From positions 1-64,000 of IMG/VR virus record IMGVR_UViG_3300034418_011550: a stretch of 64,000 bases of DNA. One strand, given 5' to 3'. Made by a program: the position numbers and the translations under genes. Below the pieces are notes generated by a model. That model ran no database searches, was not told the origin of the DNA, and saw nothing but the letters and a program-made list of their open reading frames with translations. How positions within the stretch are numbered: the stretch's first letter is position 1; each line of letters begins with the position of its first letter. The stretch comes from a virus. Positions 1-64,000 of the stretch are shown here, in pieces.

Positions 1-1
1 T

Positions 2-112
2 GAATTTGAACAATATCTTATGAATGTTGAACAAATGCCAGATAAAGAATTAGAAGATGCTATGCGTCAAGAAATGAGTTTCTATTACTATAGTGATGGT
101 GATTCAATTTAA
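2..112 (+). CDS. 3' end of an upstream hypothetical protein (partial)
   Basis: Open frame from base 2 (EFEQYLMNVEQ...YSDGDSI) ending at TAA 110-112, just before the next ATG. Confidence 0.6.
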   Translation, partial: EFEQYLMNVEQMPDKELEDAMRQEMSFYYYSDGDSI

Positions 113-123
113 TAAAAAATAAC

Positions 124-1152
124 ATGCTTAACGAACGCGAACTTACCAAAGCCGAACTCAATAAAAGAGAAGAAGTACTTAAGGATCTTAAGAAACAAAA
201 AAAGTCCTTAGTAAAACGTTATGGTAAAGATGCGGAAGCAGTTATGTATGGTCGTGCAACCAATATTGCCAAAAAACAAGCCGAATCAATGAACAAAGAA
301 AAACTAAAAGAACTCGTTAGAACTTCTTTAACTAAAGAAGCTACTTTTACAGATAAGTATGATGATAATCCTAAATTAAAAGGTAAACAAAAAGATTTAC
401 CTGATGCTTTACAAAAAGGAATCATTAGTAAAAAAGCAAAAGGCGAAGTTAAAGAAGGATTCTACGGATCTTCAGATATTGAAGACGTTACTTATGCTTT
501 AGGATATTCTGATCCCTATGAATTTTTCCAAGACAACCCAGGCGCAATTGATGCACTTATGAGTTGGGTTGAAAGCGTTCCTGAATTTAGAGATATGCTC
601 AAAGATGCTAATCTAATGGAAGATTTAGATTTAGGTCATGAAGACAACGAACCACACATGCTAAAAGCTGACCTATACCGTATTGGAAAATACGCTATGG
701 AATTATACCAGATGGTAGACCAGTTTGAAGGTCCAGGTGAAGTTGATTTTCCTCATTGGTGGCAAGCTAAAATTATTAAAGCTAAAGATTGCTTAGTAGG
801 CGCTAAACATTATCTTGACTTTGAAACTAAAGAACCTCAAATTGATGCTATGTTAGACAAAGTAGAAGACGCTGGTGTATTTGATAATGTAGGTGTTGAG
901 ACTGAGGATGAATTATCTGAAAATAAAAACTTACCTCCTGTTACAAAAGGAAAAGTTCTTGGAGCAGTTAAAGCTAAAAAAATACAACAATCCTTAATTG
1001 ATAAAGGATATGAATTAGGTAAAGATTTTACTGTAGTTCAAGATCGTAAAAACCCAAAAATGTATAACATTTCTCCTGTGTCCCAGAGTAATGATCAGGG
1101 ATTGGGTCTTCTAAAAAAGGTAGAGTTAAGGAACATAAGTGGAAAAATATAA
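124..1152 (+). CDS. Hypothetical modular protein, probable internal head protein
   Basis: 342 aa, highly charged; several (L/I/V)-x-E sites (LNE, TKE, VKE, LME, LSE) appear to separate short modules. Confidence 0.55.
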   Translation: MLNERELTKAELNKREEVLKDLKKQKKSLVKRYGKDAEAVMYGRATNIAKKQAESMNKEKLKELVRTSLTKEATFTDKYDDNPKLKGKQKDLPDALQKGIISKKAKGEVKEGFYGSSDIEDVTYALGYSDPYEFFQDNPGAIDALMSWVESVPEFRDMLKDANLMEDLDLGHEDNEPHMLKADLYRIGKYAMELYQMVDQFEGPGEVDFPHWWQAKIIKAKDCLVGAKHYLDFETKEPQIDAMLDKVEDAGVFDNVGVETEDELSENKNLPPVTKGKVLGAVKAKKIQQSLIDKGYELGKDFTVVQDRKNPKMYNISPVSQSNDQGLGLLKKVELRNISGKI

Positions 1153-1155
1153 ATA

Positions 1156-1674
1156 ATGACTAGAGACGAGTTTAAGGAGAAAATTAAAGTACTTGTAAAA
1201 CAAGTATACAAACCAGATTTTTTATCTGCTGAAGATACTGTCACTTTAGATGCTCCTAAATTTCCTGTCTTAGAAAAATTTCCTTCATTAAAAAATGTTA
1301 TTATTGATTTATTAACAGATCAATATGAATTATTTATAGTTGATATTCAATGGGTAGCACCACGCCCTACTACTTTTAGAATAATTTTAGGCAATGGTGA
1401 ATCATTTTTTATGACTTATACCCCAAGAAGTTGGATAGCTAAAATTGAAGGTAAAAATTATTACTTAGCTAATATTGGAGAAGAAGAACAAGCTACTCAA
1501 ACTTTAGCTAGAGTATTATCTTATGGTCAACAAGCTGAAGGTGAGGCAGGAGCAGAAGCAGGAGCTGAGGCAGGAACTGAAGCAGGAACTGAAACAGCTA
1601 CAGATACTACAACAGAACCAGAAACCCCAGCAGAAGAACCAGCAGAAGAAGAAATCCCAAATCCAGAAGTATAA
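1156..1674 (+). CDS. Hypothetical protein with acidic low-complexity C-tail
   Basis: 172-aa ORF, 3 nt after the previous stop; GAEA/GTEA/PAEE tail. Confidence 0.7.
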   Translation: MTRDEFKEKIKVLVKQVYKPDFLSAEDTVTLDAPKFPVLEKFPSLKNVIIDLLTDQYELFIVDIQWVAPRPTTFRIILGNGESFFMTYTPRSWIAKIEGKNYYLANIGEEEQATQTLARVLSYGQQAEGEAGAEAGAEAGTEAGTETATDTTTEPETPAEEPAEEEIPNPEV

Positions 1675-1680
1675 AAGAAA

Positions 1681-1956
1681 ATGAAAAAATCAGAATTAAA
1701 AAACTTAATCCGTGAAAGAATTTTAAAAGAAGCTGAAGAAACAGCTTTACCTAACCTTGATGGTATTAAAACAGGTGATGCTAAACAAGCAGCTAATTTT
1801 ATTAGAAATAATAAACAAATACAAAAATTAATAGGTAATATTAATAACGCTAATGAGGTAAATGAATTCTTCTCAGTACTTTTAGGTTACATGCAAGACA
1901 TTAAAGGAGTAAATAAACAAAACCTTAAAGGTTTAATAGATGCTAAATTCAAATAA
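1681..1956 (+). CDS. Hypothetical, probable internal head protein
   Basis: Starts MKKSELKNLIRERILKE|A, a leader type shared with ORF 7785. Confidence 0.6.
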   Translation: MKKSELKNLIRERILKEAEETALPNLDGIKTGDAKQAANFIRNNKQIQKLIGNINNANEVNEFFSVLLGYMQDIKGVNKQNLKGLIDAKFK

Positions 1957-3530
1957 TGGATATATTAAGTAAATTTTTAAACAAAGTTGCTTACAAGTTC
2001 CCTAAAGGATATCCTGACATGAATAATGCTCAGGATGTTTTGTTGTTAGAGACATTATTAGATCAATTAATTTTATTTGAAGTCGAGGATAAGGGTAATA
2101 TCCCAGACAATATAAACCAAATAAGATCAGTAATAAATAACCATCCAGAATATAAAGATAGAGTTGAAGCCATACAAATGAAAACTACAAAACGTCCTTT
2201 TATATATGTAAAGGATGTACCAGCTACTAATAGAGATGTTAGGTTAGAAATAACAAAAGATTTAATTAAAAAAGGTTTATTACCCAATGGTGAAATTAAA
2301 AAAGATGATAATGGAGCTTATTATTTAGATGCTGATGGTTATGAAATTTATATAAAAGGAACAGGAAAAGATAAATATGTTACAAATACAGATCAAAAAG
2401 AAGGTCTAGTAGTAGTATTTTATAATGCTTTAAAATCTTCACAAGGATGGAATGAAAATAAAGATCCTTTTAATAAAGATAATATGTCATCTCTACTATC
2501 AGATTTAATTTCTTTAGGAGATAGTATATATAGTGGTCTAGGAGAAACTGCAAAGGGTCAAGTTAAATCCTATTTTGAAAAATTTGATGAAGAATCTCCA
2601 TCTAGTAAATCAGCACAAAGTGTATTAAATGACAATTTATCATCTGCTTTAAGAATATTTAAAGATTATCCTGAAGGAGAAATAATGAGAGATGAAACTT
2701 TTAATAGAATAAAATCCCAACAAGCACAAAAAGCAGGCTTAAAAGCAGATAAAGTAAATCCTGGTGATATCTTTTTAAAAGTTGGTGATATTTCTATACC
2801 CTCAACAGATGAAGTTGATGTAACCGGGTTAGAAGAACTTAATAAAATATTTGTTAATAAATGGGGAGATAAACCTGGTTTAGTAGCAATTTCTTTAAAA
2901 GGAGAAAAAGCACAAGCTGGCAAAGCAAAATCATTTTTAGATAGATTTAAACCCGAAAAAATAAAAGGACAAGTACCAGACATTTATAATTTATCAGATG
3001 AAGAAATAGAATATTCTGATGATCAATTTGATAGTGCTATTAATCAATATAAAGAATCAACATTAGAGAAAATAGGTAGTAGCGAATTTATAGATTATAA
3101 ACCTGGTAAAAACCCAACAAAAACAAGTCAAAAGAAATTTAAATTAGCTGCTTATAAATCTTTAGATTATTTATTTAGACACTTAGAAAAAGAAGGAGCA
3201 TTAACACCTGCTCAAGGTTTAGTTAAAATGACAGCCTTTGGTATGTCTATTACTGACATTAACCCAACATTTTTTAAACTTATAGGTAAAAGCAATGGCT
3301 CAATAGCATCAATCCCAGAAAGAATACCAGCAGGATCAACGGCCCAATTAACCCCAGGAACTAAAATAACTATTGAAGATAAAGATTCATATGGGGGTTT
3401 AAAAATATATGTATCAGTTGATATATTAGAAGGTAAGGACGTATATGCTCAGTATGATTTAGAATTAGTGATGAGAAGTAATGGTAATAAACAAAACACT
3501 ATTGAAATTGAAAAATCAACTAAAAAATAA
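1956..3530 (+). CDS. Putative PD-(D/E)xK-fold nuclease-like protein
   Basis: TDQKEG ... NPGDIF ... VAISLK motif order; TAATG coupling to the upstream gene. Confidence 0.45.
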   Translation: MDILSKFLNKVAYKFPKGYPDMNNAQDVLLLETLLDQLILFEVEDKGNIPDNINQIRSVINNHPEYKDRVEAIQMKTTKRPFIYVKDVPATNRDVRLEITKDLIKKGLLPNGEIKKDDNGAYYLDADGYEIYIKGTGKDKYVTNTDQKEGLVVVFYNALKSSQGWNENKDPFNKDNMSSLLSDLISLGDSIYSGLGETAKGQVKSYFEKFDEESPSSKSAQSVLNDNLSSALRIFKDYPEGEIMRDETFNRIKSQQAQKAGLKADKVNPGDIFLKVGDISIPSTDEVDVTGLEELNKIFVNKWGDKPGLVAISLKGEKAQAGKAKSFLDRFKPEKIKGQVPDIYNLSDEEIEYSDDQFDSAINQYKESTLEKIGSSEFIDYKPGKNPTKTSQKKFKLAAYKSLDYLFRHLEKEGALTPAQGLVKMTAFGMSITDINPTFFKLIGKSNGSIASIPERIPAGSTAQLTPGTKITIEDKDSYGGLKIYVSVDILEGKDVYAQYDLELVMRSNGNKQNTIEIEKSTKK

Positions 3531-3538
3531 TATTTATA
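3529..3538 (+). promoter_or_regulatory. Putative phage late promoter (AATATTTATA)
   Basis: Recurrent motif, 3 nt before ATG 3542. Confidence 0.65.
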
Positions 3539-3541
3539 ACC

Positions 3542-4372
3542 ATGAACCTTAGAAAAGTCATAACAGAAGCATTAATAACTAAAAAAGTAATTAGTGATTG
3601 CAATTGTGGTTGTAAAGCTTCAGAAAAATGTAATAAAGCGCCTATATTAAACGAAAGTGTTGCTCCGCGCGAAATATTGTCTGAAGGTTTAAAATACCAT
3701 ATAGACAATAATAAGCCGCTTACTGAGCATCTTTATCGCGCCGGATCTAAAAATTATTTTAATTTATGGTCAGAAGCAAGAGCATTATATGTTCGTAATG
3801 TATTAGACTTTTCAGGTGATGATTTAGAAATTTTAACTGAAACTCACTTAGGTGAATTTGGTATATTTGAAGGTAAAAAAGTTCCATTAGATTTCATTAT
3901 GGAAGATGAATACCTTGATTTAAATGAAATTAACCTAAAATCAGCTGGTGTTAGAGACGCTATTGAAAAATTAAAAGTTCACTTTAAAGAATTAGGTTTT
4001 CCATCATTAAAAGCCGCTATCGATTTTATCAAAGGTGGTTCAATTGAGGATTGGGAAGAAATTAGAGGTGAATTAGCTGCTTTAAATGAAGAAAAAAAGA
4101 AAAACCCACCATTAAATAAACCCAAAAGAGGTGGATCTAAAGCATATTATGTTTATGTTAAAGATCCTAAAACCAAAAGAATTAAAAAAGTATCATTTGG
4201 TTCAGGTGGATTAAAGGCAAAAATTAATAATCCAAAAGCAAGACAAGCATTTGCAAAGCGTCATAGATGTTCAGAAAAGAATGATAAAACAAAAGCATCT
4301 TACTGGTCATGTCGTTTACCAAGATACGCTAAATTGTTAGGATTAAAGTCTAACTTTTCAGGATTTTGGTAA
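3542..4372 (+). CDS. Hypothetical modular protein with basic Cys-containing C-terminal domain
   Basis: ITE/LNE/LSE sites; C-terminal KKVSFG...AFAKRHRC...ASYWSCR. Confidence 0.7.
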   Translation: MNLRKVITEALITKKVISDCNCGCKASEKCNKAPILNESVAPREILSEGLKYHIDNNKPLTEHLYRAGSKNYFNLWSEARALYVRNVLDFSGDDLEILTETHLGEFGIFEGKKVPLDFIMEDEYLDLNEINLKSAGVRDAIEKLKVHFKELGFPSLKAAIDFIKGGSIEDWEEIRGELAALNEEKKKNPPLNKPKRGGSKAYYVYVKDPKTKRIKKVSFGSGGLKAKINNPKARQAFAKRHRCSEKNDKTKASYWSCRLPRYAKLLGLKSNFSGFW

Positions 4373-4530
4373 AATTAACAGACATATTGAAAGAACTTCT
4401 TCAAGAAAAGAAGAAAAAACGAGACAGATGTCTTCGTATTGCTGACCGTAAATTCAAAAAACCATCAGCATATAAATCAGGCGCTGTAGTTAGATGCCGT
4501 AGAGGAGATATTTGGAAAGGTATAAAATGA
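4366..4530 (+). CDS. Small basic protein (54 aa, TTG start; not in ORF track)
   Basis: MVKLTDILKELLQEKKKKRDRCLRIADRKFKKPSAYKSGAVVRCRRGDIWKGIK; overlaps the previous stop and the next ATG (ATGA). Confidence 0.75.
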   Translation: MVKLTDILKELLQEKKKKRDRCLRIADRKFKKPSAYKSGAVVRCRRGDIWKGIK

Positions 4531-4793
4531 TAAAGTTAACTGACATAATTTTAGAAATTATTAAAGAAGACGAATCATTACATAAATGGTTTAAACGTCA
4601 AGGCACCTCTGGTAAAGAAGGTGGTTGGGTAGACTGTAATACCTGTAGAAAAAACAAAAAAACAGGTAGATTAAAATGTAAAGCCTGTGGTAGAAAAAAA
4701 GGTGAAAAAAGATCTAAATACCCTTCTTGTCGTCCTACCCCATCTCAATGTAAATCAAAAGGTAAAGGTAAAACATGGGGTAAAACAAAATAA
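4527..4793 (+). CDS. Small basic Cys-rich protein
   Basis: Start moved to ATG 4527 (ATGA coupling); MIKLTDIILEIIKE leader; CNTC, CKAC and two further Cys. Confidence 0.75.
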   Translation: MIKLTDIILEIIKEDESLHKWFKRQGTSGKEGGWVDCNTCRKNKKTGRLKCKACGRKKGEKRSKYPSCRPTPSQCKSKGKGKTWGKTK

Positions 4794-4800
4794 TTAAATT

Positions 4801-5226
4801 ATGTTTGATTTAAAAAAATATTTAAATGAAAATAAGCTGTTTGAAGCAGCTATGTCTTGCCCTCTTCCAACCCAAGATTTAGAATTAAACACCAAAAATA
4901 GAAACTCAGCAATTAAAGCAGATTATATCCAATATGGTCCTCTTAATTTAAGCGATGAAGAATATTGGGAAAGAGCAGCTAAACATTGGAATACAACTCC
5001 AGATGTAGCTAAAAAATCAAAATGTAAAAATTGTGTTGCTTTTGATATATCAGAAAGAATGTTAGAATGTATGCCTGGTTCAGTACAAGAAGATGGTTAC
5101 TTAGGATATTGTTGGATGCATAGTTTTAAATGCCATAGTGAAAGAACATGTTATACTTGGGCAGCTGGAGGTCCTATTGATGAAGATAAAGTATCTTATG
5201 ACTGGCAAGAACGTAAAGAAAAATGA
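4801..5226 (+). CDS. Cys-rich protein, possible metal or Fe-S binding (HiPIP-like spacing)
   Basis: CKNCVAF...GYCWMHSFKCHSERTCYTW. Confidence 0.5.
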   Translation: MFDLKKYLNENKLFEAAMSCPLPTQDLELNTKNRNSAIKADYIQYGPLNLSDEEYWERAAKHWNTTPDVAKKSKCKNCVAFDISERMLECMPGSVQEDGYLGYCWMHSFKCHSERTCYTWAAGGPIDEDKVSYDWQERKEK

Positions 5227-5483
5227 GACCATACATTGATTTAGAAGTCACAGACAAATATATTATTAGGGAATTTTCTGAAAACATTGACCCAATAGAA
5301 TTATTGTGGCATCGAGATGATGAAAACAGAACAGTTGAAATAATTGGAGAAACAGATTGGAAGTTACAACTTGATAATCAATTGCCGACTTCTATAAATG
5401 AACCTATATTTATACCAAGACATGAATGGCATCGTGTTATAAAAGGAACAGGAAAGTTAAAACTAAAAATACATAAAGACTGA
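5223..5483 (+). CDS. Small cupin-like protein
   Basis: LWHRD ... IFIPRHEWHRVIKG, the two His-bearing cupin motifs. Confidence 0.55.
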   Translation: MRPYIDLEVTDKYIIREFSENIDPIELLWHRDDENRTVEIIGETDWKLQLDNQLPTSINEPIFIPRHEWHRVIKGTGKLKLKIHKD

Positions 5484-5524
5484 TTCATAGCCAGTCGCCC
5501 GTAAGGGATAAAAAATATGGAGCT

Positions 5525-5554
5525 GTGGCCCACCTTAAAAAGTGGGCCACTTTT
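5525..5554 (+). terminator. Rho-independent terminator
   Basis: GTGGCCCAC-cttaaaaa-GTGGGCCAC perfect 9-bp stem followed by TTTT. Confidence 0.75.
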
Positions 5555-5556
5555 AG

Positions 5557-5587
5557 TTTGGCTTTAAATGTAAAGAATGATATATTA
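5557..5587 (+). promoter_or_regulatory. Putative host-sigma-type promoter TTTGG-N19-TATATTA
   Basis: Identical elements and spacing at 5557, 6955 and 41286; resembles the Bacteroidota -33 TTTG / -7 TAnnTTTG architecture. Confidence 0.55.
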
Positions 5588-5598
5588 AAATGTTAAAT

Positions 5599-6954
5599 AT
5601 GGCAAAGAAAATTGTAATTGTAGGAGCAGGTGTAGCAGGTGTGAATGCTGCTACCAAATTAGTTGACAATGGTTATCCTGGAAAAGACATTACCATTATT
5701 GATATGGGTAATGATCCTTATAACAGGAAACCTGAAGAAGTAATGACTGGTTTCTTAGGAGCCGGTGGATGGTCAGATGGTAAACTTACTTACCATACAG
5801 CAATTGGAGGACAATTGTCTAAGTATGTTGGTGAGAAAAAAGCCATGCAATTAATGGATGAGGTAATTAATAACTTTAAACGTTTCCATCCTAAACCTGA
5901 GGAAGTACAATGTTCAAATCCAGAAGAAGAACCAGAGTTTATTAAGCCATATTTTGGTCTTCGTTTGTTTCCTGTATGGCATGTTGGTACAGATTATCTA
6001 CATGAGATTGGAAAAAATTGGTATGATTATTTAGTATCAAAAGGCATCAATTTTATTTGGAATGAAAAAGTATTCAAAGTTGACTTTGAATCAAATTTAG
6101 TATATTGTACTCATAAGGGTAAACAAGGAGAAAATGCTATTTCTTATGACCAATTGATTTTTGGAGTAGGTAAATCAGGTATTGACTTTGCTCAAGAAAT
6201 TCAAGAAGAATATCAATTAGAAACTGAACCTAAATCAGTTCAAATTGGTGTTCGATTTGAGGCACCACAAAAACATTTCCAAAAACTAATCGACATTAGT
6301 TACGATTTTAAGTTATATCGTAAATTTGAAGATAAAGGTGTTTCGCTTCGTTCATTCTGTACAAATAACAATGCCGCTTATGTTGCTGTAGAAGAAACAT
6401 ATGGAGATCATAGTTACAATGGTCACGCTAAAAAAGATAAAAAATATCTTAATAACATGACTAACTTTGGTATCTTGATGGAAATTAATGGTATTAAGAA
6501 TCCATTTGAATGGTCTCGTAATGTAGTAAATAAGTTACAATTTGGTGGTACTGGTTTATATTATTCTCCATCTCGTACTCCATCTAAAACATCTGAAGGA
6601 AATAAAGTTAGTGCTTTCCAAATTGATAATTTAAATGGTGTTAAACATGTAATGGGACAATATTGGAACTATATTGAAGACTTTATCGAGGATATGAAAA
6701 AAGTATTCCCAACACTTAAAGATGATTGGGGTGTTTATATTCCTGAAGTAAAATATTTGTCACCTGAACCACTTGTTTATGATAGTGATTTAGCTCTTAT
6801 TGATTATCCAAATGTTCACTTTGTAGGAGATGCTTTATCAGCTCGTGGTATTACAGTTTCAGGAGCTCAAGGTATTTTATCAGTTTCTAAAATTCTAAAA
6901 CCAATAGAAGACGAATGGGACAACCATATTGGTGACGTTATTCAATGGCGCTAG
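5599..6954 (+). CDS. FAD-dependent oxidoreductase (COG2509-like)
   Basis: IVIVGAGVAG Rossmann motif, GAGGWSDGKL, HVGTD, LRSFC, FVGDALSARGI. ATG 5599 preferred to 5590. Confidence 0.8.
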   Translation: MAKKIVIVGAGVAGVNAATKLVDNGYPGKDITIIDMGNDPYNRKPEEVMTGFLGAGGWSDGKLTYHTAIGGQLSKYVGEKKAMQLMDEVINNFKRFHPKPEEVQCSNPEEEPEFIKPYFGLRLFPVWHVGTDYLHEIGKNWYDYLVSKGINFIWNEKVFKVDFESNLVYCTHKGKQGENAISYDQLIFGVGKSGIDFAQEIQEEYQLETEPKSVQIGVRFEAPQKHFQKLIDISYDFKLYRKFEDKGVSLRSFCTNNNAAYVAVEETYGDHSYNGHAKKDKKYLNNMTNFGILMEINGIKNPFEWSRNVVNKLQFGGTGLYYSPSRTPSKTSEGNKVSAFQIDNLNGVKHVMGQYWNYIEDFIEDMKKVFPTLKDDWGVYIPEVKYLSPEPLVYDSDLALIDYPNVHFVGDALSARGITVSGAQGILSVSKILKPIEDEWDNHIGDVIQWR

Positions 6955-6985
6955 TTTGGAAATCCATAAAAAAGATGTTATATTA
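6955..6985 (+). promoter_or_regulatory. Putative host-sigma-type promoter TTTGG-N19-TATATTA
   Basis: tttgg 6955-6959, tatatta 6979-6985. Confidence 0.55.
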
Positions 6986-6991
6986 ATGATT

Positions 6992-7240
6992 ATGAATGAC
7001 AAGTATAAACAATCGAAGAGACTTAGAAAAGCAGACGGAACTATTGCTTATGTGTTTGACGGCAAACTTCATAACTGGGAAGGACCAGCTTTAATTCCTG
7101 AAGGTAATGAGCGTAAACGTGAATATTATCTTCATGGCATTCAATACACTGAAGAAGGTTGGAAAGAAGCTCGTCGTAATCGTGAAGGTTTGCCTTGGTA
7201 CAAGACAGCAATGGGTCAAGCAGGACAAAATAGAAACTAA
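6992..7240 (+). CDS. Hypothetical protein with DGKLHxxxGPA motif
   Basis: FDGKLHNWEGPA...EYYLHG; start reassigned to 6992 (or 6986) downstream of the promoter motif. Confidence 0.6.
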   Translation: MNDKYKQSKRLRKADGTIAYVFDGKLHNWEGPALIPEGNERKREYYLHGIQYTEEGWKEARRNREGLPWYKTAMGQAGQNRN

Positions 7241-7242
7241 TC

Positions 7243-7773
7243 ATGAAGATAGGTTTATGTGGAACAATGAGTGTAGGTAAAACTACATTAGTAAATGCTT
7301 TAAAGGAATTACCTGAATTTAAAGACTACAATTTCGCTACTGAGCGTTCTAAATATTTACGTGATTTAGGTATTCCATTAAATACTGATTCAACATTAAA
7401 AGGTCAATTTATATTTTTAGCTGAACGTTGTACAGAACTATTACAAGAAAATATTATCACAGATAGAACTGTAATTGATGTTATGGCATTTACTAAAGCA
7501 GCTAAGTCAATTGATTATTATGATGCTGAAGCATTTTGTGATGCTGCTTATAAATTAGTAGGTGATTATGATTATGTTTTTTATGTTTCTCCTGAAGGTG
7601 TAGAAATGGAAGATAATGGTGTTCGTGAAACTGATTTAGAATATAGAGACTTAATTGATCGTATTATTCAGTTAATTCTATATAGAAGTAATCATAAAAT
7701 TAAAAAACTAGTTGAACTATCAGGAACAACTGAAGAACGTATTGCTAAAATAAAAGAAACAATTTTTGGATAA
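7243..7773 (+). CDS. P-loop nucleotide kinase (NadR/AAA_28 or dNMP-kinase-like)
   Basis: IGLCGTMSVGKTT, ITDRT, YDYVFYV, DNGVRE. Confidence 0.7.
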   Translation: MKIGLCGTMSVGKTTLVNALKELPEFKDYNFATERSKYLRDLGIPLNTDSTLKGQFIFLAERCTELLQENIITDRTVIDVMAFTKAAKSIDYYDAEAFCDAAYKLVGDYDYVFYVSPEGVEMEDNGVRETDLEYRDLIDRIIQLILYRSNHKIKKLVELSGTTEERIAKIKETIFG

Positions 7774-7781
7774 TATTTATA
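7772..7781 (+). promoter_or_regulatory. Putative late promoter (AATATTTATA)
   Basis: taatatttataaccatgaa is identical to the 3528 site. Confidence 0.65.
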
Positions 7782-7784
7782 ACC

Positions 7785-8585
7785 ATGAAAACCTCTGATT
7801 TAAAAGCAGAAATTAAAGAATATATTATAGAAATTTTATCTGAAGATAAAGATAAAGATAAAGTAGTAGCTAAAGGTGAAGGAATTGAACTTACTCAAGC
7901 TCAAATGGATAAACTTCATGCTGGTAAAATAATAAAATTACCTAATGGTAGTACTTTAGCTTTTATTAAAGAAGAAGTAAACGAAGCCTTACTAGGAGCA
8001 GAAGAAGCCATTGAGCAATTCTACGGAGATAAAATAGAACCTGGTACTTTAAAATTAGACTGGTCTTTACCTGGAGGTCAATATACAGCAAAAAGCCTAG
8101 AAGGAGAAGATATCTACTTCGATATGGGTAGACACCACTTTAGAGTATTCAGAATTGAAGACTGGCATGATTATGTAAACAAAGCAAAAGGAATCCCTGT
8201 AGCTAGCTCAGAGCATAGACAGCTAGAAGATGAGTTTAACAAAAAAATGATAGACTACGTACTATTCGGATTACCAGGTAAACAGCCAGAAATGGAAGAA
8301 ACCTTAACCGAAGGAGAAGAAGATGAAGATAGAGAACCAACTAAAGCTGAACTTGAAAAAGAAAAAGTAAAAGGTGCTCCTTCTAAATTTAAAGTAACAA
8401 ATTCTGAATTTGAAGATTTCAAAGACAAATTGAAAACTTTAGTTAAGAAGATTAAAGATATGGAAAAAGGAGAAGCCAAAGATAAAAAAATGGCTGCTCT
8501 AAAACAATTTATTAAAAAACCTGAGTTAGTTAAAGCGTTTAAAGAAAGAGACGTTAAAATTGATACAGGTGGGTTAGTAGGATAA
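7785..8585 (+). CDS. Hypothetical modular protein, probable internal head protein
   Basis: MKTSDLKAEIKEYIIEILSE leader; VNE and LTE sites flank an internal module. Confidence 0.6.
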   Translation: MKTSDLKAEIKEYIIEILSEDKDKDKVVAKGEGIELTQAQMDKLHAGKIIKLPNGSTLAFIKEEVNEALLGAEEAIEQFYGDKIEPGTLKLDWSLPGGQYTAKSLEGEDIYFDMGRHHFRVFRIEDWHDYVNKAKGIPVASSEHRQLEDEFNKKMIDYVLFGLPGKQPEMEETLTEGEEDEDREPTKAELEKEKVKGAPSKFKVTNSEFEDFKDKLKTLVKKIKDMEKGEAKDKKMAALKQFIKKPELVKAFKERDVKIDTGGLVG

Positions 8586-8586
8586 C

Positions 8587-8928
8587 ATGAAAAAATACAT
8601 TATTCAAGGGGTTATAGTTTGGGGAGCTATAGGGTTGCTATGGCTTCTTTTCACCTATACTGATTTAAAAAAATCAAGTAAAGAAAAAGAATATCAAGCA
8701 AAAATTGATTCCCTCCAGATTGAAATAGGCTTGAATAAAGCAAAAATTGACTCTTTATCATCAGCAAAATTAGTCTTAGATTCTTTGGTAGCTGTAGATA
8801 AAGTTAAATTAACCGAAGTTTCTAAAAAAGCAGAAACTTATAGAAAAAAATATAATGAAGAACATAATCGTATTTCTGATATGTCTGATGATGATATCAT
8901 CAGCGAGTTCACAGCAGCGTTCCAGTGA
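8587..8928 (+). CDS. Membrane-anchored coiled-coil protein, i-spanin-like
   Basis: N-terminal hydrophobic helix (GVIVWGAIGLLWLLF) followed by heptad coiled coil. Confidence 0.45.
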   Translation: MKKYIIQGVIVWGAIGLLWLLFTYTDLKKSSKEKEYQAKIDSLQIEIGLNKAKIDSLSSAKLVLDSLVAVDKVKLTEVSKKAETYRKKYNEEHNRISDMSDDDIISEFTAAFQ

Positions 8929-9259
8929 TTCAACTGTAATAGTTCCTATTAAAGCTTTAAGGAATGCTATGATAATGAAAGTCTCCTATGATAATTGTAG
9001 GAATGAACTTGAAGTATCTAGAGATTCTATTCGCATTCAAGATAGCATCATTAACAACCAAGATGAAACTATTGTAAATTTAGTACATCAGACTGAAGTT
9101 TGTAAAGCTAACGAAAGAAATTATGAAGAAGTTGTAGAAAATAAAGATAAAATAATCGAAATTAAAGAGGAAGAAATAATAAAGTTAAAATCTACAGTAA
9201 AAGCTTTAGCTGGAACTATTGTATTAACTGCTGTTAGCTTCATCTTAGTCTTACTATGA
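8855..9259 (+). CDS. Secreted coiled-coil protein with C-terminal hydrophobic anchor, spanin-partner-like
   Basis: Signal peptide (MKNIIVFLICLMMISSASS|Q), coiled coil, C-terminal LAGTIVLTAVSFILVLL; overlaps the upstream ORF by 74 nt. Confidence 0.45.
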   Translation: MKNIIVFLICLMMISSASSQQRSSDSTVIVPIKALRNAMIMKVSYDNCRNELEVSRDSIRIQDSIINNQDETIVNLVHQTEVCKANERNYEEVVENKDKIIEIKEEEIIKLKSTVKALAGTIVLTAVSFILVLL

Positions 9260-10830
9260 GTCAACCCGATTTAAAGAAAATAATAAGAGAAGAATATATT
9301 AAATGTGTGCAAGATCCAGCACACTTTATGAAAAAATACTGTAACATTCAACACCCTCAAAGAGGTAGAGTAGTATTTAATTTATATCCTTTTCAAGATA
9401 AAGTTTTAAATCTTTGGAAAAATCATCCTTATTCTGTTGTTTTAAAATCTCGTCAGTTAGGTATATCAACATTAGCAGCAGGTTATTCTTTATGGTTAAT
9501 GTTATTCCATAAGGATAAAAACGTGTTATGTATTGCGACAAAACAGGAAACCGCTCGTAACATGGTTACAAAGGTTAAGTTTATGTATGATAACTTACCT
9601 TCTTGGCTTAAAATTAACGCGGATGAAAATAACAAATTATCATTACGATTAAGTAATGGTTCACAAATTAAAGCCACTTCAGCAAGTAGTGATGCAGGTC
9701 GATCAGAAGCCGTTTCTTTGCTGATAGTGGATGAGGCAGCTTTCATTGAACAAATTGGAGAAATATGGGCATCAGCACAACAAACACTAGCAACGGGTGG
9801 TGGAGCAATAGTACTTTCAACACCGTATGGAACTGGAAACTGGTTCCATCAGACATGGAGCAAAGCAGAGTCAGGAGAAAACGACTTTTTACCAATCAAA
9901 CTACCTTGGCACGTCCATCCAGAAAGAAATGAAGACTGGAGAAAACGCCAAGATGAATTACTAGGTGATCCTAGATTAGCAGCTCAAGAATGTGACTGTG
10001 ACTTTAGTACTTCTGGTGATGTAGTATTTTATCCTGAATGGATAGAATTTTTAAATCAAACTACTATTAAAGAACCTTTAGAAAGAAGAGGAGCTGACCA
10101 AAATCTATGGATTTGGGAACCAGCTGATTATTCTAGAGAATATATGGTTGTGGCAGACGTAGCTAGAGGTGATGGTAAAGACTCTTCTGCTTGTCATATA
10201 ATTGATATAGCAACTAATACACAAGTAGCTGAATATAAAGGTCAATTGCCGCCTAAAGAATATGGTTACTTTTTAACAGGTTTAGCTACTGAATATAATA
10301 ATGCTATGCTTGTTGTTGAAAACGCCTCAATTGGTTGGGCTACAATAGACGCTATTATTGAAAGAGGATATAGAAATCTATACCACTCACCTAAATCAGA
10401 TCAATTAACAGCTGAATCCTATTTAAGGGTATTTGAAGGTACTTCAGATATGACTCCTGGATTTACAATGTCTTTAAGAACAAGACCATTAGTTGTAAAC
10501 AAATTTAGAGAATATGTTGGTGACAAAAGTGTGACTATTCGCTCAAAACGATTAGTAGAAGAAATGAAAGTATTCATTTGGAAAAATGGTCGACCAGAAG
10601 CTCAAACAGGATACAACGATGACTTGGTTATGTCATTTGGGATCGGTATGTTCCTACGAGACACGTCACTTAAGTTTCAACAACATTCTCAAGATATGAC
10701 TAGAGCAGCTTTAGGTAATTTTTCAAAAGGAACCACTCCATTTAAAGGAGCATATGGGTCTAACAATATTCCTAATCCTTACTCTATACAAACTAGAGAT
10801 GGAGAGGAAAACATTAGCTGGCTTTTGTAA
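9256..10830 (+). CDS. terL: Terminase large subunit (T4 gp17-like)
   Basis: KSRQLGISTL Walker A, LLIVDEAAF Walker B, LSTPYG, nuclease VADVARG and DDLVMS. Confidence 0.95.
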   Translation: MSQPDLKKIIREEYIKCVQDPAHFMKKYCNIQHPQRGRVVFNLYPFQDKVLNLWKNHPYSVVLKSRQLGISTLAAGYSLWLMLFHKDKNVLCIATKQETARNMVTKVKFMYDNLPSWLKINADENNKLSLRLSNGSQIKATSASSDAGRSEAVSLLIVDEAAFIEQIGEIWASAQQTLATGGGAIVLSTPYGTGNWFHQTWSKAESGENDFLPIKLPWHVHPERNEDWRKRQDELLGDPRLAAQECDCDFSTSGDVVFYPEWIEFLNQTTIKEPLERRGADQNLWIWEPADYSREYMVVADVARGDGKDSSACHIIDIATNTQVAEYKGQLPPKEYGYFLTGLATEYNNAMLVVENASIGWATIDAIIERGYRNLYHSPKSDQLTAESYLRVFEGTSDMTPGFTMSLRTRPLVVNKFREYVGDKSVTIRSKRLVEEMKVFIWKNGRPEAQTGYNDDLVMSFGIGMFLRDTSLKFQQHSQDMTRAALGNFSKGTTPFKGAYGSNNIPNPYSIQTRDGEENISWLL

Positions 10831-10838
10831 TATTTATA
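10829..10838 (+). promoter_or_regulatory. Putative late promoter
   Basis: AATATTTATA 10 nt before the portal ATG. Confidence 0.6.
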
Positions 10839-10848
10839 ATATATTTTT

Positions 10849-12741
10849 ATGGCAGATACTACTTTATTTAAACGTTTACAAAGATTATTTTCAACTGATG
10901 TAATTATTAGAAATCAGGGTGGAAATGAGCTTAAAGTTTTAGACGTTGATAGCATCCAAAGATCAGGTGATATAGCTACTAACTCTTTGTTGGATAGATA
11001 TAATAGAATTTATTCACCTAACTCAACTTCACTTTTTGGTCAACAGTTAAATATTAACTATCAATACCTAAGAACATTCATATACTCAGACTATGATGTA
11101 ATGGATAATGATGCTATTGTAGCTTCTGCCTTGGATATTATAGCTGAAGAAAGTACTTTGAAAAATGAGATGGGAGAAGTGCTTCAAATTAGATCAAGTG
11201 ATGAAGATATTCAACAAATACTTTATAACTTGTTTTACGATGTATTAAACATTGAATTTAATTTATGGTCTTGGATTCGTCAAATGTGTAAGTATGGTGA
11301 CTTTTTCTTAAAACTAGAAATTGCTGAAAAATTTGGTGTATTTAATGTAATACCTTATCAGGCTTATAATATTGAGAGACAAGAAAACTATGACCCAGAA
11401 CATCCAAACTCAGTAAGATTTGTTTACTCACCAGAAGGATTTTATGGAGGTAGTTCAGGATATTATGGTGTACCTCAAGTACAAGCTAAAATAAAAGAAG
11501 ATAATACAATTGTTTTTGAAAATTATGAAATGGCTCATTTCCGTTTAATGACAGATGTTAACTATCTTCCGTATGGTAGAGCTTATATTGAACCTGCTCG
11601 TAGAATATTTAAACAATATTCATTAATGGAAGATGCTATGTTAATTCATAGAATCTCTCGCTCACCTGATAGACGTGTTTTCTATATTAATGTTGGTTCT
11701 ATCCCACCAAATGAAGTAGAAAACTTTATGCAGAAAACTATTTCTACTATGAAACGTACTCCATTAGTAGATAATCAAACAGGTGAATATAACTTAAAAT
11801 ATAACATGCAAAACCTAATGGAAGACTTTTATATTCCAGTTAGGGGTAATGATCAATCAACTAAAATTGAAACTTCACCTGGTTTAAATTATGATGGTAT
11901 AGCAGACGTTACTTACCTAAGAGACAAATTATTTGCCGCTCTTAAAGTACCTAAAGCTTATATGGGTTATGAAAAAGATTTAACCGGTAAAGCGACATTA
12001 GCTGCTGAAGATATTAGATTTGCTCGCACAATCGACCGTATTCAAAGAATTGTATTATCAGAGTTATATAAAATTGCTTTAATTCATTTATACACACAAG
12101 GGTATACATCTGATAATTTAACTAATTTTGAATTATCATTAACTACTCCATCTATTATCTATGATCAAGAGCGTATTGCTTTGATGAAAGAAAAAATGGA
12201 TTTAGCTTCTACAATGGCTGAAAGTAAATTAATATCAACAGATTGGATTTATGAAAACATCTTCCACTTTAGCCAGGACCAGTACGAGGAAATGAGAGAT
12301 TTGATTGTACAAGATCAAAAGCGTAAATTCCGTTTATCACAAGTTGAAGCTGAAGGTAATGATCCTTTAGAATCAGGCAAATCATATGGTACACCACATG
12401 ATTTAGCTTCTTTATATGGTCGTGGTAGATATGAAGCTACAGAATTACCGGATGGGTATGATGAAAAAGTACCTTTAGGAAGACCTAAAGAAAAAATAAC
12501 TAATAGAAACACACAAGAATCACCATTTGGTAAAGATAGATTAGGCAATCAATCATTCCTTAATCCAGATAATGAGAATGAACAAGGTTCTATTCAACCA
12601 AATTATAAAGGTGGTTCACCATTAGCTTTAGAACTTATAGCTAAAAATAAAACTTTATTAGAAAGTTTAGATAAAAAAACAGTATTCAATAAAACTAATA
12701 AAAAGAAAGATTTATTAGATGAATCTAATTTAAAGAAATAA
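10849..12741 (+). CDS. Portal protein (T4 gp20-like)
   Basis: RQMCKYGDFF, MEDAMLIHRISRSPDRRVFYINVG, EDFYIPVRG, ALKVPKAY; follows terminase. Confidence 0.93.
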   Translation: MADTTLFKRLQRLFSTDVIIRNQGGNELKVLDVDSIQRSGDIATNSLLDRYNRIYSPNSTSLFGQQLNINYQYLRTFIYSDYDVMDNDAIVASALDIIAEESTLKNEMGEVLQIRSSDEDIQQILYNLFYDVLNIEFNLWSWIRQMCKYGDFFLKLEIAEKFGVFNVIPYQAYNIERQENYDPEHPNSVRFVYSPEGFYGGSSGYYGVPQVQAKIKEDNTIVFENYEMAHFRLMTDVNYLPYGRAYIEPARRIFKQYSLMEDAMLIHRISRSPDRRVFYINVGSIPPNEVENFMQKTISTMKRTPLVDNQTGEYNLKYNMQNLMEDFYIPVRGNDQSTKIETSPGLNYDGIADVTYLRDKLFAALKVPKAYMGYEKDLTGKATLAAEDIRFARTIDRIQRIVLSELYKIALIHLYTQGYTSDNLTNFELSLTTPSIIYDQERIALMKEKMDLASTMAESKLISTDWIYENIFHFSQDQYEEMRDLIVQDQKRKFRLSQVEAEGNDPLESGKSYGTPHDLASLYGRGRYEATELPDGYDEKVPLGRPKEKITNRNTQESPFGKDRLGNQSFLNPDNENEQGSIQPNYKGGSPLALELIAKNKTLLESLDKKTVFNKTNKKKDLLDESNLKK

Positions 12742-12750
12742 AAATCCTTA

Positions 12751-12760
12751 TATATTTATA
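12751..12760 (+). promoter_or_regulatory. Putative late promoter
   Basis: TATATTTATA 14 nt before ATG 12775. Confidence 0.55.
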
Positions 12761-12774
12761 ACAAAACCTCAAGA

Positions 12775-13632
12775 ATGAATATTAAACATTCTAAGTATAA
12801 GAATACCGGCCTTTTATTTGAGCTTTTAGTAAGACAAATTACCGCTGATACTTTATCTGGTAAAGATTCTAAGGCAACCGGTATTTTAAAAAAGTACTTT
12901 GTAAAAACCGAATTAGGAAGAGAGTACAAATTATATGAAACTCTTTCCAAGCATAAAAATATTACTGAAGGTAAAGCGGAGATTATTATTAACACAATAG
13001 TTGAGTCTTCTAAAGACCTTAATAGAGGAGCTTTAAAAAGACAAAAATATAACCTTATCAGTGAAATCCAAAAACACTATAATTTAGAAGAATTTTTTAA
13101 AACTAAATTACCTAACTATAAAGTATTTGCTTCTTTATATACTTTATTAGAGGTTTATAATAGTGAAAATTTATCTAATCCAGACCAAATTATTGACAAT
13201 AAAATGTCTCTTTTAGAGCATTTAACTTCTAAAAATATTAAAAAACAAAAAGTAGAAGACGAATTGTTAGAAGAATTTAAGTCTTATGATAAAGATTTAC
13301 GTATTCTAACTTACAAAGTAATGTTAGAAAAATTCAATGGTAAGTATGAGTCATTAAATGACAATCAGAAGATTGTTTTAAAAGAATTTATTAATTCAGT
13401 TGACTCAACTCCAAAATTAAGAGAATTTTATAACAGTAAAGTTGGAGAAATTAAAGAAGAAATAAATAAATTATCTAAAAAAGTTACTGATAAAGCTGTT
13501 CAGATTAAATTAAATGAGGTAACTAACTTACTTTCTCCATTAAGTAAAACAGCCAATGTTGGTAACGATAACTTAGTTAATTTATTACAATATTTTGAAT
13601 TGTTAGAAGAATTAACTAAAGTTCATGGCTAA
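12775..13632 (+). CDS. Hypothetical head-morphogenesis protein
   Basis: 285-aa helical protein (KHSKYKNTGLLFELLVRQ) between portal and protease. Confidence 0.65.
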   Translation: MNIKHSKYKNTGLLFELLVRQITADTLSGKDSKATGILKKYFVKTELGREYKLYETLSKHKNITEGKAEIIINTIVESSKDLNRGALKRQKYNLISEIQKHYNLEEFFKTKLPNYKVFASLYTLLEVYNSENLSNPDQIIDNKMSLLEHLTSKNIKKQKVEDELLEEFKSYDKDLRILTYKVMLEKFNGKYESLNDNQKIVLKEFINSVDSTPKLREFYNSKVGEIKEEINKLSKKVTDKAVQIKLNEVTNLLSPLSKTANVGNDNLVNLLQYFELLEELTKVHG

Positions 13633-14545
13633 TTACAAGTATAAATTAAAAGAGGCTGACGGAGTACTTAAACCAAAAGACGTTGATCCTGAATTAATAT
13701 CTAGGATTGAAAGACGTTATGGTAAAGTTGACTTCAAAAATGACTTTTTTAATGATACTTTAAGTACTTACTTTAAAGCAGTTAATGTTAATAATGAAAC
13801 TGGTAATATAGACCATAAAATAATTAAATTAGCTAACTTTGGAGATGCTTTAAGAGAAATGTCTGAAGCAGTTAAAGCTTTAACAGACTTATCTAAAACA
13901 GCAGATGGCAAAGCTGATCCTAAACTATCAGTGTTAGCCCAAGATGCCCGTAATGTATTTAATAAATTTAGAACACATATTAGAAAGGAATATCCTGAAC
14001 AATATGTTACTATTAAAAATTTATTAGATGAAATGAGTATGACAGGAGGAGGAGCAGGAGGTGCTCACTTTACTTCTGGTACTGAAGGAGCTAATTATGC
14101 TACCAAATATGCTTTTGGTAAAAAGAAAAAGAAAATAGAAGAAGGTCCTGGAGCAACATTTGGCCCTGGTCCATCTGCTGGCCCTGAAGGTGTTACTAAT
14201 AACACTTATGTTAAAAACTTTAAGTATAAATTAGTTGATAAAAAAGCTTTAAATAAAGCCGCTAAAGGTATTGAAGTAAAACAACTTTGGGAAGATACAG
14301 ATGTTGAAACCTATTTAAAAGACGCTAACATAAATAAAGACTCTAATAAAAAATTTATTGGTGGTCGAGTATTAGCATTTGATACAATTGAAAAACAATT
14401 AAACGAGTTAATTCCATTATTACAACAAGCAAAACATAAAACTTTGGATTTTTATAAACAAAATCCAGACTCGTTTAACGTTGTATATGGAACTGATTTA
14501 GCACAAGATTATTTAAAAGATATAATAGAACTATTTAAAGACTAA
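13625..14545 (+). CDS. Hypothetical modular protein, probable internal head protein
   Basis: LKE|AD, LDE|MS, IEE|GP, LWE|DT sites separate short Gly-rich or basic modules. Confidence 0.6.
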   Translation: MANYKYKLKEADGVLKPKDVDPELISRIERRYGKVDFKNDFFNDTLSTYFKAVNVNNETGNIDHKIIKLANFGDALREMSEAVKALTDLSKTADGKADPKLSVLAQDARNVFNKFRTHIRKEYPEQYVTIKNLLDEMSMTGGGAGGAHFTSGTEGANYATKYAFGKKKKKIEEGPGATFGPGPSAGPEGVTNNTYVKNFKYKLVDKKALNKAAKGIEVKQLWEDTDVETYLKDANINKDSNKKFIGGRVLAFDTIEKQLNELIPLLQQAKHKTLDFYKQNPDSFNVVYGTDLAQDYLKDIIELFKD

Positions 14546-14548
14546 AAT

Positions 14549-14785
14549 ATGGCAAACATACCAGTAAACCCAACCGCCCTTTATACTTCAACTACAGCAA
14601 CAGGTAGTTTTGCTGGATTTACAGTAGTATCAGGCTCAAGCGCTGTTATTACAGGGCTAAAAGATTATCAAGGTCAAGTATTAGCAACAGCTGCTGCTCC
14701 TATGATTATCCCTGCAGGACATACAATTCCTGTTTATGTAACTAGTGCTTCTTTATCTACAGGAGCAATTTTACTTTATCCATAA
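14549..14785 (+). CDS. Small beta-rich virion protein (possible head decoration)
   Basis: 78 aa, S/T/G/A-rich, within the head cluster. Confidence 0.5.
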   Translation: MANIPVNPTALYTSTTATGSFAGFTVVSGSSAVITGLKDYQGQVLATAAAPMIIPAGHTIPVYVTSASLSTGAILLYP

Positions 14786-14793
14786 TATTTATA
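14784..14793 (+). promoter_or_regulatory. Putative late promoter
   Basis: AATATTTATA 4 nt before ATG 14798. Confidence 0.65.
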
Positions 14794-14797
14794 ACAT

Positions 14798-15349
14798 ATG
14801 GCAACGCTACAACAACAATATAACTTAATTAAAGAAGGCAAAGGAGATAAAAACTTTTTCCTTAAACAAGCCATGAACCAATTCCCAGAGTTTATAACTG
14901 TACATAATACATTTGATCAAACAGTTAATATTTTAAAAGGTAAAAGTATTATCTCTGAAGGAGCAGGTGGTGTAACTACTGGTAGAAAAGATTGGTTTAA
15001 AATCTTTGAAGCTGAAGTTAAAGCCCATAATAAAGAAACTGAAAAAGAATTAGTTGATTTAGAAACTAAAAACTTTGACTATAAAGATAAAAAGAACATT
15101 GATAATGTTTATGGTCAATCTTTCTTGATTGGTTATTTAGCTGAAATGGGTGATCCTAAAAATGCTAAAAAAACAGTAGATGAATTAAAAGCTATTGTGG
15201 CTAAAAATATGGCTAAAGATGCTAACTACTACGCTAAAAATGGTATGTTTGGTGTTAAAGGAATTGGTTTAGAAACTTCAACCGAACCTAAAGCACCTAA
15301 AGGTAAATACAAAGCAAGTGGTTACGGTGATTTAGACAAGAAAAAATAA
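14798..15349 (+). CDS. Hypothetical head-associated protein
   Basis: IKE|G, ISE|G, IFE|A sites; TAATG-coupled to the protease. Confidence 0.6.
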   Translation: MATLQQQYNLIKEGKGDKNFFLKQAMNQFPEFITVHNTFDQTVNILKGKSIISEGAGGVTTGRKDWFKIFEAEVKAHNKETEKELVDLETKNFDYKDKKNIDNVYGQSFLIGYLAEMGDPKNAKKTVDELKAIVAKNMAKDANYYAKNGMFGVKGIGLETSTEPKAPKGKYKASGYGDLDKKK

Positions 15350-15954
15350 TGAAACAAGTATTAATTGAAACTATACCATTTACAGTTGGTCGTACCCAAT
15401 TGCATGAAGGAATGAAAGCCCCATCAGGTAATCCTTTAGTTGAAGGTATTTTAGCAACTGCTGAAGTAAAAAATGGTAATGGTAGATATTATGCTAAAGA
15501 GTTATGGGAAAGAGAAATTGATAAATATCAAGAACTTATTAGAGAAAATAGATCAACAGGTGAATTAGACCATCCTGAATCTTCTATTATTTCTCTTAAA
15601 AATGTCTCTCATATTATTAGAGAATGCTGGTGGGATGGAGATAAAGTAATAGGTAAAATAGAAATATTGCCTACCACCTCTGGAAATATTTTAAAAGCAC
15701 TTATTGATAATAATGTAACAGTAGGTGTATCATCTCGTGGAATGGGTTCATTAAAAGAAATTAGTGAAGGCACATTAGAAGTACAAGATGATTTTGAATT
15801 ACTATGTTGGGACTTCGTATCAACACCTTCAAATCCAGGCTCATATATGCACCTAGTTAAAGAAGGTAAAGAAGTTAATACATACCAATATGGTAAAGTT
15901 AACGGATTGTTATCCGAAATTCTTTGCGCAAACGGTTCTTGTCCTGTTTTTTAA
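15349..15954 (+). CDS. Prohead core protease (T4 gp21-like)
   Basis: NGNGRYY, GELDHP, GVSSRGMGSL, WDFVSTPS. Confidence 0.92.
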   Translation: MKQVLIETIPFTVGRTQLHEGMKAPSGNPLVEGILATAEVKNGNGRYYAKELWEREIDKYQELIRENRSTGELDHPESSIISLKNVSHIIRECWWDGDKVIGKIEILPTTSGNILKALIDNNVTVGVSSRGMGSLKEISEGTLEVQDDFELLCWDFVSTPSNPGSYMHLVKEGKEVNTYQYGKVNGLLSEILCANGSCPVF

Positions 15955-15981
15955 ACCCTTTGCGATTTTAAAAAATCTTTA

Positions 15982-16071
15982 TATACGTATACCTGACAAT
16001 ATGCCATTTTCTATATGGCATCAAGATTTTTAATATCTATTACGCTTCGACATTAGTCAATAATAAGCGTA
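15982..16071 (+). promoter_or_regulatory. Structured 5' leader of scaffold/capsid operon
   Basis: Palindrome TATACGTATA (15982-91), hairpins ATGCCAT/ATGGCAT (16001-21) and TACGCTT/AAGCGTA (16041-71). Confidence 0.45.
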
Positions 16072-16112
16072 CTTCCAACACAATTTAATTGAGGAAAAAA
16101 CTAAAAAAAAGT

Positions 16113-17441
16113 ATGGCAAACAGAGACTTACTCAAAGAAGCCATTGCCGATGCCAAAGCTGTTAAGGAAACAGCCATCGCCAATGCAAAGGCTGCTCTTG
16201 AAGAAGCTTTTAGTCCTATGCTCCGTGAAAAGTTAGCTGCAAAGATAGCTGAAATGGACAAAATGGATGAAGCTGAAGAAGAAGTAACCGAAATGAAAGA
16301 AAAGGAAATCGAGGAAACTTACGACATGGATGAAGCGTATGACATGGATGAAGCCAAAGAAGAAATGAAAGAAGGCGAAGACATGGAAGAAGCAGAAGAC
16401 ATGAACGAGATGGACCTTGATGAACTTTTAAGAGAACTTGAAGACATGGATGAAAATGAAGAAATGTCTGAAGGTGAAGAAGAAGATTTAATGGAAGCTG
16501 AAGACGAAGAAGAAGGCGAAGAAACTGAAGAAACTGAAGAAGAAATCGACCTTGAAAACATGTCTGAAGACGACCTTAAAAAATTCATCGAAGATGTAAT
16601 CGCTGACATGGTTGAAGCTGGCGAATTAGAAGCTGGTGAAGGTATGGAAAGCGAAGAAGAAGATGAAGAAGAAGAAGGTGAAGAAGAAGTAGAAATTAAC
16701 GAACGTAAAAAGTACGGTGGTAACAAAGGTGATGTTCCTGCCTCTAAACGTGGTGACAAAAAAGACACTGCTGAAGAAGAGGGTGTTGAAGACTACAAAA
16801 AGAAAATGAAAGAAAACAAAGAACCAGTAAATGAAGTAGTAATGAGTACTGCTCTTCTTATGGCTGCAGGAATTATCTCAGGCCTTGTAGGTGCCGGTGT
16901 GATAACTACTAGTGTAAGCAAAAGGATGGATATCAAGAAAAAGACAGCAGAACTTATTGCAAACGGTATGCCTCCAGAAGAAGCAGCTAAAGAAGCTATT
17001 AAATTTGTTAAAGCTGACTACGATAAACCAGCTTATGGTACTGGTACTAGAGGAGGATTTAACCCTGGATCTAATCTTGAAGAAGATGAAAAAGAGTTAA
17101 ATGAAGCTTACAACACTATTAAAACCATTAAAAAAGAATTAGCTGAAGTTAACTTATTCAACGCAAAACTTCTTTACACTAACAAAATCTTCAAATCTAA
17201 AAACTTGACTGAAAGTCAAAAGGTTAAAGTATTAGCTGCTTTTGATAAAGCTGCTAGTGTTGAGGAAGCTAAATTAGTATTTGAAACTTTATCTGAAGGA
17301 TTCACTACTAAGAGAGCTCCTATGAATGAGTCATTAATCCGTGGTGGTGCCTCTAAAGCTGCTGGTGTAGCTACTAAGAAGCCAATTATGGAAGCTAATG
17401 ACCAGGTTGCTAGATGGCAAAAATTAGCCGGTATTAAATAA
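16113..17441 (+). CDS. Prohead scaffold/core protein (gp22-like)
   Basis: Very acidic, between protease and MCP; start moved to ATG 16113 (MANRDLLKEAIADAKAVKETAIANAK); C-terminal VNLFNAKLLYTNK and RWQKLAGI. Confidence 0.8.
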   Translation: MANRDLLKEAIADAKAVKETAIANAKAALEEAFSPMLREKLAAKIAEMDKMDEAEEEVTEMKEKEIEETYDMDEAYDMDEAKEEMKEGEDMEEAEDMNEMDLDELLRELEDMDENEEMSEGEEEDLMEAEDEEEGEETEETEEEIDLENMSEDDLKKFIEDVIADMVEAGELEAGEGMESEEEDEEEEGEEEVEINERKKYGGNKGDVPASKRGDKKDTAEEEGVEDYKKKMKENKEPVNEVVMSTALLMAAGIISGLVGAGVITTSVSKRMDIKKKTAELIANGMPPEEAAKEAIKFVKADYDKPAYGTGTRGGFNPGSNLEEDEKELNEAYNTIKTIKKELAEVNLFNAKLLYTNKIFKSKNLTESQKVKVLAAFDKAASVEEAKLVFETLSEGFTTKRAPMNESLIRGGASKAAGVATKKPIMEANDQVARWQKLAGIK

Positions 17442-17467
17442 AAAACAAAAAATAAAAAACAAAAACA

Positions 17468-19138
17468 ATGTCACAAGTACAACAATTATTAGAGAGCGCT
17501 GCAGGTTCTTGGAAGAATTTGCAAAGCGACGCAGCCAAATTGGCTGGTAAGTGGACTAAGACTGGTTTGTTGGAAGGTTTAGGCGAGATTGAGAAAAATA
17601 ACATGTCAGTCTTGTTGGAAAACCAAGCCAAGCAATTAGTAACTGAAACACAAAACATCATTTCTACTAACTCATATTTCACTTCTGGTACTCAGGGTGA
17701 GAACTGGGCTGGTATTGCTTTACCATTAGTACGTAAGGTATTCGGAACTATCGTAGCTAAAGAATTTGTTAGTGTTCAACCAATGAACATGCCTTCAGGT
17801 CTTGTGTTCTTCTTGGATTTCCAATATGGAGATACTAAGAACCCATTCACTGCTGGTGATTCTTTATATGGTACTAGAAACGCTTCTGGTCAGTTCCCAT
17901 TCCAAACTACTGAAACTGCTGGTGGTTTGTATGGTACAGGTAGGTTTACTTACTCAACTAACCAAACTTCATCTGTAGTAACTGTAACTTCAGCTTCAAA
18001 CTTCAGTTCAGCTTCTTTCCAAGATGTGAACTTTGATACTGATTACTCAGCTTCTGTAGCTAGAGGTGAGATCAAGAAAATTGCTATCTCTGCTTCAACT
18101 ACTAACTTAGCTGACTTCGATCCAGATGCTGTACGTGGTTTCATTATCACTTCAGGTTCAGAAATCGTTGCTGCTGATAACTTACAACAGTTCGCTACTT
18201 ACGATTACACTAACAACACTATTAACTTCTTTGTAACTGCTTCAGTTGCTGAATTGAATCCACCAGCCGGTGTTGGTGCTATGACAATCTTCTACAACAA
18301 GAAAACTGAAGATCGTTACAGAGGTGATTTTGAAGATTCAAGCTCATACGCTGTTCCAAACGCTGCTTCTGCAACTACTATCTCTATCCCACAGATTAAC
18401 GTTAAGATGCAGTCACAAGCTATCACTGCTAAAACTAAGAAGTTGAAGGCTGTATGGACTCCTGAGTTTGCTCAAGACTTAGCTGCTTACCAGAACATCG
18501 ATGCTGAAGCTGAATTGACTAACATCATGAGTGAGTACATTTCAATGGAAATTGATTTGGAAATCTTAGATATGTTGATCGAAGATGCTGCTGCTGGAAC
18601 TGAGTACTGGTCAGCTGTAAACAACACTGTAATTTCTGGTTCATTGCCAACTACTTTATCTTCAGGTTTCTACAACACTCAAGGTCAGTGGTTTGCTACT
18701 TTAGGAACTAAGTTACAGAAATTGTCTAACAAGATTCACCAGTTGACTTTGAGAGGCGGAGCTAACTTCTTAGTTACTTCTCCAACTGTAGCTACTATCT
18801 TGGAATCAATCCCAGGATTTGCTGCTAACTCAAACGGTGATGCCGCTCAAATGGAATACGCTTTCGGTGTACAGAAAGTTGGTGCCTTGAATAACAGATA
18901 CACTGTTTATAAGAACCCATACATGACTGAAAACTTGATCTTGATGGGCTACAAAGGTTCACAATTCTTGGAAACTGGTGCTGTATTTGCTCCATACATT
19001 CCATTGATCATGACTCCATTAGTGTACGATCCTGATACCTTCACTCCACGTAAAGGTTTATTGACTCGTTACGCTAAGAAGATGTTACGTCCTGAATTCT
19101 ACGCTAAGGTGTATGTTCACGGATTAAACACTATCTAA
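17468..19138 (+). CDS. Major capsid protein (T4 gp23-like)
   Basis: LPLVRKVF, VSVQPMNMPSGLVFFLDF, KTKKLKAVWTPEFAQDL, FAPYIPL, FTPRKGLLTRY; highly expressed codon bias. Confidence 0.96.
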   Translation: MSQVQQLLESAAGSWKNLQSDAAKLAGKWTKTGLLEGLGEIEKNNMSVLLENQAKQLVTETQNIISTNSYFTSGTQGENWAGIALPLVRKVFGTIVAKEFVSVQPMNMPSGLVFFLDFQYGDTKNPFTAGDSLYGTRNASGQFPFQTTETAGGLYGTGRFTYSTNQTSSVVTVTSASNFSSASFQDVNFDTDYSASVARGEIKKIAISASTTNLADFDPDAVRGFIITSGSEIVAADNLQQFATYDYTNNTINFFVTASVAELNPPAGVGAMTIFYNKKTEDRYRGDFEDSSSYAVPNAASATTISIPQINVKMQSQAITAKTKKLKAVWTPEFAQDLAAYQNIDAEAELTNIMSEYISMEIDLEILDMLIEDAAAGTEYWSAVNNTVISGSLPTTLSSGFYNTQGQWFATLGTKLQKLSNKIHQLTLRGGANFLVTSPTVATILESIPGFAANSNGDAAQMEYAFGVQKVGALNNRYTVYKNPYMTENLILMGYKGSQFLETGAVFAPYIPLIMTPLVYDPDTFTPRKGLLTRYAKKMLRPEFYAKVYVHGLNTI

Positions 19139-19162
19139 TAATTAGATTAGAGTCTATAAAGA

Positions 19163-19193
19163 AAGGCCTAGGTTTTCCTAGGCCTTCTTTGTT
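19163..19193 (+). terminator. Rho-independent terminator after MCP
   Basis: AAGGCCTAGG-tttt-CCTAGGCCTT then CTTTGTT. Confidence 0.85.
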
Positions 19194-19208
19194 TCTAGGT
19201 ACCTACTA

Positions 19209-19218
19209 TATATTTATA
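19209..19218 (+). promoter_or_regulatory. Putative late promoter
   Basis: TATATTTATA 28 nt before ATG 19247. Confidence 0.55.
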
Positions 19219-19246
19219 GTAAACACAAGTTATAAGTAATAGTCTT

Positions 19247-20161
19247 ATGAAAGAAACACCAAGCCAGTTACCTCTGCAAAGTTATGTAATGAATTTTCCG
19301 TTCTCGCTTTCAACAGCGGATCCCAACAACATCTGGATGCAAGAGCTAACAGATGAAGAATTAACAATTAACAGACCTAAAGCATACAAGCAGTTTATGG
19401 ATTTGTATAACTTTATGGCTGGTCAATCACTTGTTCATTTATTACCTGCTGAAGGAAATTATCAAGACCAAGTATATGTAGCTAATTTAGGACTACAATT
19501 ACCTCATATTAAGGATGAAAATCATATTTTATTATCTAACTTTACTTCAGACCCTCGTAAGGGAGAAGAGCTTGTTGGTGAAAAATTCTTTAACCAAATG
19601 GGTTACAAAACTCATATCTCTCCTTTTAAATGGGAAGGTGAAGCTGATATCAAGTATTTATATGACAATGTATATATTGGGGGTTATGGTATTCGTTCCA
19701 ATATTAAGACTTATGAGTGGATGGAAAAAAACTTTGATATGGAAATTATCAAAGTAGCAATGACTGATGAGTATTTATATCATTTAGATTGTTCAATCTT
19801 TCCATTAAATCAAGACAAAACTTTGATTTGTACTGAACTGTTCGATCCTCAAGAGGTAGCGCAAATAGAACAGTATACTGAAATTATAGACGTAAATATT
19901 GATGATGCCTTGGGCGGAATGACAAACTCTGTACGCTTAGGAAACATGATTTTATGCGCGTCAAACATTGCTGAACTTAAAAAGTCTCATGAATATTATG
20001 AGGCTGAAAAACATAAAATTGAATCATTAGAAAAAATTTGTTCTGATGAAGGTATGGAACCAGTAATTTTCAACCTTTCAGAATATATGAAATCAGGTGC
20101 TATGTTATCATGTATGGTAATGCATTTGAATAGAGTTGACCATAATAAAACGTTATTATAA
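19247..20161 (+). CDS. Pentein (amidinotransferase / arginine dihydrolase / DDAH-like) enzyme
   Basis: DQVYVANLG, WEGEAD, YHLDCS, KSGAMLSCM with the catalytic His and Cys positions. Confidence 0.8.
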   Translation: MKETPSQLPLQSYVMNFPFSLSTADPNNIWMQELTDEELTINRPKAYKQFMDLYNFMAGQSLVHLLPAEGNYQDQVYVANLGLQLPHIKDENHILLSNFTSDPRKGEELVGEKFFNQMGYKTHISPFKWEGEADIKYLYDNVYIGGYGIRSNIKTYEWMEKNFDMEIIKVAMTDEYLYHLDCSIFPLNQDKTLICTELFDPQEVAQIEQYTEIIDVNIDDALGGMTNSVRLGNMILCASNIAELKKSHEYYEAEKHKIESLEKICSDEGMEPVIFNLSEYMKSGAMLSCMVMHLNRVDHNKTLL

Positions 20162-20910
20162 TGGCACAAACATTAGAAGATTGGTTAAACGGTGAGGTTA
20201 AAGAACTCTCTAAACTGCCTGTAGGTGAGCTAAGTAACACATTTTTCTTTAGAGATCCTATCCGTCCAAATTACATTGACCATGAACATTTCTATAGTCC
20301 AGCTGATGGAACCATCTTGTACCAAAAAGTTGTCCAACCAGATGAAGCAGTTGTAGAAATTAAAGGTATGAATTATACCTTAAAAGACGTAATGGGAGAT
20401 GATGAATATGATAAACCATCCTTAGTGATTGGTATTTTTATGTCATTCTATGATGTTCATATTAATAGAATTCCTTATGGAGGAATATTAACCTATGAAC
20501 ATTTAGAGCCTATTGAATCTACAAACTTACCCATGTTGGCGGTTGAGAAGGACATTTTAAATCAGGTAGTTAACCCGAACAACATGGAGTATTTAAAGTA
20601 CAATGAACGTATGTTTAACCAAATATATGTTCCTTCTTTAAACTACATATATTATTTAATACAAATAGCCGATGAAGACGTAAACGTAATTGCTCCATTT
20701 AAGAAGCAATTAGATCTTTGTGCTCAGAATGAAAGATTTAGCCTAATTAGATGGGGCTCTCAAGTAGATCTAGTATTACCACTAGATGGGAGGTTTGAAT
20801 TCGAGACAGTGTTAGACAATGCTATGCATGTTAATGCTGGACTTGATAAATTAGTAAAAATCAATATTAACAACAATGCCATCAAAACCACACACCGACG
20901 AGGTGCATAG
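20161..20910 (+). CDS. Pyruvoyl-dependent decarboxylase, phosphatidylserine-decarboxylase fold
   Basis: FYSPADG, IFMSFYDVHINRIP, self-cleavage motif RWG|SQVD; no N-terminal membrane helix; TAATG-coupled. Confidence 0.8.
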   Translation: MAQTLEDWLNGEVKELSKLPVGELSNTFFFRDPIRPNYIDHEHFYSPADGTILYQKVVQPDEAVVEIKGMNYTLKDVMGDDEYDKPSLVIGIFMSFYDVHINRIPYGGILTYEHLEPIESTNLPMLAVEKDILNQVVNPNNMEYLKYNERMFNQIYVPSLNYIYYLIQIADEDVNVIAPFKKQLDLCAQNERFSLIRWGSQVDLVLPLDGRFEFETVLDNAMHVNAGLDKLVKININNNAIKTTHRRGA

Positions 20911-21610
20911 ACAACAACGAGTGATAAAAAATCCTATTAAATTCAAAATACAACTTAACGAAGAGCAAAAATTAGCTAAAGAAGAAATACTAAATAATAC
21001 TTTAACCTTACTAGCAGGTTCAGCTGGTTCAGGTAAAACATTATTAGCAGTTCAAGTAGCTTTAGATGGTCTTATAAGAAGACATTACGAAAAAATTATT
21101 ATAACTAGACCAACAGTGTCTAAAGAAGAAATAGGATTTCTACCAGGAGACTTAAGAGAAAAAATGGATCCTTGGATACAACCTATCTACCAAAACATGT
21201 ATGCTCTTTATGATAAAGAAAAAGTAGAAAAACTTATTGAAGACGGAAAAATTGAAATTGTACCTTTAGCCTTTATGAGAGGTAGAACATTTTTAGATTC
21301 TTGCATTATTGTAGATGAAGCACAAAACGTAACTCACGAACAGATGGAAATGATTGCTACTCGTATTGGTTTACGAAGCAAAATGATTGTTTGTGGAGAT
21401 GACCATCAGGTAGACTTAAAAGCAAAACGTGATTCTGGCTTTAGATTTTTATACACAGCAGCTCGTAAAGTTAAAAATATGGCTGCTATTACTTTAAAAC
21501 AAAATCATAGAGACCCGATTGTAGAAGATTTAATAAATATTTATGAAGAGGCAGCAGAACGAGGTCTTAATTTAGGAACCTCAGGAACTAATGGAACTTC
21601 AAAGAGATAA
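20876..21610 (+). CDS. phoH: PhoH-family ATPase
   Basis: GSAGSGKT, ITRPTV, IGFLPGDLREKMDPW, PLAFMRGRTF, DEAQN. Confidence 0.95.
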   Translation: MPSKPHTDEVHRQQRVIKNPIKFKIQLNEEQKLAKEEILNNTLTLLAGSAGSGKTLLAVQVALDGLIRRHYEKIIITRPTVSKEEIGFLPGDLREKMDPWIQPIYQNMYALYDKEKVEKLIEDGKIEIVPLAFMRGRTFLDSCIIVDEAQNVTHEQMEMIATRIGLRSKMIVCGDDHQVDLKAKRDSGFRFLYTAARKVKNMAAITLKQNHRDPIVEDLINIYEEAAERGLNLGTSGTNGTSKR

Positions 21611-21618
21611 TATTTATA
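21609..21618 (+). promoter_or_regulatory. Putative late promoter
   Basis: AATATTTATA 10 nt before ATG 21629. Confidence 0.6.
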
Positions 21619-21628
21619 AATAAATACA

Positions 21629-22030
21629 ATGTCAGCAGGTAAATATTCTTTTGTAATTGAACAAGGGGCAACATTTGAATTAGAACTTCAGTATACTGAT
21701 CCTGAAGGAAATGCTATTAATCTTAATGGATATAATGGTAGAATGCAAGCTCGTCCAAGTAACACCTCTGATACTGTTTATTTTACTCTTTCTAGTAGTT
21801 TAGATGCTTGTGGTACAGGATTAAATTTTAGTGGCTCATCAGGAGATAAAGATCCTTCCTCTGGATCAATTGGAATTTACATTTCTGCAGCTTCATCTTC
21901 AGCTTTTGACTTTACTCAAGGAGTGTACGATTTAACCATCTATTCAGGTAGTGGTGATTGTACATATGTTTTAAGATTGTTAGAAGGAAATGTTAAATTA
22001 TCAAACGATGTAACTAGACCCTCATATTAA
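21629..22030 (+). CDS. Beta-sandwich virion protein (BppU-N-like)
   Basis: IEQGATF, INLNGYNGRMQAR, GVYDLTI, RLLEGNV pattern. Confidence 0.55.
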   Translation: MSAGKYSFVIEQGATFELELQYTDPEGNAINLNGYNGRMQARPSNTSDTVYFTLSSSLDACGTGLNFSGSSGDKDPSSGSIGIYISAASSSAFDFTQGVYDLTIYSGSGDCTYVLRLLEGNVKLSNDVTRPSY

Positions 22031-22036
22031 AATAAA

Positions 22037-23359
22037 ATGGCAGCAAATATAGTTAAAGTATACTCAGTAGGTTTACAAGGCCCAACAGGACCTTCAGGTT
22101 CATTAGCCCCAGATAACTCAGGTAGTTTCAACATCACAGGATCTTTAAATATCACAGGATCAGTTACTAGTTCCTTTTTTACAGGTTCATTTTATGGTGA
22201 TGGATCTAATTTAACAGGAACAACAACAGATACAGGTTCATTAGCGACTACAGGTTCTAATACTTTTATTGGAGATCAAGTATTTTCCGGATCTCTTACA
22301 ATAACAGGTAGCTCAGCTAAAATGGTTAGTGGCTTAATTGAGATAGATGGTAAAGGAACAGGTGAATCAGAATTAGGAATATTACAAGAAGGTCTTCGAA
22401 TTTTTAGAGGATCCTCAGCTACAGATAGAAATCAAAATATAACTATTAATTACCAAGGAGGAGCGGGTAATATTGTGGCGTATGAAAGTAACGCTAATGT
22501 TCCTCAACTTAGAATATTCTTATCCTCTTCAACTACAAGTTACACACCAGCAAAATTCCAAATAGGTGTAACCTCAATGTCAGGATCATTTAATGTTACT
22601 GGTTCAACAACATTATCAGGCTCATTATATGTTTCTGGAGGAACTACAGGATCCTTTACAGGATCATTTACAGGTAATGGAGCAGGTTTAACTGGATTAG
22701 TTTCATCTTCTTATGCTATTACAGCATCTCATGCCTTAAACGCTGGTGGAGATGCTTTTCCATATACAGGTTCAGCTGAAATCTCAGGCTCATTAACTGT
22801 AATAGGAAAAGTAAATGCTGGTAGTGATAACACCGTTGGAGGTCAATTTGCTTTTGCTCAAGGTTTGTTAAGTGAAGCTAATGGTAATTATTCACACGCC
22901 GAAGGTTATTTTACTATTGCTGATGGTAATTGGTCTCATACTGAAGGTAGAGAAACAACAACATTAGATAGATATGCTCACGCTGAAGGATATGGAACTA
23001 CAGCTTCCGCTGAATATTCACACGCTGAAGGTAGATTTACTCAAGCAACAGGTCTATATTCACATGCTGAAGGATGGGGTACTATAGCTAGTGGCAATAA
23101 TCAACATGTTGAAGGTGTGTTTAATATAGCTGATTCTAATGCTTTATGGATTGTAGGTGATGGTAGTAATGTAAGTAATAGAAAAAATTTAATAGCTGCT
23201 TATACTAATACCCTCACAATAAGCGGTTCAGTTTATATCTCAGGAAGTGGAGTATTTATTTCTGTAGATTCTTTACCAACTTCAGAACCAGCTACTTCAG
23301 GTCAATTATGGTTATCTGGTTCAGCAGGTAACTCAAAATATTTAATGGTTAGAGATTAA
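22037..23359 (+). CDS. Fibre/adhesin with YadA-head-like 14-aa repeats
   Basis: Tandem SHAEG/SHTEG/AHAEG repeats; many (I/V)TGS motifs. Confidence 0.7.
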   Translation: MAANIVKVYSVGLQGPTGPSGSLAPDNSGSFNITGSLNITGSVTSSFFTGSFYGDGSNLTGTTTDTGSLATTGSNTFIGDQVFSGSLTITGSSAKMVSGLIEIDGKGTGESELGILQEGLRIFRGSSATDRNQNITINYQGGAGNIVAYESNANVPQLRIFLSSSTTSYTPAKFQIGVTSMSGSFNVTGSTTLSGSLYVSGGTTGSFTGSFTGNGAGLTGLVSSSYAITASHALNAGGDAFPYTGSAEISGSLTVIGKVNAGSDNTVGGQFAFAQGLLSEANGNYSHAEGYFTIADGNWSHTEGRETTTLDRYAHAEGYGTTASAEYSHAEGRFTQATGLYSHAEGWGTIASGNNQHVEGVFNIADSNALWIVGDGSNVSNRKNLIAAYTNTLTISGSVYISGSGVFISVDSLPTSEPATSGQLWLSGSAGNSKYLMVRD

Positions 23360-23384
23360 TTTTAAAAAATAAATAAATATGTGT

Positions 23385-23411
23385 GGGCTCCAAATTGGAG
23401 CCCTCTTTTTT
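23385..23411 (+). terminator. Rho-independent terminator
   Basis: GGGCTCC-aaatt-GGAGCCC then TCTTTTTT. Confidence 0.8.
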
Positions 23412-23421
23412 AATATTTATA
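23412..23421 (+). promoter_or_regulatory. Putative late promoter
   Basis: AATATTTATA 3 nt before ATG 23425. Confidence 0.65.
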
Positions 23422-23424
23422 ATC

Positions 23425-24573
23425 ATGGCAAACATTCCTATTTGGCCCGGCTCATCTTCATTTTTCCCAGGAGAAACACCTTTTGGGTTTTATGATAATG
23501 ACCCTGATTTTCAAACAGACGCTGATAAAGTAGCAAAATTTTGTGGTTTGCGTTTAGGTTACCCTATTGAAAACGTAGAATTACAAGATGTTAATTTTTA
23601 TACTGCTTTTGAACAAGCTGTCACAGTATACGGTAATGAACTATATGCTTTTAATGTTAGAGATAATTATTTATCTTTAGAAGGAGCATCAACTGGGTCC
23701 AATTTAAATAAATCCCTTATTACACCTAATTTAGAAGGTGTTATACGCATGTCCCAACAATATGCCTCCGAAGCAGGTACCGGAGGAAATTACAATTGGT
23801 ATAGCGGTTCAGTTACATTAACAGGAAGTATTCAAGATTATGATTTAGGAGCTTGGGCCACTGATAATAATATTTCAGGCGGTTTAGAAATTAAAAAAAT
23901 ATGGTATGAAGATGTACCTGCTGTTTCTGAACTATATAGTCCGTGGGCCGGTATATTACCGGGTGCTGCTAGCGCTGTAGGTTTAGTAGGTATTGCCGGA
24001 TATGGTCCTTCAACTAACTTCTTATTAATGCCTTTAAGTTATGATTTACAAAACATTCAGGCTATTGAAATGTCAAATCAAGTTAGATTATCTAACTACA
24101 CATTCCAATTAATTAATAATAAATTAAGAATATTCCCTATACCAGGTACAGGAGATGAAGGAACTAATTTGTGGTTTCAATATTCTATTATAGATGAAAA
24201 ATATGATGCTTCTATAACACCTACATCTAAAGTAAATAATGTATCAAATGTTCCTTATGGGAATCCAACATATGAACAAATAAATTCTGTAGGTAGAAGT
24301 TGGATTTTTGAATATACATTAGCCTTAGCTAAAGAAATGTTAGGGTATGTTAGAGGTAAATATGGAACTATACCTATTCCTGGAGCTGAAGTAACATTAA
24401 ACCAAAGTGATTTAATAGCTGCGGCAACTTCTGAAAAAGAAGCTTTAATCACTAGATTAAGAGATTACTTTGATTCAACTTCTCGTCAAGCATTACTTGA
24501 AAGAAGGGCAGCAGAATCAGCAGCTCGCGTTAATGAAATTAATCAGGTTCCAATGACAATTTTTATAGGATAA
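23425..24573 (+). CDS. Neck / head-tail adaptor protein (gp13-like)
   Basis: LGYPIENVEL, YTLALAKEMLGYVRGKY, VTLN; start moved to 23425 after terminator and promoter. Confidence 0.7.
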   Translation: MANIPIWPGSSSFFPGETPFGFYDNDPDFQTDADKVAKFCGLRLGYPIENVELQDVNFYTAFEQAVTVYGNELYAFNVRDNYLSLEGASTGSNLNKSLITPNLEGVIRMSQQYASEAGTGGNYNWYSGSVTLTGSIQDYDLGAWATDNNISGGLEIKKIWYEDVPAVSELYSPWAGILPGAASAVGLVGIAGYGPSTNFLLMPLSYDLQNIQAIEMSNQVRLSNYTFQLINNKLRIFPIPGTGDEGTNLWFQYSIIDEKYDASITPTSKVNNVSNVPYGNPTYEQINSVGRSWIFEYTLALAKEMLGYVRGKYGTIPIPGAEVTLNQSDLIAAATSEKEALITRLRDYFDSTSRQALLERRAAESAARVNEINQVPMTIFIG

Positions 24574-24574
24574 T

Positions 24575-25096
24575 ATGGCATTATTTGGTGAAAGTAGAGA
24601 TATAAGCATGTTCAGACACATTAACCGTGAGTTAATGCAAAACATTATCTCTGAACAAGTAGTATTCTATAAATATAACTTAACTAAAACCAATGTTAAT
24701 ATGTATGGTGAGGCAAGTGAAGGAAGATATTTCCAAGATCCTGTTTTACTATATGCTTTAGTTGAAAGATCCCCCCAATCAAATCCAGTAGATGAATTTG
24801 GTGTTCAGTTTGATTATGCTTTAATCTTTAGATTTTTAGTTGATGACTTAACTGATTTAAGTATATTCCCTGATGTTGGAGATGTGGTTATGTATTATGA
24901 AGGATATTGGGAAATAGATAGTATAAACTCTACACAGTTCTTTGTAGGTAAAAACCCAGCTTATCCTTATAATGACTCAACAGGAACAAACCCATTAGAA
25001 ACTGACTTAGGTTCTTTTGGTTATAATGTATCATCAATATGTTCAGCGCACTACGTACCAGCTGATCGCTTGAACATTGTTAAACAACGTTTATAA
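24575..25096 (+). CDS. Neck / head-closure protein (gp14-like)
   Basis: NMYGEA, DEFGVQ, PDVGDVV, YWEIDSI; synteny. Confidence 0.6.
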   Translation: MALFGESRDISMFRHINRELMQNIISEQVVFYKYNLTKTNVNMYGEASEGRYFQDPVLLYALVERSPQSNPVDEFGVQFDYALIFRFLVDDLTDLSIFPDVGDVVMYYEGYWEIDSINSTQFFVGKNPAYPYNDSTGTNPLETDLGSFGYNVSSICSAHYVPADRLNIVKQRL

Positions 25097-26046
25097 TGGC
25101 TGTAAAAGGAAGAAAACCAATACCAAAGACCCAAAGAGAAATAAGTAATTCTCTTATAACTCCTTATGATAAGGAAAATGGAAATCCTAATTTAGCCAAT
25201 CCTAATTTGGATAATGAAGTTAATAGATCACAACAGATTTCATTTAAAGGAGATACAACAAAACCATTTTCTGTTAGTATTCAAGACATAGATGAAGCTG
25301 TATTCTATTATCTTAGAGAAGTTATTAAACCTTTTGTTATACAAAACGGTGTTAGAATTCCTGTTCCTGTGATTTATGGTGCCCCTGAGAAATGGAAATC
25401 ATTTCAAAAAGACGGTTATTATAGAGACTTAAATGGAGAAATTATGGCTCCATTAATCATGTTTAAACGTACAGGAATTAATAAAAATAGAAGTATAGCT
25501 AATAAATTAGATGCTAACTTACCTTATAATTATGGTGTGTTTACTAAAGGTTACAATTCAAAAAATGCTTATGATAACTTTAATGTTTTAAATAATAGAA
25601 CACCTAACAAAGTTTATTATTCAGTTGTAGTTCCTGATTATGTAACAGTAAGCTATCAATTTGCTGTGTTTACATATTATGTAGAACAACAAAATAAAAT
25701 AGTTGAAGCCATTGAATACGCTTCAGACTCATATTGGGGTGACCCAGAACGCTTTAAATTTAAAGCTATGATAGATTCTTTTGGTTTCCAAACAGAATTA
25801 TCAGATAGTAATGAAAGAGTAGTACGTAGTACTTTCGATTTAAGCCTAAATGGCTATATTATACCAGACGTTATACAAAAAGACATGAACGCGCAAAAGA
25901 AATCATACGAAGCTTCTAAAATTATATTTTCAGTTGAAGCGACAAATAATGAAGGAATATTCCTTGGAGTAGAACAAGATGGACGTTTAGTCACACCTAC
26001 TGTTGGGGAAAAAGAAACTCAAAACAGATCTACATCCATCGGGTAA
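25096..26046 (+). CDS. Tail terminator / sheath stabiliser (gp15-like)
   Basis: VPVIYGAPEKW, PDYVTVSYQ; synteny after the neck genes. Confidence 0.6.
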   Translation: MAVKGRKPIPKTQREISNSLITPYDKENGNPNLANPNLDNEVNRSQQISFKGDTTKPFSVSIQDIDEAVFYYLREVIKPFVIQNGVRIPVPVIYGAPEKWKSFQKDGYYRDLNGEIMAPLIMFKRTGINKNRSIANKLDANLPYNYGVFTKGYNSKNAYDNFNVLNNRTPNKVYYSVVVPDYVTVSYQFAVFTYYVEQQNKIVEAIEYASDSYWGDPERFKFKAMIDSFGFQTELSDSNERVVRSTFDLSLNGYIIPDVIQKDMNAQKKSYEASKIIFSVEATNNEGIFLGVEQDGRLVTPTVGEKETQNRSTSIG

Positions 26047-26050
26047 GGCT

Positions 26051-26060
26051 AATATTTATT
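26051..26060 (+). promoter_or_regulatory. Putative late promoter
   Basis: AATATTTATT 8 nt before ATG 26069. Confidence 0.6.
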
Positions 26061-26068
26061 ATAAATAA

Positions 26069-29000
26069 ATGGCTAAAGTTAGATATCTTGATCAGGTACC
26101 CGTTGGTGTTTACAATACAGCTGGCTCCGGCGGTACTGGTGCTATTGATATATATTATACTGGCTCCTTAATAAAAGCTAGTGCTCCTTTTATCAATTTT
26201 ACCGGCTCAGCTGAAGCTTTCACAGAAGTAATATCTGGGACTGAAGGAGTAACAGTTTATATATCAGGTTCAGGAGTTGGATTTCCATTCTCAGGATCAG
26301 CAGTAATTACAGGTTCATTAGTAATTTCAGGTTCAGCAGAACCTATTATAATTCAAACATTACCATATGAAGCTAGTCCTTCATATGTTGTAACATATGT
26401 TCCTGCCTCAGGAGTATTAGAATATTCTGATATGCCATCAGATGGTACTTCAGGTTCAAGCGGCTCTTCAGGAACAAGCGGTAGCTCAGGTTCATCCGGC
26501 ACTTCAGGAAGTTCTGGTTCTAGTGGAACAAGTGGTTCTTCAGGAACATCAGGTTCTAGTGGAACATCTGGCTCAAGTGGTTCTAGTGGTACATCAGGTT
26601 CATCAGGCTCATCTGGTTCAAGTGGTACTAGCGGCTCATCAGGTTCATCTGGCACTTCAGGTAGTTCAGGTTCAAGTGGTTCAAGTGGAACAAGTGGTTC
26701 ATCTGGCTCTTCAGGTACTTCTGGTTCTTCAGGAACATCAGGTTCATCTGGCACTTCTGGTTCCTCAGGTACATCAGGCTCAAGTGGCACTTCAGGTTCA
26801 TCTGGAACCTCAGGTTCTTCAGGTTCATCAGGTACTAGTGGCTCTTCAGGTTCATCAGGTTCATCAGGTTCTAGTGGTTCAAGTGGAACTTCTGGTTCAT
26901 CTGGATCTAGTGGAACCTCAGGAAGCTCAGGCTCATCTGGCTCATCAGGCTCAAGTGGAACTAGTGGTAGTTCAGGCTCATCAGGAACCTCAGGTTCTTC
27001 AGGGTCTAGTGGAACATCAGGAGTTAGTGGTATATCAAGTGGATTAGTTTATTATTATGACGGACCAACAGCATCACAAACAGTTCCTATAACATCTTTA
27101 ATTACCGATGATTTAATTTTATTCCCTAATACAGGATCACAAACAACTATTTCAACAACAAGTTTTGATCCTGCGGATGGAGACACTGAAATAGTTCAAT
27201 ATGTTACTCCATCAGCATCTTTAGCTACAACAGTAATAGTTCCTGGGTTATGGGTAAATAATTTATTTGCACAAAGAACAGCTGGAACAGGTACTCTTGT
27301 TTATTGGATTGTTATTGATGAAATGCAATCTAATGGAACAACTCTTATTGCTAATATTGCATCAGGAAATGCTGGTTCGGGTACTCCTATTACTAATACC
27401 CAAAACAATTATATTTATTCTTTATATGTTCCTTCATATGTTTTAGCATCAGTTAACTCAAGAATTAGAGTTAGTGTTTACGCAAACACAACAGGTAATA
27501 ATACTGCGTTTGATATTGAAATGAGAGATAATACTCTCTCAAACATAGTAACAACATTAGCTGCTAATATAGCTGGAACTTCAGGAACAAGCGGTAGCTC
27601 AGGTTCATCTGGCACTTCAGGAAGTTCTGGTTCTAGTGGAACAAGCGGTTCTTCAGGTTCATCTGGTACTTCTGGGTCATCAGGATCTAGTGGTACTAGT
27701 GGCAGTTCAGGTTCTAGCGGAACAAGCGGTTCTTCTGGCTCTTCAGGAACTTCAGGTATAGATGGAACAAGCGGCTCATCAGGATCTAGTGGTACATCAG
27801 GTAGTTCAGGTTCTTCTGGAACTAGTGGCTCATCTGGTACTTCTGGTTCATCAGGTTCAAGCGGAACTTCAGGTTCATCTGGAAGTTCAGGTACTTCTGG
27901 CTCATCAGGTAGTTCAGGTACTTCAGGCTCATCAGGCACTTCAGGCTCATCAGGCACTTCAGGCTCATCTGGAAGTTCAGGTACATCTGGTTCATCAGGT
28001 TCATCAGGAACAAGCGGCTCATCAGGTAGTTCAGGTACTTCTGGCTCATCAGGTAGTTCAGGTACCTCTGGTTCATCAGGTACCTCTGGCTCATCAGGTA
28101 GTTCAGGTACTTCAGGTTCATCAGGTAGCTCTGGTTCTTCAGGTACCTCTGGTTCATCTGGTTCTAGTGGAACAAGCGGTTCATCTGGTACTAGTGGTAG
28201 TTCAGGTACTTCAGGTTCATCCGGTACTTCAGGTAGTTCTGGTTCTAGTGGAACTAGCGGTTCATCAGGCACTTCAGGTAGCTCTGGTTCTTCAGGCACT
28301 TCAGGCTCATCAGGTTCATCAGGTACAAGTGGCTCAAGTGGCAGCTCAGGTACTTCAGGTATAAGTGGTGTTAATGGAACTTCAGGTTCTAGCGGCACTT
28401 CAGGTTCTTCAGGAACCTCAGGCTCATCAGGCAGTTCAGGAACTAGTGGTTCTAGTGGTACTTCTGGTTCATCTGGATCAAGTGGCACCTCAGGTTCATC
28501 TGGAACTTCAGGTAGTTCAGGTTCATCAGGAACAAGTGGTTCAAGTGGTTCAAGTGGTTCTTCAGGAACTAGTGGCTCATCAGGCTCATCAGGTACAAGT
28601 GGCTCATCAGGCAGCTCAGGTACTTCAGGTATAAGTGGTGTAAATGGTACTAGCGGTTCTTCAGGAACCTCAGGTTCAAGTGGTACTTCAGGCAGCTCAG
28701 GTTCATCAGGAACATCAGGTGTTGACGGTACTTCTGGATCAAGTGGCACCTCAGGTTCATCTGGAAGTTCAGGAACTTCAGGTTCATCAGGAACAAGTGG
28801 TTCTTCAGGAACTTCAGGTTCAAGTGGTTCAAGCGGAACAAGTGGCTCAAGTGGTTCTTCTGGGACAAGTGGTTCATCAGGTACTTCAGGTTCATCAGGT
28901 ACCTCAGGCTCATCAGGCAGCAGTGGTACATCAGGTATAAGTGGAGTAAACGGAACTAGCGGCTCATCAGGATCAAGTGGAACATCAGGTTCTTCCGGTT

Positions 29001-32000
29001 CATCAGGAACATCTGGTTCTTCTGGAACATCTGGCTCAAGCGGAACTAGTGGTTCATCAGGTTCATCTGGCACTTCAGGTTCATCAGGTTCTAGTGGAAC
29101 TTCAGGTTCATCAGGTAGTTCAGGAACTAGTGGCTCAAGTGGAACAAGTGGTTCCTCAGGAACTAGCGGCTCATCAGGTTCATCAGGTACAAGCGGCTCA
29201 AGTGGCAGCTCAGGTACTTCAGGTATATCAGGTGTAAACGGTACATCTGGCTCAAGCGGAACAAGCGGTTCTTCAGGAACTAGCGGTTCATCAGGTTCTA
29301 GTGGTACTTCAGGAAGCTCTGGTTCTTCAGGAACTAGTGGTTCATCAGGTACTTCAGGCTCTTCAGGTTCATCAGGAACTAGTGGATCTAGTGGGACATC
29401 TGGTTCTTCAGGAACAAGTGGATCTTCTGGTTCATCAGGAACTAGCGGTAGTTCAGGTTCATCAGGAACTAGTGGTTCATCAGGCTCGTCAGGAACTAGT
29501 GGAATTTCAGGTATAAATGGTACTAGTGGTTCATCAGGAACTAGCGGTAGTTCAGGAACATCAGGTTCATCAGGTTCATCTGGAACAAGCGGTTCAAGCG
29601 GAAGTTCAGGTACATCTGGTTCATCAGGTACTTCAGGAAGTTCAGGTTCAAGTGGTTCATCAGGAACTAGCGGTTCATCAGGTTCATCAGGTACTAGCGG
29701 TTCTAGTGGAACTAGTGGTTCTTCAGGAACATCAGGTAGTTCCGGTTCATCAGGTACTTCAGGTTCATCTGGTTCCTCAGGTTCAAGTGGATCTTCAGGT
29801 TCATCTGGTTCAAGTGGTACATCAGGTAGCTCAGGTACTAGTGGTTCTTCTGGTTCATCAGGCACTTCAGGCTCATCGGGTTCAAGTGGAACTAGTGGTT
29901 CTTCAGGTTCAAGTGGCACTTCAGGTATAAGTGGTATAAATGGTACCTCTGGTTCATCAGGAACTAGTGGCTCATCAGGAACTTCTGGCTCAAGTGGTTC
30001 ATCAGGAACTAGCGGTAGTTCAGGTTCATCAGGAACTTCAGGAAGTTCAGGTACATCTGGTTCATCTGGTTCATCTGGTTCATCTGGTTCAAGCGGAACA
30101 AGCGGTTCTAGCGGTACTTCAGGATCAAGTGGTTCAAGCGGAACTTCAGGTTCATCTGGTTCTTCTGGTACAAGCGGAAGTAGTGGTACAAGTGGCTCGT
30201 CAGGAACAAGTGGAAGCTCAGGCTCATCAGGAAGTTCAGGTTCAAGCGGTTCATCAGGAACTTCAGGCTCGTCAGGAACAAGTGGAAGCTCAGGTACTTC
30301 AGGATCAAGTGGCTCATCAGGTACTAGTGGTTCATCAGGAAGCAGTGGTACTTCAGGTATAAGTGGTGTAAACGGAACTAGTGGTAGTTCTGGTTCATCA
30401 GGCACAAGCGGTAGTTCAGGTTCAAGTGGTTCAAGTGGAACAAGTGGTTCTTCTGGTTCTTCAGGTACTTCTGGTTCTTCAGGAACATCAGGTTCATCTG
30501 GCACTTCAGGCAGCTCAGGTTCAAGTGGTTCATCAGGAACAAGTGGCTCTTCAGGAAGCAGTGGTACTTCAGGGTCAAGTGGATCAAGCGGCACTTCAGG
30601 TAGTTCAGGTTCAAGTGGAACTAGCGGTTCATCAGGTAGTTCAGGCAGCTCAGGTAGTTCAGGTTCATCAGGAACAAGTGGTTCTTCTGGTTCATCAGGA
30701 ACAAGTGGTTCTTCAGGTTCATCAGGAACATCTGGCTCAAGTGGTTCATCAGGTAGCTCAGGCACTTCAGGTATAAGCGGTGTAAACGGAACTTCAGGTT
30801 CAAGTGGTTCAAGTGGAACAAGTGGTTCATCTGGCTCTTCAGGAACAAGTGGCTCTTCAGGTTCATCAGGAACTAGTGGCTCATCAGGTAGTTCTGGCTC
30901 ATCTGGTACTTCAGGTTCATCAGGTAGTTCAGGAACTAGTGGTTCATCTGGCACTAGTGGTTCATCAGGTTCTTCAGGAACTTCTGGCTCATCAGGCTCA
31001 TCTGGTTCATCTGGTACTTCAGGATCATCAGGTTCATCAGGTACTTCTGGTTCAAGTGGCTCATCAGGAACAAGTGGTTCTTCAGGTTCATCAGGAACTA
31101 GTGGTAGTTCAGGTTCAAGTGGTTCATCTGGCACATCTGGTAGTTCAGGGAGTTCAGGCACTTCAGGTTCAAGTGGCTCATCAGGAACTTCAGGTATATC
31201 AGGTGTAAATGGAACTAGCGGATCTTCAGGTTCATCAGGAACAAGTGGCTCAAGTGGTTCTAGTGGAACTAGTGGTTCATCAGGATCTAGTGGAACAAGC
31301 GGTAGTTCAGGTTCATCAGGAACTAGCGGCTCATCAGGTTCATCAGGAACATCAGGTAGTTCAGGTTCATCCGGAACAAGTGGTTCTTCAGGCACGTCTG
31401 GTTCTTCAGGAACTAGCGGTTCATCTGGAACATCTGGCTCATCAGGTTCATCAGGTACATCTGGCTCATCAGGTAGTTCTGGCTCATCTGGTACTTCAGG
31501 TTCATCAGGAACAAGTGGTTCATCAGGATCAAGCGGTACCTCAGGATCAAGTGGTTCATCAGGAACTAGCGGTTCTAGTGGCTCATCAGGTACATCCGGA
31601 AGCTCAGGCTCATCCGGCACATCAGGTATAAGCGGTGTTAATGGAACATCAGGTAGCTCAGGAACATCAGGTTCATCTGGTACTTCAGGTTCAAGCGGAA
31701 CTTCAGGTTCTTCAGGTTCATCTGGAACTAGTGGTAGCTCAGGTTCTTCAGGTACATCAGGTTCAAGTGGAACAAGTGGTTCAAGCGGAACAAGTGGTTC
31801 ATCTGGAAGTTCTGGAACAAGCGGTTCTTCTGGTTCAAGTGGAACATCAGGAAGTTCAGGTACATCAGGTTCTTCTGGTTCAAGCGGAACTTCAGGTTCA
31901 TCTGGCTCATCTGGAACTAGTGGTTCTTCTGGTTCAAGTGGTACTAGTGGTTCATCTGGAACAAGCGGTTCAAGTGGAACTTCAGGTTCAAGTGGTTCAT

Positions 32001-35000
32001 CAGGAACCAGTGGTAGTTCAGGTTCATCAGGAACTAGCGGCTCATCAGGTTCATCAGGAACATCAGGTAGTTCAGGTTCATCCGGAACAAGTGGTTCTTC
32101 AGGTTCATCAGGTACTAGTGGTTCATCTGGTTCATCTGGTTCAAGCGGAACTTCTGGTTCATCAGGTTCATCAGGTACTTCTGGTTCATCAGGAAGCAGT
32201 GGTACTTCAGGTATAAGCGGTGTTAATGGAACAAGTGGTTCAAGCGGTTCTTCAGGTTCATCAGGATCTTCAGGTACAAGCGGTTCATCAGGTTCAAGTG
32301 GCACAAGCGGTTCAAGTGGTAGTTCAGGTACAAGCGGTTCATCAGGTTCATCAGGGTCCTCAGGTACAAGTGGTTCATCCGGCTCATCAGGAACATCAGG
32401 TTCTTCAGGAACATCTGGTAGTTCAGGTTCTTCAGGAACTAGTGGTTCATCTGGCTCATCTGGCTCATCAGGTACTAGTGGCTCATCAGGCTCATCTGGT
32501 ACTTCAGGTTCTTCAGGCACTAGTGGTTCAAGTGGTTCATCAGGTACATCAGGTAGTTCTGGCAGCTCAGGAACTTCTGGCTCATCAGGCTCATCTGGAA
32601 CTTCTGGCTCATCAGGTAGCAGTGGTACTTCAGGTATAAGCGGTGTAAACGGAACTTCTGGTTCATCAGGTTCATCAGGAACTTCAGGTTCATCAGGGTC
32701 CTCAGGTACAAGTGGTTCATCTGGTTCTTCAGGCACCTCTGGTTCTTCTGGCTCATCTGGAACTTCTGGTTCATCAGGATCTAGTGGTACTAGCGGTTCA
32801 AGTGGTTCTTCAGGAACTAGTGGTTCATCTGGTTCATCTGGTTCAAGTGGTACATCAGGTTCTTCAGGTTCTTCAGGTACAAGTGGATCAAGTGGAACCT
32901 CAGGCAGCTCAGGTTCATCAGGAACTTCAGGATCATCAGGCAGTTCAGGTTCAAGTGGAACAAGCGGAAGTTCAGGATCTTCAGGTACTTCAGGTTCATC
33001 TGGCTCATCTGGATCAAGTGGAACTTCAGGTTCATCAGGATCTTCAGGTACAAGTGGCTCATCAGGAACTAGTGGAAGTTCAGGTTCATCAGGTACTTCT
33101 GGTTCTAGTGGTTCTAGCGGCTCAAGCGGAACAAGTGGTTCAAGCGGTAGTTCAGGTACCTCAGGCTCATCTGGTTCTTCAGGTACATCAGGTATAAGTG
33201 GTGTTAATGGAACTAGCGGTTCATCTGGATCAAGTGGAACATCAGGTTCAAGTGGTTCATCAGGAACAAGTGGTTCAAGTGGTTCTTCTGGGACAAGTGG
33301 TTCAAGCGGAACATCAGGTAGCTCAGGTTCTTCAGGTACAAGTGGATCAAGTGGAACCTCAGGCAGCTCAGGTTCATCAGGAACTTCAGGATCATCAGGC
33401 AGTTCAGGTTCAAGTGGAACAAGCGGAAGTTCAGGTACTTCAGGAAGTTCTGGTTCTTCAGGTACAAGCGGTTCATCTGGTACTTCAGGTTCAAGTGGAA
33501 CTAGTGGTTCATCTGGTTCATCAGGATCATCTGGTTCTTCAGGAACTTCTGGCTCTTCAGGAACTAGTGGTTCATCAGGAACATCAGGTTCAAGTGGTTC
33601 ATCAGGTACATCAGGCAGCTCAGGTAGCTCAGGTACATCAGGCATATCAGGTGTAAATGGAACAAGCGGTTCATCAGGAACTTCAGGTTCTAGTGGTTCA
33701 TCAGGAACAAGCGGTTCATCAGGAACTTCAGGTTCATCTGGAACAAGTGGTAGTTCAGGTTCAAGTGGAACATCAGGCAGCTCAGGTTCAAGCGGAACTA
33801 GTGGTTCAAGCGGTTCATCAGGCACTTCAGGTTCATCTGGATCTAGTGGAACAAGTGGTTCAAGTGGTACTTCAGGTTCATCAGGCACTTCAGGTTCATC
33901 TGGTTCATCAGGTACTAGTGGTTCAAGCGGTTCATCAGGAACAAGCGGTTCAAGCGGTACTTCAGGTAGTTCAGGTACTTCAGGATCATCTGGCTCAAGT
34001 GGTACTTCAGGTTCATCTGGTTCAAGCGGAACTAGTGGTTCATCAGGTTCATCAGGTACTTCAGGATCTTCAGGATCTTCAGGTACTTCAGGTATAAGTG
34101 GTGTTAATGGTACTTCTGGTTCCTCAGGAACTAGCGGTTCATCAGGCACTTCAGGTTCAAGTGGTTCATCAGGAACTAGTGGATCAAGTGGTTCTAGCGG
34201 GACAAGTGGTTCAAGCGGTTCATCTGGAACATCAGGTTCTTCTGGTTCCTCAGGAACTAGTGGCTCAAGCGGTACTAGTGGAAGCTCAGGCTCATCAGGA
34301 ACATCTGGTAGTTCTGGTAGTTCAGGTACTAGTGGTAGTTCTGGTACTTCAGGTTCAAGCGGAACTAGTGGTTCATCAGGTTCATCAGGAACTTCTGGCT
34401 CATCTGGTTCATCAGGAATATCAGGAAGTTCAGGAACATCTGGCTCAAGCGGCTCATCAGGAACTAGTGGTTCTTCAGGTTCAAGTGGAACTAGTGGTTC
34501 TAGTGGAACTTCAGGTTCTTCAGGAACAAGTGGTTCTAGTGGCACTTCAGGTTCAAGTGGCTCATCAGGAACTTCTGGATCAAGCGGTTCATCAGGTACA
34601 TCAGGCTCAAGTGGCTCAAGTGGTTCAAGTGGTACTTCAGGAAGCTCAGGTTCAAGCGGAACAAGCGGCTCATCAGGAACTAGTGGTTCATCTGGCTCAA
34701 GTGGAACATCAGGTTCATCAGGAACAAGCGGCTCATCAGGAACAAGTGGAAGCTCTGGAACATCAGGTTCTAGTGGCTCATCAGGTACAAGTGGCTCATC
34801 AGGTAGCTCAGGTACCTCAGGTATATCAGGTGTAAATGGTACTTCAGGTTCTTCAGGAACTAGCGGAAGTTCAGGAACATCTGGCTCATCAGGCTCATCT
34901 GGTACTTCAGGTTCAAGTGGTTCATCAGGAACTAGTGGAAGCTCAGGTACTTCAGGTTCTTCAGGTACATCAGGCTCTTCTGGAACATCAGGTTCTAGTG

Positions 35001-37738
35001 GAAGTAGTGGTACTAGTGGTTCTTCAGGTTCATCAGGTACTTCAGGTTCTTCAGGTACATCAGGCTCTTCTGGAACATCAGGTTCTAGTGGAAGTAGTGG
35101 TACTAGTGGTTCTTCAGGTTCATCAGGTACTTCAGGATCATCAGGTACATCAGGCTCATCTGGAACTTCAGGTAGTAGTGGTTCATCTGGTACTTCAGGT
35201 TCAAGCGGTTCTTCAGGAACTAGTGGAAGTTCAGGTACTTCAGGTTCATCAGGAACTTCTGGTTCATCAGGTTCATCAGGAACTTCTGGTTCATCAGGTT
35301 CATCAGGAACTAGTGGATCAAGTGGTTCATCTGGTACCTCTGGTTCAAGTGGAACAAGTGGTTCATCAGGTTCATCAGGTACAAGCGGCTCATCAGGTAG
35401 CAGTGGTACTTCAGGTATAAGTGGAGTTAACGGAACTTCAGGTTCTAGTGGTACTTCAGGCTCATCAGGAACATCAGGTTCATCTGGATCAAGTGGCACT
35501 TCAGGTTCATCAGGTTCATCTGGAACCTCAGGTTCTAGTGGTACTTCTGGCTCATCAGGAACCTCAGGTTCAAGTGGAAGTTCAGGAACATCTGGTTCAT
35601 CTGGATCAAGTGGCACTTCAGGTAGCTCAGGTTCAAGTGGTTCTTCAGGTTCATCTGGAACTAGTGGCTCAAGTGGAACTAGTGGTTCATCAGGAACAAG
35701 TGGATCTTCAGGTTCAAGTGGGACAAGTGGCTCATCCGGTTCTTCAGGTACTTCTGGAAGTTCAGGAACATCTGGTTCAAGTGGTTCATCAGGTACTTCA
35801 GGTTCATCAGGTAGCTCAGGTTCATCTGGAACTTCAGGCTCATCAGGTACTTCAGGTTCTTCAGGAACTAGTGGTTCATCTGGTTCAAGTGGTACCTCAG
35901 GTAGCTCAGGTTCATCAGGAACCTCAGGTTCATCTGGAACAAGTGGTTCAAGTGGAACTTCAGGCTCATCAGGCTCATCAGGTACAAGCGGCTCAAGTGG
36001 TAGCTCAGGTACTTCAGGTATATCAGGTGTAAATGGAACAAGCGGTTCATCAGGAACTAGTGGAAGTTCAGGTACATCTGGTTCATCAGGTTCTTCAGGT
36101 ACAAGTGGTTCATCAGGTTCATCAGGAACTAGTGGCTCATCTGGTACTTCAGGTTCATCAGGAACTAGCGGTAGTTCAGGAACATCAGGTTCTTCAGGTT
36201 CAAGTGGTACTTCAGGTAGCTCAGGCTCAAGCGGAACTAGTGGTTCCTCTGGTTCAAGTGGTACCTCAGGTTCTTCTGGATCTAGTGGAACTAGTGGTTC
36301 AAGTGGTTCATCAGGAACAAGCGGTTCTTCAGGTTCTAGCGGCACATCAGGTTCAAGTGGTTCCTCTGGAACAAGCGGTTCATCAGGTTCAAGCGGAACC
36401 TCCGGCTCATCTGGAACTTCAGGTTCATCAGGTACTTCTGGTTCAAGTGGTACTTCAGGCTCATCAGGCTCATCGGGTACTTCAGGTAGTTCAGGATCAA
36501 GTGGAACCAGTGGCTCTTCAGGAACTAGTGGTAGCTCAGGCTCTTCAGGAACTTCAGGTAGCTCAGGTTCATCTGGAACTTCAGGCTCATCTGGAACTTC
36601 AGGATCAAGTGGAACTTCAGGTTCATCTGGTTCATCAGGTACAAGTGGTTCAAGTGGTTCATCAGGAACGTCAGGTTCATCTGGTTCTTCTGGAACTTCT
36701 GGATCAAGCGGAACATCAGGCTCATCCGGTACAAGCGGCTCAAGTGGTAGCTCAGGTACTTCAGGTATAAGTGGAGTTAATGGAACATCAGGTTCTTCAG
36801 GAACTAGTGGTTCAAGTGGTACTTCAGGAAGCTCAGGTTCAAGCGGAACAAGCGGCTCATCAGGAACTAGTGGTTCATCTGGCTCAAGTGGAACAAGTGG
36901 TACAACTACTATAACTAATAACATAGATGATCGTGTATTAACAGCTACAGGTACAGCTACTATTAATGGTGAATCTAATCTAACATTTGATGGTAGTACA
37001 TTAGGAGTAATAGGCACAGTCGGAATCGGTACAGATAGTCCACTGTATCAACTCCATGTATCAAGTAGTACTGCTGCTTTAGGAGTATATGAAAGAGCAG
37101 GAGGAGCTGCCTTATATTTAGAAGGTCAGTTAACTCGAGGTGTATTAGGTACTGTAAGTACACATCCATTACTAATTGCATACAATAGTGTTGAAGTAGC
37201 AAGATTTACAGGAACATCATTTGATGTAACTGGATCTTTAAATGTAGGAACTGGAACTGATATAAACTTAATTGGAGGAGGAAATTTAGAAACCAACGGA
37301 GGAAATGTAAATACAACTGGAGGAAGTATTAACATCGGAGGAGGAGCTGTAAACGGTACAACCCCAGGATCTTCAGTCAATGTTGATGTTATTAATGCCA
37401 ATATTAAAAACTTTGATATTACTCATCCATCTAAAGGCGAACCTCATAGATTAAGATACTCAGTACTTGAAGGTCCAGAAATTGGTGTATATGTTAGAGG
37501 TAGATTAACTAATAACAATATAATTGAATTACCATATTATTGGGTTGACTTAGTACATGAAGATTCTATAACAGTAACTTTAACACCAATTGGTAAACAT
37601 CAAAACCTATATGTAATATCTGCAAACCCAGAAAAAGTGGTAGTAGGAATTGAAGAAGGAACAATTGATTGTTACTATGTAATATATGGAGAAAGAAAAG
37701 ATGTAGACAAATTAACAATTGAATACATTAAAGAATAA
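26069..37738 (+). CDS. Giant Gly-Ser/Thr-Ser repeat fibre protein (3,889 aa)
   Basis: N-terminal virion module, two Gly-X-Y blocks, an internal beta domain, beta-stranded C-region and terminal IKNFDITHP...LEGPE...YGERKD intramolecular-chaperone-like domain. Confidence 0.8.
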   Translation: MAKVRYLDQVPVGVYNTAGSGGTGAIDIYYTGSLIKASAPFINFTGSAEAFTEVISGTEGVTVYISGSGVGFPFSGSAVITGSLVISGSAEPIIIQTLPYEASPSYVVTYVPASGVLEYSDMPSDGTSGSSGSSGTSGSSGSSGTSGSSGSSGTSGSSGTSGSSGTSGSSGSSGTSGSSGSSGSSGTSGSSGSSGTSGSSGSSGSSGTSGSSGSSGTSGSSGTSGSSGTSGSSGTSGSSGTSGSSGTSGSSGSSGTSGSSGSSGSSGSSGSSGTSGSSGSSGTSGSSGSSGSSGSSGTSGSSGSSGTSGSSGSSGTSGVSGISSGLVYYYDGPTASQTVPITSLITDDLILFPNTGSQTTISTTSFDPADGDTEIVQYVTPSASLATTVIVPGLWVNNLFAQRTAGTGTLVYWIVIDEMQSNGTTLIANIASGNAGSGTPITNTQNNYIYSLYVPSYVLASVNSRIRVSVYANTTGNNTAFDIEMRDNTLSNIVTTLAANIAGTSGTSGSSGSSGTSGSSGSSGTSGSSGSSGTSGSSGSSGTSGSSGSSGTSGSSGSSGTSGIDGTSGSSGSSGTSGSSGSSGTSGSSGTSGSSGSSGTSGSSGSSGTSGSSGSSGTSGSSGTSGSSGTSGSSGSSGTSGSSGSSGTSGSSGSSGTSGSSGSSGTSGSSGTSGSSGSSGTSGSSGSSGSSGTSGSSGSSGTSGSSGTSGSSGTSGSSGTSGSSGSSGTSGSSGTSGSSGSSGTSGSSGSSGTSGSSGSSGTSGISGVNGTSGSSGTSGSSGTSGSSGSSGTSGSSGTSGSSGSSGTSGSSGTSGSSGSSGTSGSSGSSGSSGTSGSSGSSGTSGSSGSSGTSGISGVNGTSGSSGTSGSSGTSGSSGSSGTSGVDGTSGSSGTSGSSGSSGTSGSSGTSGSSGTSGSSGSSGTSGSSGSSGTSGSSGTSGSSGTSGSSGSSGTSGISGVNGTSGSSGSSGTSGSSGSSGTSGSSGTSGSSGTSGSSGSSGTSGSSGSSGTSGSSGSSGTSGSSGTSGSSGTSGSSGSSGTSGSSGSSGTSGISGVNGTSGSSGTSGSSGTSGSSGSSGTSGSSGSSGTSGSSGTSGSSGSSGTSGSSGTSGSSGTSGSSGSSGTSGSSGSSGTSGSSGSSGTSGISGINGTSGSSGTSGSSGTSGSSGSSGTSGSSGSSGTSGSSGTSGSSGSSGSSGTSGSSGSSGTSGSSGTSGSSGTSGSSGSSGTSGSSGSSGSSGSSGSSGSSGTSGSSGTSGSSGSSGTSGSSGSSGTSGSSGSSGTSGISGINGTSGSSGTSGSSGTSGSSGSSGTSGSSGSSGTSGSSGTSGSSGSSGSSGSSGTSGSSGTSGSSGSSGTSGSSGSSGTSGSSGTSGSSGTSGSSGSSGSSGSSGSSGTSGSSGTSGSSGTSGSSGSSGTSGSSGSSGTSGISGVNGTSGSSGSSGTSGSSGSSGSSGTSGSSGSSGTSGSSGTSGSSGTSGSSGSSGSSGTSGSSGSSGTSGSSGSSGTSGSSGSSGTSGSSGSSGSSGSSGSSGTSGSSGSSGTSGSSGSSGTSGSSGSSGSSGTSGISGVNGTSGSSGSSGTSGSSGSSGTSGSSGSSGTSGSSGSSGSSGTSGSSGSSGTSGSSGTSGSSGSSGTSGSSGSSGSSGTSGSSGSSGTSGSSGSSGTSGSSGSSGTSGSSGSSGSSGTSGSSGSSGTSGSSGSSGTSGISGVNGTSGSSGSSGTSGSSGSSGTSGSSGSSGTSGSSGSSGTSGSSGSSGTSGSSGSSGTSGSSGTSGSSGTSGSSGTSGSSGSSGTSGSSGSSGSSGTSGSSGTSGSSGSSGTSGSSGSSGTSGSSGSSGTSGSSGSSGTSGISGVNGTSGSSGTSGSSGTSGSSGTSGSSGSSGTSGSSGSSGTSGSSGTSGSSGTSGSSGSSGTSGSSGSSGTSGSSGTSGSSGSSGTSGSSGSSGTSGSSGSSGTSGSSGTSGSSGTSGSSGSSGTSGSSGSSGTSGSSGSSGTSGSSGSSGTSGSSGSSGTSGSSGSSGSSGTSGSSGSSGTSGSSGSSGTSGISGVNGTSGSSGSSGSSGSSGTSGSSGSSGTSGSSGSSGTSGSSGSSGSSGTSGSSGSSGTSGSSGTSGSSGSSGTSGSSGSSGSSGTSGSSGSSGTSGSSGTSGSSGSSGTSGSSGSSGTSGSSGSSGTSGSSGSSGTSGISGVNGTSGSSGSSGTSGSSGSSGTSGSSGSSGTSGSSGSSGTSGSSGSSGTSGSSGSSGTSGSSGSSGSSGTSGSSGSSGTSGSSGTSGSSGSSGTSGSSGSSGSSGTSGSSGSSGTSGSSGSSGSSGTSGSSGSSGTSGSSGTSGSSGSSGTSGSSGSSGSSGTSGSSGSSGTSGSSGSSGTSGISGVNGTSGSSGSSGTSGSSGSSGTSGSSGSSGTSGSSGTSGSSGSSGTSGSSGTSGSSGSSGTSGSSGSSGSSGTSGSSGTSGSSGSSGTSGSSGTSGSSGTSGSSGSSGSSGSSGTSGSSGTSGSSGTSGSSGSSGTSGSSGSSGTSGISGVNGTSGSSGTSGSSGSSGTSGSSGTSGSSGTSGSSGSSGTSGSSGSSGTSGSSGSSGTSGSSGSSGTSGSSGTSGSSGTSGSSGSSGTSGSSGSSGTSGSSGTSGSSGTSGSSGSSGTSGSSGSSGTSGSSGSSGTSGSSGSSGTSGISGVNGTSGSSGTSGSSGTSGSSGSSGTSGSSGSSGTSGSSGSSGTSGSSGSSGTSGSSGTSGSSGSSGTSGSSGSSGTSGSSGTSGSSGTSGSSGSSGTSGSSGSSGISGSSGTSGSSGSSGTSGSSGSSGTSGSSGTSGSSGTSGSSGTSGSSGSSGTSGSSGSSGTSGSSGSSGSSGTSGSSGSSGTSGSSGTSGSSGSSGTSGSSGTSGSSGTSGSSGTSGSSGSSGTSGSSGSSGTSGISGVNGTSGSSGTSGSSGTSGSSGSSGTSGSSGSSGTSGSSGTSGSSGTSGSSGTSGSSGSSGTSGSSGSSGTSGSSGTSGSSGTSGSSGSSGTSGSSGSSGTSGSSGTSGSSGTSGSSGSSGTSGSSGSSGTSGSSGTSGSSGTSGSSGSSGTSGSSGSSGTSGSSGSSGTSGSSGTSGSSGSSGTSGSSGSSGTSGISGVNGTSGSSGTSGSSGTSGSSGSSGTSGSSGSSGTSGSSGTSGSSGTSGSSGSSGTSGSSGSSGTSGSSGSSGSSGSSGTSGSSGTSGSSGTSGSSGSSGTSGSSGSSGTSGSSGTSGSSGSSGTSGSSGSSGSSGTSGSSGTSGSSGTSGSSGSSGTSGSSGSSGTSGSSGTSGSSGTSGSSGSSGTSGSSGSSGTSGISGVNGTSGSSGTSGSSGTSGSSGSSGTSGSSGSSGTSGSSGTSGSSGTSGSSGTSGSSGSSGTSGSSGSSGTSGSSGSSGTSGSSGSSGTSGSSGSSGTSGSSGSSGTSGSSGSSGTSGSSGSSGTSGSSGTSGSSGTSGSSGTSGSSGSSGTSGSSGSSGTSGSSGTSGSSGSSGTSGSSGSSGTSGSSGTSGSSGTSGSSGSSGTSGSSGSSGTSGSSGSSGTSGSSGTSGSSGTSGSSGSSGTSGISGVNGTSGSSGTSGSSGTSGSSGSSGTSGSSGTSGSSGSSGTSGTTTITNNIDDRVLTATGTATINGESNLTFDGSTLGVIGTVGIGTDSPLYQLHVSSSTAALGVYERAGGAALYLEGQLTRGVLGTVSTHPLLIAYNSVEVARFTGTSFDVTGSLNVGTGTDINLIGGGNLETNGGNVNTTGGSINIGGGAVNGTTPGSSVNVDVINANIKNFDITHPSKGEPHRLRYSVLEGPEIGVYVRGRLTNNNIIELPYYWVDLVHEDSITVTLTPIGKHQNLYVISANPEKVVVGIEEGTIDCYYVIYGERKDVDKLTIEYIKE
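26444..27037 (+). repeat. Gly-X-Y block 1 (66 GSS/GTS triplets)
   Basis: 594 nt of degenerate 9-nt units. Confidence 0.9.
27575..36907 (+). repeat. Gly-X-Y block 2 (about 1,036 GSS/GTS triplets, punctuated by GISG(V/I)NGT)
   Basis: Gly codons at 27575 and 36899 are 9,324 nt (1,036 x 9) apart and all punctuation marks fall in register. Confidence 0.9.
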
Positions 37739-37746
37739 TATTTATT
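37737..37746 (+). promoter_or_regulatory. Putative late promoter
   Basis: AATATTTATT 4 nt before ATG 37751. Confidence 0.6.
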
Positions 37747-37750
37747 ATAA

Positions 37751-40390
37751 ATGGCTAAAAACGTCCAAATAATACCAGCATCAGGAACTGTAGATTTTCA
37801 AGATGGAACTCAATCAGTTATCCTGACAATGAAAAAATCAGGAGCTGTAGCTACAGGTATTGATATTTCTGTAAATGGTAGTGCTCCTGTGAGTATTCAA
37901 GGTACTCAAGGCACTACAGGTACTCAAGGTACTACTGGTCCTCAAGGTACAACAGGTACACAAGGAACAACAGGTACTCAAGGTATTCAAGGACGTCAAG
38001 GTGTAACAGGTCCACAAGGTACTACAGGTACCCAAGGTACTACAGGTACTCAAGGAGCAACCGGAACTCAAGGCACTACTGGTACTCAAGGCACTACTGG
38101 TACTCAAGGTACTACAGGCGCGCAAGGTATACAAGGTATAACAGGTAACACAGGTCCTACTGGTCCAACAGGCCCACAAGGTACAACAGGTGCTACAGGT
38201 TCACAAGGTACTACAGGCGCGCAAGGTATACAAGGTATAACAGGTAACACAGGTCCTACTGGTCCAACAGGCCCACAAGGTACAACAGGTACACAAGGTA
38301 CTTTAGGTCCTGTAGGTCCACAAGGAGCAATAGGTGCTCAAGGTATTCAAGGTGTTATAGGTCCTGTAGGAGCAACAGGTCCACAAGGAACAACCGGGGG
38401 AACAGGTCCAACAGGTCCTCAAGGCACTACTGGTACTCAAGGAACTATAGGTGCTCAAGGTATCCAAGGACGTCAAGGTATAACAGGTAACACTGGAGGA
38501 ACAGGTCCAACAGGTCCTCAAGGTACAACCGGGGGAACAGGTCCAACAGGTCCTCAAGGCACTACTGGTACTCAAGGAACTATAGGTGCTCAAGGTATAC
38601 AAGGTAGACAAGGTATAACAGGTAATACAGGCCCAATAGGACCAGATGGTCCTACAGGTCCTACAGGTTCACAAGGTACTACAGGCGCACAAGGTATACA
38701 AGGTATAACAGGTAACACAGGCGGAACAGGCCCAACTGGTCCAACAGGTCCAACTGGTCCAACTGGTCCACAAGGTACAACAGGTGCTCAAGGTATACAA
38801 GGTAGACAAGGTATAACAGGTAACACAGGCGGAACAGGTCCAACAGGTCCTCAAGGTACTTTAGGTCCTATAGGTCCTCAAGGAGCTATTGGTGCTCAAG
38901 GTATTCAAGGTATTATAGGTCCTGTAGGAGCTACTGGACCACAAGGAACAACAGGTGGAACAGGTCCAACAGGTCCTCAAGGCACTACTGGTACTCAAGG
39001 AACTACAGGTGCTCAAGGTATACAAGGACGTCAAGGTATAACAGGTAACACTGGAGGAACAGGTCCAACAGGTCCTCAAGGTACGACCGGGGGAACAGGT
39101 CCAACAGGTCCAACAGGTCCTCAAGGTACAACAGGTACCCAAGGAGCTATTGGTGCTCAAGGTATACAAGGTCGTCAAGGAATAACAGGTAATATAGGCC
39201 CAATAGGACCAGACGGTCCTACAGGCCCTACAGGCCCAACAGGCCCACAAGGAACAACTGGTGGAACAGGTGCTCAAGGTATACAAGGTAGACAAGGTAT
39301 AACAGGTAACACTGGAGGAACAGGCCCAACAGGTCCTCAAGGAACAACTGGAGGTACTGGAGGAACAGGTCCAACAGGTGCTCAAGGTATACAAGGTATA
39401 ACAGGTAACACTGGAGGAACAGGTCCAACAGGTCCTCAAGGAACAACTGGAGGTACTGGAGGAACAGGTCCAACAGGCCCACAAGGAACAACTGGAGGTA
39501 CTGGAGGAACAGGCCCAACAGGTGCTCAAGGTATACAAGGTATAACAGGTAACACTGGAGGAACAGGACCAACTGGTCCACAAGGAACAACAGGTGGAAC
39601 AGGAGGTACAGGACCAACTGGTCCACAAGGTACTATCGGAGCACAAGGTATTCAAGGACGTCAAGGTATAACAGGAGACCAAGGAAACCCAGGTGTCCCT
39701 GGAACTCAAGGTACTACTGGAGCAACAGGTACTCAAGGAACTACCGGTGCTCAAGGTATCCAAGGACGTCAAGGTATAACTGGTGGAACAGGAGGAACAG
39801 GTCCACAAGGCACAGCGGGTAGTAATGGAAGCACAGGTCCAACAGGTCCACAAGGTACAACAGGCGGAACAGGAGGAACAGGTCCAACAGGCCCACAAGG
39901 AACAACTGGTGGAACAGGAGGAACAGGTCCACAAGGTGCAGCAGGTAGTAATGGAAGCACAGGTCCAACAGGCCCACAAGGTACAACTGGTGGGTTTACT
40001 ACAAACTCAAACGCTCAAATTAACTCATTAGGTGTTAATACAACTGCTCCAGGTATTGCTGGAGAAATTAGAGCAACAGGTAACATTATAGCATTCTACT
40101 CAGATGCTAGATTAAAAACTAATGTTGAAAAAATTGAATCAGCTTTAGAATTAATTTCTAAACTTAGAGGTGTAAGATACAATTGGACTGAAGAAGCTGA
40201 AGCAATGGCCCCTTCAAGAGCTGGTAAAACAGAAATTGGAGTTATTGCTCAAGAAGTTGAAAAAGTACTTCCTGAAATAGTAGTTGATTGGGATGAATAT
40301 AAGACAGTAGTTTATGATAGATTAACAGCATTGTTGATTGAAGCTGTTAAAGAATTAATAGATGAAGTAAACCAATTAAAAAATAAATAA
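37751..40390 (+). CDS. Collagen-like tail fibre with C-terminal S74 intramolecular chaperone
   Basis: About 232 Gly-X-Y triplets; [10 protein letters not shown]...[14 protein letters not shown]...LLIEAVKEL. Confidence 0.88.
37901..39991 (+). repeat. Collagen Gly-X-Y repeat ([18 protein letters not shown])
   Basis: In-register Gly codons from 37901 to 39989; internal block duplications. Confidence 0.9.
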
Positions 40391-41083
40391 ATGGCAATAC
40401 CTAGTACTAATGTTTATTTAGAAAATATTTATTGGGAAGCTCAATTTGGAGGAGGAAGTGGTAATCCTGGTAGTGGAATTAGTTTTGGAGACTTAGCAGG
40501 ATATTCTTATTTTGATGGTTCTAATGGTAGTGGTACTATATCCTACAACGCCTGGGGCCAAAATTCAGCAGGAGGTGTAAATAGAATATATGGCTTACCT
40601 ATAGCTGCTAACCCCGGACCTTATGAATTTAATGATTATAAAAGTTTAGTTTATTTTTATGATCAAAGTAGTTATCAAGTTACTTTAACTGTAATAAATA
40701 ACCTAGCTCCACCTCCACCTCCACCTCCTCCTATTAATAACGATGTACAAGACTGCAATTTATCCTTTTATGACAATTCAGGAACTTATCTTTATTTAGC
40801 AGGTAACTCAGGAGGAGTACCAACATTTAGTAGTTTTGGCCCTACAGACATATCACAAAATAATACCCCTATTATAGCCCAAGGTTATTGGTATATAGAT
40901 TTAAGTATGGATCCTGGTTTTGGAGGAGGTTCTTGTGACATAAGCATAAATGGAACAGGATATGTTACAGGAGCAGGAATAGGTGGAGGTAGTAACCTTT
41001 TTGATTGGAATACATATGGAGCGGCGGCTATAGCTAATGCTGGATCTTTTATTGGATTAGATGTGGTAGTAACTGTTTATTAA
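40391..41083 (+). CDS. Fibre-associated protein with poly-Pro linker
   Basis: 230 aa, G/S/N-rich, contains APPPPPPPPI. Confidence 0.6.
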   Translation: MAIPSTNVYLENIYWEAQFGGGSGNPGSGISFGDLAGYSYFDGSNGSGTISYNAWGQNSAGGVNRIYGLPIAANPGPYEFNDYKSLVYFYDQSSYQVTLTVINNLAPPPPPPPPINNDVQDCNLSFYDNSGTYLYLAGNSGGVPTFSSFGPTDISQNNTPIIAQGYWYIDLSMDPGFGGGSCDISINGTGYVTGAGIGGGSNLFDWNTYGAAAIANAGSFIGLDVVVTVY

Positions 41084-41085
41084 TT

Positions 41086-41283
41086 ATGCCTACTTATACT
41101 TTTATATCAACAAGACAATTTTTAGGTTATATACCTTCATCTACTTTAGAAGAAACCATTTTTAATAAATGTAAAGAAGTAAAATCTTTATATAGAATTA
41201 GCGGAGTTAACCCTAGATATTATTTTTACCTTACAACTTTTTTACAAGAATATTTTCAAGATAAAGTAGGAAATCCGGAATAA
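41086..41283 (+). CDS. Hypothetical protein
   Basis: 65-aa ORF filling the gap, 2 nt after the upstream stop. Confidence 0.5.
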   Translation: MPTYTFISTRQFLGYIPSSTLEETIFNKCKEVKSLYRISGVNPRYYFYLTTFLQEYFQDKVGNPE

Positions 41284-41285
41284 AA

Positions 41286-41316
41286 TTTGGTTTTTTAAAA
41301 TAAATTTGTTATATTA
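41286..41316 (+). promoter_or_regulatory. Putative host-sigma-type promoter TTTGG-N19-TATATTA
   Basis: tttgg 41286-90, tatatta 41310-16; heads the glycosylation operon. Confidence 0.55.
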
Positions 41317-41325
41317 TAATTAATT

Positions 41326-41907
41326 ATGTACTCTAGACCTATATTTGATCCTAATTTAGAAATTGATCAAACAAACTACTACTGGTTCGAAAATGGATTC
41401 TCTTCAGATGAAGCAGATGAAATCTTAAAACTTACAAAAGACTATGAATTTGAACAAGCTACTATTATATCTGGCAATACATCAGATATAAGAAATAGTA
41501 ATATCAAATGGATAGCACCAAGTGAAAATTCTTCTTGGATTTATGACCGTTTAATGGGTTGTATTAAAGAAGCTAATAGTGTTTGGAAATTTAATCTTTA
41601 TTCTGTTTTAGATGATATTCAATATACAGAATATAGAGGCGGTGGTGGACATTATAACTGGCATATAGATATCGGCCCAGGTTCAATTTCCCATCGTAAA
41701 GTATCAGTTATTGTACAACTTTCTGATCCTTCAGAATATACTGGAGGTGTTTTAGAAATTAGTTCAGGCAGTAACACCCAAAAAGTTTCAAATAAAAAAG
41801 GAGCAGTTATTGTTTTCCCTTCATTTTTACAACACAGAATAACCCCTGTAGCCTCAGGTTTAAGAAAAAGCTTAGTATTATGGGCTGGTGGAGAACACTA
41901 TAAGTAA
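41326..41907 (+). CDS. 2OG-Fe(II) oxygenase (prolyl-hydroxylase / PKHD-like)
   Basis: WHID (HxD), RKVSVIVQL, GGVL, FPSFLQHRITPV, R-x-S (RKSLV). Confidence 0.88.
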   Translation: MYSRPIFDPNLEIDQTNYYWFENGFSSDEADEILKLTKDYEFEQATIISGNTSDIRNSNIKWIAPSENSSWIYDRLMGCIKEANSVWKFNLYSVLDDIQYTEYRGGGGHYNWHIDIGPGSISHRKVSVIVQLSDPSEYTGGVLEISSGSNTQKVSNKKGAVIVFPSFLQHRITPVASGLRKSLVLWAGGEHYK

Positions 41908-41908
41908 T

Positions 41909-42898
41909 ATGATTGACAATTTAGTTAAATTAGTTTTAAATAAAGGAGGTTCTATATCTCATTTAAAGATTCCTTCAATTGATAGTAGAAATACAGGTTT
42001 ATGTAATCCCTCTATTTTTGTTGATAATGATGGAACTATTTTACTTAATTTAAGAAATGTAGGTTATCTTTTTTACCATTGTGAAAATGAACAAAAGTTT
42101 CAAGGACGTTGGGGCCCATTAGCTTATCTTCATCCTGAAAATGATCCACATTTAAGAACAACTAACTTTTTATGTATTTTAGATCCTAAAACTTTAGAAA
42201 TAAAATCATACAAAGAAGTAAACACTTCAGAGTTAGACATTGAACCAGTTTGGGAATTTATTGGGTTAGAAGATGCTCGAGTAGTTCGTTGGGATGGTGT
42301 TTTATATATTACAGGTGTTAGAAGAGATACTAAACCAAATGGAGAAGGTAGAATGGAACTTTCTGAAATAGATGATTATAGAACATCAAATGAAATCTCA
42401 AGAGTAAGAATAGAACCACCTAATGATCCTAATTCATATTGTGAAAAAAATTGGATGCCTATTAATGATATGGATTATTGTTATGTCAAATGGGCTAACC
42501 CAGTAGAAATTGTAAAAGTTGATCCTATTAAAGGAACTAGTAAAACTATATTTTTAGGTAAATTTAAAGAAATAAGTAAAAACCATGATTTAAGAGGTGG
42601 TTCATCTGTTGTGAAATGGAAAGATTATCGTTTATGTGTTGTTCATGAAGTAGATTTTTGGCAAAATGAAAATAATAATAAAGATGGTATTTATAACCAT
42701 AGAATAATTGTTTATGATAAAGATTGGAATATTGTAAAATATTCTGATGTATTTAAGTTTATGACTGGAAGAATTGAATTTGTTTGTGGAGCAGCGGTTG
42801 TGGAAAATGATTTAATTATCACTTATGGATTCCATGACAGCGCAGCTTTCGCTTTAAAAATCCCAGAAAATGTTGTAGAGGAACTAATCAATGGATAA
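41909..42898 (+). CDS. Five-bladed propeller glycoside hydrolase/phosphorylase-like (GH130/GT91-like)
   Basis: CNPSIF, GLEDARVV, EKNWMP, LRGGS, IEFVCG; start moved to 41909. Confidence 0.6.
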   Translation: MIDNLVKLVLNKGGSISHLKIPSIDSRNTGLCNPSIFVDNDGTILLNLRNVGYLFYHCENEQKFQGRWGPLAYLHPENDPHLRTTNFLCILDPKTLEIKSYKEVNTSELDIEPVWEFIGLEDARVVRWDGVLYITGVRRDTKPNGEGRMELSEIDDYRTSNEISRVRIEPPNDPNSYCEKNWMPINDMDYCYVKWANPVEIVKVDPIKGTSKTIFLGKFKEISKNHDLRGGSSVVKWKDYRLCVVHEVDFWQNENNNKDGIYNHRIIVYDKDWNIVKYSDVFKFMTGRIEFVCGAAVVENDLIITYGFHDSAAFALKIPENVVEELING

Positions 42899-44120
42899 TA
42901 TTTTAAAGAATTTTATAGATAATCCATATCATCCAGAAACAAATTTTGTATTTGGTGAACAATATTATCAAGAAGGACATAAAGCAGCCGCTTTGTCTTT
43001 ATTTTTAAGAGCAGCAGAATATGGTTTTGATAAAGATTTAACATATGAAGCTTTAATTAAAGTAGCTTTATGTTTAAAAGAAATAGAAGGACGTCCTCAT
43101 TCAACTAGAGGAGCTATCTTAAATGCTATTACTTTTGATCGTGAACGTCCTGAAGCTTATTATCATTTAAGTTATGATTATCAAGTTAAAGGAGAATGGC
43201 AAGAATCATATTTAGCAGCTGTTCAAGGTTTAGATAAAATAAAAAATATCAAACCTACTTTAACTAGTATTGATTTTCCTGGTGAATATGCTTTAATATT
43301 CCAAAAAGCAGTAGCAGGATGGTGGATTGGATATTGTGATGAGTCAAGAAAATTATTTAATCACTTATTACAGGAATATTCTATGCGTCCTGAATTTGTA
43401 GAAGCTTGCTATAATAATTTATCTACAATTCATGGGATTCAATATCCAACGTTAACTTATACTAAAGAAGAACACTCAAAATTAAGATACAAATTTAAAA
43501 ATTCTGAAAAAATTGAGAAAAATTATTCCCAAACTTACCAGGATTTGTTTGTATTAAGTATGTTAGATGGAAAAGAAAAAGGCACTTATGTTGAAATAGG
43601 AGCAGCTGATCCTTTCCATAATAGTAATACAGCTTTATTAGAAAAAGAATTTAACTGGACAGGGGTATCATTAGAAATCAATGAAGAAGAAGTAAATAAA
43701 TTTAACTCTCAACGTTCTAACGCGTGCCTTTTACAAGATGCTACAGTTGTCAACTATGAAGAGTTATTTGTTAATAACAACTTTAGTGAGGTTATAGATT
43801 ACCTTCAAGTTGATTGTGAACCGGCTGAAATAACATTTAAAGTGTTACTTTCAATTCCTTTTGATAAATATAAATTTAGAGTAATCACCTTTGAACATGA
43901 TTATTATTTAAATCATTCTTTAGATTATAGAAATCTTTCTAGAAAATTCTTAGAAGCTCATGGTTATAAAAGAGTAGTAGGAGATATAGCTCCTGACTCA
44001 AATAGTACATTTGAAGACTGGTGGATACATCCTGAATTAGTAGATTCTGAAATTTTTACAGCAATGGTAGATTATTCTGAAAAAATTAAAAGAGCAGATC
44101 ATTATATATTAAATGGCTAA
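42891..44120 (+). CDS. TPR-like repeat + FkbM-family methyltransferase fusion
   Basis: Helical N-half (FLRAAE, RPEAYY); C-half YSQTYQD, YVEIGAAD, DYLQVDCEP, ITFEHD. Confidence 0.75.
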   Translation: MDNILKNFIDNPYHPETNFVFGEQYYQEGHKAAALSLFLRAAEYGFDKDLTYEALIKVALCLKEIEGRPHSTRGAILNAITFDRERPEAYYHLSYDYQVKGEWQESYLAAVQGLDKIKNIKPTLTSIDFPGEYALIFQKAVAGWWIGYCDESRKLFNHLLQEYSMRPEFVEACYNNLSTIHGIQYPTLTYTKEEHSKLRYKFKNSEKIEKNYSQTYQDLFVLSMLDGKEKGTYVEIGAADPFHNSNTALLEKEFNWTGVSLEINEEEVNKFNSQRSNACLLQDATVVNYEELFVNNNFSEVIDYLQVDCEPAEITFKVLLSIPFDKYKFRVITFEHDYYLNHSLDYRNLSRKFLEAHGYKRVVGDIAPDSNSTFEDWWIHPELVDSEIFTAMVDYSEKIKRADHYILNG

Positions 44121-44958
44121 TCAAGATTGGAAAATAACACCCTATGCTACTATGGAGATTACAACTAATCTACCTAAAAAAGGCTGTGTTGTTGATTGCA
44201 TTTTTTGTCCTCAAAGAACTTTAGTTAAAAATTATAATGGAACCCGTCATTTATCTTTAGATGACTTTAAAAGAGCAATAGATAAAATCCCAACAGAAGT
44301 TAGAATTACTTTTGCTGGTTTTACTGAACCTTGGACTAATAGGCATTGTACTGATATGTTACTTTACGCTTATGAAAAAGGACATAGAATAGCAGCATTT
44401 ACTACAGCTGTAGGAATGACAGTAGATGATGTAGAAAGACTTAAAGATGTTTCCTATGATAATGGTCCTAACGCTGGTTTTGTTTTACATTTACCTGACC
44501 AAGAAAGATTAGCAAAACATCCTATAACTCCTCGTTATATAGAAGTTATTGAAGCTTTCGGGCTCTATCAAGATTCTTTTAACACATTTCATTTAATGTC
44601 AATGGGTACTGTCCATGAATCTATTAATCATATTTTTAGTCATGCTAGCAATCCTGAAATGTGGTCTAGAGCAGGAAACTTAATAGGTGAAGCCATTCTA
44701 AAACCAGAACTGCTAAATGTTAAAGAATTATTCAGATCAGTATATCATGGTGAGTCACCTAAAACATGCGGCTGTATAGAAAATTTATACCATAACGTGA
44801 TGCTTCCAAACGGAGATGTATCTTTATGTTGTATGGATTATTCTTTAAGTTATATTATAGGAAATATGTTTGAACAAGAATATGAAGATGTTATTCCAAA
44901 ATTAAATTCTTGTTATGATATGTGTCGTTATTGTGAAAATGGAATTAACCCTAATTAA
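44113..44958 (+). CDS. Radical SAM protein with SPASM/twitch domain
   Basis: CVVDCIFCPQ (CxxxCxxC), FAGFTEP, C...PNGDVSLCCMD...IGN...CRYC. Confidence 0.88.
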   Translation: MANQDWKITPYATMEITTNLPKKGCVVDCIFCPQRTLVKNYNGTRHLSLDDFKRAIDKIPTEVRITFAGFTEPWTNRHCTDMLLYAYEKGHRIAAFTTAVGMTVDDVERLKDVSYDNGPNAGFVLHLPDQERLAKHPITPRYIEVIEAFGLYQDSFNTFHLMSMGTVHESINHIFSHASNPEMWSRAGNLIGEAILKPELLNVKELFRSVYHGESPKTCGCIENLYHNVMLPNGDVSLCCMDYSLSYIIGNMFEQEYEDVIPKLNSCYDMCRYCENGINPN

Positions 44959-44961
44959 AAT

Positions 44962-45963
44962 ATGAAATCAATAATTATAGTTTCTGCTTATTGCCCTGAT
45001 GATGAAAGAAAAACAATGCTTGAAAATTGTATTAATTCTCTTCAACCTATTAGAAAAGATTTTGATATTTTAATTTCAAGCCATTCTTATATTCCTGAAT
45101 ATATTAGTAAAAAAGTAGATTTTACTTTTTATGATGCTAACAATGATTTAATATATGATTGGGATTTAATGAATCTTCCATGGTTTTCACCTTATGAAGG
45201 TTTACATATAGTTTCTTCATTAATATCTAATTTTAGTACTTATTCTGCTTGTAATAGAATAATAATGGGTGGTTTAGGTATAGCTAAAAATTTTGGATAT
45301 GAAAAAGCCCATTATATAGATTATGATGCTATTATTAATGATTATTCTGAGTTTTATGAAAATAATGAATTACTAAATAAGTATGTAACAATCCAATATA
45401 AAAAAGAATACAGAAATTTTGATTGGAATGTTGAAGGTGGTGTAGGTGTTTTCCAATCAATAAATTTAAATAAAATAAATAAAATTTTTACAACATATGA
45501 TGAAAAAGAGTTATTAAAAATTCTAAAAGAAGCCCCTAATAAAACAAATGAAATTATATATCAGGATTTATATAAATTAGATGGAGAGGAAATATTGTAT
45601 AAAAACTGGGATGATTTACTAAATCAAGGAAACATATTTAATCAATCTATATCTACACAAAAAGATGATTTAAATGATTGGACTGTTCCTTTTTATGATA
45701 CTAAAACAGGTAAATTAAATGTTATTGTTTGGAACTCTAAAAAAGATTATCCTATTAATACTAGTTTTATTATAAATCAAGAAAAAATAATCACAATAAA
45801 CAATATAAACAAATACCAATGGAGTATAAGAGAAGTAGATGATATCAATAATGTTAATGAAATATTAATTATTGTTGATAACAAAATTAAAAACCACATC
45901 CTAATAAACACCCCAGAATTAAAAGAGAAATTTAAACGTAATAATCAAACACAATATAATTAA
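44962..45963 (+). CDS. Putative GT-A glycosyltransferase-like protein
   Basis: N-terminal IIIVSAY strand, HYIDYD (DxD). Confidence 0.5.
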   Translation: MKSIIIVSAYCPDDERKTMLENCINSLQPIRKDFDILISSHSYIPEYISKKVDFTFYDANNDLIYDWDLMNLPWFSPYEGLHIVSSLISNFSTYSACNRIIMGGLGIAKNFGYEKAHYIDYDAIINDYSEFYENNELLNKYVTIQYKKEYRNFDWNVEGGVGVFQSINLNKINKIFTTYDEKELLKILKEAPNKTNEIIYQDLYKLDGEEILYKNWDDLLNQGNIFNQSISTQKDDLNDWTVPFYDTKTGKLNVIVWNSKKDYPINTSFIINQEKIITINNINKYQWSIREVDDINNVNEILIIVDNKIKNHILINTPELKEKFKRNNQTQYN

Positions 45964-46887
45964 ATGAAAAAAATAGCTTTAATAACTAGTTTTTGCAATA
46001 ATAAGGAAAAAATTAATGTGTTAAAAAATAAATTAGAGACATTAAAAAATCTTAATATAGATACAATCCTTTATACAGCTATCCACCTCCCAGAAAAAAT
46101 TTATAAAAAAGCAGACTATACTATAATTTCAAAAGAAAACCTAGTATTTGATTGGCCTATAAAAGCTTACTATCAATGGACTGATATTATTATTGGAAAC
46201 CTAAACATTAAAATGAGTCGCACATACCCAGATTATGGTTATGCTGTTTTAAATCAAATTAAAAAAATGGCTAATTTAGCTTTATCTATGGATTATGATC
46301 ACTTTTTTATAATAGATTATGATACTCATATCACTGATGAAGTAAAAAATATTCTTTTAGACAGTAAACCAAATAGTTTTTTTCCATCAAAAAGAGAAAC
46401 ATCTGTTTGGCCTATAGGACTTCATTTAATATCTTTAAATAAAACTTATTTAAATAGGTTTAAAAATCTAATAACCCCAGAATCTTATCTAACTGAAAAA
46501 AATGGAGATGCTTTTTCATGGACTCATAAAGCTATAAAATTTATTCCTGCTGTTATTGAAAATGTTGAACCTATAGAAGATTTAGTTTATAATTTTAATG
46601 AGTTTGATTTTTTTAATTATTCTACAACAAATGAGTATAAATTATTTATTCATAAAACAGACTTTGATAATATAAAACTTCTTTTTTATGAATTTGAAGG
46701 AGTTAAAAATATAAAAATTATAAGTGATAATTTTGAAAAAGAATTTAATTTAAAAACTTGGGAACATATTGAATTACCATTTAATACTTGTTCTTTATTA
46801 AAAATTTTATGTAATGATGAAGAAATTGATTATACAAAAAACATAATTTCTATTGGACAAAATATTTTAACAATTAATAATATATGA
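45964..46887 (+). CDS. Putative GT-A glycosyltransferase-like protein (paralogue of upstream gene)
   Basis: IALITSFC, FIIDYD (DxD). Confidence 0.5.
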   Translation: MKKIALITSFCNNKEKINVLKNKLETLKNLNIDTILYTAIHLPEKIYKKADYTIISKENLVFDWPIKAYYQWTDIIIGNLNIKMSRTYPDYGYAVLNQIKKMANLALSMDYDHFFIIDYDTHITDEVKNILLDSKPNSFFPSKRETSVWPIGLHLISLNKTYLNRFKNLITPESYLTEKNGDAFSWTHKAIKFIPAVIENVEPIEDLVYNFNEFDFFNYSTTNEYKLFIHKTDFDNIKLLFYEFEGVKNIKIISDNFEKEFNLKTWEHIELPFNTCSLLKILCNDEEIDYTKNIISIGQNILTINNI

Positions 46888-47723
46888 TAAATGTAACTTA
46901 TAATAGAGAAAATAATTCAACTTTAGTAGAATTAAATAATTTAACTTTAATTAAAGAACACCTTCCATTAACTATCCAATTTAAAAATATTATTTCAAAA
47001 GAAATCCATTATGAAGTTAAATTAACAGACAATTGTTGGGCAGAATGGAAAGGTGGAGAATTTATTACTGATGTTTTGATTTATTCTTCTAATGGGACTT
47101 TATTACATGAACATAAATGGGATGTCACTGTTAATGGAGATATTCATGAAAAAATGTTATGGTACTATTTAAAAGGTAGACAATTACAAGGATTAAAATC
47201 TAACGGTTTAGTTATTGGTGCTCATGATGGAAGAAACGGACATTGGATATACCCCGTTAAAGAAAATTTAACAGAAGCTACTTTAATTGACGGTAGTGAT
47301 AACCAGTTTAAAAAACTAGAAGAAAATTATTTTAATTATTTAAATACAAAATTTAAAAATATTATAGTTACAACAGATGGATCTGATGTAGAATGGTATC
47401 AAGGCGGAGAAGGCTATACAGATACAGTAATACCATCAGTAATCAATGAATGGTTAGACTCTTCAGAAATAACTAAAACGTATAGAAAAAGTATATCAAT
47501 TAATGATTTAATAAAAGATCAAAATTATGATTGGTTACATTTAGATGTAGAAGGTTTAGATGGAGATTTAATTTTAGCTTTGGAATCTAGACCTAATTTA
47601 ATAATTTATGAAGATGAAAATTTAGATATAATTACTAAAGCTAAGCTTGATATTTGGTTTTTAGCAAATTCTTATAAAACAATTAAACACACTTGTAATA
47701 CACTAGCTATTAAAAATGACTAA
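46884..47723 (+). CDS. Beta-domain + FkbM-like methyltransferase
   Basis: LVIGAHDG, LHLDVEG, IIYE. Confidence 0.65.
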   Translation: MINVTYNRENNSTLVELNNLTLIKEHLPLTIQFKNIISKEIHYEVKLTDNCWAEWKGGEFITDVLIYSSNGTLLHEHKWDVTVNGDIHEKMLWYYLKGRQLQGLKSNGLVIGAHDGRNGHWIYPVKENLTEATLIDGSDNQFKKLEENYFNYLNTKFKNIIVTTDGSDVEWYQGGEGYTDTVIPSVINEWLDSSEITKTYRKSISINDLIKDQNYDWLHLDVEGLDGDLILALESRPNLIIYEDENLDIITKAKLDIWFLANSYKTIKHTCNTLAIKND

Positions 47724-49995
47724 ACCAAAAGTATATGTTCATGGTTCTTATATAGGAACTACAGGTTATAACCAACATACAAGAGACTTTTTTAGAGAGT
47801 TATCTAAACATTTACAATTAAAAGTTAGGAATTTCACAATTGGTAAAACATGGGAAAGTTTTAATAATACCCCTCATAATAATGAACCTTATATTAATGA
47901 AATAGATAAATCTATTTTATATGAACAGATATTATGGAATGATAAGGGTGGGAGAGATAACTATAAAATATATTCTGACAAATCTAAAGAATTTCTACAT
48001 GATTTAAATATTGTTTTATGTGAAACTAATCATCATTTATTTTATGATGGATACAATGGTCCAAAAATAGCTTATAATGTTTGGGAAACAACCCAACAAC
48101 CAGAAGAATTTTTTAATAAATTAAAAGAATTCGATGAATTATGGGTTCCTTCAAAATGGCAGCGTGATGTAACTATTAAACAAGGCTACCCAAAGGATAA
48201 AATTAAAGTTGTTCCTGAAGGAGTTGATATTCATACTTTTTACCCTGAAGAAACAACTCATGAGTTAACTTCAGATGGTAGATTTAAATTCTTTTTAGCA
48301 GGTAGATGGGATTATAGAAAATCAACTAAAGAAATTATTGAAACATTTTTAAATACATTTAATGAAAATGATCCTGTTGACTTAATTGTTTCTATAGATA
48401 ATCCTTTTTCAGGAGATGGTTTAGAAACAACAGAAAATAGATTAAAATATTATGGTTTAACAGATCCAAGAATTAAAGTAGTTCATTTTCCATCTAGAGA
48501 AGATTATATTAAAATACTAAAATCATGTAATGTGTTTTTATCTTGTGCTCGTTCTGAGGGTTGGAATTTACCTTTAATTGAGGCAATGGCCTGTGGTATA
48601 CCCTCTATTTATTCAAACTGTTCAGGTCAACTTGAATTTGCTGAAAATAAAGGAATACCAATAAATATATTAGGTGAAAAATCAGCAAATGATTCATCAT
48701 ATAATCATTTTAATGATTACACAGGTAATTATTATGAACCTGATTTTAACCATTTACAACTAATGATGATGTATTCTTATAAAAAGTATGATGAATGTAA
48801 GAAAAATGCTTTAAAAGAATCAGAAGAAATTAAACATAATTTTAGTTGGGAAAAAGTAGGACAAATTGGTTATAAAACTATAATAGAATTTTATGAAAGG
48901 AATAAACATAAAAATGCTCAATTAAAAAATGAAATAAAAATTAGTTATTTTGATGGTCCTAAAATAGAAATTGTAGGAGATAAACTAGAACAATATCATA
49001 TTGAATTTTTAGATGAAAATAATAATATTATTCATGAGGACACTATCACTAATAATATGTGGACAAAATGTTCTAGAACCTATTATACTAAATGGAAAAT
49101 TAAAGTTAATGGAAATATAATTGAAGAACTTAACTTAAATAATAAACGAGTATTAATAGGATTAGAGTCAAAATCTATTGGTGATACAATTGCTTGGACA
49201 CCCTATGCTGTTGATTTTGCTAAAAAACATAATTGTAAAGTAATTTTAAGCACATTTCATAACCATTGGTTTAAAGGATTAGAGACATATAAAGACATTG
49301 AATTTATAGAACCAGGACAATCAATAAACTGTGATGTTATATATCGAATAGGATGGTTTAGAGGAGAATCAGGTAAATGGGACAAATTTGAAATGTATCC
49401 TAATTATCCTCAAACTCAACCACTCCAAAAAACAGCATCAGATATTTTAGGTTTAGAATTTAAAGAATTAAATTATGGGATAAATTTTGCCCCAAAATCA
49501 AAATCAATAAAAACAAATTATATTGTTATTGCCCCTGAATCAACTGCTGGTTGTAAAGAGTGGCCTTATGACAGTTGGGTATCATTATCTAAAATGTTGC
49601 GTGAATTAGGATACACAGTAGTAACACTTACAAATAAACCCTATAATATAAAAGGTAATTTAAATATTCACGGTAAAACATTAAATGAATCTATGGATAT
49701 TCTTTATAATGCTAAATTTTTAATAGGATTAAGTTCAGGACTATCTTGGATAAATTGGGCTTTAGGAAAACAAACAGTGATGATTAGTGGTTTTTCTCAA
49801 AAAGATCATGAATTTATATCTAATAATATAAGAATACAAAATGAACATGCTTGTAATTCATGTTGGAATAATACTAACTTTATTTTTGACCCTGGAAATT
49901 GGGATTGGTGCCCAATATGGGAAGGAACAGATAAACAACATATTTGTGAAAAATCAATCTCACCATTAACTGTATTTAATTTATTACCTTTATGA
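47716..49995 (+). CDS. GT4 glycosyltransferase fused to TibC/Aah-family protein O-heptosyltransferase (GT9-like)
   Basis: GT4: VPSKW, KFFLAGRWDYRK, SEGWNLPLIEAMACG. TibC-like: YFDGPK beta domain, SIGDTIAW, GLSSGLSW, MISGF, HACNSCWN...WCP...C. Confidence 0.85.
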   Translation: MTKPKVYVHGSYIGTTGYNQHTRDFFRELSKHLQLKVRNFTIGKTWESFNNTPHNNEPYINEIDKSILYEQILWNDKGGRDNYKIYSDKSKEFLHDLNIVLCETNHHLFYDGYNGPKIAYNVWETTQQPEEFFNKLKEFDELWVPSKWQRDVTIKQGYPKDKIKVVPEGVDIHTFYPEETTHELTSDGRFKFFLAGRWDYRKSTKEIIETFLNTFNENDPVDLIVSIDNPFSGDGLETTENRLKYYGLTDPRIKVVHFPSREDYIKILKSCNVFLSCARSEGWNLPLIEAMACGIPSIYSNCSGQLEFAENKGIPINILGEKSANDSSYNHFNDYTGNYYEPDFNHLQLMMMYSYKKYDECKKNALKESEEIKHNFSWEKVGQIGYKTIIEFYERNKHKNAQLKNEIKISYFDGPKIEIVGDKLEQYHIEFLDENNNIIHEDTITNNMWTKCSRTYYTKWKIKVNGNIIEELNLNNKRVLIGLESKSIGDTIAWTPYAVDFAKKHNCKVILSTFHNHWFKGLETYKDIEFIEPGQSINCDVIYRIGWFRGESGKWDKFEMYPNYPQTQPLQKTASDILGLEFKELNYGINFAPKSKSIKTNYIVIAPESTAGCKEWPYDSWVSLSKMLRELGYTVVTLTNKPYNIKGNLNIHGKTLNESMDILYNAKFLIGLSSGLSWINWALGKQTVMISGFSQKDHEFISNNIRIQNEHACNSCWNNTNFIFDPGNWDWCPIWEGTDKQHICEKSISPLTVFNLLPL

Positions 49996-50651
49996 TAAAC
50001 TTAGAAAATTTTAATTGGGGCCCAACATCAGAATGGTATAAAGATCAACTTACTAGAGAAATGTTTGAAGAAAACATTTATGAAAAATATTTTCCTGTTG
50101 AAGAAGGAGATATAGTAGTTGACTTTGGAGCCTCTATAGGAGACTTTATCTGGTCTATTAAGGATAAAAAACCAAAACATTGTTGGGTTGTTGAACCTTT
50201 AAATTCATATTTTGATATTTTACAAGAAAATTTATTAGGTTATTCTGTTTCTTTTATTAAAGCTTTTCTTAGTCAAGAAGAAACAACAGAAGTACAATGG
50301 GATGGGTTAGCTAGTGAATGTAGAAGTTTAACTTTTAAAAAATTTATAAAAGAAAATAATATTAAATATATTGATTTTTTAAAAACAGATTGTGAAGGAG
50401 GTGAGTATAGCATCTTCACAGAAGAAAATATAGAGTATGTTTTAAACAACATTAGAAAAATATCAGGAGAATGGCATTTAAGCACTCCTGAATTAAAAGA
50501 AAAATTTAGAAATTTTAGGGATAACTACTTAATTAAATTTAATAATTTTGAAGTTTATTCTGTAGACGGTGTTAATATCAAATGGGATTTATGGAATGAA
50601 CATTTTATAGAGTATTATAATGAAGTTATAATTCATATAGATAATCGTTAA
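49992..50651 (+). CDS. FkbM-family methyltransferase
   Basis: VVDFGASIG, IDFLKTDCEGGE, GEWH. Confidence 0.85.
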   Translation: MINLENFNWGPTSEWYKDQLTREMFEENIYEKYFPVEEGDIVVDFGASIGDFIWSIKDKKPKHCWVVEPLNSYFDILQENLLGYSVSFIKAFLSQEETTEVQWDGLASECRSLTFKKFIKENNIKYIDFLKTDCEGGEYSIFTEENIEYVLNNIRKISGEWHLSTPELKEKFRNFRDNYLIKFNNFEVYSVDGVNIKWDLWNEHFIEYYNEVIIHIDNR

Positions 50652-50667
50652 TTTCCTTAAAAATAAT

Positions 50668-50677
50668 AATATTTATC
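50668..50677 (+). promoter_or_regulatory. Putative late promoter
   Basis: AATATTTATC 4 nt before ATG 50682. Confidence 0.6.
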
Positions 50678-50681
50678 ATAA

Positions 50682-51503
50682 ATGGCTTTAGAAACATTAT
50701 CAAAAACAGGTATAGTTAACGGACAAACAGTCCAAGACTATCATGTTACTCAATCTATAGATGCTTTAACTGGAACTGTAGGATATGCTTTAACAGTTTC
50801 TGGTTCCTTTACTCTTGTTGGAACAACAGGTAGTGGTTACTTTGCTAGTTCTTTAACTACTGACCAAGTTAGACCTTCAAATGTAGTTAGTAATAAAGGA
50901 TATTCAATTCCTTATTTAGCGGCCACATCTTCTACAGCCACTTTATATTATACTAAAGGTCAAGAATCAGGAGGTGAAACTTATTTAGAATACAATCCTG
51001 TAACTAATTATTTATTTACTACTTCTTCTTATGCTACTTCAGCTTCACAAGCTATATCTGCTTCTTATGCTCCATTAGGTACACCAACTTCATATAATCC
51101 AAATTATGTAAAAATTGATGATGTAGCTTATACTTCATCTACACCATATGTAATTAATGATTCTGTTCCTTCATTAATTTATATTTCCCAATCAGGTATT
51201 AATGCTCAAAGTAATAATAATGAGTTAGGATTAAGTTTTTCTCCATTAACTGGTAAAGATGGTAAAATAATTACTTTTAATATTTTCTTTGAAAAAAGCG
51301 ATTTAGAAACAAATTTTGTCTATGTTACTTCTTCAGGGGTTAGCATTTTTGGTTTAAATAATAATAGTATAGGAGCAGGTAATGATGACACATTACAAAA
51401 TTTAACAGGTATTAATAATATGGCTAGTTTTGATTTCCAATGGTTAGACGGTGGAGGAGCTACAGGTATGGCTCAAGGTTGGTATTTTATTAGAAGATCT
51501 TAA
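50682..51503 (+). CDS. Virion/fibre-associated protein
   Basis: S/T/G-rich beta protein with VSGSF and ATSASQAISASY motifs shared with other fibres here. Confidence 0.55.
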   Translation: MALETLSKTGIVNGQTVQDYHVTQSIDALTGTVGYALTVSGSFTLVGTTGSGYFASSLTTDQVRPSNVVSNKGYSIPYLAATSSTATLYYTKGQESGGETYLEYNPVTNYLFTTSSYATSASQAISASYAPLGTPTSYNPNYVKIDDVAYTSSTPYVINDSVPSLIYISQSGINAQSNNNELGLSFSPLTGKDGKIITFNIFFEKSDLETNFVYVTSSGVSIFGLNNNSIGAGNDDTLQNLTGINNMASFDFQWLDGGGATGMAQGWYFIRRS

Positions 51504-51511
51504 TATTTATA
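51502..51511 (+). promoter_or_regulatory. Putative late promoter
   Basis: AATATTTATA 4 nt before ATG 51516. Confidence 0.65.
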
Positions 51512-51515
51512 ACAT

Positions 51516-51767
51516 ATGGAAAAAATAGTTTTAACACAAGAAGAGTTAACAGAACTCACCCAGTTACAACAACAAAGACAAGATATTACTACTGATTTTG
51601 GAGTTGTAGAACTTAGAATTCAAGAGTTAGAGTTGCAAAAAGAACAAGTAATTGAAGCTTTGAGTAAATTAAAAACTCAAGAAATTCAATTTGGTCAAAA
51701 AATACAAGAAAAATACGGCGAAGGATCAATTAATATTAATACCGGAGAGTTTACAAAAGCAAATTAA
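51516..51767 (+). CDS. Small coiled-coil protein
   Basis: 83 aa helical, ending KYGEGSININTGEF. Confidence 0.7.
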   Translation: MEKIVLTQEELTELTQLQQQRQDITTDFGVVELRIQELELQKEQVIEALSKLKTQEIQFGQKIQEKYGEGSININTGEFTKAN

Positions 51768-51784
51768 TTTTTGACTCCTTTGCC

Positions 51785-51794
51785 AATATTTATT
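51785..51794 (+). promoter_or_regulatory. Putative late promoter
   Basis: AATATTTATT 22 nt before the sheath ATG. Confidence 0.6.
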
Positions 51795-51816
51795 ATCAAA
51801 TAAACATTAATAAAAA

Positions 51817-53595
51817 ATGGCATCAACATTAATATCCCCTGGCGTACTCGCTATTGAAAACGATCAGTCGTTTCTCACCCAACAGCCAGTAACTGTAGGA
51901 GCTGCAATTATCGGCCCAACTGTGAAAGGTCCTGTTGAAATTCCTACTGTAGTAACTTCATACTCACAGTATCAAAACTTATTCGGTACAACATTTACTA
52001 GCGCAAGTAGTGTTTACACTTACTTCACTTCAATTGCAGCTTATAACTATTTTGCAAATGGTGGTGAAAGTTTGTTAGTAGCTAGAGTAGTATCAGCTTC
52101 TGATTCTTGGGCTTCAGCAACAACAGATACTGGTTCTGTAACAGGAACTAATGGTGTTCAAGATGCTGTAGGTGCTCCAGTCTCAATTATGAACTCTGCT
52201 TCATTCTCACAATCATTTGCCTTAGAAACTATTTCTATGGGTGCGATTATGAATAGTGTTGGTACAACTGGATCAAATGGAGTTTTAGATTCTGGTTCAA
52301 CTGATAACTTAAGGTGGGTAATTTCAAATCCAGACACAGCTAACGGTACTTTCTCATTAATCATTAGACAAGCTAGTGACGATAATAATAACCAAAGTGT
52401 TTTAGAAACTTGGACTAACTTATCATTAGACCCTAAAGCTGATAATTATATTTCTAAAATTATTGGTGACCAGTCAGCTTCATTTAATGGAGAAGTTGCA
52501 AACCCACAAATAACAATTGGTGGTGAATATCCAAACGCTTCAAGATATGTAAGAGTTAAATCAGTTGATCAGAAAACACCAGATTACTTTAATAACTCAG
52601 GTACTGCAAAACCAGAATTTACTGGATCTATTCCAGCAGCAGGTAGTGGTTCATTTATTGCGGGTGTAGGTGTTAATGTACCTAATGGAGCTAATAAATA
52701 TTATAACGAAATCACAGGTAACAACACTCAAGGTTTATCAGGTAGTGATTATACTAATATGATTGCTTTATTATCAAACCAAGATGATTACCAATTTAAC
52801 TTATTAGTAACTCCTGGTTTGTTCAATAACATCGGTACACATAACGGACAGATCACTAACATTATTAACAACACCCAAAACAGAGGAGATAATATTTTTG
52901 TAGTTGACTTAGCTTACTACGGTACAGCTCAAGCTACAGTAATTACTCAAGCCGCTGCTAGAAACACTTCATATGCTGCTGCTTACTGGCCTTGGTTACA
53001 AACCATTGATCCAGATACAGGAGCTAGAGTATGGGTTCCAGCTTCAACAATGATTCCAGGTGTTTATGCTTATAATGATAGTGTAAGTGAGCCTTGGTTT
53101 GCACCAGCTGGTATTAACAGAGGTGGTTTAACGACTGTAATTAGAGCAGAACAAAAATTATCTCAAACTAATAGAGATTCTTTATATGTAGGAAAAGTAA
53201 ATCCAATCGCTACATTCCCAGGAACTGGAGTTGTAGTATACGGTCAGAAAACATTACAAACTAGAGCTTCTGCTTTAGATAGAGTAAATGTTAGAAGATT
53301 GTTAATTGCATTGAAATCATATATTTCTCAAGTAGCTAATAACTTAGTATTTGAACAAAATACAGCAGCTACTAGAAACAGTTTCTTAGCTCAAGTTAAC
53401 CCATATTTAACCTCAGTACAGCAGAAACAAGGTTTATATGCTTTCAGAGTAATTATGGATGACACAAACAACACCGCTGATGTAATTGACAGAAACCAGT
53501 TAGTAGGTCAGATTTATATCCAACCAACTAAGACTGCTGAATTCATTTACTTGAACTTCAACATCTTACCAACTGGAGTAGAATTCCCAGCATAA
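51817..53595 (+). CDS. Contractile tail sheath protein (gp18-like)
   Basis: ISPGVLAIEND, PWFAPAGINRG, VVYGQKTL, RVNVRRLL, IQPTKTAEFIYLNF. Confidence 0.95.
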   Translation: MASTLISPGVLAIENDQSFLTQQPVTVGAAIIGPTVKGPVEIPTVVTSYSQYQNLFGTTFTSASSVYTYFTSIAAYNYFANGGESLLVARVVSASDSWASATTDTGSVTGTNGVQDAVGAPVSIMNSASFSQSFALETISMGAIMNSVGTTGSNGVLDSGSTDNLRWVISNPDTANGTFSLIIRQASDDNNNQSVLETWTNLSLDPKADNYISKIIGDQSASFNGEVANPQITIGGEYPNASRYVRVKSVDQKTPDYFNNSGTAKPEFTGSIPAAGSGSFIAGVGVNVPNGANKYYNEITGNNTQGLSGSDYTNMIALLSNQDDYQFNLLVTPGLFNNIGTHNGQITNIINNTQNRGDNIFVVDLAYYGTAQATVITQAAARNTSYAAAYWPWLQTIDPDTGARVWVPASTMIPGVYAYNDSVSEPWFAPAGINRGGLTTVIRAEQKLSQTNRDSLYVGKVNPIATFPGTGVVVYGQKTLQTRASALDRVNVRRLLIALKSYISQVANNLVFEQNTAATRNSFLAQVNPYLTSVQQKQGLYAFRVIMDDTNNTADVIDRNQLVGQIYIQPTKTAEFIYLNFNILPTGVEFPA

Positions 53596-53609
53596 TTTTT
53601 TAAAAGTAG

Positions 53610-53619
53610 AATATTTATA
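53610..53619 (+). promoter_or_regulatory. Putative late promoter
   Basis: AATATTTATA 13 nt before the tube ATG. Confidence 0.6.
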
Positions 53620-53632
53620 ACAAAATAATAAA

Positions 53633-54121
53633 ATGGCAGTATTAAATCCAAACGAAATATTTTTCACAGCGTTCGAACCTAAAACCCCTAATAGATTTAT
53701 AATGTATCTAGAGGGTATACCATCGTATTTAATCAAGGGTGTTAACGCTGTTACATTAAGCCAACCTGAAATTATGCTTAACCATATAAACGTTTATAGA
53801 AAGGTTAAAGGTAGAGCTACTTGGGGCGATATTCAGATGACATTATTCGACCCTATTACCCCATCAGGTGCTCAGGCAGTAATGGAATGGGTACGTTTAC
53901 ACCACGAATCAGTAACAGGTAGAGATGGTTACAGTGATTTCTATAAGAAAGACTTAACTATTGATATTTTAGGTCCTGTAGGTGATGTAGTATCAGAATG
54001 GGTAATTAAAGGAGCCTTTATTAAAGAAGCTAACTTCGGTGATTACAACTACGATACTGCTGATGCTGCTGTTAACATTACCTTAACAGTTGGTATGGAT
54101 TACTGCGTATTGAACTTCTAA
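53633..54121 (+). CDS. Tail tube protein (gp19-like)
   Basis: NRFIM, KGRATWGDIQMTLFD, YKKDLTI, WVIKGAF; follows the sheath. Confidence 0.9.
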   Translation: MAVLNPNEIFFTAFEPKTPNRFIMYLEGIPSYLIKGVNAVTLSQPEIMLNHINVYRKVKGRATWGDIQMTLFDPITPSGAQAVMEWVRLHHESVTGRDGYSDFYKKDLTIDILGPVGDVVSEWVIKGAFIKEANFGDYNYDTADAAVNITLTVGMDYCVLNF

Positions 54122-54144
54122 AAAAAGAATATACTTTTTATTAA

Positions 54145-54175
54145 AGAGAGCTTGGCTATGTCAAGCTCTTTTTTT
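54145..54175 (+). terminator. Rho-independent terminator after tube
   Basis: AGAGCTTG(g)-ctatg-(t)CAAGCTCT then a T run. Confidence 0.8.
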
Positions 54176-54180
54176 ATCTT

Positions 54181-54190
54181 AATATTTATC
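54181..54190 (+). promoter_or_regulatory. Putative late promoter
   Basis: AATATTTATC 28 nt before ATG 54219. Confidence 0.55.
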
Positions 54191-54218
54191 ATAGATAATA
54201 GTTATTAAAAAATAGATT

Positions 54219-54959
54219 ATGAGCGAATTTAATTTCCCAACTGAGGTTGTAGACTTACCTTCAAAAGGTCTTGTTTATCCAGAATCACATCCCCTTTCAT
54301 CAGGTCAAGTTGAAATGAAATACATGACAGCTAAAGAAGAGGATATTTTAACCAACCAAGCATACATTTCTAAAGGAGTAGTTTTTGATAAATTGCTACA
54401 ATCTTTGATTGTTGATAAAACAATTAAGGTAGATGATTTGATTGTAGGTGATAAAAATGCTCTTTTGATTGCTGCTCGTATTTTAGGTTATGGTTCTGAG
54501 TATAAATTTAGTTACTTAGGAGAAGAACATACTGTTGATTTGAGTGTTCTAGAAAATAAGGAAATTGATGAATCTTTATTTACAAAAGGCCAAAACAAAT
54601 TCACTTATCTACTTCCAGCCTCTAAAATTACTTTAACTTTTAAATTAATGACTGGTAAAGATGATAGAGCAGTTGATGCTGAATTAGAAGGATATAAGAA
54701 AATAAGTAAAGATGGGTTACCTGAATTAACAACTAGATTTAAACAAATGATTTTAGCTGTTGATGGAAATGAAGATAAAAAAATTATTCGTGATTTTGTA
54801 GACAATGCTTTCTTAGCTAGAGATTCTAGAGAATTTAGAAAATACATTACAACATTCCAACCAGACATTAATACAAAAGTGACAATAACAGGTCTAGACG
54901 GTCTTGAGGAGGAGATCGATGTGCCTATTGGACTTAGCTTTTTTTGGCCTGAGTCTTGA
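54219..54959 (+). CDS. Baseplate hub / tail assembly chaperone (gp26-like)
   Basis: VDLPSKG, MTAKEEDIL, DLIVGDKNALLIAAR, ends FFWPES; between tube and tape measure. Confidence 0.75.
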   Translation: MSEFNFPTEVVDLPSKGLVYPESHPLSSGQVEMKYMTAKEEDILTNQAYISKGVVFDKLLQSLIVDKTIKVDDLIVGDKNALLIAARILGYGSEYKFSYLGEEHTVDLSVLENKEIDESLFTKGQNKFTYLLPASKITLTFKLMTGKDDRAVDAELEGYKKISKDGLPELTTRFKQMILAVDGNEDKKIIRDFVDNAFLARDSREFRKYITTFQPDINTKVTITGLDGLEEEIDVPIGLSFFWPES

Positions 54960-55242
54960 TAATGCTCCTGTTGTAAGAGCAGATTTGTTTTTACAAATAC
55001 ATGATATTTGTTTTTGGGGTCAAGGAGGTTATAACTTTGAAACTGTTTATAATTTGCCTATTTGGTTAAGAAAGTTTATTTTAAACCAACTTAAAAAGCA
55101 TTACGATAAAGAAAACAACAGTGATGATGCTAACATGCAAACCACTTTGCAGAATTTAAAACAATTCCAAAACCAAAAACAAGAAATACAACAACGACCT
55201 AACCAAAAATTACTTTATAAATCAGGGACATCTAAAAAATGA
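54919..55242 (+). CDS. Tail chaperone extension ('T'-like ORF, gp51-like)
   Basis: Overlaps the chaperone end in the +1 frame; FLQIHDICFWGQGGY...YNLPIWLR. May be reached by frameshift rather than by its own start. Confidence 0.6.
   Translation: MCLLDLAFFGLSLDNAPVVRADLFLQIHDICFWGQGGYNFETVYNLPIWLRKFILNQLKKHYDKENNSDDANMQTTLQNLKQFQNQKQEIQQRPNQKLLYKSGTSKK
54938..54947 (+). other. Candidate programmed frameshift site (C TTT TTT T GG)
   Basis: T7 run read FFW in frame 0 and FFG in the +1 frame that continues as ORF 54904-55242. Confidence 0.55.
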
Positions 55243-55249
55243 TGTCCCT
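55224..55249 (+). other. Hairpin directly upstream of tape-measure promoter
   Basis: AGGGACATC-taaaaaat-GATGTCCCT; no clean U-tract. Confidence 0.5.
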
Positions 55250-55250
55250 T

Positions 55251-55260
55251 AATATTTATA
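55251..55260 (+). promoter_or_regulatory. Putative late promoter
   Basis: AATATTTATA 4 nt before the TMP ATG. Confidence 0.65.
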
Positions 55261-55264
55261 ATAT

Positions 55265-57880
55265 ATGGCTGATAACCTACAAGCTCTTTATAAACAAATA
55301 CAACAACTCCAAAAAGAAGTACAATCTTTAGGAGGTGAAGGGTTTAAAGACATTAACGCTGCTATTAAAGCAATGGGTGGTGGTCTTGATGGATCTAGAA
55401 AGGTATTACAATCTTTGCAAAAAGACGCTGATGATTTAAAAAATATTTTTGGTGGTATATCTACAACATTAAAAAATGTAGTAAATGATTTAAAAGGAGT
55501 TAGAAACCTAAATAAAGAATCTCTTAGTTCCTTTGGTAAAATAGAAGGCTTAACCAGAAAAATATCAGAACATAAAAAAGGTGAAAATGTTTTAACAATT
55601 AAGCAATTAAAAGATACTTCTAGAAAAATAGCTTTAGAAGTTGAAAATCTTGGAATTCTTCAAAAAGAATTAGAAGCTAAAAAAAGAAGTGGTAAAGCTA
55701 GTGATGATGAAATATCGGCTCTTAATGAAATAAATGAATCTTTAAAGAAAAAAACAGGTTATTTATCTGATATTAATGAACAAACAGCAAAAGAAGTACA
55801 AGCTGAAAAAGACCTCCAAAAAACTATTGGTATTACTGGAAAAATATTTGATGGTATAGCTGGTTCTTTAAAAAAGATAGGTATTGAAAGTGAGCATTTT
55901 GATGATATTAAGAAAAACATAAGAGAAGCAGCTAAAGAAGGAGGTAAATGGAAAGCTTTAAGCGCTGGTATGAGTGGTATATTCAAAGGAATAGGAGACT
56001 CATTATCAGATCCAGTTACTAAATTAGCTTTAGTCGGTAAAGCAGTTAAGAGCATATTTGGTTTTATTAAAAATGCTTTTCTTGATTTTGATAAAAAAGC
56101 GGTTGACATATCTAGAAACTTTGGTGCTACACCAAAAGCGGGTAGAGAATTAGCCCATGAGTTTAGACAAATATCAGCTAGTTCAAATAATCTGTTATCA
56201 ACAACCGGTAATTTATCCGAAGCATTTTCAGGACTAAACGCTGTAGCAGGTACATTTGCTAATTTTGGTCAAGCATCTGTTGAAACGTATAATAACTTAA
56301 CTAAAGGATTACATTTAAGTGAAGGAGCTGCTCAAGGAATATATAAGTTTTCTGTCTTACAAGGTAAAGAATTTGATAAATTTACAAACGAATTATCAGG
56401 TCAATTAGCTTTAAGAAGAGAACAATCAGGAGTAGCTTTAAGTGATAAAGCAATATATGAGTCTATAACTCAATTATCAGCTCAACAAAGATTAAACATT
56501 AAAGGAGGTACCCAAGGATTAATTGACTCAGTTATTGAGGCTAAAAAATTAGGTGCAGAGTTTAGTGATTTAAATTCAGCCGCTAACAGTTTATTACAAT
56601 TTGAAAATTCAATTGGTGCTGAGTTAGAAGCTGAATTATTAACTGGTAGAAATTTAAATCTTGAAAGAGCAAGAACAGCTGCTTTAAATGGTGACCAAGT
56701 TACCTTAGCTAAAGAATTAAAAGCACAATTAGGTAGTGCTGAAGAATTTACTAAAATGAATGTTATCCAACAGGAATCATTAGCAAAAGCTTTTGGTATG
56801 TCTGCTGACCAAGTAGCAGGTATGTTGGAAAAACAAGAAATGTTAAATGCTGCTAATAAAGCTGGTTTTAAAGATGTAGAAAGCATAGCCAAAGCGTATG
56901 GTGAAGCAGCAGATAAAGAAGCATTTTTAGCTCAAATAGGAGATGAAAGATTAAAAGCTCAAGCTTCAAACTTAACATTCCAAGAAAAAATCAATGCTTT
57001 AACTGAAAAATTCAAAGATCTTTTTATCCAAAAACTTGAACCAATGTTCACAAAGTTTTTAGGTAAGTTTGATGAATTTATTAAAGGTGGAGGTATTGAG
57101 AAAATAGTAGAAACTGCAAAAAACATTGGTAGTGTTTTTCTTTCTATAGGTAAAGTATTAACTGGACCAATAGGAAAAGTCTTAGGTTTATTAGCTGGAC
57201 TTGGAGCCCTTAAAATGTTAGTAGGAGGACTTCCTGTTAGAATTGTAGGACAAGGTCCAATGGGAGGTGCTGGTGGTGGAGGAGGATTAATGGGTTCTTT
57301 ATTTAATCAAGGAACTGTAACTTCAAAATCAGGACAAACATATGCTGCTAACTCTCCTCAAGGAAGAATGATTAGAAACATGTCTGGTCAAAAACCTGTA
57401 GGTAGAGGTCTTACAGGAATGGGAGCAGGAATGTTAGGTATGGGGGCAATGATGGCTGGTCAAGCTATTGGTGGACAAGCAGGAGGAGTATTATCTTCAG
57501 CAGGCTCAATGGCTGCTATGGGAGCTATAGCTGGTCCTATAGGAGCAGCAATTGGTGGTGTTGTTGGTTTAGCTATGGGTTTAAATGATATAAGTAAAGA
57601 AAAACAAAGACTAAAAAAAGAACAAGAATTTACCGAATCATTACAACCAAAAACAGCAGCCCAAAGAAGAGCAGCTAGAATATATGGTAATATGGCTGAA
57701 ACAGACGCTGAAATGGCCCGTTATTCAGCTATTTCAGGAGCTGGTGGAAATGGAGGTGTAGAAGAAACAAATTCATTACTAAAAACAATATCAGGACAAC
57801 TTTCAGAACAACGTGAGATTGTAATGTCAGGAAATAAAGTAGGTACAGCTGTAGCTACAGGAAATTACCAACAAGGTTAA
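55265..57880 (+). CDS. Tape measure protein
   Basis: 871-aa helical protein; FENSIGAELEAELLTGRNLNLERAR; Gly/Ala-rich hydrophobic C-region; canonical position. Confidence 0.85.
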   Translation: MADNLQALYKQIQQLQKEVQSLGGEGFKDINAAIKAMGGGLDGSRKVLQSLQKDADDLKNIFGGISTTLKNVVNDLKGVRNLNKESLSSFGKIEGLTRKISEHKKGENVLTIKQLKDTSRKIALEVENLGILQKELEAKKRSGKASDDEISALNEINESLKKKTGYLSDINEQTAKEVQAEKDLQKTIGITGKIFDGIAGSLKKIGIESEHFDDIKKNIREAAKEGGKWKALSAGMSGIFKGIGDSLSDPVTKLALVGKAVKSIFGFIKNAFLDFDKKAVDISRNFGATPKAGRELAHEFRQISASSNNLLSTTGNLSEAFSGLNAVAGTFANFGQASVETYNNLTKGLHLSEGAAQGIYKFSVLQGKEFDKFTNELSGQLALRREQSGVALSDKAIYESITQLSAQQRLNIKGGTQGLIDSVIEAKKLGAEFSDLNSAANSLLQFENSIGAELEAELLTGRNLNLERARTAALNGDQVTLAKELKAQLGSAEEFTKMNVIQQESLAKAFGMSADQVAGMLEKQEMLNAANKAGFKDVESIAKAYGEAADKEAFLAQIGDERLKAQASNLTFQEKINALTEKFKDLFIQKLEPMFTKFLGKFDEFIKGGGIEKIVETAKNIGSVFLSIGKVLTGPIGKVLGLLAGLGALKMLVGGLPVRIVGQGPMGGAGGGGGLMGSLFNQGTVTSKSGQTYAANSPQGRMIRNMSGQKPVGRGLTGMGAGMLGMGAMMAGQAIGGQAGGVLSSAGSMAAMGAIAGPIGAAIGGVVGLAMGLNDISKEKQRLKKEQEFTESLQPKTAAQRRAARIYGNMAETDAEMARYSAISGAGGNGGVEETNSLLKTISGQLSEQREIVMSGNKVGTAVATGNYQQG

Positions 57881-57887
57881 TTTTTTT

Positions 57888-57897
57888 AATATTTATA
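57888..57897 (+). promoter_or_regulatory. Putative late promoter
   Basis: AATATTTATA 16 nt before ATG 57914. Confidence 0.6.
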
Positions 57898-57913
57898 ATA
57901 AAACAATAAAATT

Positions 57914-58195
57914 ATGGGAATTCTAGATTTATTAAAAACAAAAGGATCAGCATACTCAAGCTATAATGGTACAACTCCATTACCAAACCCAGGTGCTACT
58001 AAATCTTCTAAATTACACGCTGATGGAGACCAACCTAGTTACTCAGTTAGTGGAGCTAACAAAAATGAAGTAAATTCTGCATATCAAGAATATTTAGATG
58101 GTACTAACAATCAATTACCTCAACCTTCTATCTTAGATAGAAACAACGGTAGTGTACCTGATAATAAAAAATATCTAAATACTTTACCAGGATAA
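57914..58195 (+). CDS. Hypothetical tail-region protein
   Basis: 93-aa ORF between TMP and baseplate genes. Confidence 0.65.
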   Translation: MGILDLLKTKGSAYSSYNGTTPLPNPGATKSSKLHADGDQPSYSVSGANKNEVNSAYQEYLDGTNNQLPQPSILDRNNGSVPDNKKYLNTLPG

Positions 58196-58198
58196 TAA

Positions 58199-60085
58199 AT
58201 GCCTTTAGTAGATTTACTAACAGATCTAGGTAACTTTAAATACTACTCAGGTGGTCGTGGGTATGTGTCAACGCCTAATTCTTTTGGGCAAAAAAGCATA
58301 CCTTATGGATATGACCGTCCTGGTGGAGGAAATAGTGGTCAACCTTTTGTAACTGTTAGTAAACAAAATAGTTTTGACTTATCTGTAGACCAATTAGGTA
58401 GCACTGGTTTAAATAATGATTTATTTATTAGAGGAGGAGTATCTGTTGCTAAACATGTTAAAGAAGATGAAATAAGAATTGGAAAATTTTTAGCTTCATC
58501 ACAAGGTTTACTTTGGATTGCTCAACAAAACTTATTAGAAAAAACATTTAAACCAAAATTACCAAATGATATTTATCCAAGAGAAATTTATAGTCCTTTA
58601 AATACTCTAGCTCAATTAGCAGGTAATCCTATTGGTACCCATATAAATAAATCTGGTTTAAATCCATTTTACTTTGATATACCTCATGGTCAAGGTGAAA
58701 ACTCATATCTAGTTAAAACAGATAAACAATATAATACAGAAAATACTAACCGTTTAACTTTACTATACAAATCTAAAATATCTCAACTTCCAGACTCACC
58801 AGACTTAAAAGTATCTAAAGGTTTTAGTATCAAGTTTAATGATAATGATTTTATTATAAATGATGCTTTATCTAGTTATAGAAGAGTAACTGATACAACT
58901 CTTACTATACAAAAACTAGATAATACTTTTGAATCTAATTATTCATCTTGGACCAGTGAAAAACTAAGCAATTCCGGACCTTTTAAATCAGATCCAATTT
59001 CTACTCCTTACCTTAATGATTTTAGAAGTAGAACTTATGATGGTGGTGCTGAAGCAGGAGGTGGATATAAATTTAAAAGCTTTTTAGCTAAAGGAAATTA
59101 TTCTGAAAACAACAGACAAGATACTTTTGGAATGTCTGACCCAGGAACTCGTTTTAAAGACGTTTCTGATATAACTGCTTTATCTTCAAACCAGTCTACT
59201 GATAAAATCAATACTGTTTCTTTATATAGTTCAAACAAAGTAGATACAGATTATTCAGAATCAGATTTAATACCTTTTTATTTTCAAGTAGTTAATAATG
59301 ATGACCCTTCAAATTATACTTTTGTTCATTTTAGAGCTTATATAGACAATTTTGGAGATAGTTTTACAGGAAATTGGCAATCATTTAAATATTCTGGTAG
59401 AGGTGAGAATTTTCATATTTATGATAGCTTTAATAGGTCAATTAGTTTAGGATTTACTATAGCTATTGAATCAAGACTCGAACAACAACCTCAATATAAA
59501 AAAATAAGTTATTTAGCCTCATTAACTGCTCCTGATTATTCTAACTCAACCGGATTTATGAGAGGTAATTTTGTTAAATTAACTGTAGGAGATTATTTGA
59601 CACAAACTCCTGGATTTATTAATAGTATAAATTACTCAGTAGCAAATAATGTCCCTTGGGATATAGCTAGAGACAATAATGGTAATCTTTTAGATAATGG
59701 AACTCAAATATTACCGATGGTGATTAATGTTAGTATGACCTTTACTCCTGTTCATAATTTTGTTCCTAAAACAAATGGAAATTTTGTAGGTAATGAAGAT
59801 AAATTTAACAAAGCAGCCTATATTGTTAATAGAGAAGCCGCTGAAAGGTTTGGATCTAAAGTTGATAATATAAGTGGAACAACATTAAAATCTGCTCCAA
59901 TACCAAAACCAACAAACCCTGGACAAATAAATATACCAAATAAACTCCAAAAACCATTTGTTTTAGAACCTACTAGCCAAAGAAGAATTTCAGGACCATT
60001 AAATGCTTCAACTCCTACAGATGTTCGACTTAAAAATCAATCTTTATTTAGTAGAGCTATTCCTGATGGTTTACCTAATGCTTAA
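58199..60085 (+). CDS. Baseplate / tail-tube initiator-like protein (gp48/gp54-like)
   Basis: FRAYIDNFGDSFTGNW...YSGRGENF...FNRSISLGF...LTVGD tube-fold segment. Confidence 0.6.
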   Translation: MPLVDLLTDLGNFKYYSGGRGYVSTPNSFGQKSIPYGYDRPGGGNSGQPFVTVSKQNSFDLSVDQLGSTGLNNDLFIRGGVSVAKHVKEDEIRIGKFLASSQGLLWIAQQNLLEKTFKPKLPNDIYPREIYSPLNTLAQLAGNPIGTHINKSGLNPFYFDIPHGQGENSYLVKTDKQYNTENTNRLTLLYKSKISQLPDSPDLKVSKGFSIKFNDNDFIINDALSSYRRVTDTTLTIQKLDNTFESNYSSWTSEKLSNSGPFKSDPISTPYLNDFRSRTYDGGAEAGGGYKFKSFLAKGNYSENNRQDTFGMSDPGTRFKDVSDITALSSNQSTDKINTVSLYSSNKVDTDYSESDLIPFYFQVVNNDDPSNYTFVHFRAYIDNFGDSFTGNWQSFKYSGRGENFHIYDSFNRSISLGFTIAIESRLEQQPQYKKISYLASLTAPDYSNSTGFMRGNFVKLTVGDYLTQTPGFINSINYSVANNVPWDIARDNNGNLLDNGTQILPMVINVSMTFTPVHNFVPKTNGNFVGNEDKFNKAAYIVNREAAERFGSKVDNISGTTLKSAPIPKPTNPGQINIPNKLQKPFVLEPTSQRRISGPLNASTPTDVRLKNQSLFSRAIPDGLPNA

Positions 60086-60090
60086 AAGTT

Positions 60091-60402
60091 ATGAATAGAT
60101 ATAGAAATACAATAGGACAAAACACAACAAATACTGAAGGAACAATTGTTTCTTTTGTTGGAGTTAAATATCCTGACATTCCTTATACTTCTGGAGATAT
60201 TTATGTTTATACAACAGCAGGAGACCGTTTAGATAATTTAGCTAAACAGTTTTATGGCTCATCAGAATATTATTGGGTAATATCTGTAGCTAATCCTGAC
60301 TTAGGTATGGGTTCTCTTTATGTACCTGAAGGTACTCAAATTAGAATTCCAGGAAATTTAAGTAATATTATTTTAAATTTTCAGTTATTAAATAATCAGT
60401 GA
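60091..60402 (+). CDS. LysM-like baseplate protein (gp53/gpX-like)
   Basis: GDRLDNLAKQFYGSSEYYWVISVAN...GTQIRIP. Confidence 0.8.
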   Translation: MNRYRNTIGQNTTNTEGTIVSFVGVKYPDIPYTSGDIYVYTTAGDRLDNLAKQFYGSSEYYWVISVANPDLGMGSLYVPEGTQIRIPGNLSNIILNFQLLNNQ

Positions 60403-60403
60403 T

Positions 60404-63400
60404 ATGGCAAATATTATAGGTGAAGTTTTTGATAGATTTGTAACACAACAAGTAGAAGCTAGACAAACTCTTTTAGGTTATTCACAAGAGGGTAATACTA
60501 TTAATGATAGTGTTAACCAATGGTTACATAACAATTCAGCTTGGACTAGAATGATATCTGGTATTGATATTAGAGGACCAAGAGCGGCTGAAAGATTAGT
60601 TTCATTAAATTTAGGAGCAGATTATGCAAGTGAAAACTTAGCTAAAAATTTTATTTTATATAATGGAGTATCTTCAGTAACAGGTTCAGGAGATAGTTTA
60701 TCTTTTAATCCTTCTACAAACAATCAAGATTATTTTGCTGCTAATAGTGATTTTTCTATAACTAATTCTTATGGTTTTGCTGGATTAGATCAAGGACTAA
60801 GACCAATGCCTGGTATTGAATCTGTAAGAGTAAGTTATGTAAATAAAGGAGCTTTAGCTAATGCAGAAATCGATATAATTGCTTTTAATAAAGAACAACT
60901 AAATATAATTGATACTTTATTTTTACATCCTGGTTATAGTTTCTTATTAGAATGGGGATGGACAAGATATATTGATAATGATACAGCGACTGTTATTCAT
61001 AATGATCCAACTAGTTTAATAACTGATCCTTTTAAATCAATATTATCTAAAAAAAGCACTCAATATACTATATACAATGAAATAAAAAAAGAAAAACAAA
61101 AACAATCAGGCAATTATGATGCCTTATACTTAATTGTTAAAAATTTTAAGTTTACATTTCAACCTAATGGTACTTATAAAATAACAGTATATGCTGTAAC
61201 TCAAGGAGATTTACTTGAAAATTTAAAAATAAACACAGTATCTCCAGGAGAAGGGGCTTTAGGGGCTAAACAACAGCTTTTAGACCAAGATCAAAGAAAT
61301 AAAACAGTTGAAGACCTTAAAGCTGAGTTAGCTCTTAATGAAAGTAAAATAGCAGAAAAAGCTAAAGAACTACAAGCTCTTGAAACAGCGTTTGAGGAAT
61401 ATAAACGAAAAAATGTACTACTTATAAATACACCTAAATATAAAGAAGTAGTTGCTGCTTCTGTACCTACTATTGAAGAATTAAGAAAAGAAGTTAATGA
61501 TTTAAAAGGTAGACCAACTGAAATAAGAAATGAAATTATAACTCTTACTGGAGAAGATATAGAAGCTACAAATGTTGTAGATAGATTAGCTAATAAATCA
61601 AGGATACATTTAGAATTAAAACGTGTTAGAGATTATCTGCAAGGAAATACCGGGGGTGCTTCTCAAGATATTTTATCTATGAAAGTAGAAAAAATAGAAA
61701 AAACAAAAACAGTAAATGAAGAAGGTTTAATAATTGAAACTACAGATACTGCTAATGATTTTCTATATTTTATGAAGTTAGGTAATCTGCTAGATTTTAT
61801 TCAAAATAATCTTTTATTATATAGTACTAGCAAAAGTAACCCTTATTTTAGAATAGATACAAATAATAACAATTATTGTTTCCATTTTAGTAAACATATT
61901 TCAGCTGACCCTGAAATTTGTATGATTCCTGTAAGAGATGGAAAAATTGCTGTTCCTGAATCTTATAAAAAAGTTAGAGAAAGACCAGAAAAAATAGCTG
62001 AACTACAAAGAAAACTACAACAACAACAAAAGAATGTTGAACTTGCTCAGGATGTTCTTGAAATAAATCAATCAATTGAAAATATAGGAACAATAGATTT
62101 TTCTCCTACTACTCCTGGTGAAAGAGTATTTAATCCTTTTGAAGTCACTAAACCAAATACAGAAACTACTGAACCCGCTGGTTTTCTTGATGTTATTAAA
62201 GAACCAACAGCCGCTGAACAAGCCCTCACAGCCGCTCAACAATATTTAAAAAGTATTTCTACTGACTTAACATCTGAAAATAAAGCAGCCTCTGGGTCAA
62301 CAGATGCTTCTGGTCATCCTTTTTATGGAGGTTTACCTTCTACATTTCAATCAAATGCTGGTGGGGGAACAACAAGTAGAGATGAAGTAATACAAGAAGA
62401 AAATCTTGGAAGAGTATTTGAAAATATACCAGTAGTATTCTCAGGCTCAGCTGGTTTTACAGGACCAGAAACAATAACTATCAAAGGAGCACCAAAAGAA
62501 GTTGAGGCTTATACTATTAATTTTCCAAATTCCATTAGATATATAACTAGAAGTAGATACTTTCAGTTTGGAAAAAAAGATAATGAACCTACTAATTTAA
62601 CAGAACAAGGTTCTTGGACTATTAAAGATGGAAAATTTAAAAGAATACCAGATAAAGATAAAAGTACAACTCCTAATTTAACTAAAACTAGAAATGCTGA
62701 TGATATCGAATCGGGGTTAACATCACAAGATCTAAATACAGACTTTATTGTAAATAATTTTATTGGAAGGTTAATGGATATTCATGTTAATCTAGAATAT
62801 ATAGCAACAGTAGCTAATAATAATATAGATAAACAAGGTAATTTATCTTTAATTTCCTTTTTAAATCAATTACTAACAGGTATAAACGCTGCTTTAGGTT
62901 ATTGTCATGACTTTCAAGTAATTTATGATAGGGAAACTAATTATGTAAAAATATATGATTATAAAATTTTAAATTATGGGGGGTTAAAAGAAAAATCAAA
63001 TGCTCCTGCATTTTTTAATCTTTTTGGTTTTAAACCTATAGGTAGGTTTAATTATGGTTCTTTTATATATGATGTGAACTTCACTTCCCAATTAACTAAT
63101 GACTTTGTTAATATGATAACTATCGCTGCCCAATCTGATACTAATGTATTAGGTATGGATTATACAGGATTATCTAAATATAATGAAGGACTAGTTGATA
63201 GAATTATATCCCAAAAGAAATCAGCAGCAGAAATAGGATCAACATCTGGGGGTACAACAGTTAAAGACCTTAATAATCTTTATAATACCGCTAAAACTTT
63301 TGCTCAAGATATTTGGGGACAATTAAGTATAAACAGAGGTGAGGTAGATGCTTTTATGTCTGCTAATAGAGACTTAGCCAACTACGAAATTAATAACTCT

Positions 63401-64000
63401 GTAAAAAACGGATTAATACCTAACCCTATAGTTATTCCTTATAACTTATCACTAACAATGATGGGCCTTTCAGGAATGAAAATATTTGAAACTTTTGAGG
63501 TTGATGATAAAATATTACCTCCAATGTATGATAATAGATCTTATAACTTTATTGCTAAAGCTATATCTCATACTATAACAAACAATAAATGGACTACAAC
63601 TTTAGAAAGTCAAATAGTAAATAAATCTAAAAATAATGAGGTTATTCCTGTTTCTGAAAATGTTGAAAAATATATAAGAGTAGTTACTAATAATGGTGGT
63701 GGCGGTGGTGTAACCTTCCAAGGACTAGGAAGTTGCGACCCAGAAATTCTTAAAAAGGTAACACCTTTTAGTAATCTTTCTAGCGAAAAAAGAAAAAATG
63801 CTATTTATTTATATAAACTTCTTAAATCTTCTAAATTTAATTTTACAGAAAGTCAAGCCAGAGCAATTGTATCTGTTAGTTCTAAAGAATCAAACTTTAA
63901 ACCGGTAGATGAAATAAGTTATGTTAATGGTAATACTAAAATAAAAAGAATTATTGAAGTATGGCCAAAAGTACAAAACCCTCCTTTAAGAAATAAAGTA
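60404..64000 (+). CDS. Baseplate hub protein (gp27-like), partial; probable C-terminal lytic domain (not in ORF track)
   Basis: ATG 60404; frame open in all segments read and in register at the window end. RPMPGIESV, HPGYSFLLEWGW, LSLTMMGLSGMKIFETF, ISHTITNNKWTTTL. Confidence 0.75.
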   Translation, partial: MANIIGEVFDRFVTQQVEARQTLLGYSQEGNTINDSVNQWLHNNSAWTRMISGIDIRGPRAAERLVSLNLGADYASENLAKNFILYNGVSSVTGSGDSLSFNPSTNNQDYFAANSDFSITNSYGFAGLDQGLRPMPGIESVRVSYVNKGALANAEIDIIAFNKEQLNIIDTLFLHPGYSFLLEWGWTRYIDNDTATVIHNDPTSLITDPFKSILSKKSTQYTIYNEIKKEKQKQSGNYDALYLIVKNFKFTFQPNGTYKITVYAVTQGDLLENLKINTVSPGEGALGAKQQLLDQDQRNKTVEDLKAELALNESKIAEKAKELQALETAFEEYKRKNVLLINTPKYKEVVAASVPTIEELRKEVNDLKGRPTEIRNEIITLTGEDIEATNVVDRLANKSRIHLELKRVRDYLQGNTGGASQDILSMKVEKIEKTKTVNEEGLIIETTDTANDFLYFMKLGNLLDFIQNNLLLYSTSKSNPYFRIDTNNNNYCFHFSKHISADPEICMIPVRDGKIAVPESYKKVRERPEKIAELQRKLQQQQKNVELAQDVLEINQSIENIGTIDFSPTTPGERVFNPFEVTKPNTETTEPAGFLDVIKEPTAAEQALTAAQQYLKSISTDLTSENKAASGSTDASGHPFYGGLPSTFQSNAGGGTTSRDEVIQEENLGRVFENIPVVFSGSAGFTGPETITIKGAPKEVEAYTINFPNSIRYITRSRYFQFGKKDNEPTNLTEQGSWTIKDGKFKRIPDKDKSTTPNLTKTRNADDIESGLTSQDLNTDFIVNNFIGRLMDIHVNLEYIATVANNNIDKQGNLSLISFLNQLLTGINAALGYCHDFQVIYDRETNYVKIYDYKILNYGGLKEKSNAPAFFNLFGFKPIGRFNYGSFIYDVNFTSQLTNDFVNMITIAAQSDTNVLGMDYTGLSKYNEGLVDRIISQKKSAAEIGSTSGGTTVKDLNNLYNTAKTFAQDIWGQLSINRGEVDAFMSANRDLANYEINNSVKNGLIPNPIVIPYNLSLTMMGLSGMKIFETFEVDDKILPPMYDNRSYNFIAKAISHTITNNKWTTTLESQIVNKSKNNEVIPVSENVEKYIRVVTNNGGGGGVTFQGLGSCDPEILKKVTPFSNLSSEKRKNAIYLYKLLKSSKFNFTESQARAIVSVSSKESNFKPVDEISYVNGNTKIKRIIEVWPKVQNPPLRNKV

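What the first reader, a model, noticed from the sequence alone, without database searches (positions are those of the whole stretch)
47716..49995. Phage TibC/Aah-type serine O-heptosyltransferase fused to GT4
Seen: the C-terminal half (about 48925-49995) has the N-terminal beta module, IGD catalytic motif, GLSSGLSW and the four-Cys HACNSCW...WCP...C signature. Known: TibC/Aah are iron-containing enzymes that hyper-glycosylate Ser of autotransporter adhesins using ADP-heptose. Inference: primer transferase for the Ser-rich fibre, with GT4 adding the next sugar. The donor may differ if the host lacks ADP-heptose.
Basis: partly seen in the sequence, partly recalled or inferred. Interest (0 to 1): 0.8.

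Follow-up and report, generated by a model that had tools for sequence, protein, structure and literature searches.

The report
Phage TibC-like fibre glycosyltransferase fusion
A freshwater bacteriophage encodes a two-domain sugar-transferring enzyme, half of it a true relative of the E. coli enzyme that coats adhesins with heptose, and it most likely sugar-coats the phage's own giant serine-rich collagen-like fibre, though nobody has tested this at the bench.

Summary
ORF 47716-49995 (759 aa) is a GT4 domain fused to a full-length TibC/Aah-type domain: TIGR04414 scores 214.1 bits against a cut-off of 200, and PDB TibC 4RAP gives E 5e-35. The catalytic Asp, the beta-phosphate Thr/Lys, the heptose-contacting Trp and all four iron-finger Cys are kept.

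It is not a classical BAHT. The adenine-contacting Arg-286 is Ser, the beta-hairpin thumb needed for the dodecamer is missing, and there is no autotransporter target.

On a tree of 111 domains it falls in a sister clade. Every visible partner there is a Gly-Ser/Thr-Ser repeat protein, either a phage fibre or a small bacterial lipoprotein. Classical BAHTs pair with AIDA-like autotransporters instead.

In related phages, the two collagen-like fibres and the enzyme operon are present or absent together as one block of about 24.6 kb.

Best reading (0.6): a soluble bifunctional protein O-glycosyltransferase that decorates the 3889-aa Gly-Ser/Thr-Ser fibre. The sugar is unresolved, with heptose favoured only weakly.

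I found no paper describing this. This scan has noted the same pairing on many other genomes.

The parts
47716..49995 (+). GT4 / TibC-like fusion gene (759 aa, P0001). No transmembrane segment: the highest Kyte-Doolittle mean over 19 residues is 0.94.
47716..48900 (+). GT4 (GT-B, retaining-type) domain, residues 1-395. The E-x7-E motif E281-E289 lies at nt 48556-48582.
   Evidence: Pfam Glycos_transf_1 at 51.2 bits against 26.4. R201, K202, E281 and E289 are at least 90% conserved in 30 fused homologues. Motif position. That E-x7-E is a GT4 hallmark is recalled.
48925..49992 (+). TibC/Aah-like domain, residues 404-759: N-terminal beta module, GT-B catalytic core and Cys4 finger.
   Evidence: TIGR04414 at 214.1 bits against 200. 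4rap E 5.1e-35.
49183..49185 (+). Codon of D490, equivalent to the TibC catalytic base Asp-110.
   Evidence: Alignment and position. Invariant in 111 of 111 domains and in 105 of 105 representative clusters.
49852..49947 (+). Four-Cys 'iron-finger' segment (C713, C716, C732, C744).
   Evidence: Role as described in eLife 2014 PMC4358343.
49690..49692 (+). Codon of S659, at the position of TibC Arg-286, which contacts adenine N1 and sets ADP specificity. Not conserved here.
26069..37738 (+). Candidate acceptor: a 3889-aa fibre protein with 1793 Ser, 468 Thr, 1168 Gly, 25 Pro and 1061 G-[ST]-S triplet strings.
37751..40390 (+). Second collagen-like fibre (879 aa, Thr/Gln/Pro-type triplets, almost no Ser in the triplets). 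Part of the same accessory block.
41326..47723 (+). Upstream enzymes of the same overlapping operon: 2OG-Fe(II) oxygenase, a 336-aa unknown, a TPR plus weak FkbM-like protein, radical SAM/SPASM, two paralogous unknowns (44962, 45964) and a 279-aa unknown.
   Evidence: Gene gaps run from -20 to +3 nt.
49992..50651 (+). FkbM-family methyltransferase. Its start overlaps the stop of the fusion gene by 4 nt.
   Evidence: Pfam Methyltransf_21 at 2.1e-8. TIGR01444 at 39.6 bits against 37.7. Overlap.
26069..50651 (+). The roughly 24.6-kb accessory block (two fibres plus enzyme operon) that is absent as a unit from TibC-negative relatives.
51817..53595 (+). Tail sheath gene. It is the conserved downstream anchor of the TibC-like gene in 52 of 53 related loci.

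Best explanation
The gene encodes a soluble, cytoplasmic, bifunctional protein O-glycosyltransferase made late in infection, together with the virion genes.

Its TibC-like domain uses Asp-490 as catalytic base and Thr-610/Lys-614 on the donor's beta-phosphate. It repeatedly transfers a sugar from a nucleotide sugar onto Ser hydroxyls of the Gly-Ser/Thr-Ser triplets of the phage's own 3889-aa fibre. The fused GT4 domain, which is retaining and has an intact E-x7-E motif, adds a second sugar. Neighbouring FkbM methyltransferases and other operon enzymes then tailor the glycan.

Shown:
- homology and conserved catalytic residues
- operon structure
- co-inheritance of the fibres and the enzymes
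- clade-wide pairing of this subfamily with Gly-Ser/Thr-Ser repeat proteins

Inferred:
- that the fibre is the acceptor
- the order in which the two domains act
- the sugar. Heptose from ADP-heptose is the default by homology, at roughly even odds against another nucleotide sugar.
- iron binding

The enzyme probably does not form the TibC-type dodecamer, because the beta-hairpin thumb is missing.
For: Homology
- TIGR04414 above cut-off and TibC E 5e-35.
- D110, K230 and W305 equivalents and the four Cys are conserved here. D110 is invariant across 111 of 111 domains and 105 of 105 representative clusters; the other residues are near-invariant (e.g. K230 110/111 and 101/105, W305 109/111 and 105/105).
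- LPS heptosyltransferase models lie far below their cut-offs.

Physical nature
- No transmembrane segment.

Operon
- Nine genes from 41326 to 50651 have gaps of -20 to +3 nt, on the strand of the structural genes.

Synteny
- The TibC-like gene lies just 5' of the sheath in 52 of 53 IMG/VR loci.

Co-occurrence
- Among sheath-anchored loci with at least 9 kb upstream, 13 of 18 TibC+ loci show a Ser/Thr-type Gly-X-Y ORF, 3 show only a Pro-type one and 2 show none. Among TibC- loci, 0 of 10 show any.
- 7 of 10 TibC- loci have the homologue of window ORF 25096-26046 only 0.4-6.4 kb from the sheath, against 25.8 kb in the window.

Whole records
- G001 (TibC+, CheckV 100%) has a 3469-aa fibre with 1045 triplets. 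G002 (TibC+, 92%) has a 2569-aa fibre.
- G005 and G006 (TibC-, 128 and 115 kb) have neither a TibC-like gene nor any Gly-X-Y ORF.

Cultured phages
- Mel-JY01 has both the enzyme and a GTS/GSS ORF.
- Flavobacterium phage immuto (MCP 57% identical) gave no TibC hit and has no Gly-X-Y ORF in the 45 kb scanned.

Prokaryote genomes
- 16 of 22 loci with a domain at least 32% identical have Gly-Ser/Thr-Ser ORFs nearby and 0 of 22 have an AIDA-like gene.
- 24 of 58 loci at 31% or less have an AIDA-like gene and 0 of 58 have Ser-type repeats.
- Partner type changes once on the domain tree, across a 100% SH-aLRT branch.

Glycan logic in relatives
- An HldD-like epimerase lies 0.7 kb upstream in L019/L020 (TIGR02197 at 207.7 bits, below the 274.6 cut-off).
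- A PIG-L domain is fused in L036-38.
- An NTP-transferase/phosphatase protein lies downstream in L026.

Expression
- Exact-match contigs from three freshwater metatranscriptome runs lie inside the gene. This is weak support.
Against: - No sugar has been seen on any fibre. All acceptor evidence is guilt by association.
- The independent-pairs test on the sheath tree has only 2-4 pairs and is not significant. Many loci are near-duplicates: the 18 TibC+ loci are 12 distinct ones.
- 2 of 18 TibC+ phage loci and 6 of 22 genome loci show no repeat ORF within the DNA held.
- Arg-286 is Ser here, while it is Arg in 58 of 58 classical BAHTs. R286A largely abolished TibC activity.
- The thumb segment is 25 residues here, against 35 in 55 of 58 classical enzymes. 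TibC thumb-tip mutants were dimeric and inactive.
- No gmhA in 5 related records, two of them at least 92% complete. No HldD-like gene in the window.
- The host, and therefore ADP-heptose availability, is unknown.
- RNA libraries can contain DNA.
Confidence: 0.6

Rival explanations
1. Same acceptor and chemistry, but the TibC-like domain does not transfer heptose from ADP-heptose. It uses another nucleotide sugar, such as a GDP-heptose or a UDP/GDP-hexose or HexNAc.
For: - The adenine-N1 contact Arg-286 is Ser here. It is non-Arg in 24 of 53 clade-I domains, against 0 of 58 classical ones, and in 84 of 105 representative clusters.
- The paper ties this Arg to ADP-versus-GDP choice.
- No gmhA in 5 related records.
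- One lineage has an NTP_transferase-phosphatase protein next to the gene, and another has a PIG-L (GlcNAc-deacetylase family) fusion.
- Mel-JY01 infects a cyanobacterium. My recollection, not checked here, is that cyanobacterial LPS usually lacks heptose.
Against: - Trp-305, which contacts heptose O4, and the rest of the pocket residues named in the paper are kept.
- An HldD-like ADP-heptose 6-epimerase homologue sits in the same operon in L019/L020, whose enzyme also has Ser at the Arg-286 position.
- The paper itself calls the Arg contact weak.
Confidence: 0.3
2. The roles are reversed. The GT4 domain primes Ser, as GtfA does on serine-rich repeat adhesins, perhaps with GlcNAc. The TibC-like domain then extends the glycan.
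For: - Weak GT4 matches to GtfA (TIGR02918, 6.2e-5), BshA and MshA.
- The PIG-L deacetylase fusion in L036-38 fits a GlcNAc-first logic.
- What GtfA, BshA and MshB do is recalled.
Against: - 13 of 53 TibC-anchored loci have a stand-alone TibC-like gene. In the sheath-anchored set, the stand-alone loci show no GT4 homologue in the DNA held, yet they still sit by GTS/GSS fibres.
- The bacterial lipoprotein-linked members are also stand-alone.
- All GT4 matches lie far below their cut-offs.
Confidence: 0.12
3. The enzyme glycosylates something other than the giant Ser fibre: the Thr-rich second fibre, another virion protein such as ORF 50682-51503, or host envelope molecules.
For: - Several Ser/Thr-rich proteins lie nearby.
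- 3 of 18 TibC+ loci show only a Pro-type collagen ORF within the flank.
- Related bacterial enzymes sit beside exported lipoproteins.
Against: - In G001, the Pro-type fibre visible in the flank is preceded by a 3469-aa Ser fibre once the whole record is read.
- Homologues of ORF 50682 also occur in TibC- loci.
- The common denominator across phage and bacterial partners is the G-S/T-S tract.
- LPS heptosyltransferase models score far below their cut-offs.
- No PADLOC match.
Confidence: 0.1

Closest known systems
TibC-TibA (ETEC) and Aah-AIDA-I: bacterial autotransporter heptosyltransferases (BAHT; TIGR04414; PDB 4RAP/4RB4)
   Same: - Full-length homology, about 31% identity to annotated plasmid enzymes.
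- N-terminal beta module, GT-B core, catalytic Asp, beta-phosphate Thr/Lys, Trp-305 and the Cys4 finger are all kept.
- A soluble cytoplasmic enzyme acting on a hyper-repetitive Ser-bearing protein encoded nearby.
   Different: - Fused to a GT4 domain.
- Arg-286 is replaced by Ser.
- The thumb segment is about 10 residues shorter, so a dodecamer is unlikely.
- No autotransporter and no TIGR04415 target repeat.
- The partner is a collagen-like Gly-Ser/Thr-Ser protein.
- It lies in the sister clade on the domain tree.
- It is phage-encoded, in a virion module.
LPS core heptosyltransferases WaaC/WaaF/WaaQ (GT9)
   Same: Distant GT-B/GT9 homology over the C-lobe: Pfam Glyco_transf_9 at 36.2 bits, residues 593-695.
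   Different: - All LPS equivalog models score far below cut-off, for example 32.4 against 185.3.
- The beta module and Cys4 finger are BAHT features, not LPS-enzyme features.
Virion glycosylation of mycobacteriophages (Freeman et al. 2023)
   Same: Phage-encoded glycosyltransferases decorate the phage's own structural proteins.
   Different: - There the glycans are on the C-termini of capsid and tail-tube subunits, and no BAHT-type enzyme or collagen-like acceptor is mentioned.
- I saw this work only as a passage and reference in PMC12619734 and did not read the paper itself.
Serine-rich-repeat adhesin glycosylation (GtfA/GtfB) and glycosylated collagen-like proteins such as Bacillus BclA (both recalled, not checked here)
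   Same: Dense O-glycosylation of long Ser/Thr repeat or collagen-like surface fibres by soluble cytoplasmic GT-B enzymes. The GT4 domain gives a weak GtfA match.
   Different: Different enzyme families prime those substrates, and they belong to Gram-positive cells, not phages.

Membership tests
BAHT (TibC/Aah; TIGR04414) | Score above the curated equivalog cut-off over the full profile | tested here: met
   214.1 bits against 200, profile positions 10-369 of 374. Relatives score 194.1 (L024), 199.3 (L036), 207.8 (L039), 317.4 (Mel-JY01), 322.7 (L048) and 325.9 (L042).
BAHT (TibC/Aah; TIGR04414) | Catalytic base Asp-110 | tested here: met
   D490 in SIGD. Invariant in 111 of 111 domains.
BAHT (TibC/Aah; TIGR04414) | Donor contacts Thr-226, Lys-230 and Trp-305 | tested here: met
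   T610, K614 and W678.
BAHT (TibC/Aah; TIGR04414) | Arg-286 contact to adenine N1 (ADP specificity) | tested here: not met
   S659 here. Arg in 58 of 58 classical enzymes and in 29 of 53 clade-I domains.
BAHT (TibC/Aah; TIGR04414) | Four-Cys iron finger (Cys-339, 342, 358, 370) | tested here: met
   C713, C716, C732 and C744. This is sequence only; iron binding itself cannot be tested here.
BAHT (TibC/Aah; TIGR04414) | Beta-hairpin thumb with a hydrophobic tip, required for the dodecamer | tested here: not met
   A 9-residue gap opposite TibC 267-275, and the tip Phe-Val is replaced by Asn-Leu. The segment is 25 residues, against 35 in 55 of 58 classical enzymes. No model could be built.
BAHT (TibC/Aah; TIGR04414) | N-terminal beta-barrel domain | tested here: inconclusive
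   The sequence aligns from profile position 10 and from TibC residue 40.
BAHT (TibC/Aah; TIGR04414) | Paired autotransporter substrate with strand-loop-strand target repeats (TIGR04415) | tested here: not met
   No TIGR04415 match in the window's fibres or neighbours or in 5 related records. 0 of 22 clade-I genome loci have an AIDA-like neighbour.
BAHT (TibC/Aah; TIGR04414) | Transfers heptose from ADP-heptose to protein Ser | not testable with these tools
   Indirect evidence only: an HldD-like gene sits beside the orthologue in L019/L020, and no gmhA was found in 5 records.
GT4 (Glycos_transf_1) | Pfam score above the gathering cut-off, with a conserved E-x7-E | tested here: met
   51.2 bits against 26.4. 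E281 and E289 are at least 90% conserved in 30 homologues. The meaning of the motif is recalled.
LPS heptosyltransferases (GT9 equivalogs) | Score above any LPS heptosyltransferase cut-off | tested here: not met
   TIGR02193 at 32.4 against 185.3, TIGR02201 at 16.1 against 170.2, TIGR02195 at 14.2 against 134.6.

The most novel reading that the evidence does not exclude
The TibC-like domain represents a distinct, undescribed branch of the BAHT family whose natural acceptor is the proline-free collagen-type triplet Gly-Ser/Thr-Ser. It is used by many aquatic phages to turn micrometre-long fibres into mucin-like, sugar-coated threads, and by some bacteria on small exported lipoproteins. It has a relaxed nucleotide pocket and a non-dodecameric architecture, made modular by fusion to GT4, methyltransferase, deacetylase and other domains.
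Probability: 0.45. Interest if true: 0.8.

Novelty: new variant of a known kind. Interest (0 to 1): 0.62.

Why it matters
**Enzyme family.** If true, an enzyme family known only from proteobacterial virulence adhesins would gain a second, much larger acceptor class: collagen-like Ser repeats. The representative search found 952 clusters at E <= 1e-30 for the whole two-domain protein.

**Phage biology.** Dense self-glycosylation of virion fibres would be documented in abundant freshwater and marine phages. That bears on host recognition, on fibre mechanics without proline or hydroxyproline, and on how phages stick to particles or mucus.

**Applications and testability.** It would offer a soluble, cytoplasmic, possibly processive Ser-glycosylating enzyme with a trivially simple acceptor motif for glyco-engineering. 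A cultured phage, Microcystis phage Mel-JY01, carries the same pairing, so the idea can be tested directly.

Tried and rejected
**Structure.** There is therefore no model and no fold search, and all structural statements rest on sequence alignment.

**Whole genome.** No whole genome is held for the window. I used related IMG/VR records instead.

**Close DNA matches.** Megablast of 44000-54000 against GenBank phages found nothing.

**Shared beta module.** BLASTP gave only a 14-residue match at E 0.079, so the claim is not supported at that sensitivity.

**Arg-286 and fusion.** My first impression from 35 sequences was that loss of Arg-286 goes with the GT4 fusion. It did not hold on 105 representative clusters, where 19 of 96 GT4-bearing forms keep Arg.

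**Cytidylyltransferase-like proteins.** Those in Mel-JY01 and G002 look like NMN-adenylyltransferase relatives, not RfaE. They say nothing about heptose.

**Promoters and terminators.** The scans gave no more sites than shuffled sequence: 79 against 81.5 promoter-like sites and 3 against 3.8 terminator-like sites.

**Defence systems.** No match for the gene or 7 neighbours in PADLOC. The Pfam 'GT4-conflict' hit (25.6 bits against 26) overlaps the generic GT4 match.

**ORF 44962.** The Atlas look-up gave only viral hypothetical clusters and sub-0.9 leads to Glyco_transf_25 and WavE.

**Expression.** RNA-run contigs are short and the libraries may hold DNA. Uncovered parts of the gene in those runs mean nothing.

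**Statistics.** The independent-pairs test had too few pairs.

**Literature.** Searches for phage + heptosyltransferase + collagen-like (0 papers), Mel-JY01 (0), bacteriophage + TibC (111 papers; the 12 listed were all irrelevant by title and abstract), heptosyltransferase + collagen-like (1, irrelevant) and BAHT + heptosyltransferase + virus (2, a review and a GmhA paper, by listing only) found no description of this system.

**Papers read.** Of the eLife paper PMC4358343 I read passages and section 11. I did not see its family alignment, which is a figure supplement. Supplementary files were not consulted.

**Incomplete control.** The immuto genome was scanned only over 115000-160410, not in full.


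Full report
**What is there.** The window is the structural module of an uncultured, low-GC (about 30%) freshwater myovirus.
- It holds large terminase (9256), portal (10849), T4-type prohead protease (15349), major capsid protein (17468), tail sheath (51817) and the genes that follow.
- DNA holders are freshwater metagenomes.
- The nearest cultured relatives by capsid protein are Flavobacterium phage vB_FspM_immuto (57% identity) and Microcystis phage Mel-JY01 (47%).
- ORF 47716-49995 is intact and encodes 759 aa.

- Residues 1-395 are a GT4 glycosyltransferase: Glycos_transf_1 at 51.2 bits against a cut-off of 26.4. E281-x7-E289, R201 and K202 are conserved in at least 90% of 30 fused homologues.
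- Residues 404-759 match the curated TibC/Aah equivalog TIGR04414 at 214.1 bits (cut-off 200, E 2.8e-63), over profile positions 10-369 of 374. They match the TibC crystal-structure sequence 4rap at E 5.1e-35.
- All LPS heptosyltransferase models fall far below their cut-offs; the best reaches 32.4 against 185.3.
- The protein has no hydrophobic segment of membrane-spanning character.

**Residue-level comparison with TibC.** I took the functional residues from passages and section 11 of the eLife 2014 paper PMC4358343. I mapped them by hand on the alignment and checked them on MAFFT alignments.

Conserved:

| TibC residue | Role | Window residue |
|---|---|---|
| Asp-110 | catalytic base | D490 |
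| Thr-226, Lys-230 | beta-phosphate | T610, K614 |
| Trp-305 | heptose O4 | W678 |
| Cys-339, 342, 358, 370 | iron finger | C713, C716, C732, C744 |

Not conserved:
- Arg-286, which bonds adenine N1 and which the paper uses to explain ADP specificity, is Ser-659.
- The beta-hairpin thumb is truncated. There is a 9-residue gap opposite TibC 267-275, and the tip Phe-265/Val-266 is replaced by Asn-Leu.
- The segment between two conserved anchors is 25 residues here, against 35 in 55 of 58 classical enzymes.
- TibC thumb-tip mutants were dimeric and inactive. The phage enzyme must therefore be organised differently.
- The stereoselectivity position Pro-300 is Ser, as in Aah.

**How common is it?**
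- The word-indexed search found 2670 proteins at E <= 1e-3 among 5208 candidates in the 417-1329 aa range. The best 120 were all at least 64% identical and were mostly about 760-aa fusions.
- The exhaustive representative search with the whole protein found 14959 clusters at E <= 1e-3 and 952 at E <= 1e-30. Many are multi-domain forms of up to 2033 aa.
- In IMG/VR, 53 loci encode a close relative:

| Form | Loci |
|---|---|
| about 760-aa GT4 fusion | 25 |
| about 1245 aa, with a C-terminal extension containing a PIG-L deacetylase domain | 3 |
| about 400-aa stand-alone | 13 |
| cut at the contig end | 11 |
| only a 39-residue fragment | 1 |

In 52 of the 53 loci a sheath homologue lies in the same locus; where the order was examined it follows the gene.
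- Among GenBank phages, only Mel-JY01 and three huge metagenomic phages carry the TibC-like part. In Mel-JY01 it is a 1226-aa protein annotated 'methyltransferase FkbM'.

**Context in the window.**
- The gene is the eighth of nine tightly packed genes (41326-50651, gaps -20 to +3 nt) on the strand of the structural genes.
- The operon holds a 2OG-Fe(II) oxygenase, a radical SAM/SPASM enzyme, FkbM-type methyltransferases and several unknowns.
- Directly upstream lie two collagen-like fibre genes:
  - a 3889-aa protein with 1793 Ser, 468 Thr, 1168 Gly, only 25 Pro and 1061 G-[ST]-S strings
  - an 879-aa Thr/Gln/Pro-type one
- Neither fibre matches the BAHT target-repeat model TIGR04415. That model is also absent from five related phage records.

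**Test of the acceptor hypothesis in phages.** I collected 78 further loci anchored on the sheath gene.
- Among loci with at least 9 kb upstream, 18 carry a TibC-like gene. Of these, 13 show a Ser/Thr-type Gly-X-Y ORF in the flank, 3 show only a Pro-type one and 2 show none.
- Ten such loci lack a TibC-like gene, and none of the ten has any Gly-X-Y ORF.
- The 18 are 12 distinct sequences, of which 8, 2 and 2 fall in those three classes.
- In 7 of the 10 negatives, homologues of window ORFs 23383, 24575 and 25096 sit 0.4-6.4 kb from the sheath, against 25.8 kb in the window. The block 26069-50651, fibres plus enzymes, is thus present or absent as one unit.
- Whole records agree:

| Record | Size and completeness | TibC-like gene | Gly-X-Y fibres |
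|---|---|---|---|
| G001 | 176 kb, CheckV 100% | one (GT4 fusion) | 3469 aa with 1045 triplets, plus a Pro-type fibre |
| G002 | 150 kb, 92% | one (stand-alone) | 2569 aa and 1142 aa, GTS-type |
| G005 | 128 kb | none | none |
| G006 | 115 kb | none | none |

- On a sheath tree the TibC state changes at least four times. Only 2-4 independent pairs exist, so the sign test cannot reach significance; no pair went the opposite way.
- Mel-JY01 has an unannotated ORF running across the ends of its record, with 181 triplets (GTS 75, GSS 56). It ends 1.7 kb before the enzyme gene.
- Immuto gave no TibC hit and has no Gly-X-Y ORF in the 45 kb of structural genes that I scanned.

**Test outside phages.** A profile-guided scan of one genome per prokaryote species returned 80 loci.
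- The 22 loci whose domain is at least 32% identical to the window's have Gly-Ser/Thr-Ser ORFs nearby in 16 cases and AIDA-like genes in none.
- The 58 loci at 31% or less have AIDA-like autotransporters nearby in 24 cases and Ser-type repeats in none.
- Some of the first group are clearly cellular: a 5.18-Mb Arenicellales chromosome, and contigs of 64-66% GC.
- In those, the partners are small proteins with a lipoprotein-type signal ending in Gly-Cys, a GSS/GTS tract and an acidic tail.
- A tree of 111 domains splits into two clades on a 100% SH-aLRT branch. One holds all phage forms and these bacterial ones. The other holds the classical BAHTs. Partner type changes once.
- Arg-286 is invariant in the classical clade (58 of 58) but relaxed in the other (29 of 53).
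- Caveats: this is a quick tree, long-branch warnings were given, and it is rooted at the midpoint only.

**Which sugar?** The evidence is mixed.

Against ADP-heptose:
- the lost Arg-286
- no gmhA in five related records, including two at least 92% complete
- no heptose gene found in the part of the window that I annotated

For heptose:
- the kept Trp-305
- in lineage L019/L020, whose enzyme is 71% identical and also has Ser at the Arg position, a 268-aa protein two genes upstream. Its best model by far is ADP-glyceromanno-heptose 6-epimerase: TIGR02197 at 207.7 bits (E 2.3e-61), below the 274.6 cut-off, with GalE at only 6e-12.

Other lineages add an NTP-transferase/phosphatase protein (L026) or a fused PIG-L deacetylase (L036-38). 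The glycans probably differ between phages. I leave the donor open, at roughly even odds.

**Which domain primes?** Stand-alone TibC-like genes without any GT4 homologue in the locus still accompany GTS/GSS fibres and the bacterial lipoproteins. The TibC-like domain is therefore the constant partner of the repeat and the likelier primer. This is inference.

**Expression.** Short exact-match contigs from three freshwater metatranscriptome runs fall inside the gene, at 48031-48181, 48100-48310, 48886-49061 and 49167-49436. RNA libraries can carry DNA, so this is weak.

**Comparison with the known, and novelty.**
- The enzyme works like a BAHT, as far as conserved catalytic residues can show, and passes the family's HMM cut-off.
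- It fails three family features that I could test: the Arg-286 contact, the thumb and the autotransporter partner. It also sits in a sister clade.
- I therefore file it as a new variant of a known kind.
- Five literature searches found no description of it.
- Phage virion glycosylation as a concept is known from mycobacteriophages. I saw that only as cited in PMC12619734.
- This scan has already noted the same pairing on many other genomes: 272 notes in at least 195 genomes hold the search words. My tests were run independently and agree with those notes. One lead, to look in cellular genomes, came from them.

**Limits.**
- There is no biochemical evidence.
- The host is unknown.
- Many metagenomic loci are near-duplicates.
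- Flanks of 10 kb often end before the fibre genes.

Noticed in passing
L001/L180 (Microcystis phage Mel-JY01, PP395634.1: about 187687 to the record end, continuing at 1-3049): An open frame of 1788 codons (stop to stop) runs across the ends of the linear record and holds 181 Gly-X-Y triplets (GTS 75, GSS 56). The record instead annotates short opposite-strand 'hypothetical' genes there. It is probably an unannotated collagen-like fibre gene in a circularly permuted genome.
   Followed up: partly
window 26069-50651, against loci L063, L064, L072, L081, L110, L117, L128: The two fibre genes and the enzyme operon behave as one accessory block of about 24.6 kb, inserted between conserved ORF 25096-26046 and the sheath region. 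Relatives lacking it have those flanks 0.4-6.4 kb apart.
   Followed up: yes
L190, L191, L193, L194, L195, L196, L198, L202 (Arenicellales and other Gammaproteobacteria MAGs): Small proteins (142-229 codons stop to stop) lie next to stand-alone TibC-like genes in cellular genomes. They carry a lipoprotein-like signal ending in Gly-Cys, a GSS/GTS tract and a poly-Asp/Glu tail. L194 has one on each side of the enzyme gene.
   Followed up: partly
L019/L020: 1376-2179 in L020: An HldD-like epimerase (268 aa; TIGR02197 at 207.7 bits, below the 274.6 cut-off) sits two genes upstream of the GT4-TibC-like gene in the same overlapping operon. It is absent from the window.
   Followed up: partly
L036-L038 (ORF 2792-6520 in L036): A GT4-TibC-like protein with a C-terminal extension of about 490 aa that contains a PIG-L (GlcNAc deacetylase family) domain (E 8e-12). 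This hints at an N-acetylhexosamine in the glycan of that lineage.
   Followed up: no
L026 12823-14655: A 611-aa protein downstream of the fusion gene combines a sugar-1-phosphate nucleotidyltransferase domain with an EcbF/BcbF-type capsule phosphatase domain and an unassigned C-terminal half.
   Followed up: no
L060 3935-6234: In the window's nearest relative by sheath protein, the GT4 part and the TibC-like part lie in different frames (ORFs 3935-4687 and 4624-6234). This may be a split gene, a frameshift or an assembly error.
   Followed up: no
window 19247-21610: Between the capsid gene and the neck genes lie a DDAH/amidinotransferase-like gene (Pfam 8e-7), a phosphatidylserine decarboxylase (2.7e-24) and PhoH (3.7e-66). 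These are auxiliary metabolic genes inside the structural module.
   Followed up: no
window 44962-45963 and 45964-46887: Two adjacent unknown genes with no Pfam, NCBIfam or PADLOC match. Weak homologues (20-44% identity) recur beside TibC-like genes in many loci, both fused and stand-alone types. The Atlas gives only viral hypothetical clusters, with weak leads to Glyco_transf_25 and WavE.
   Followed up: partly
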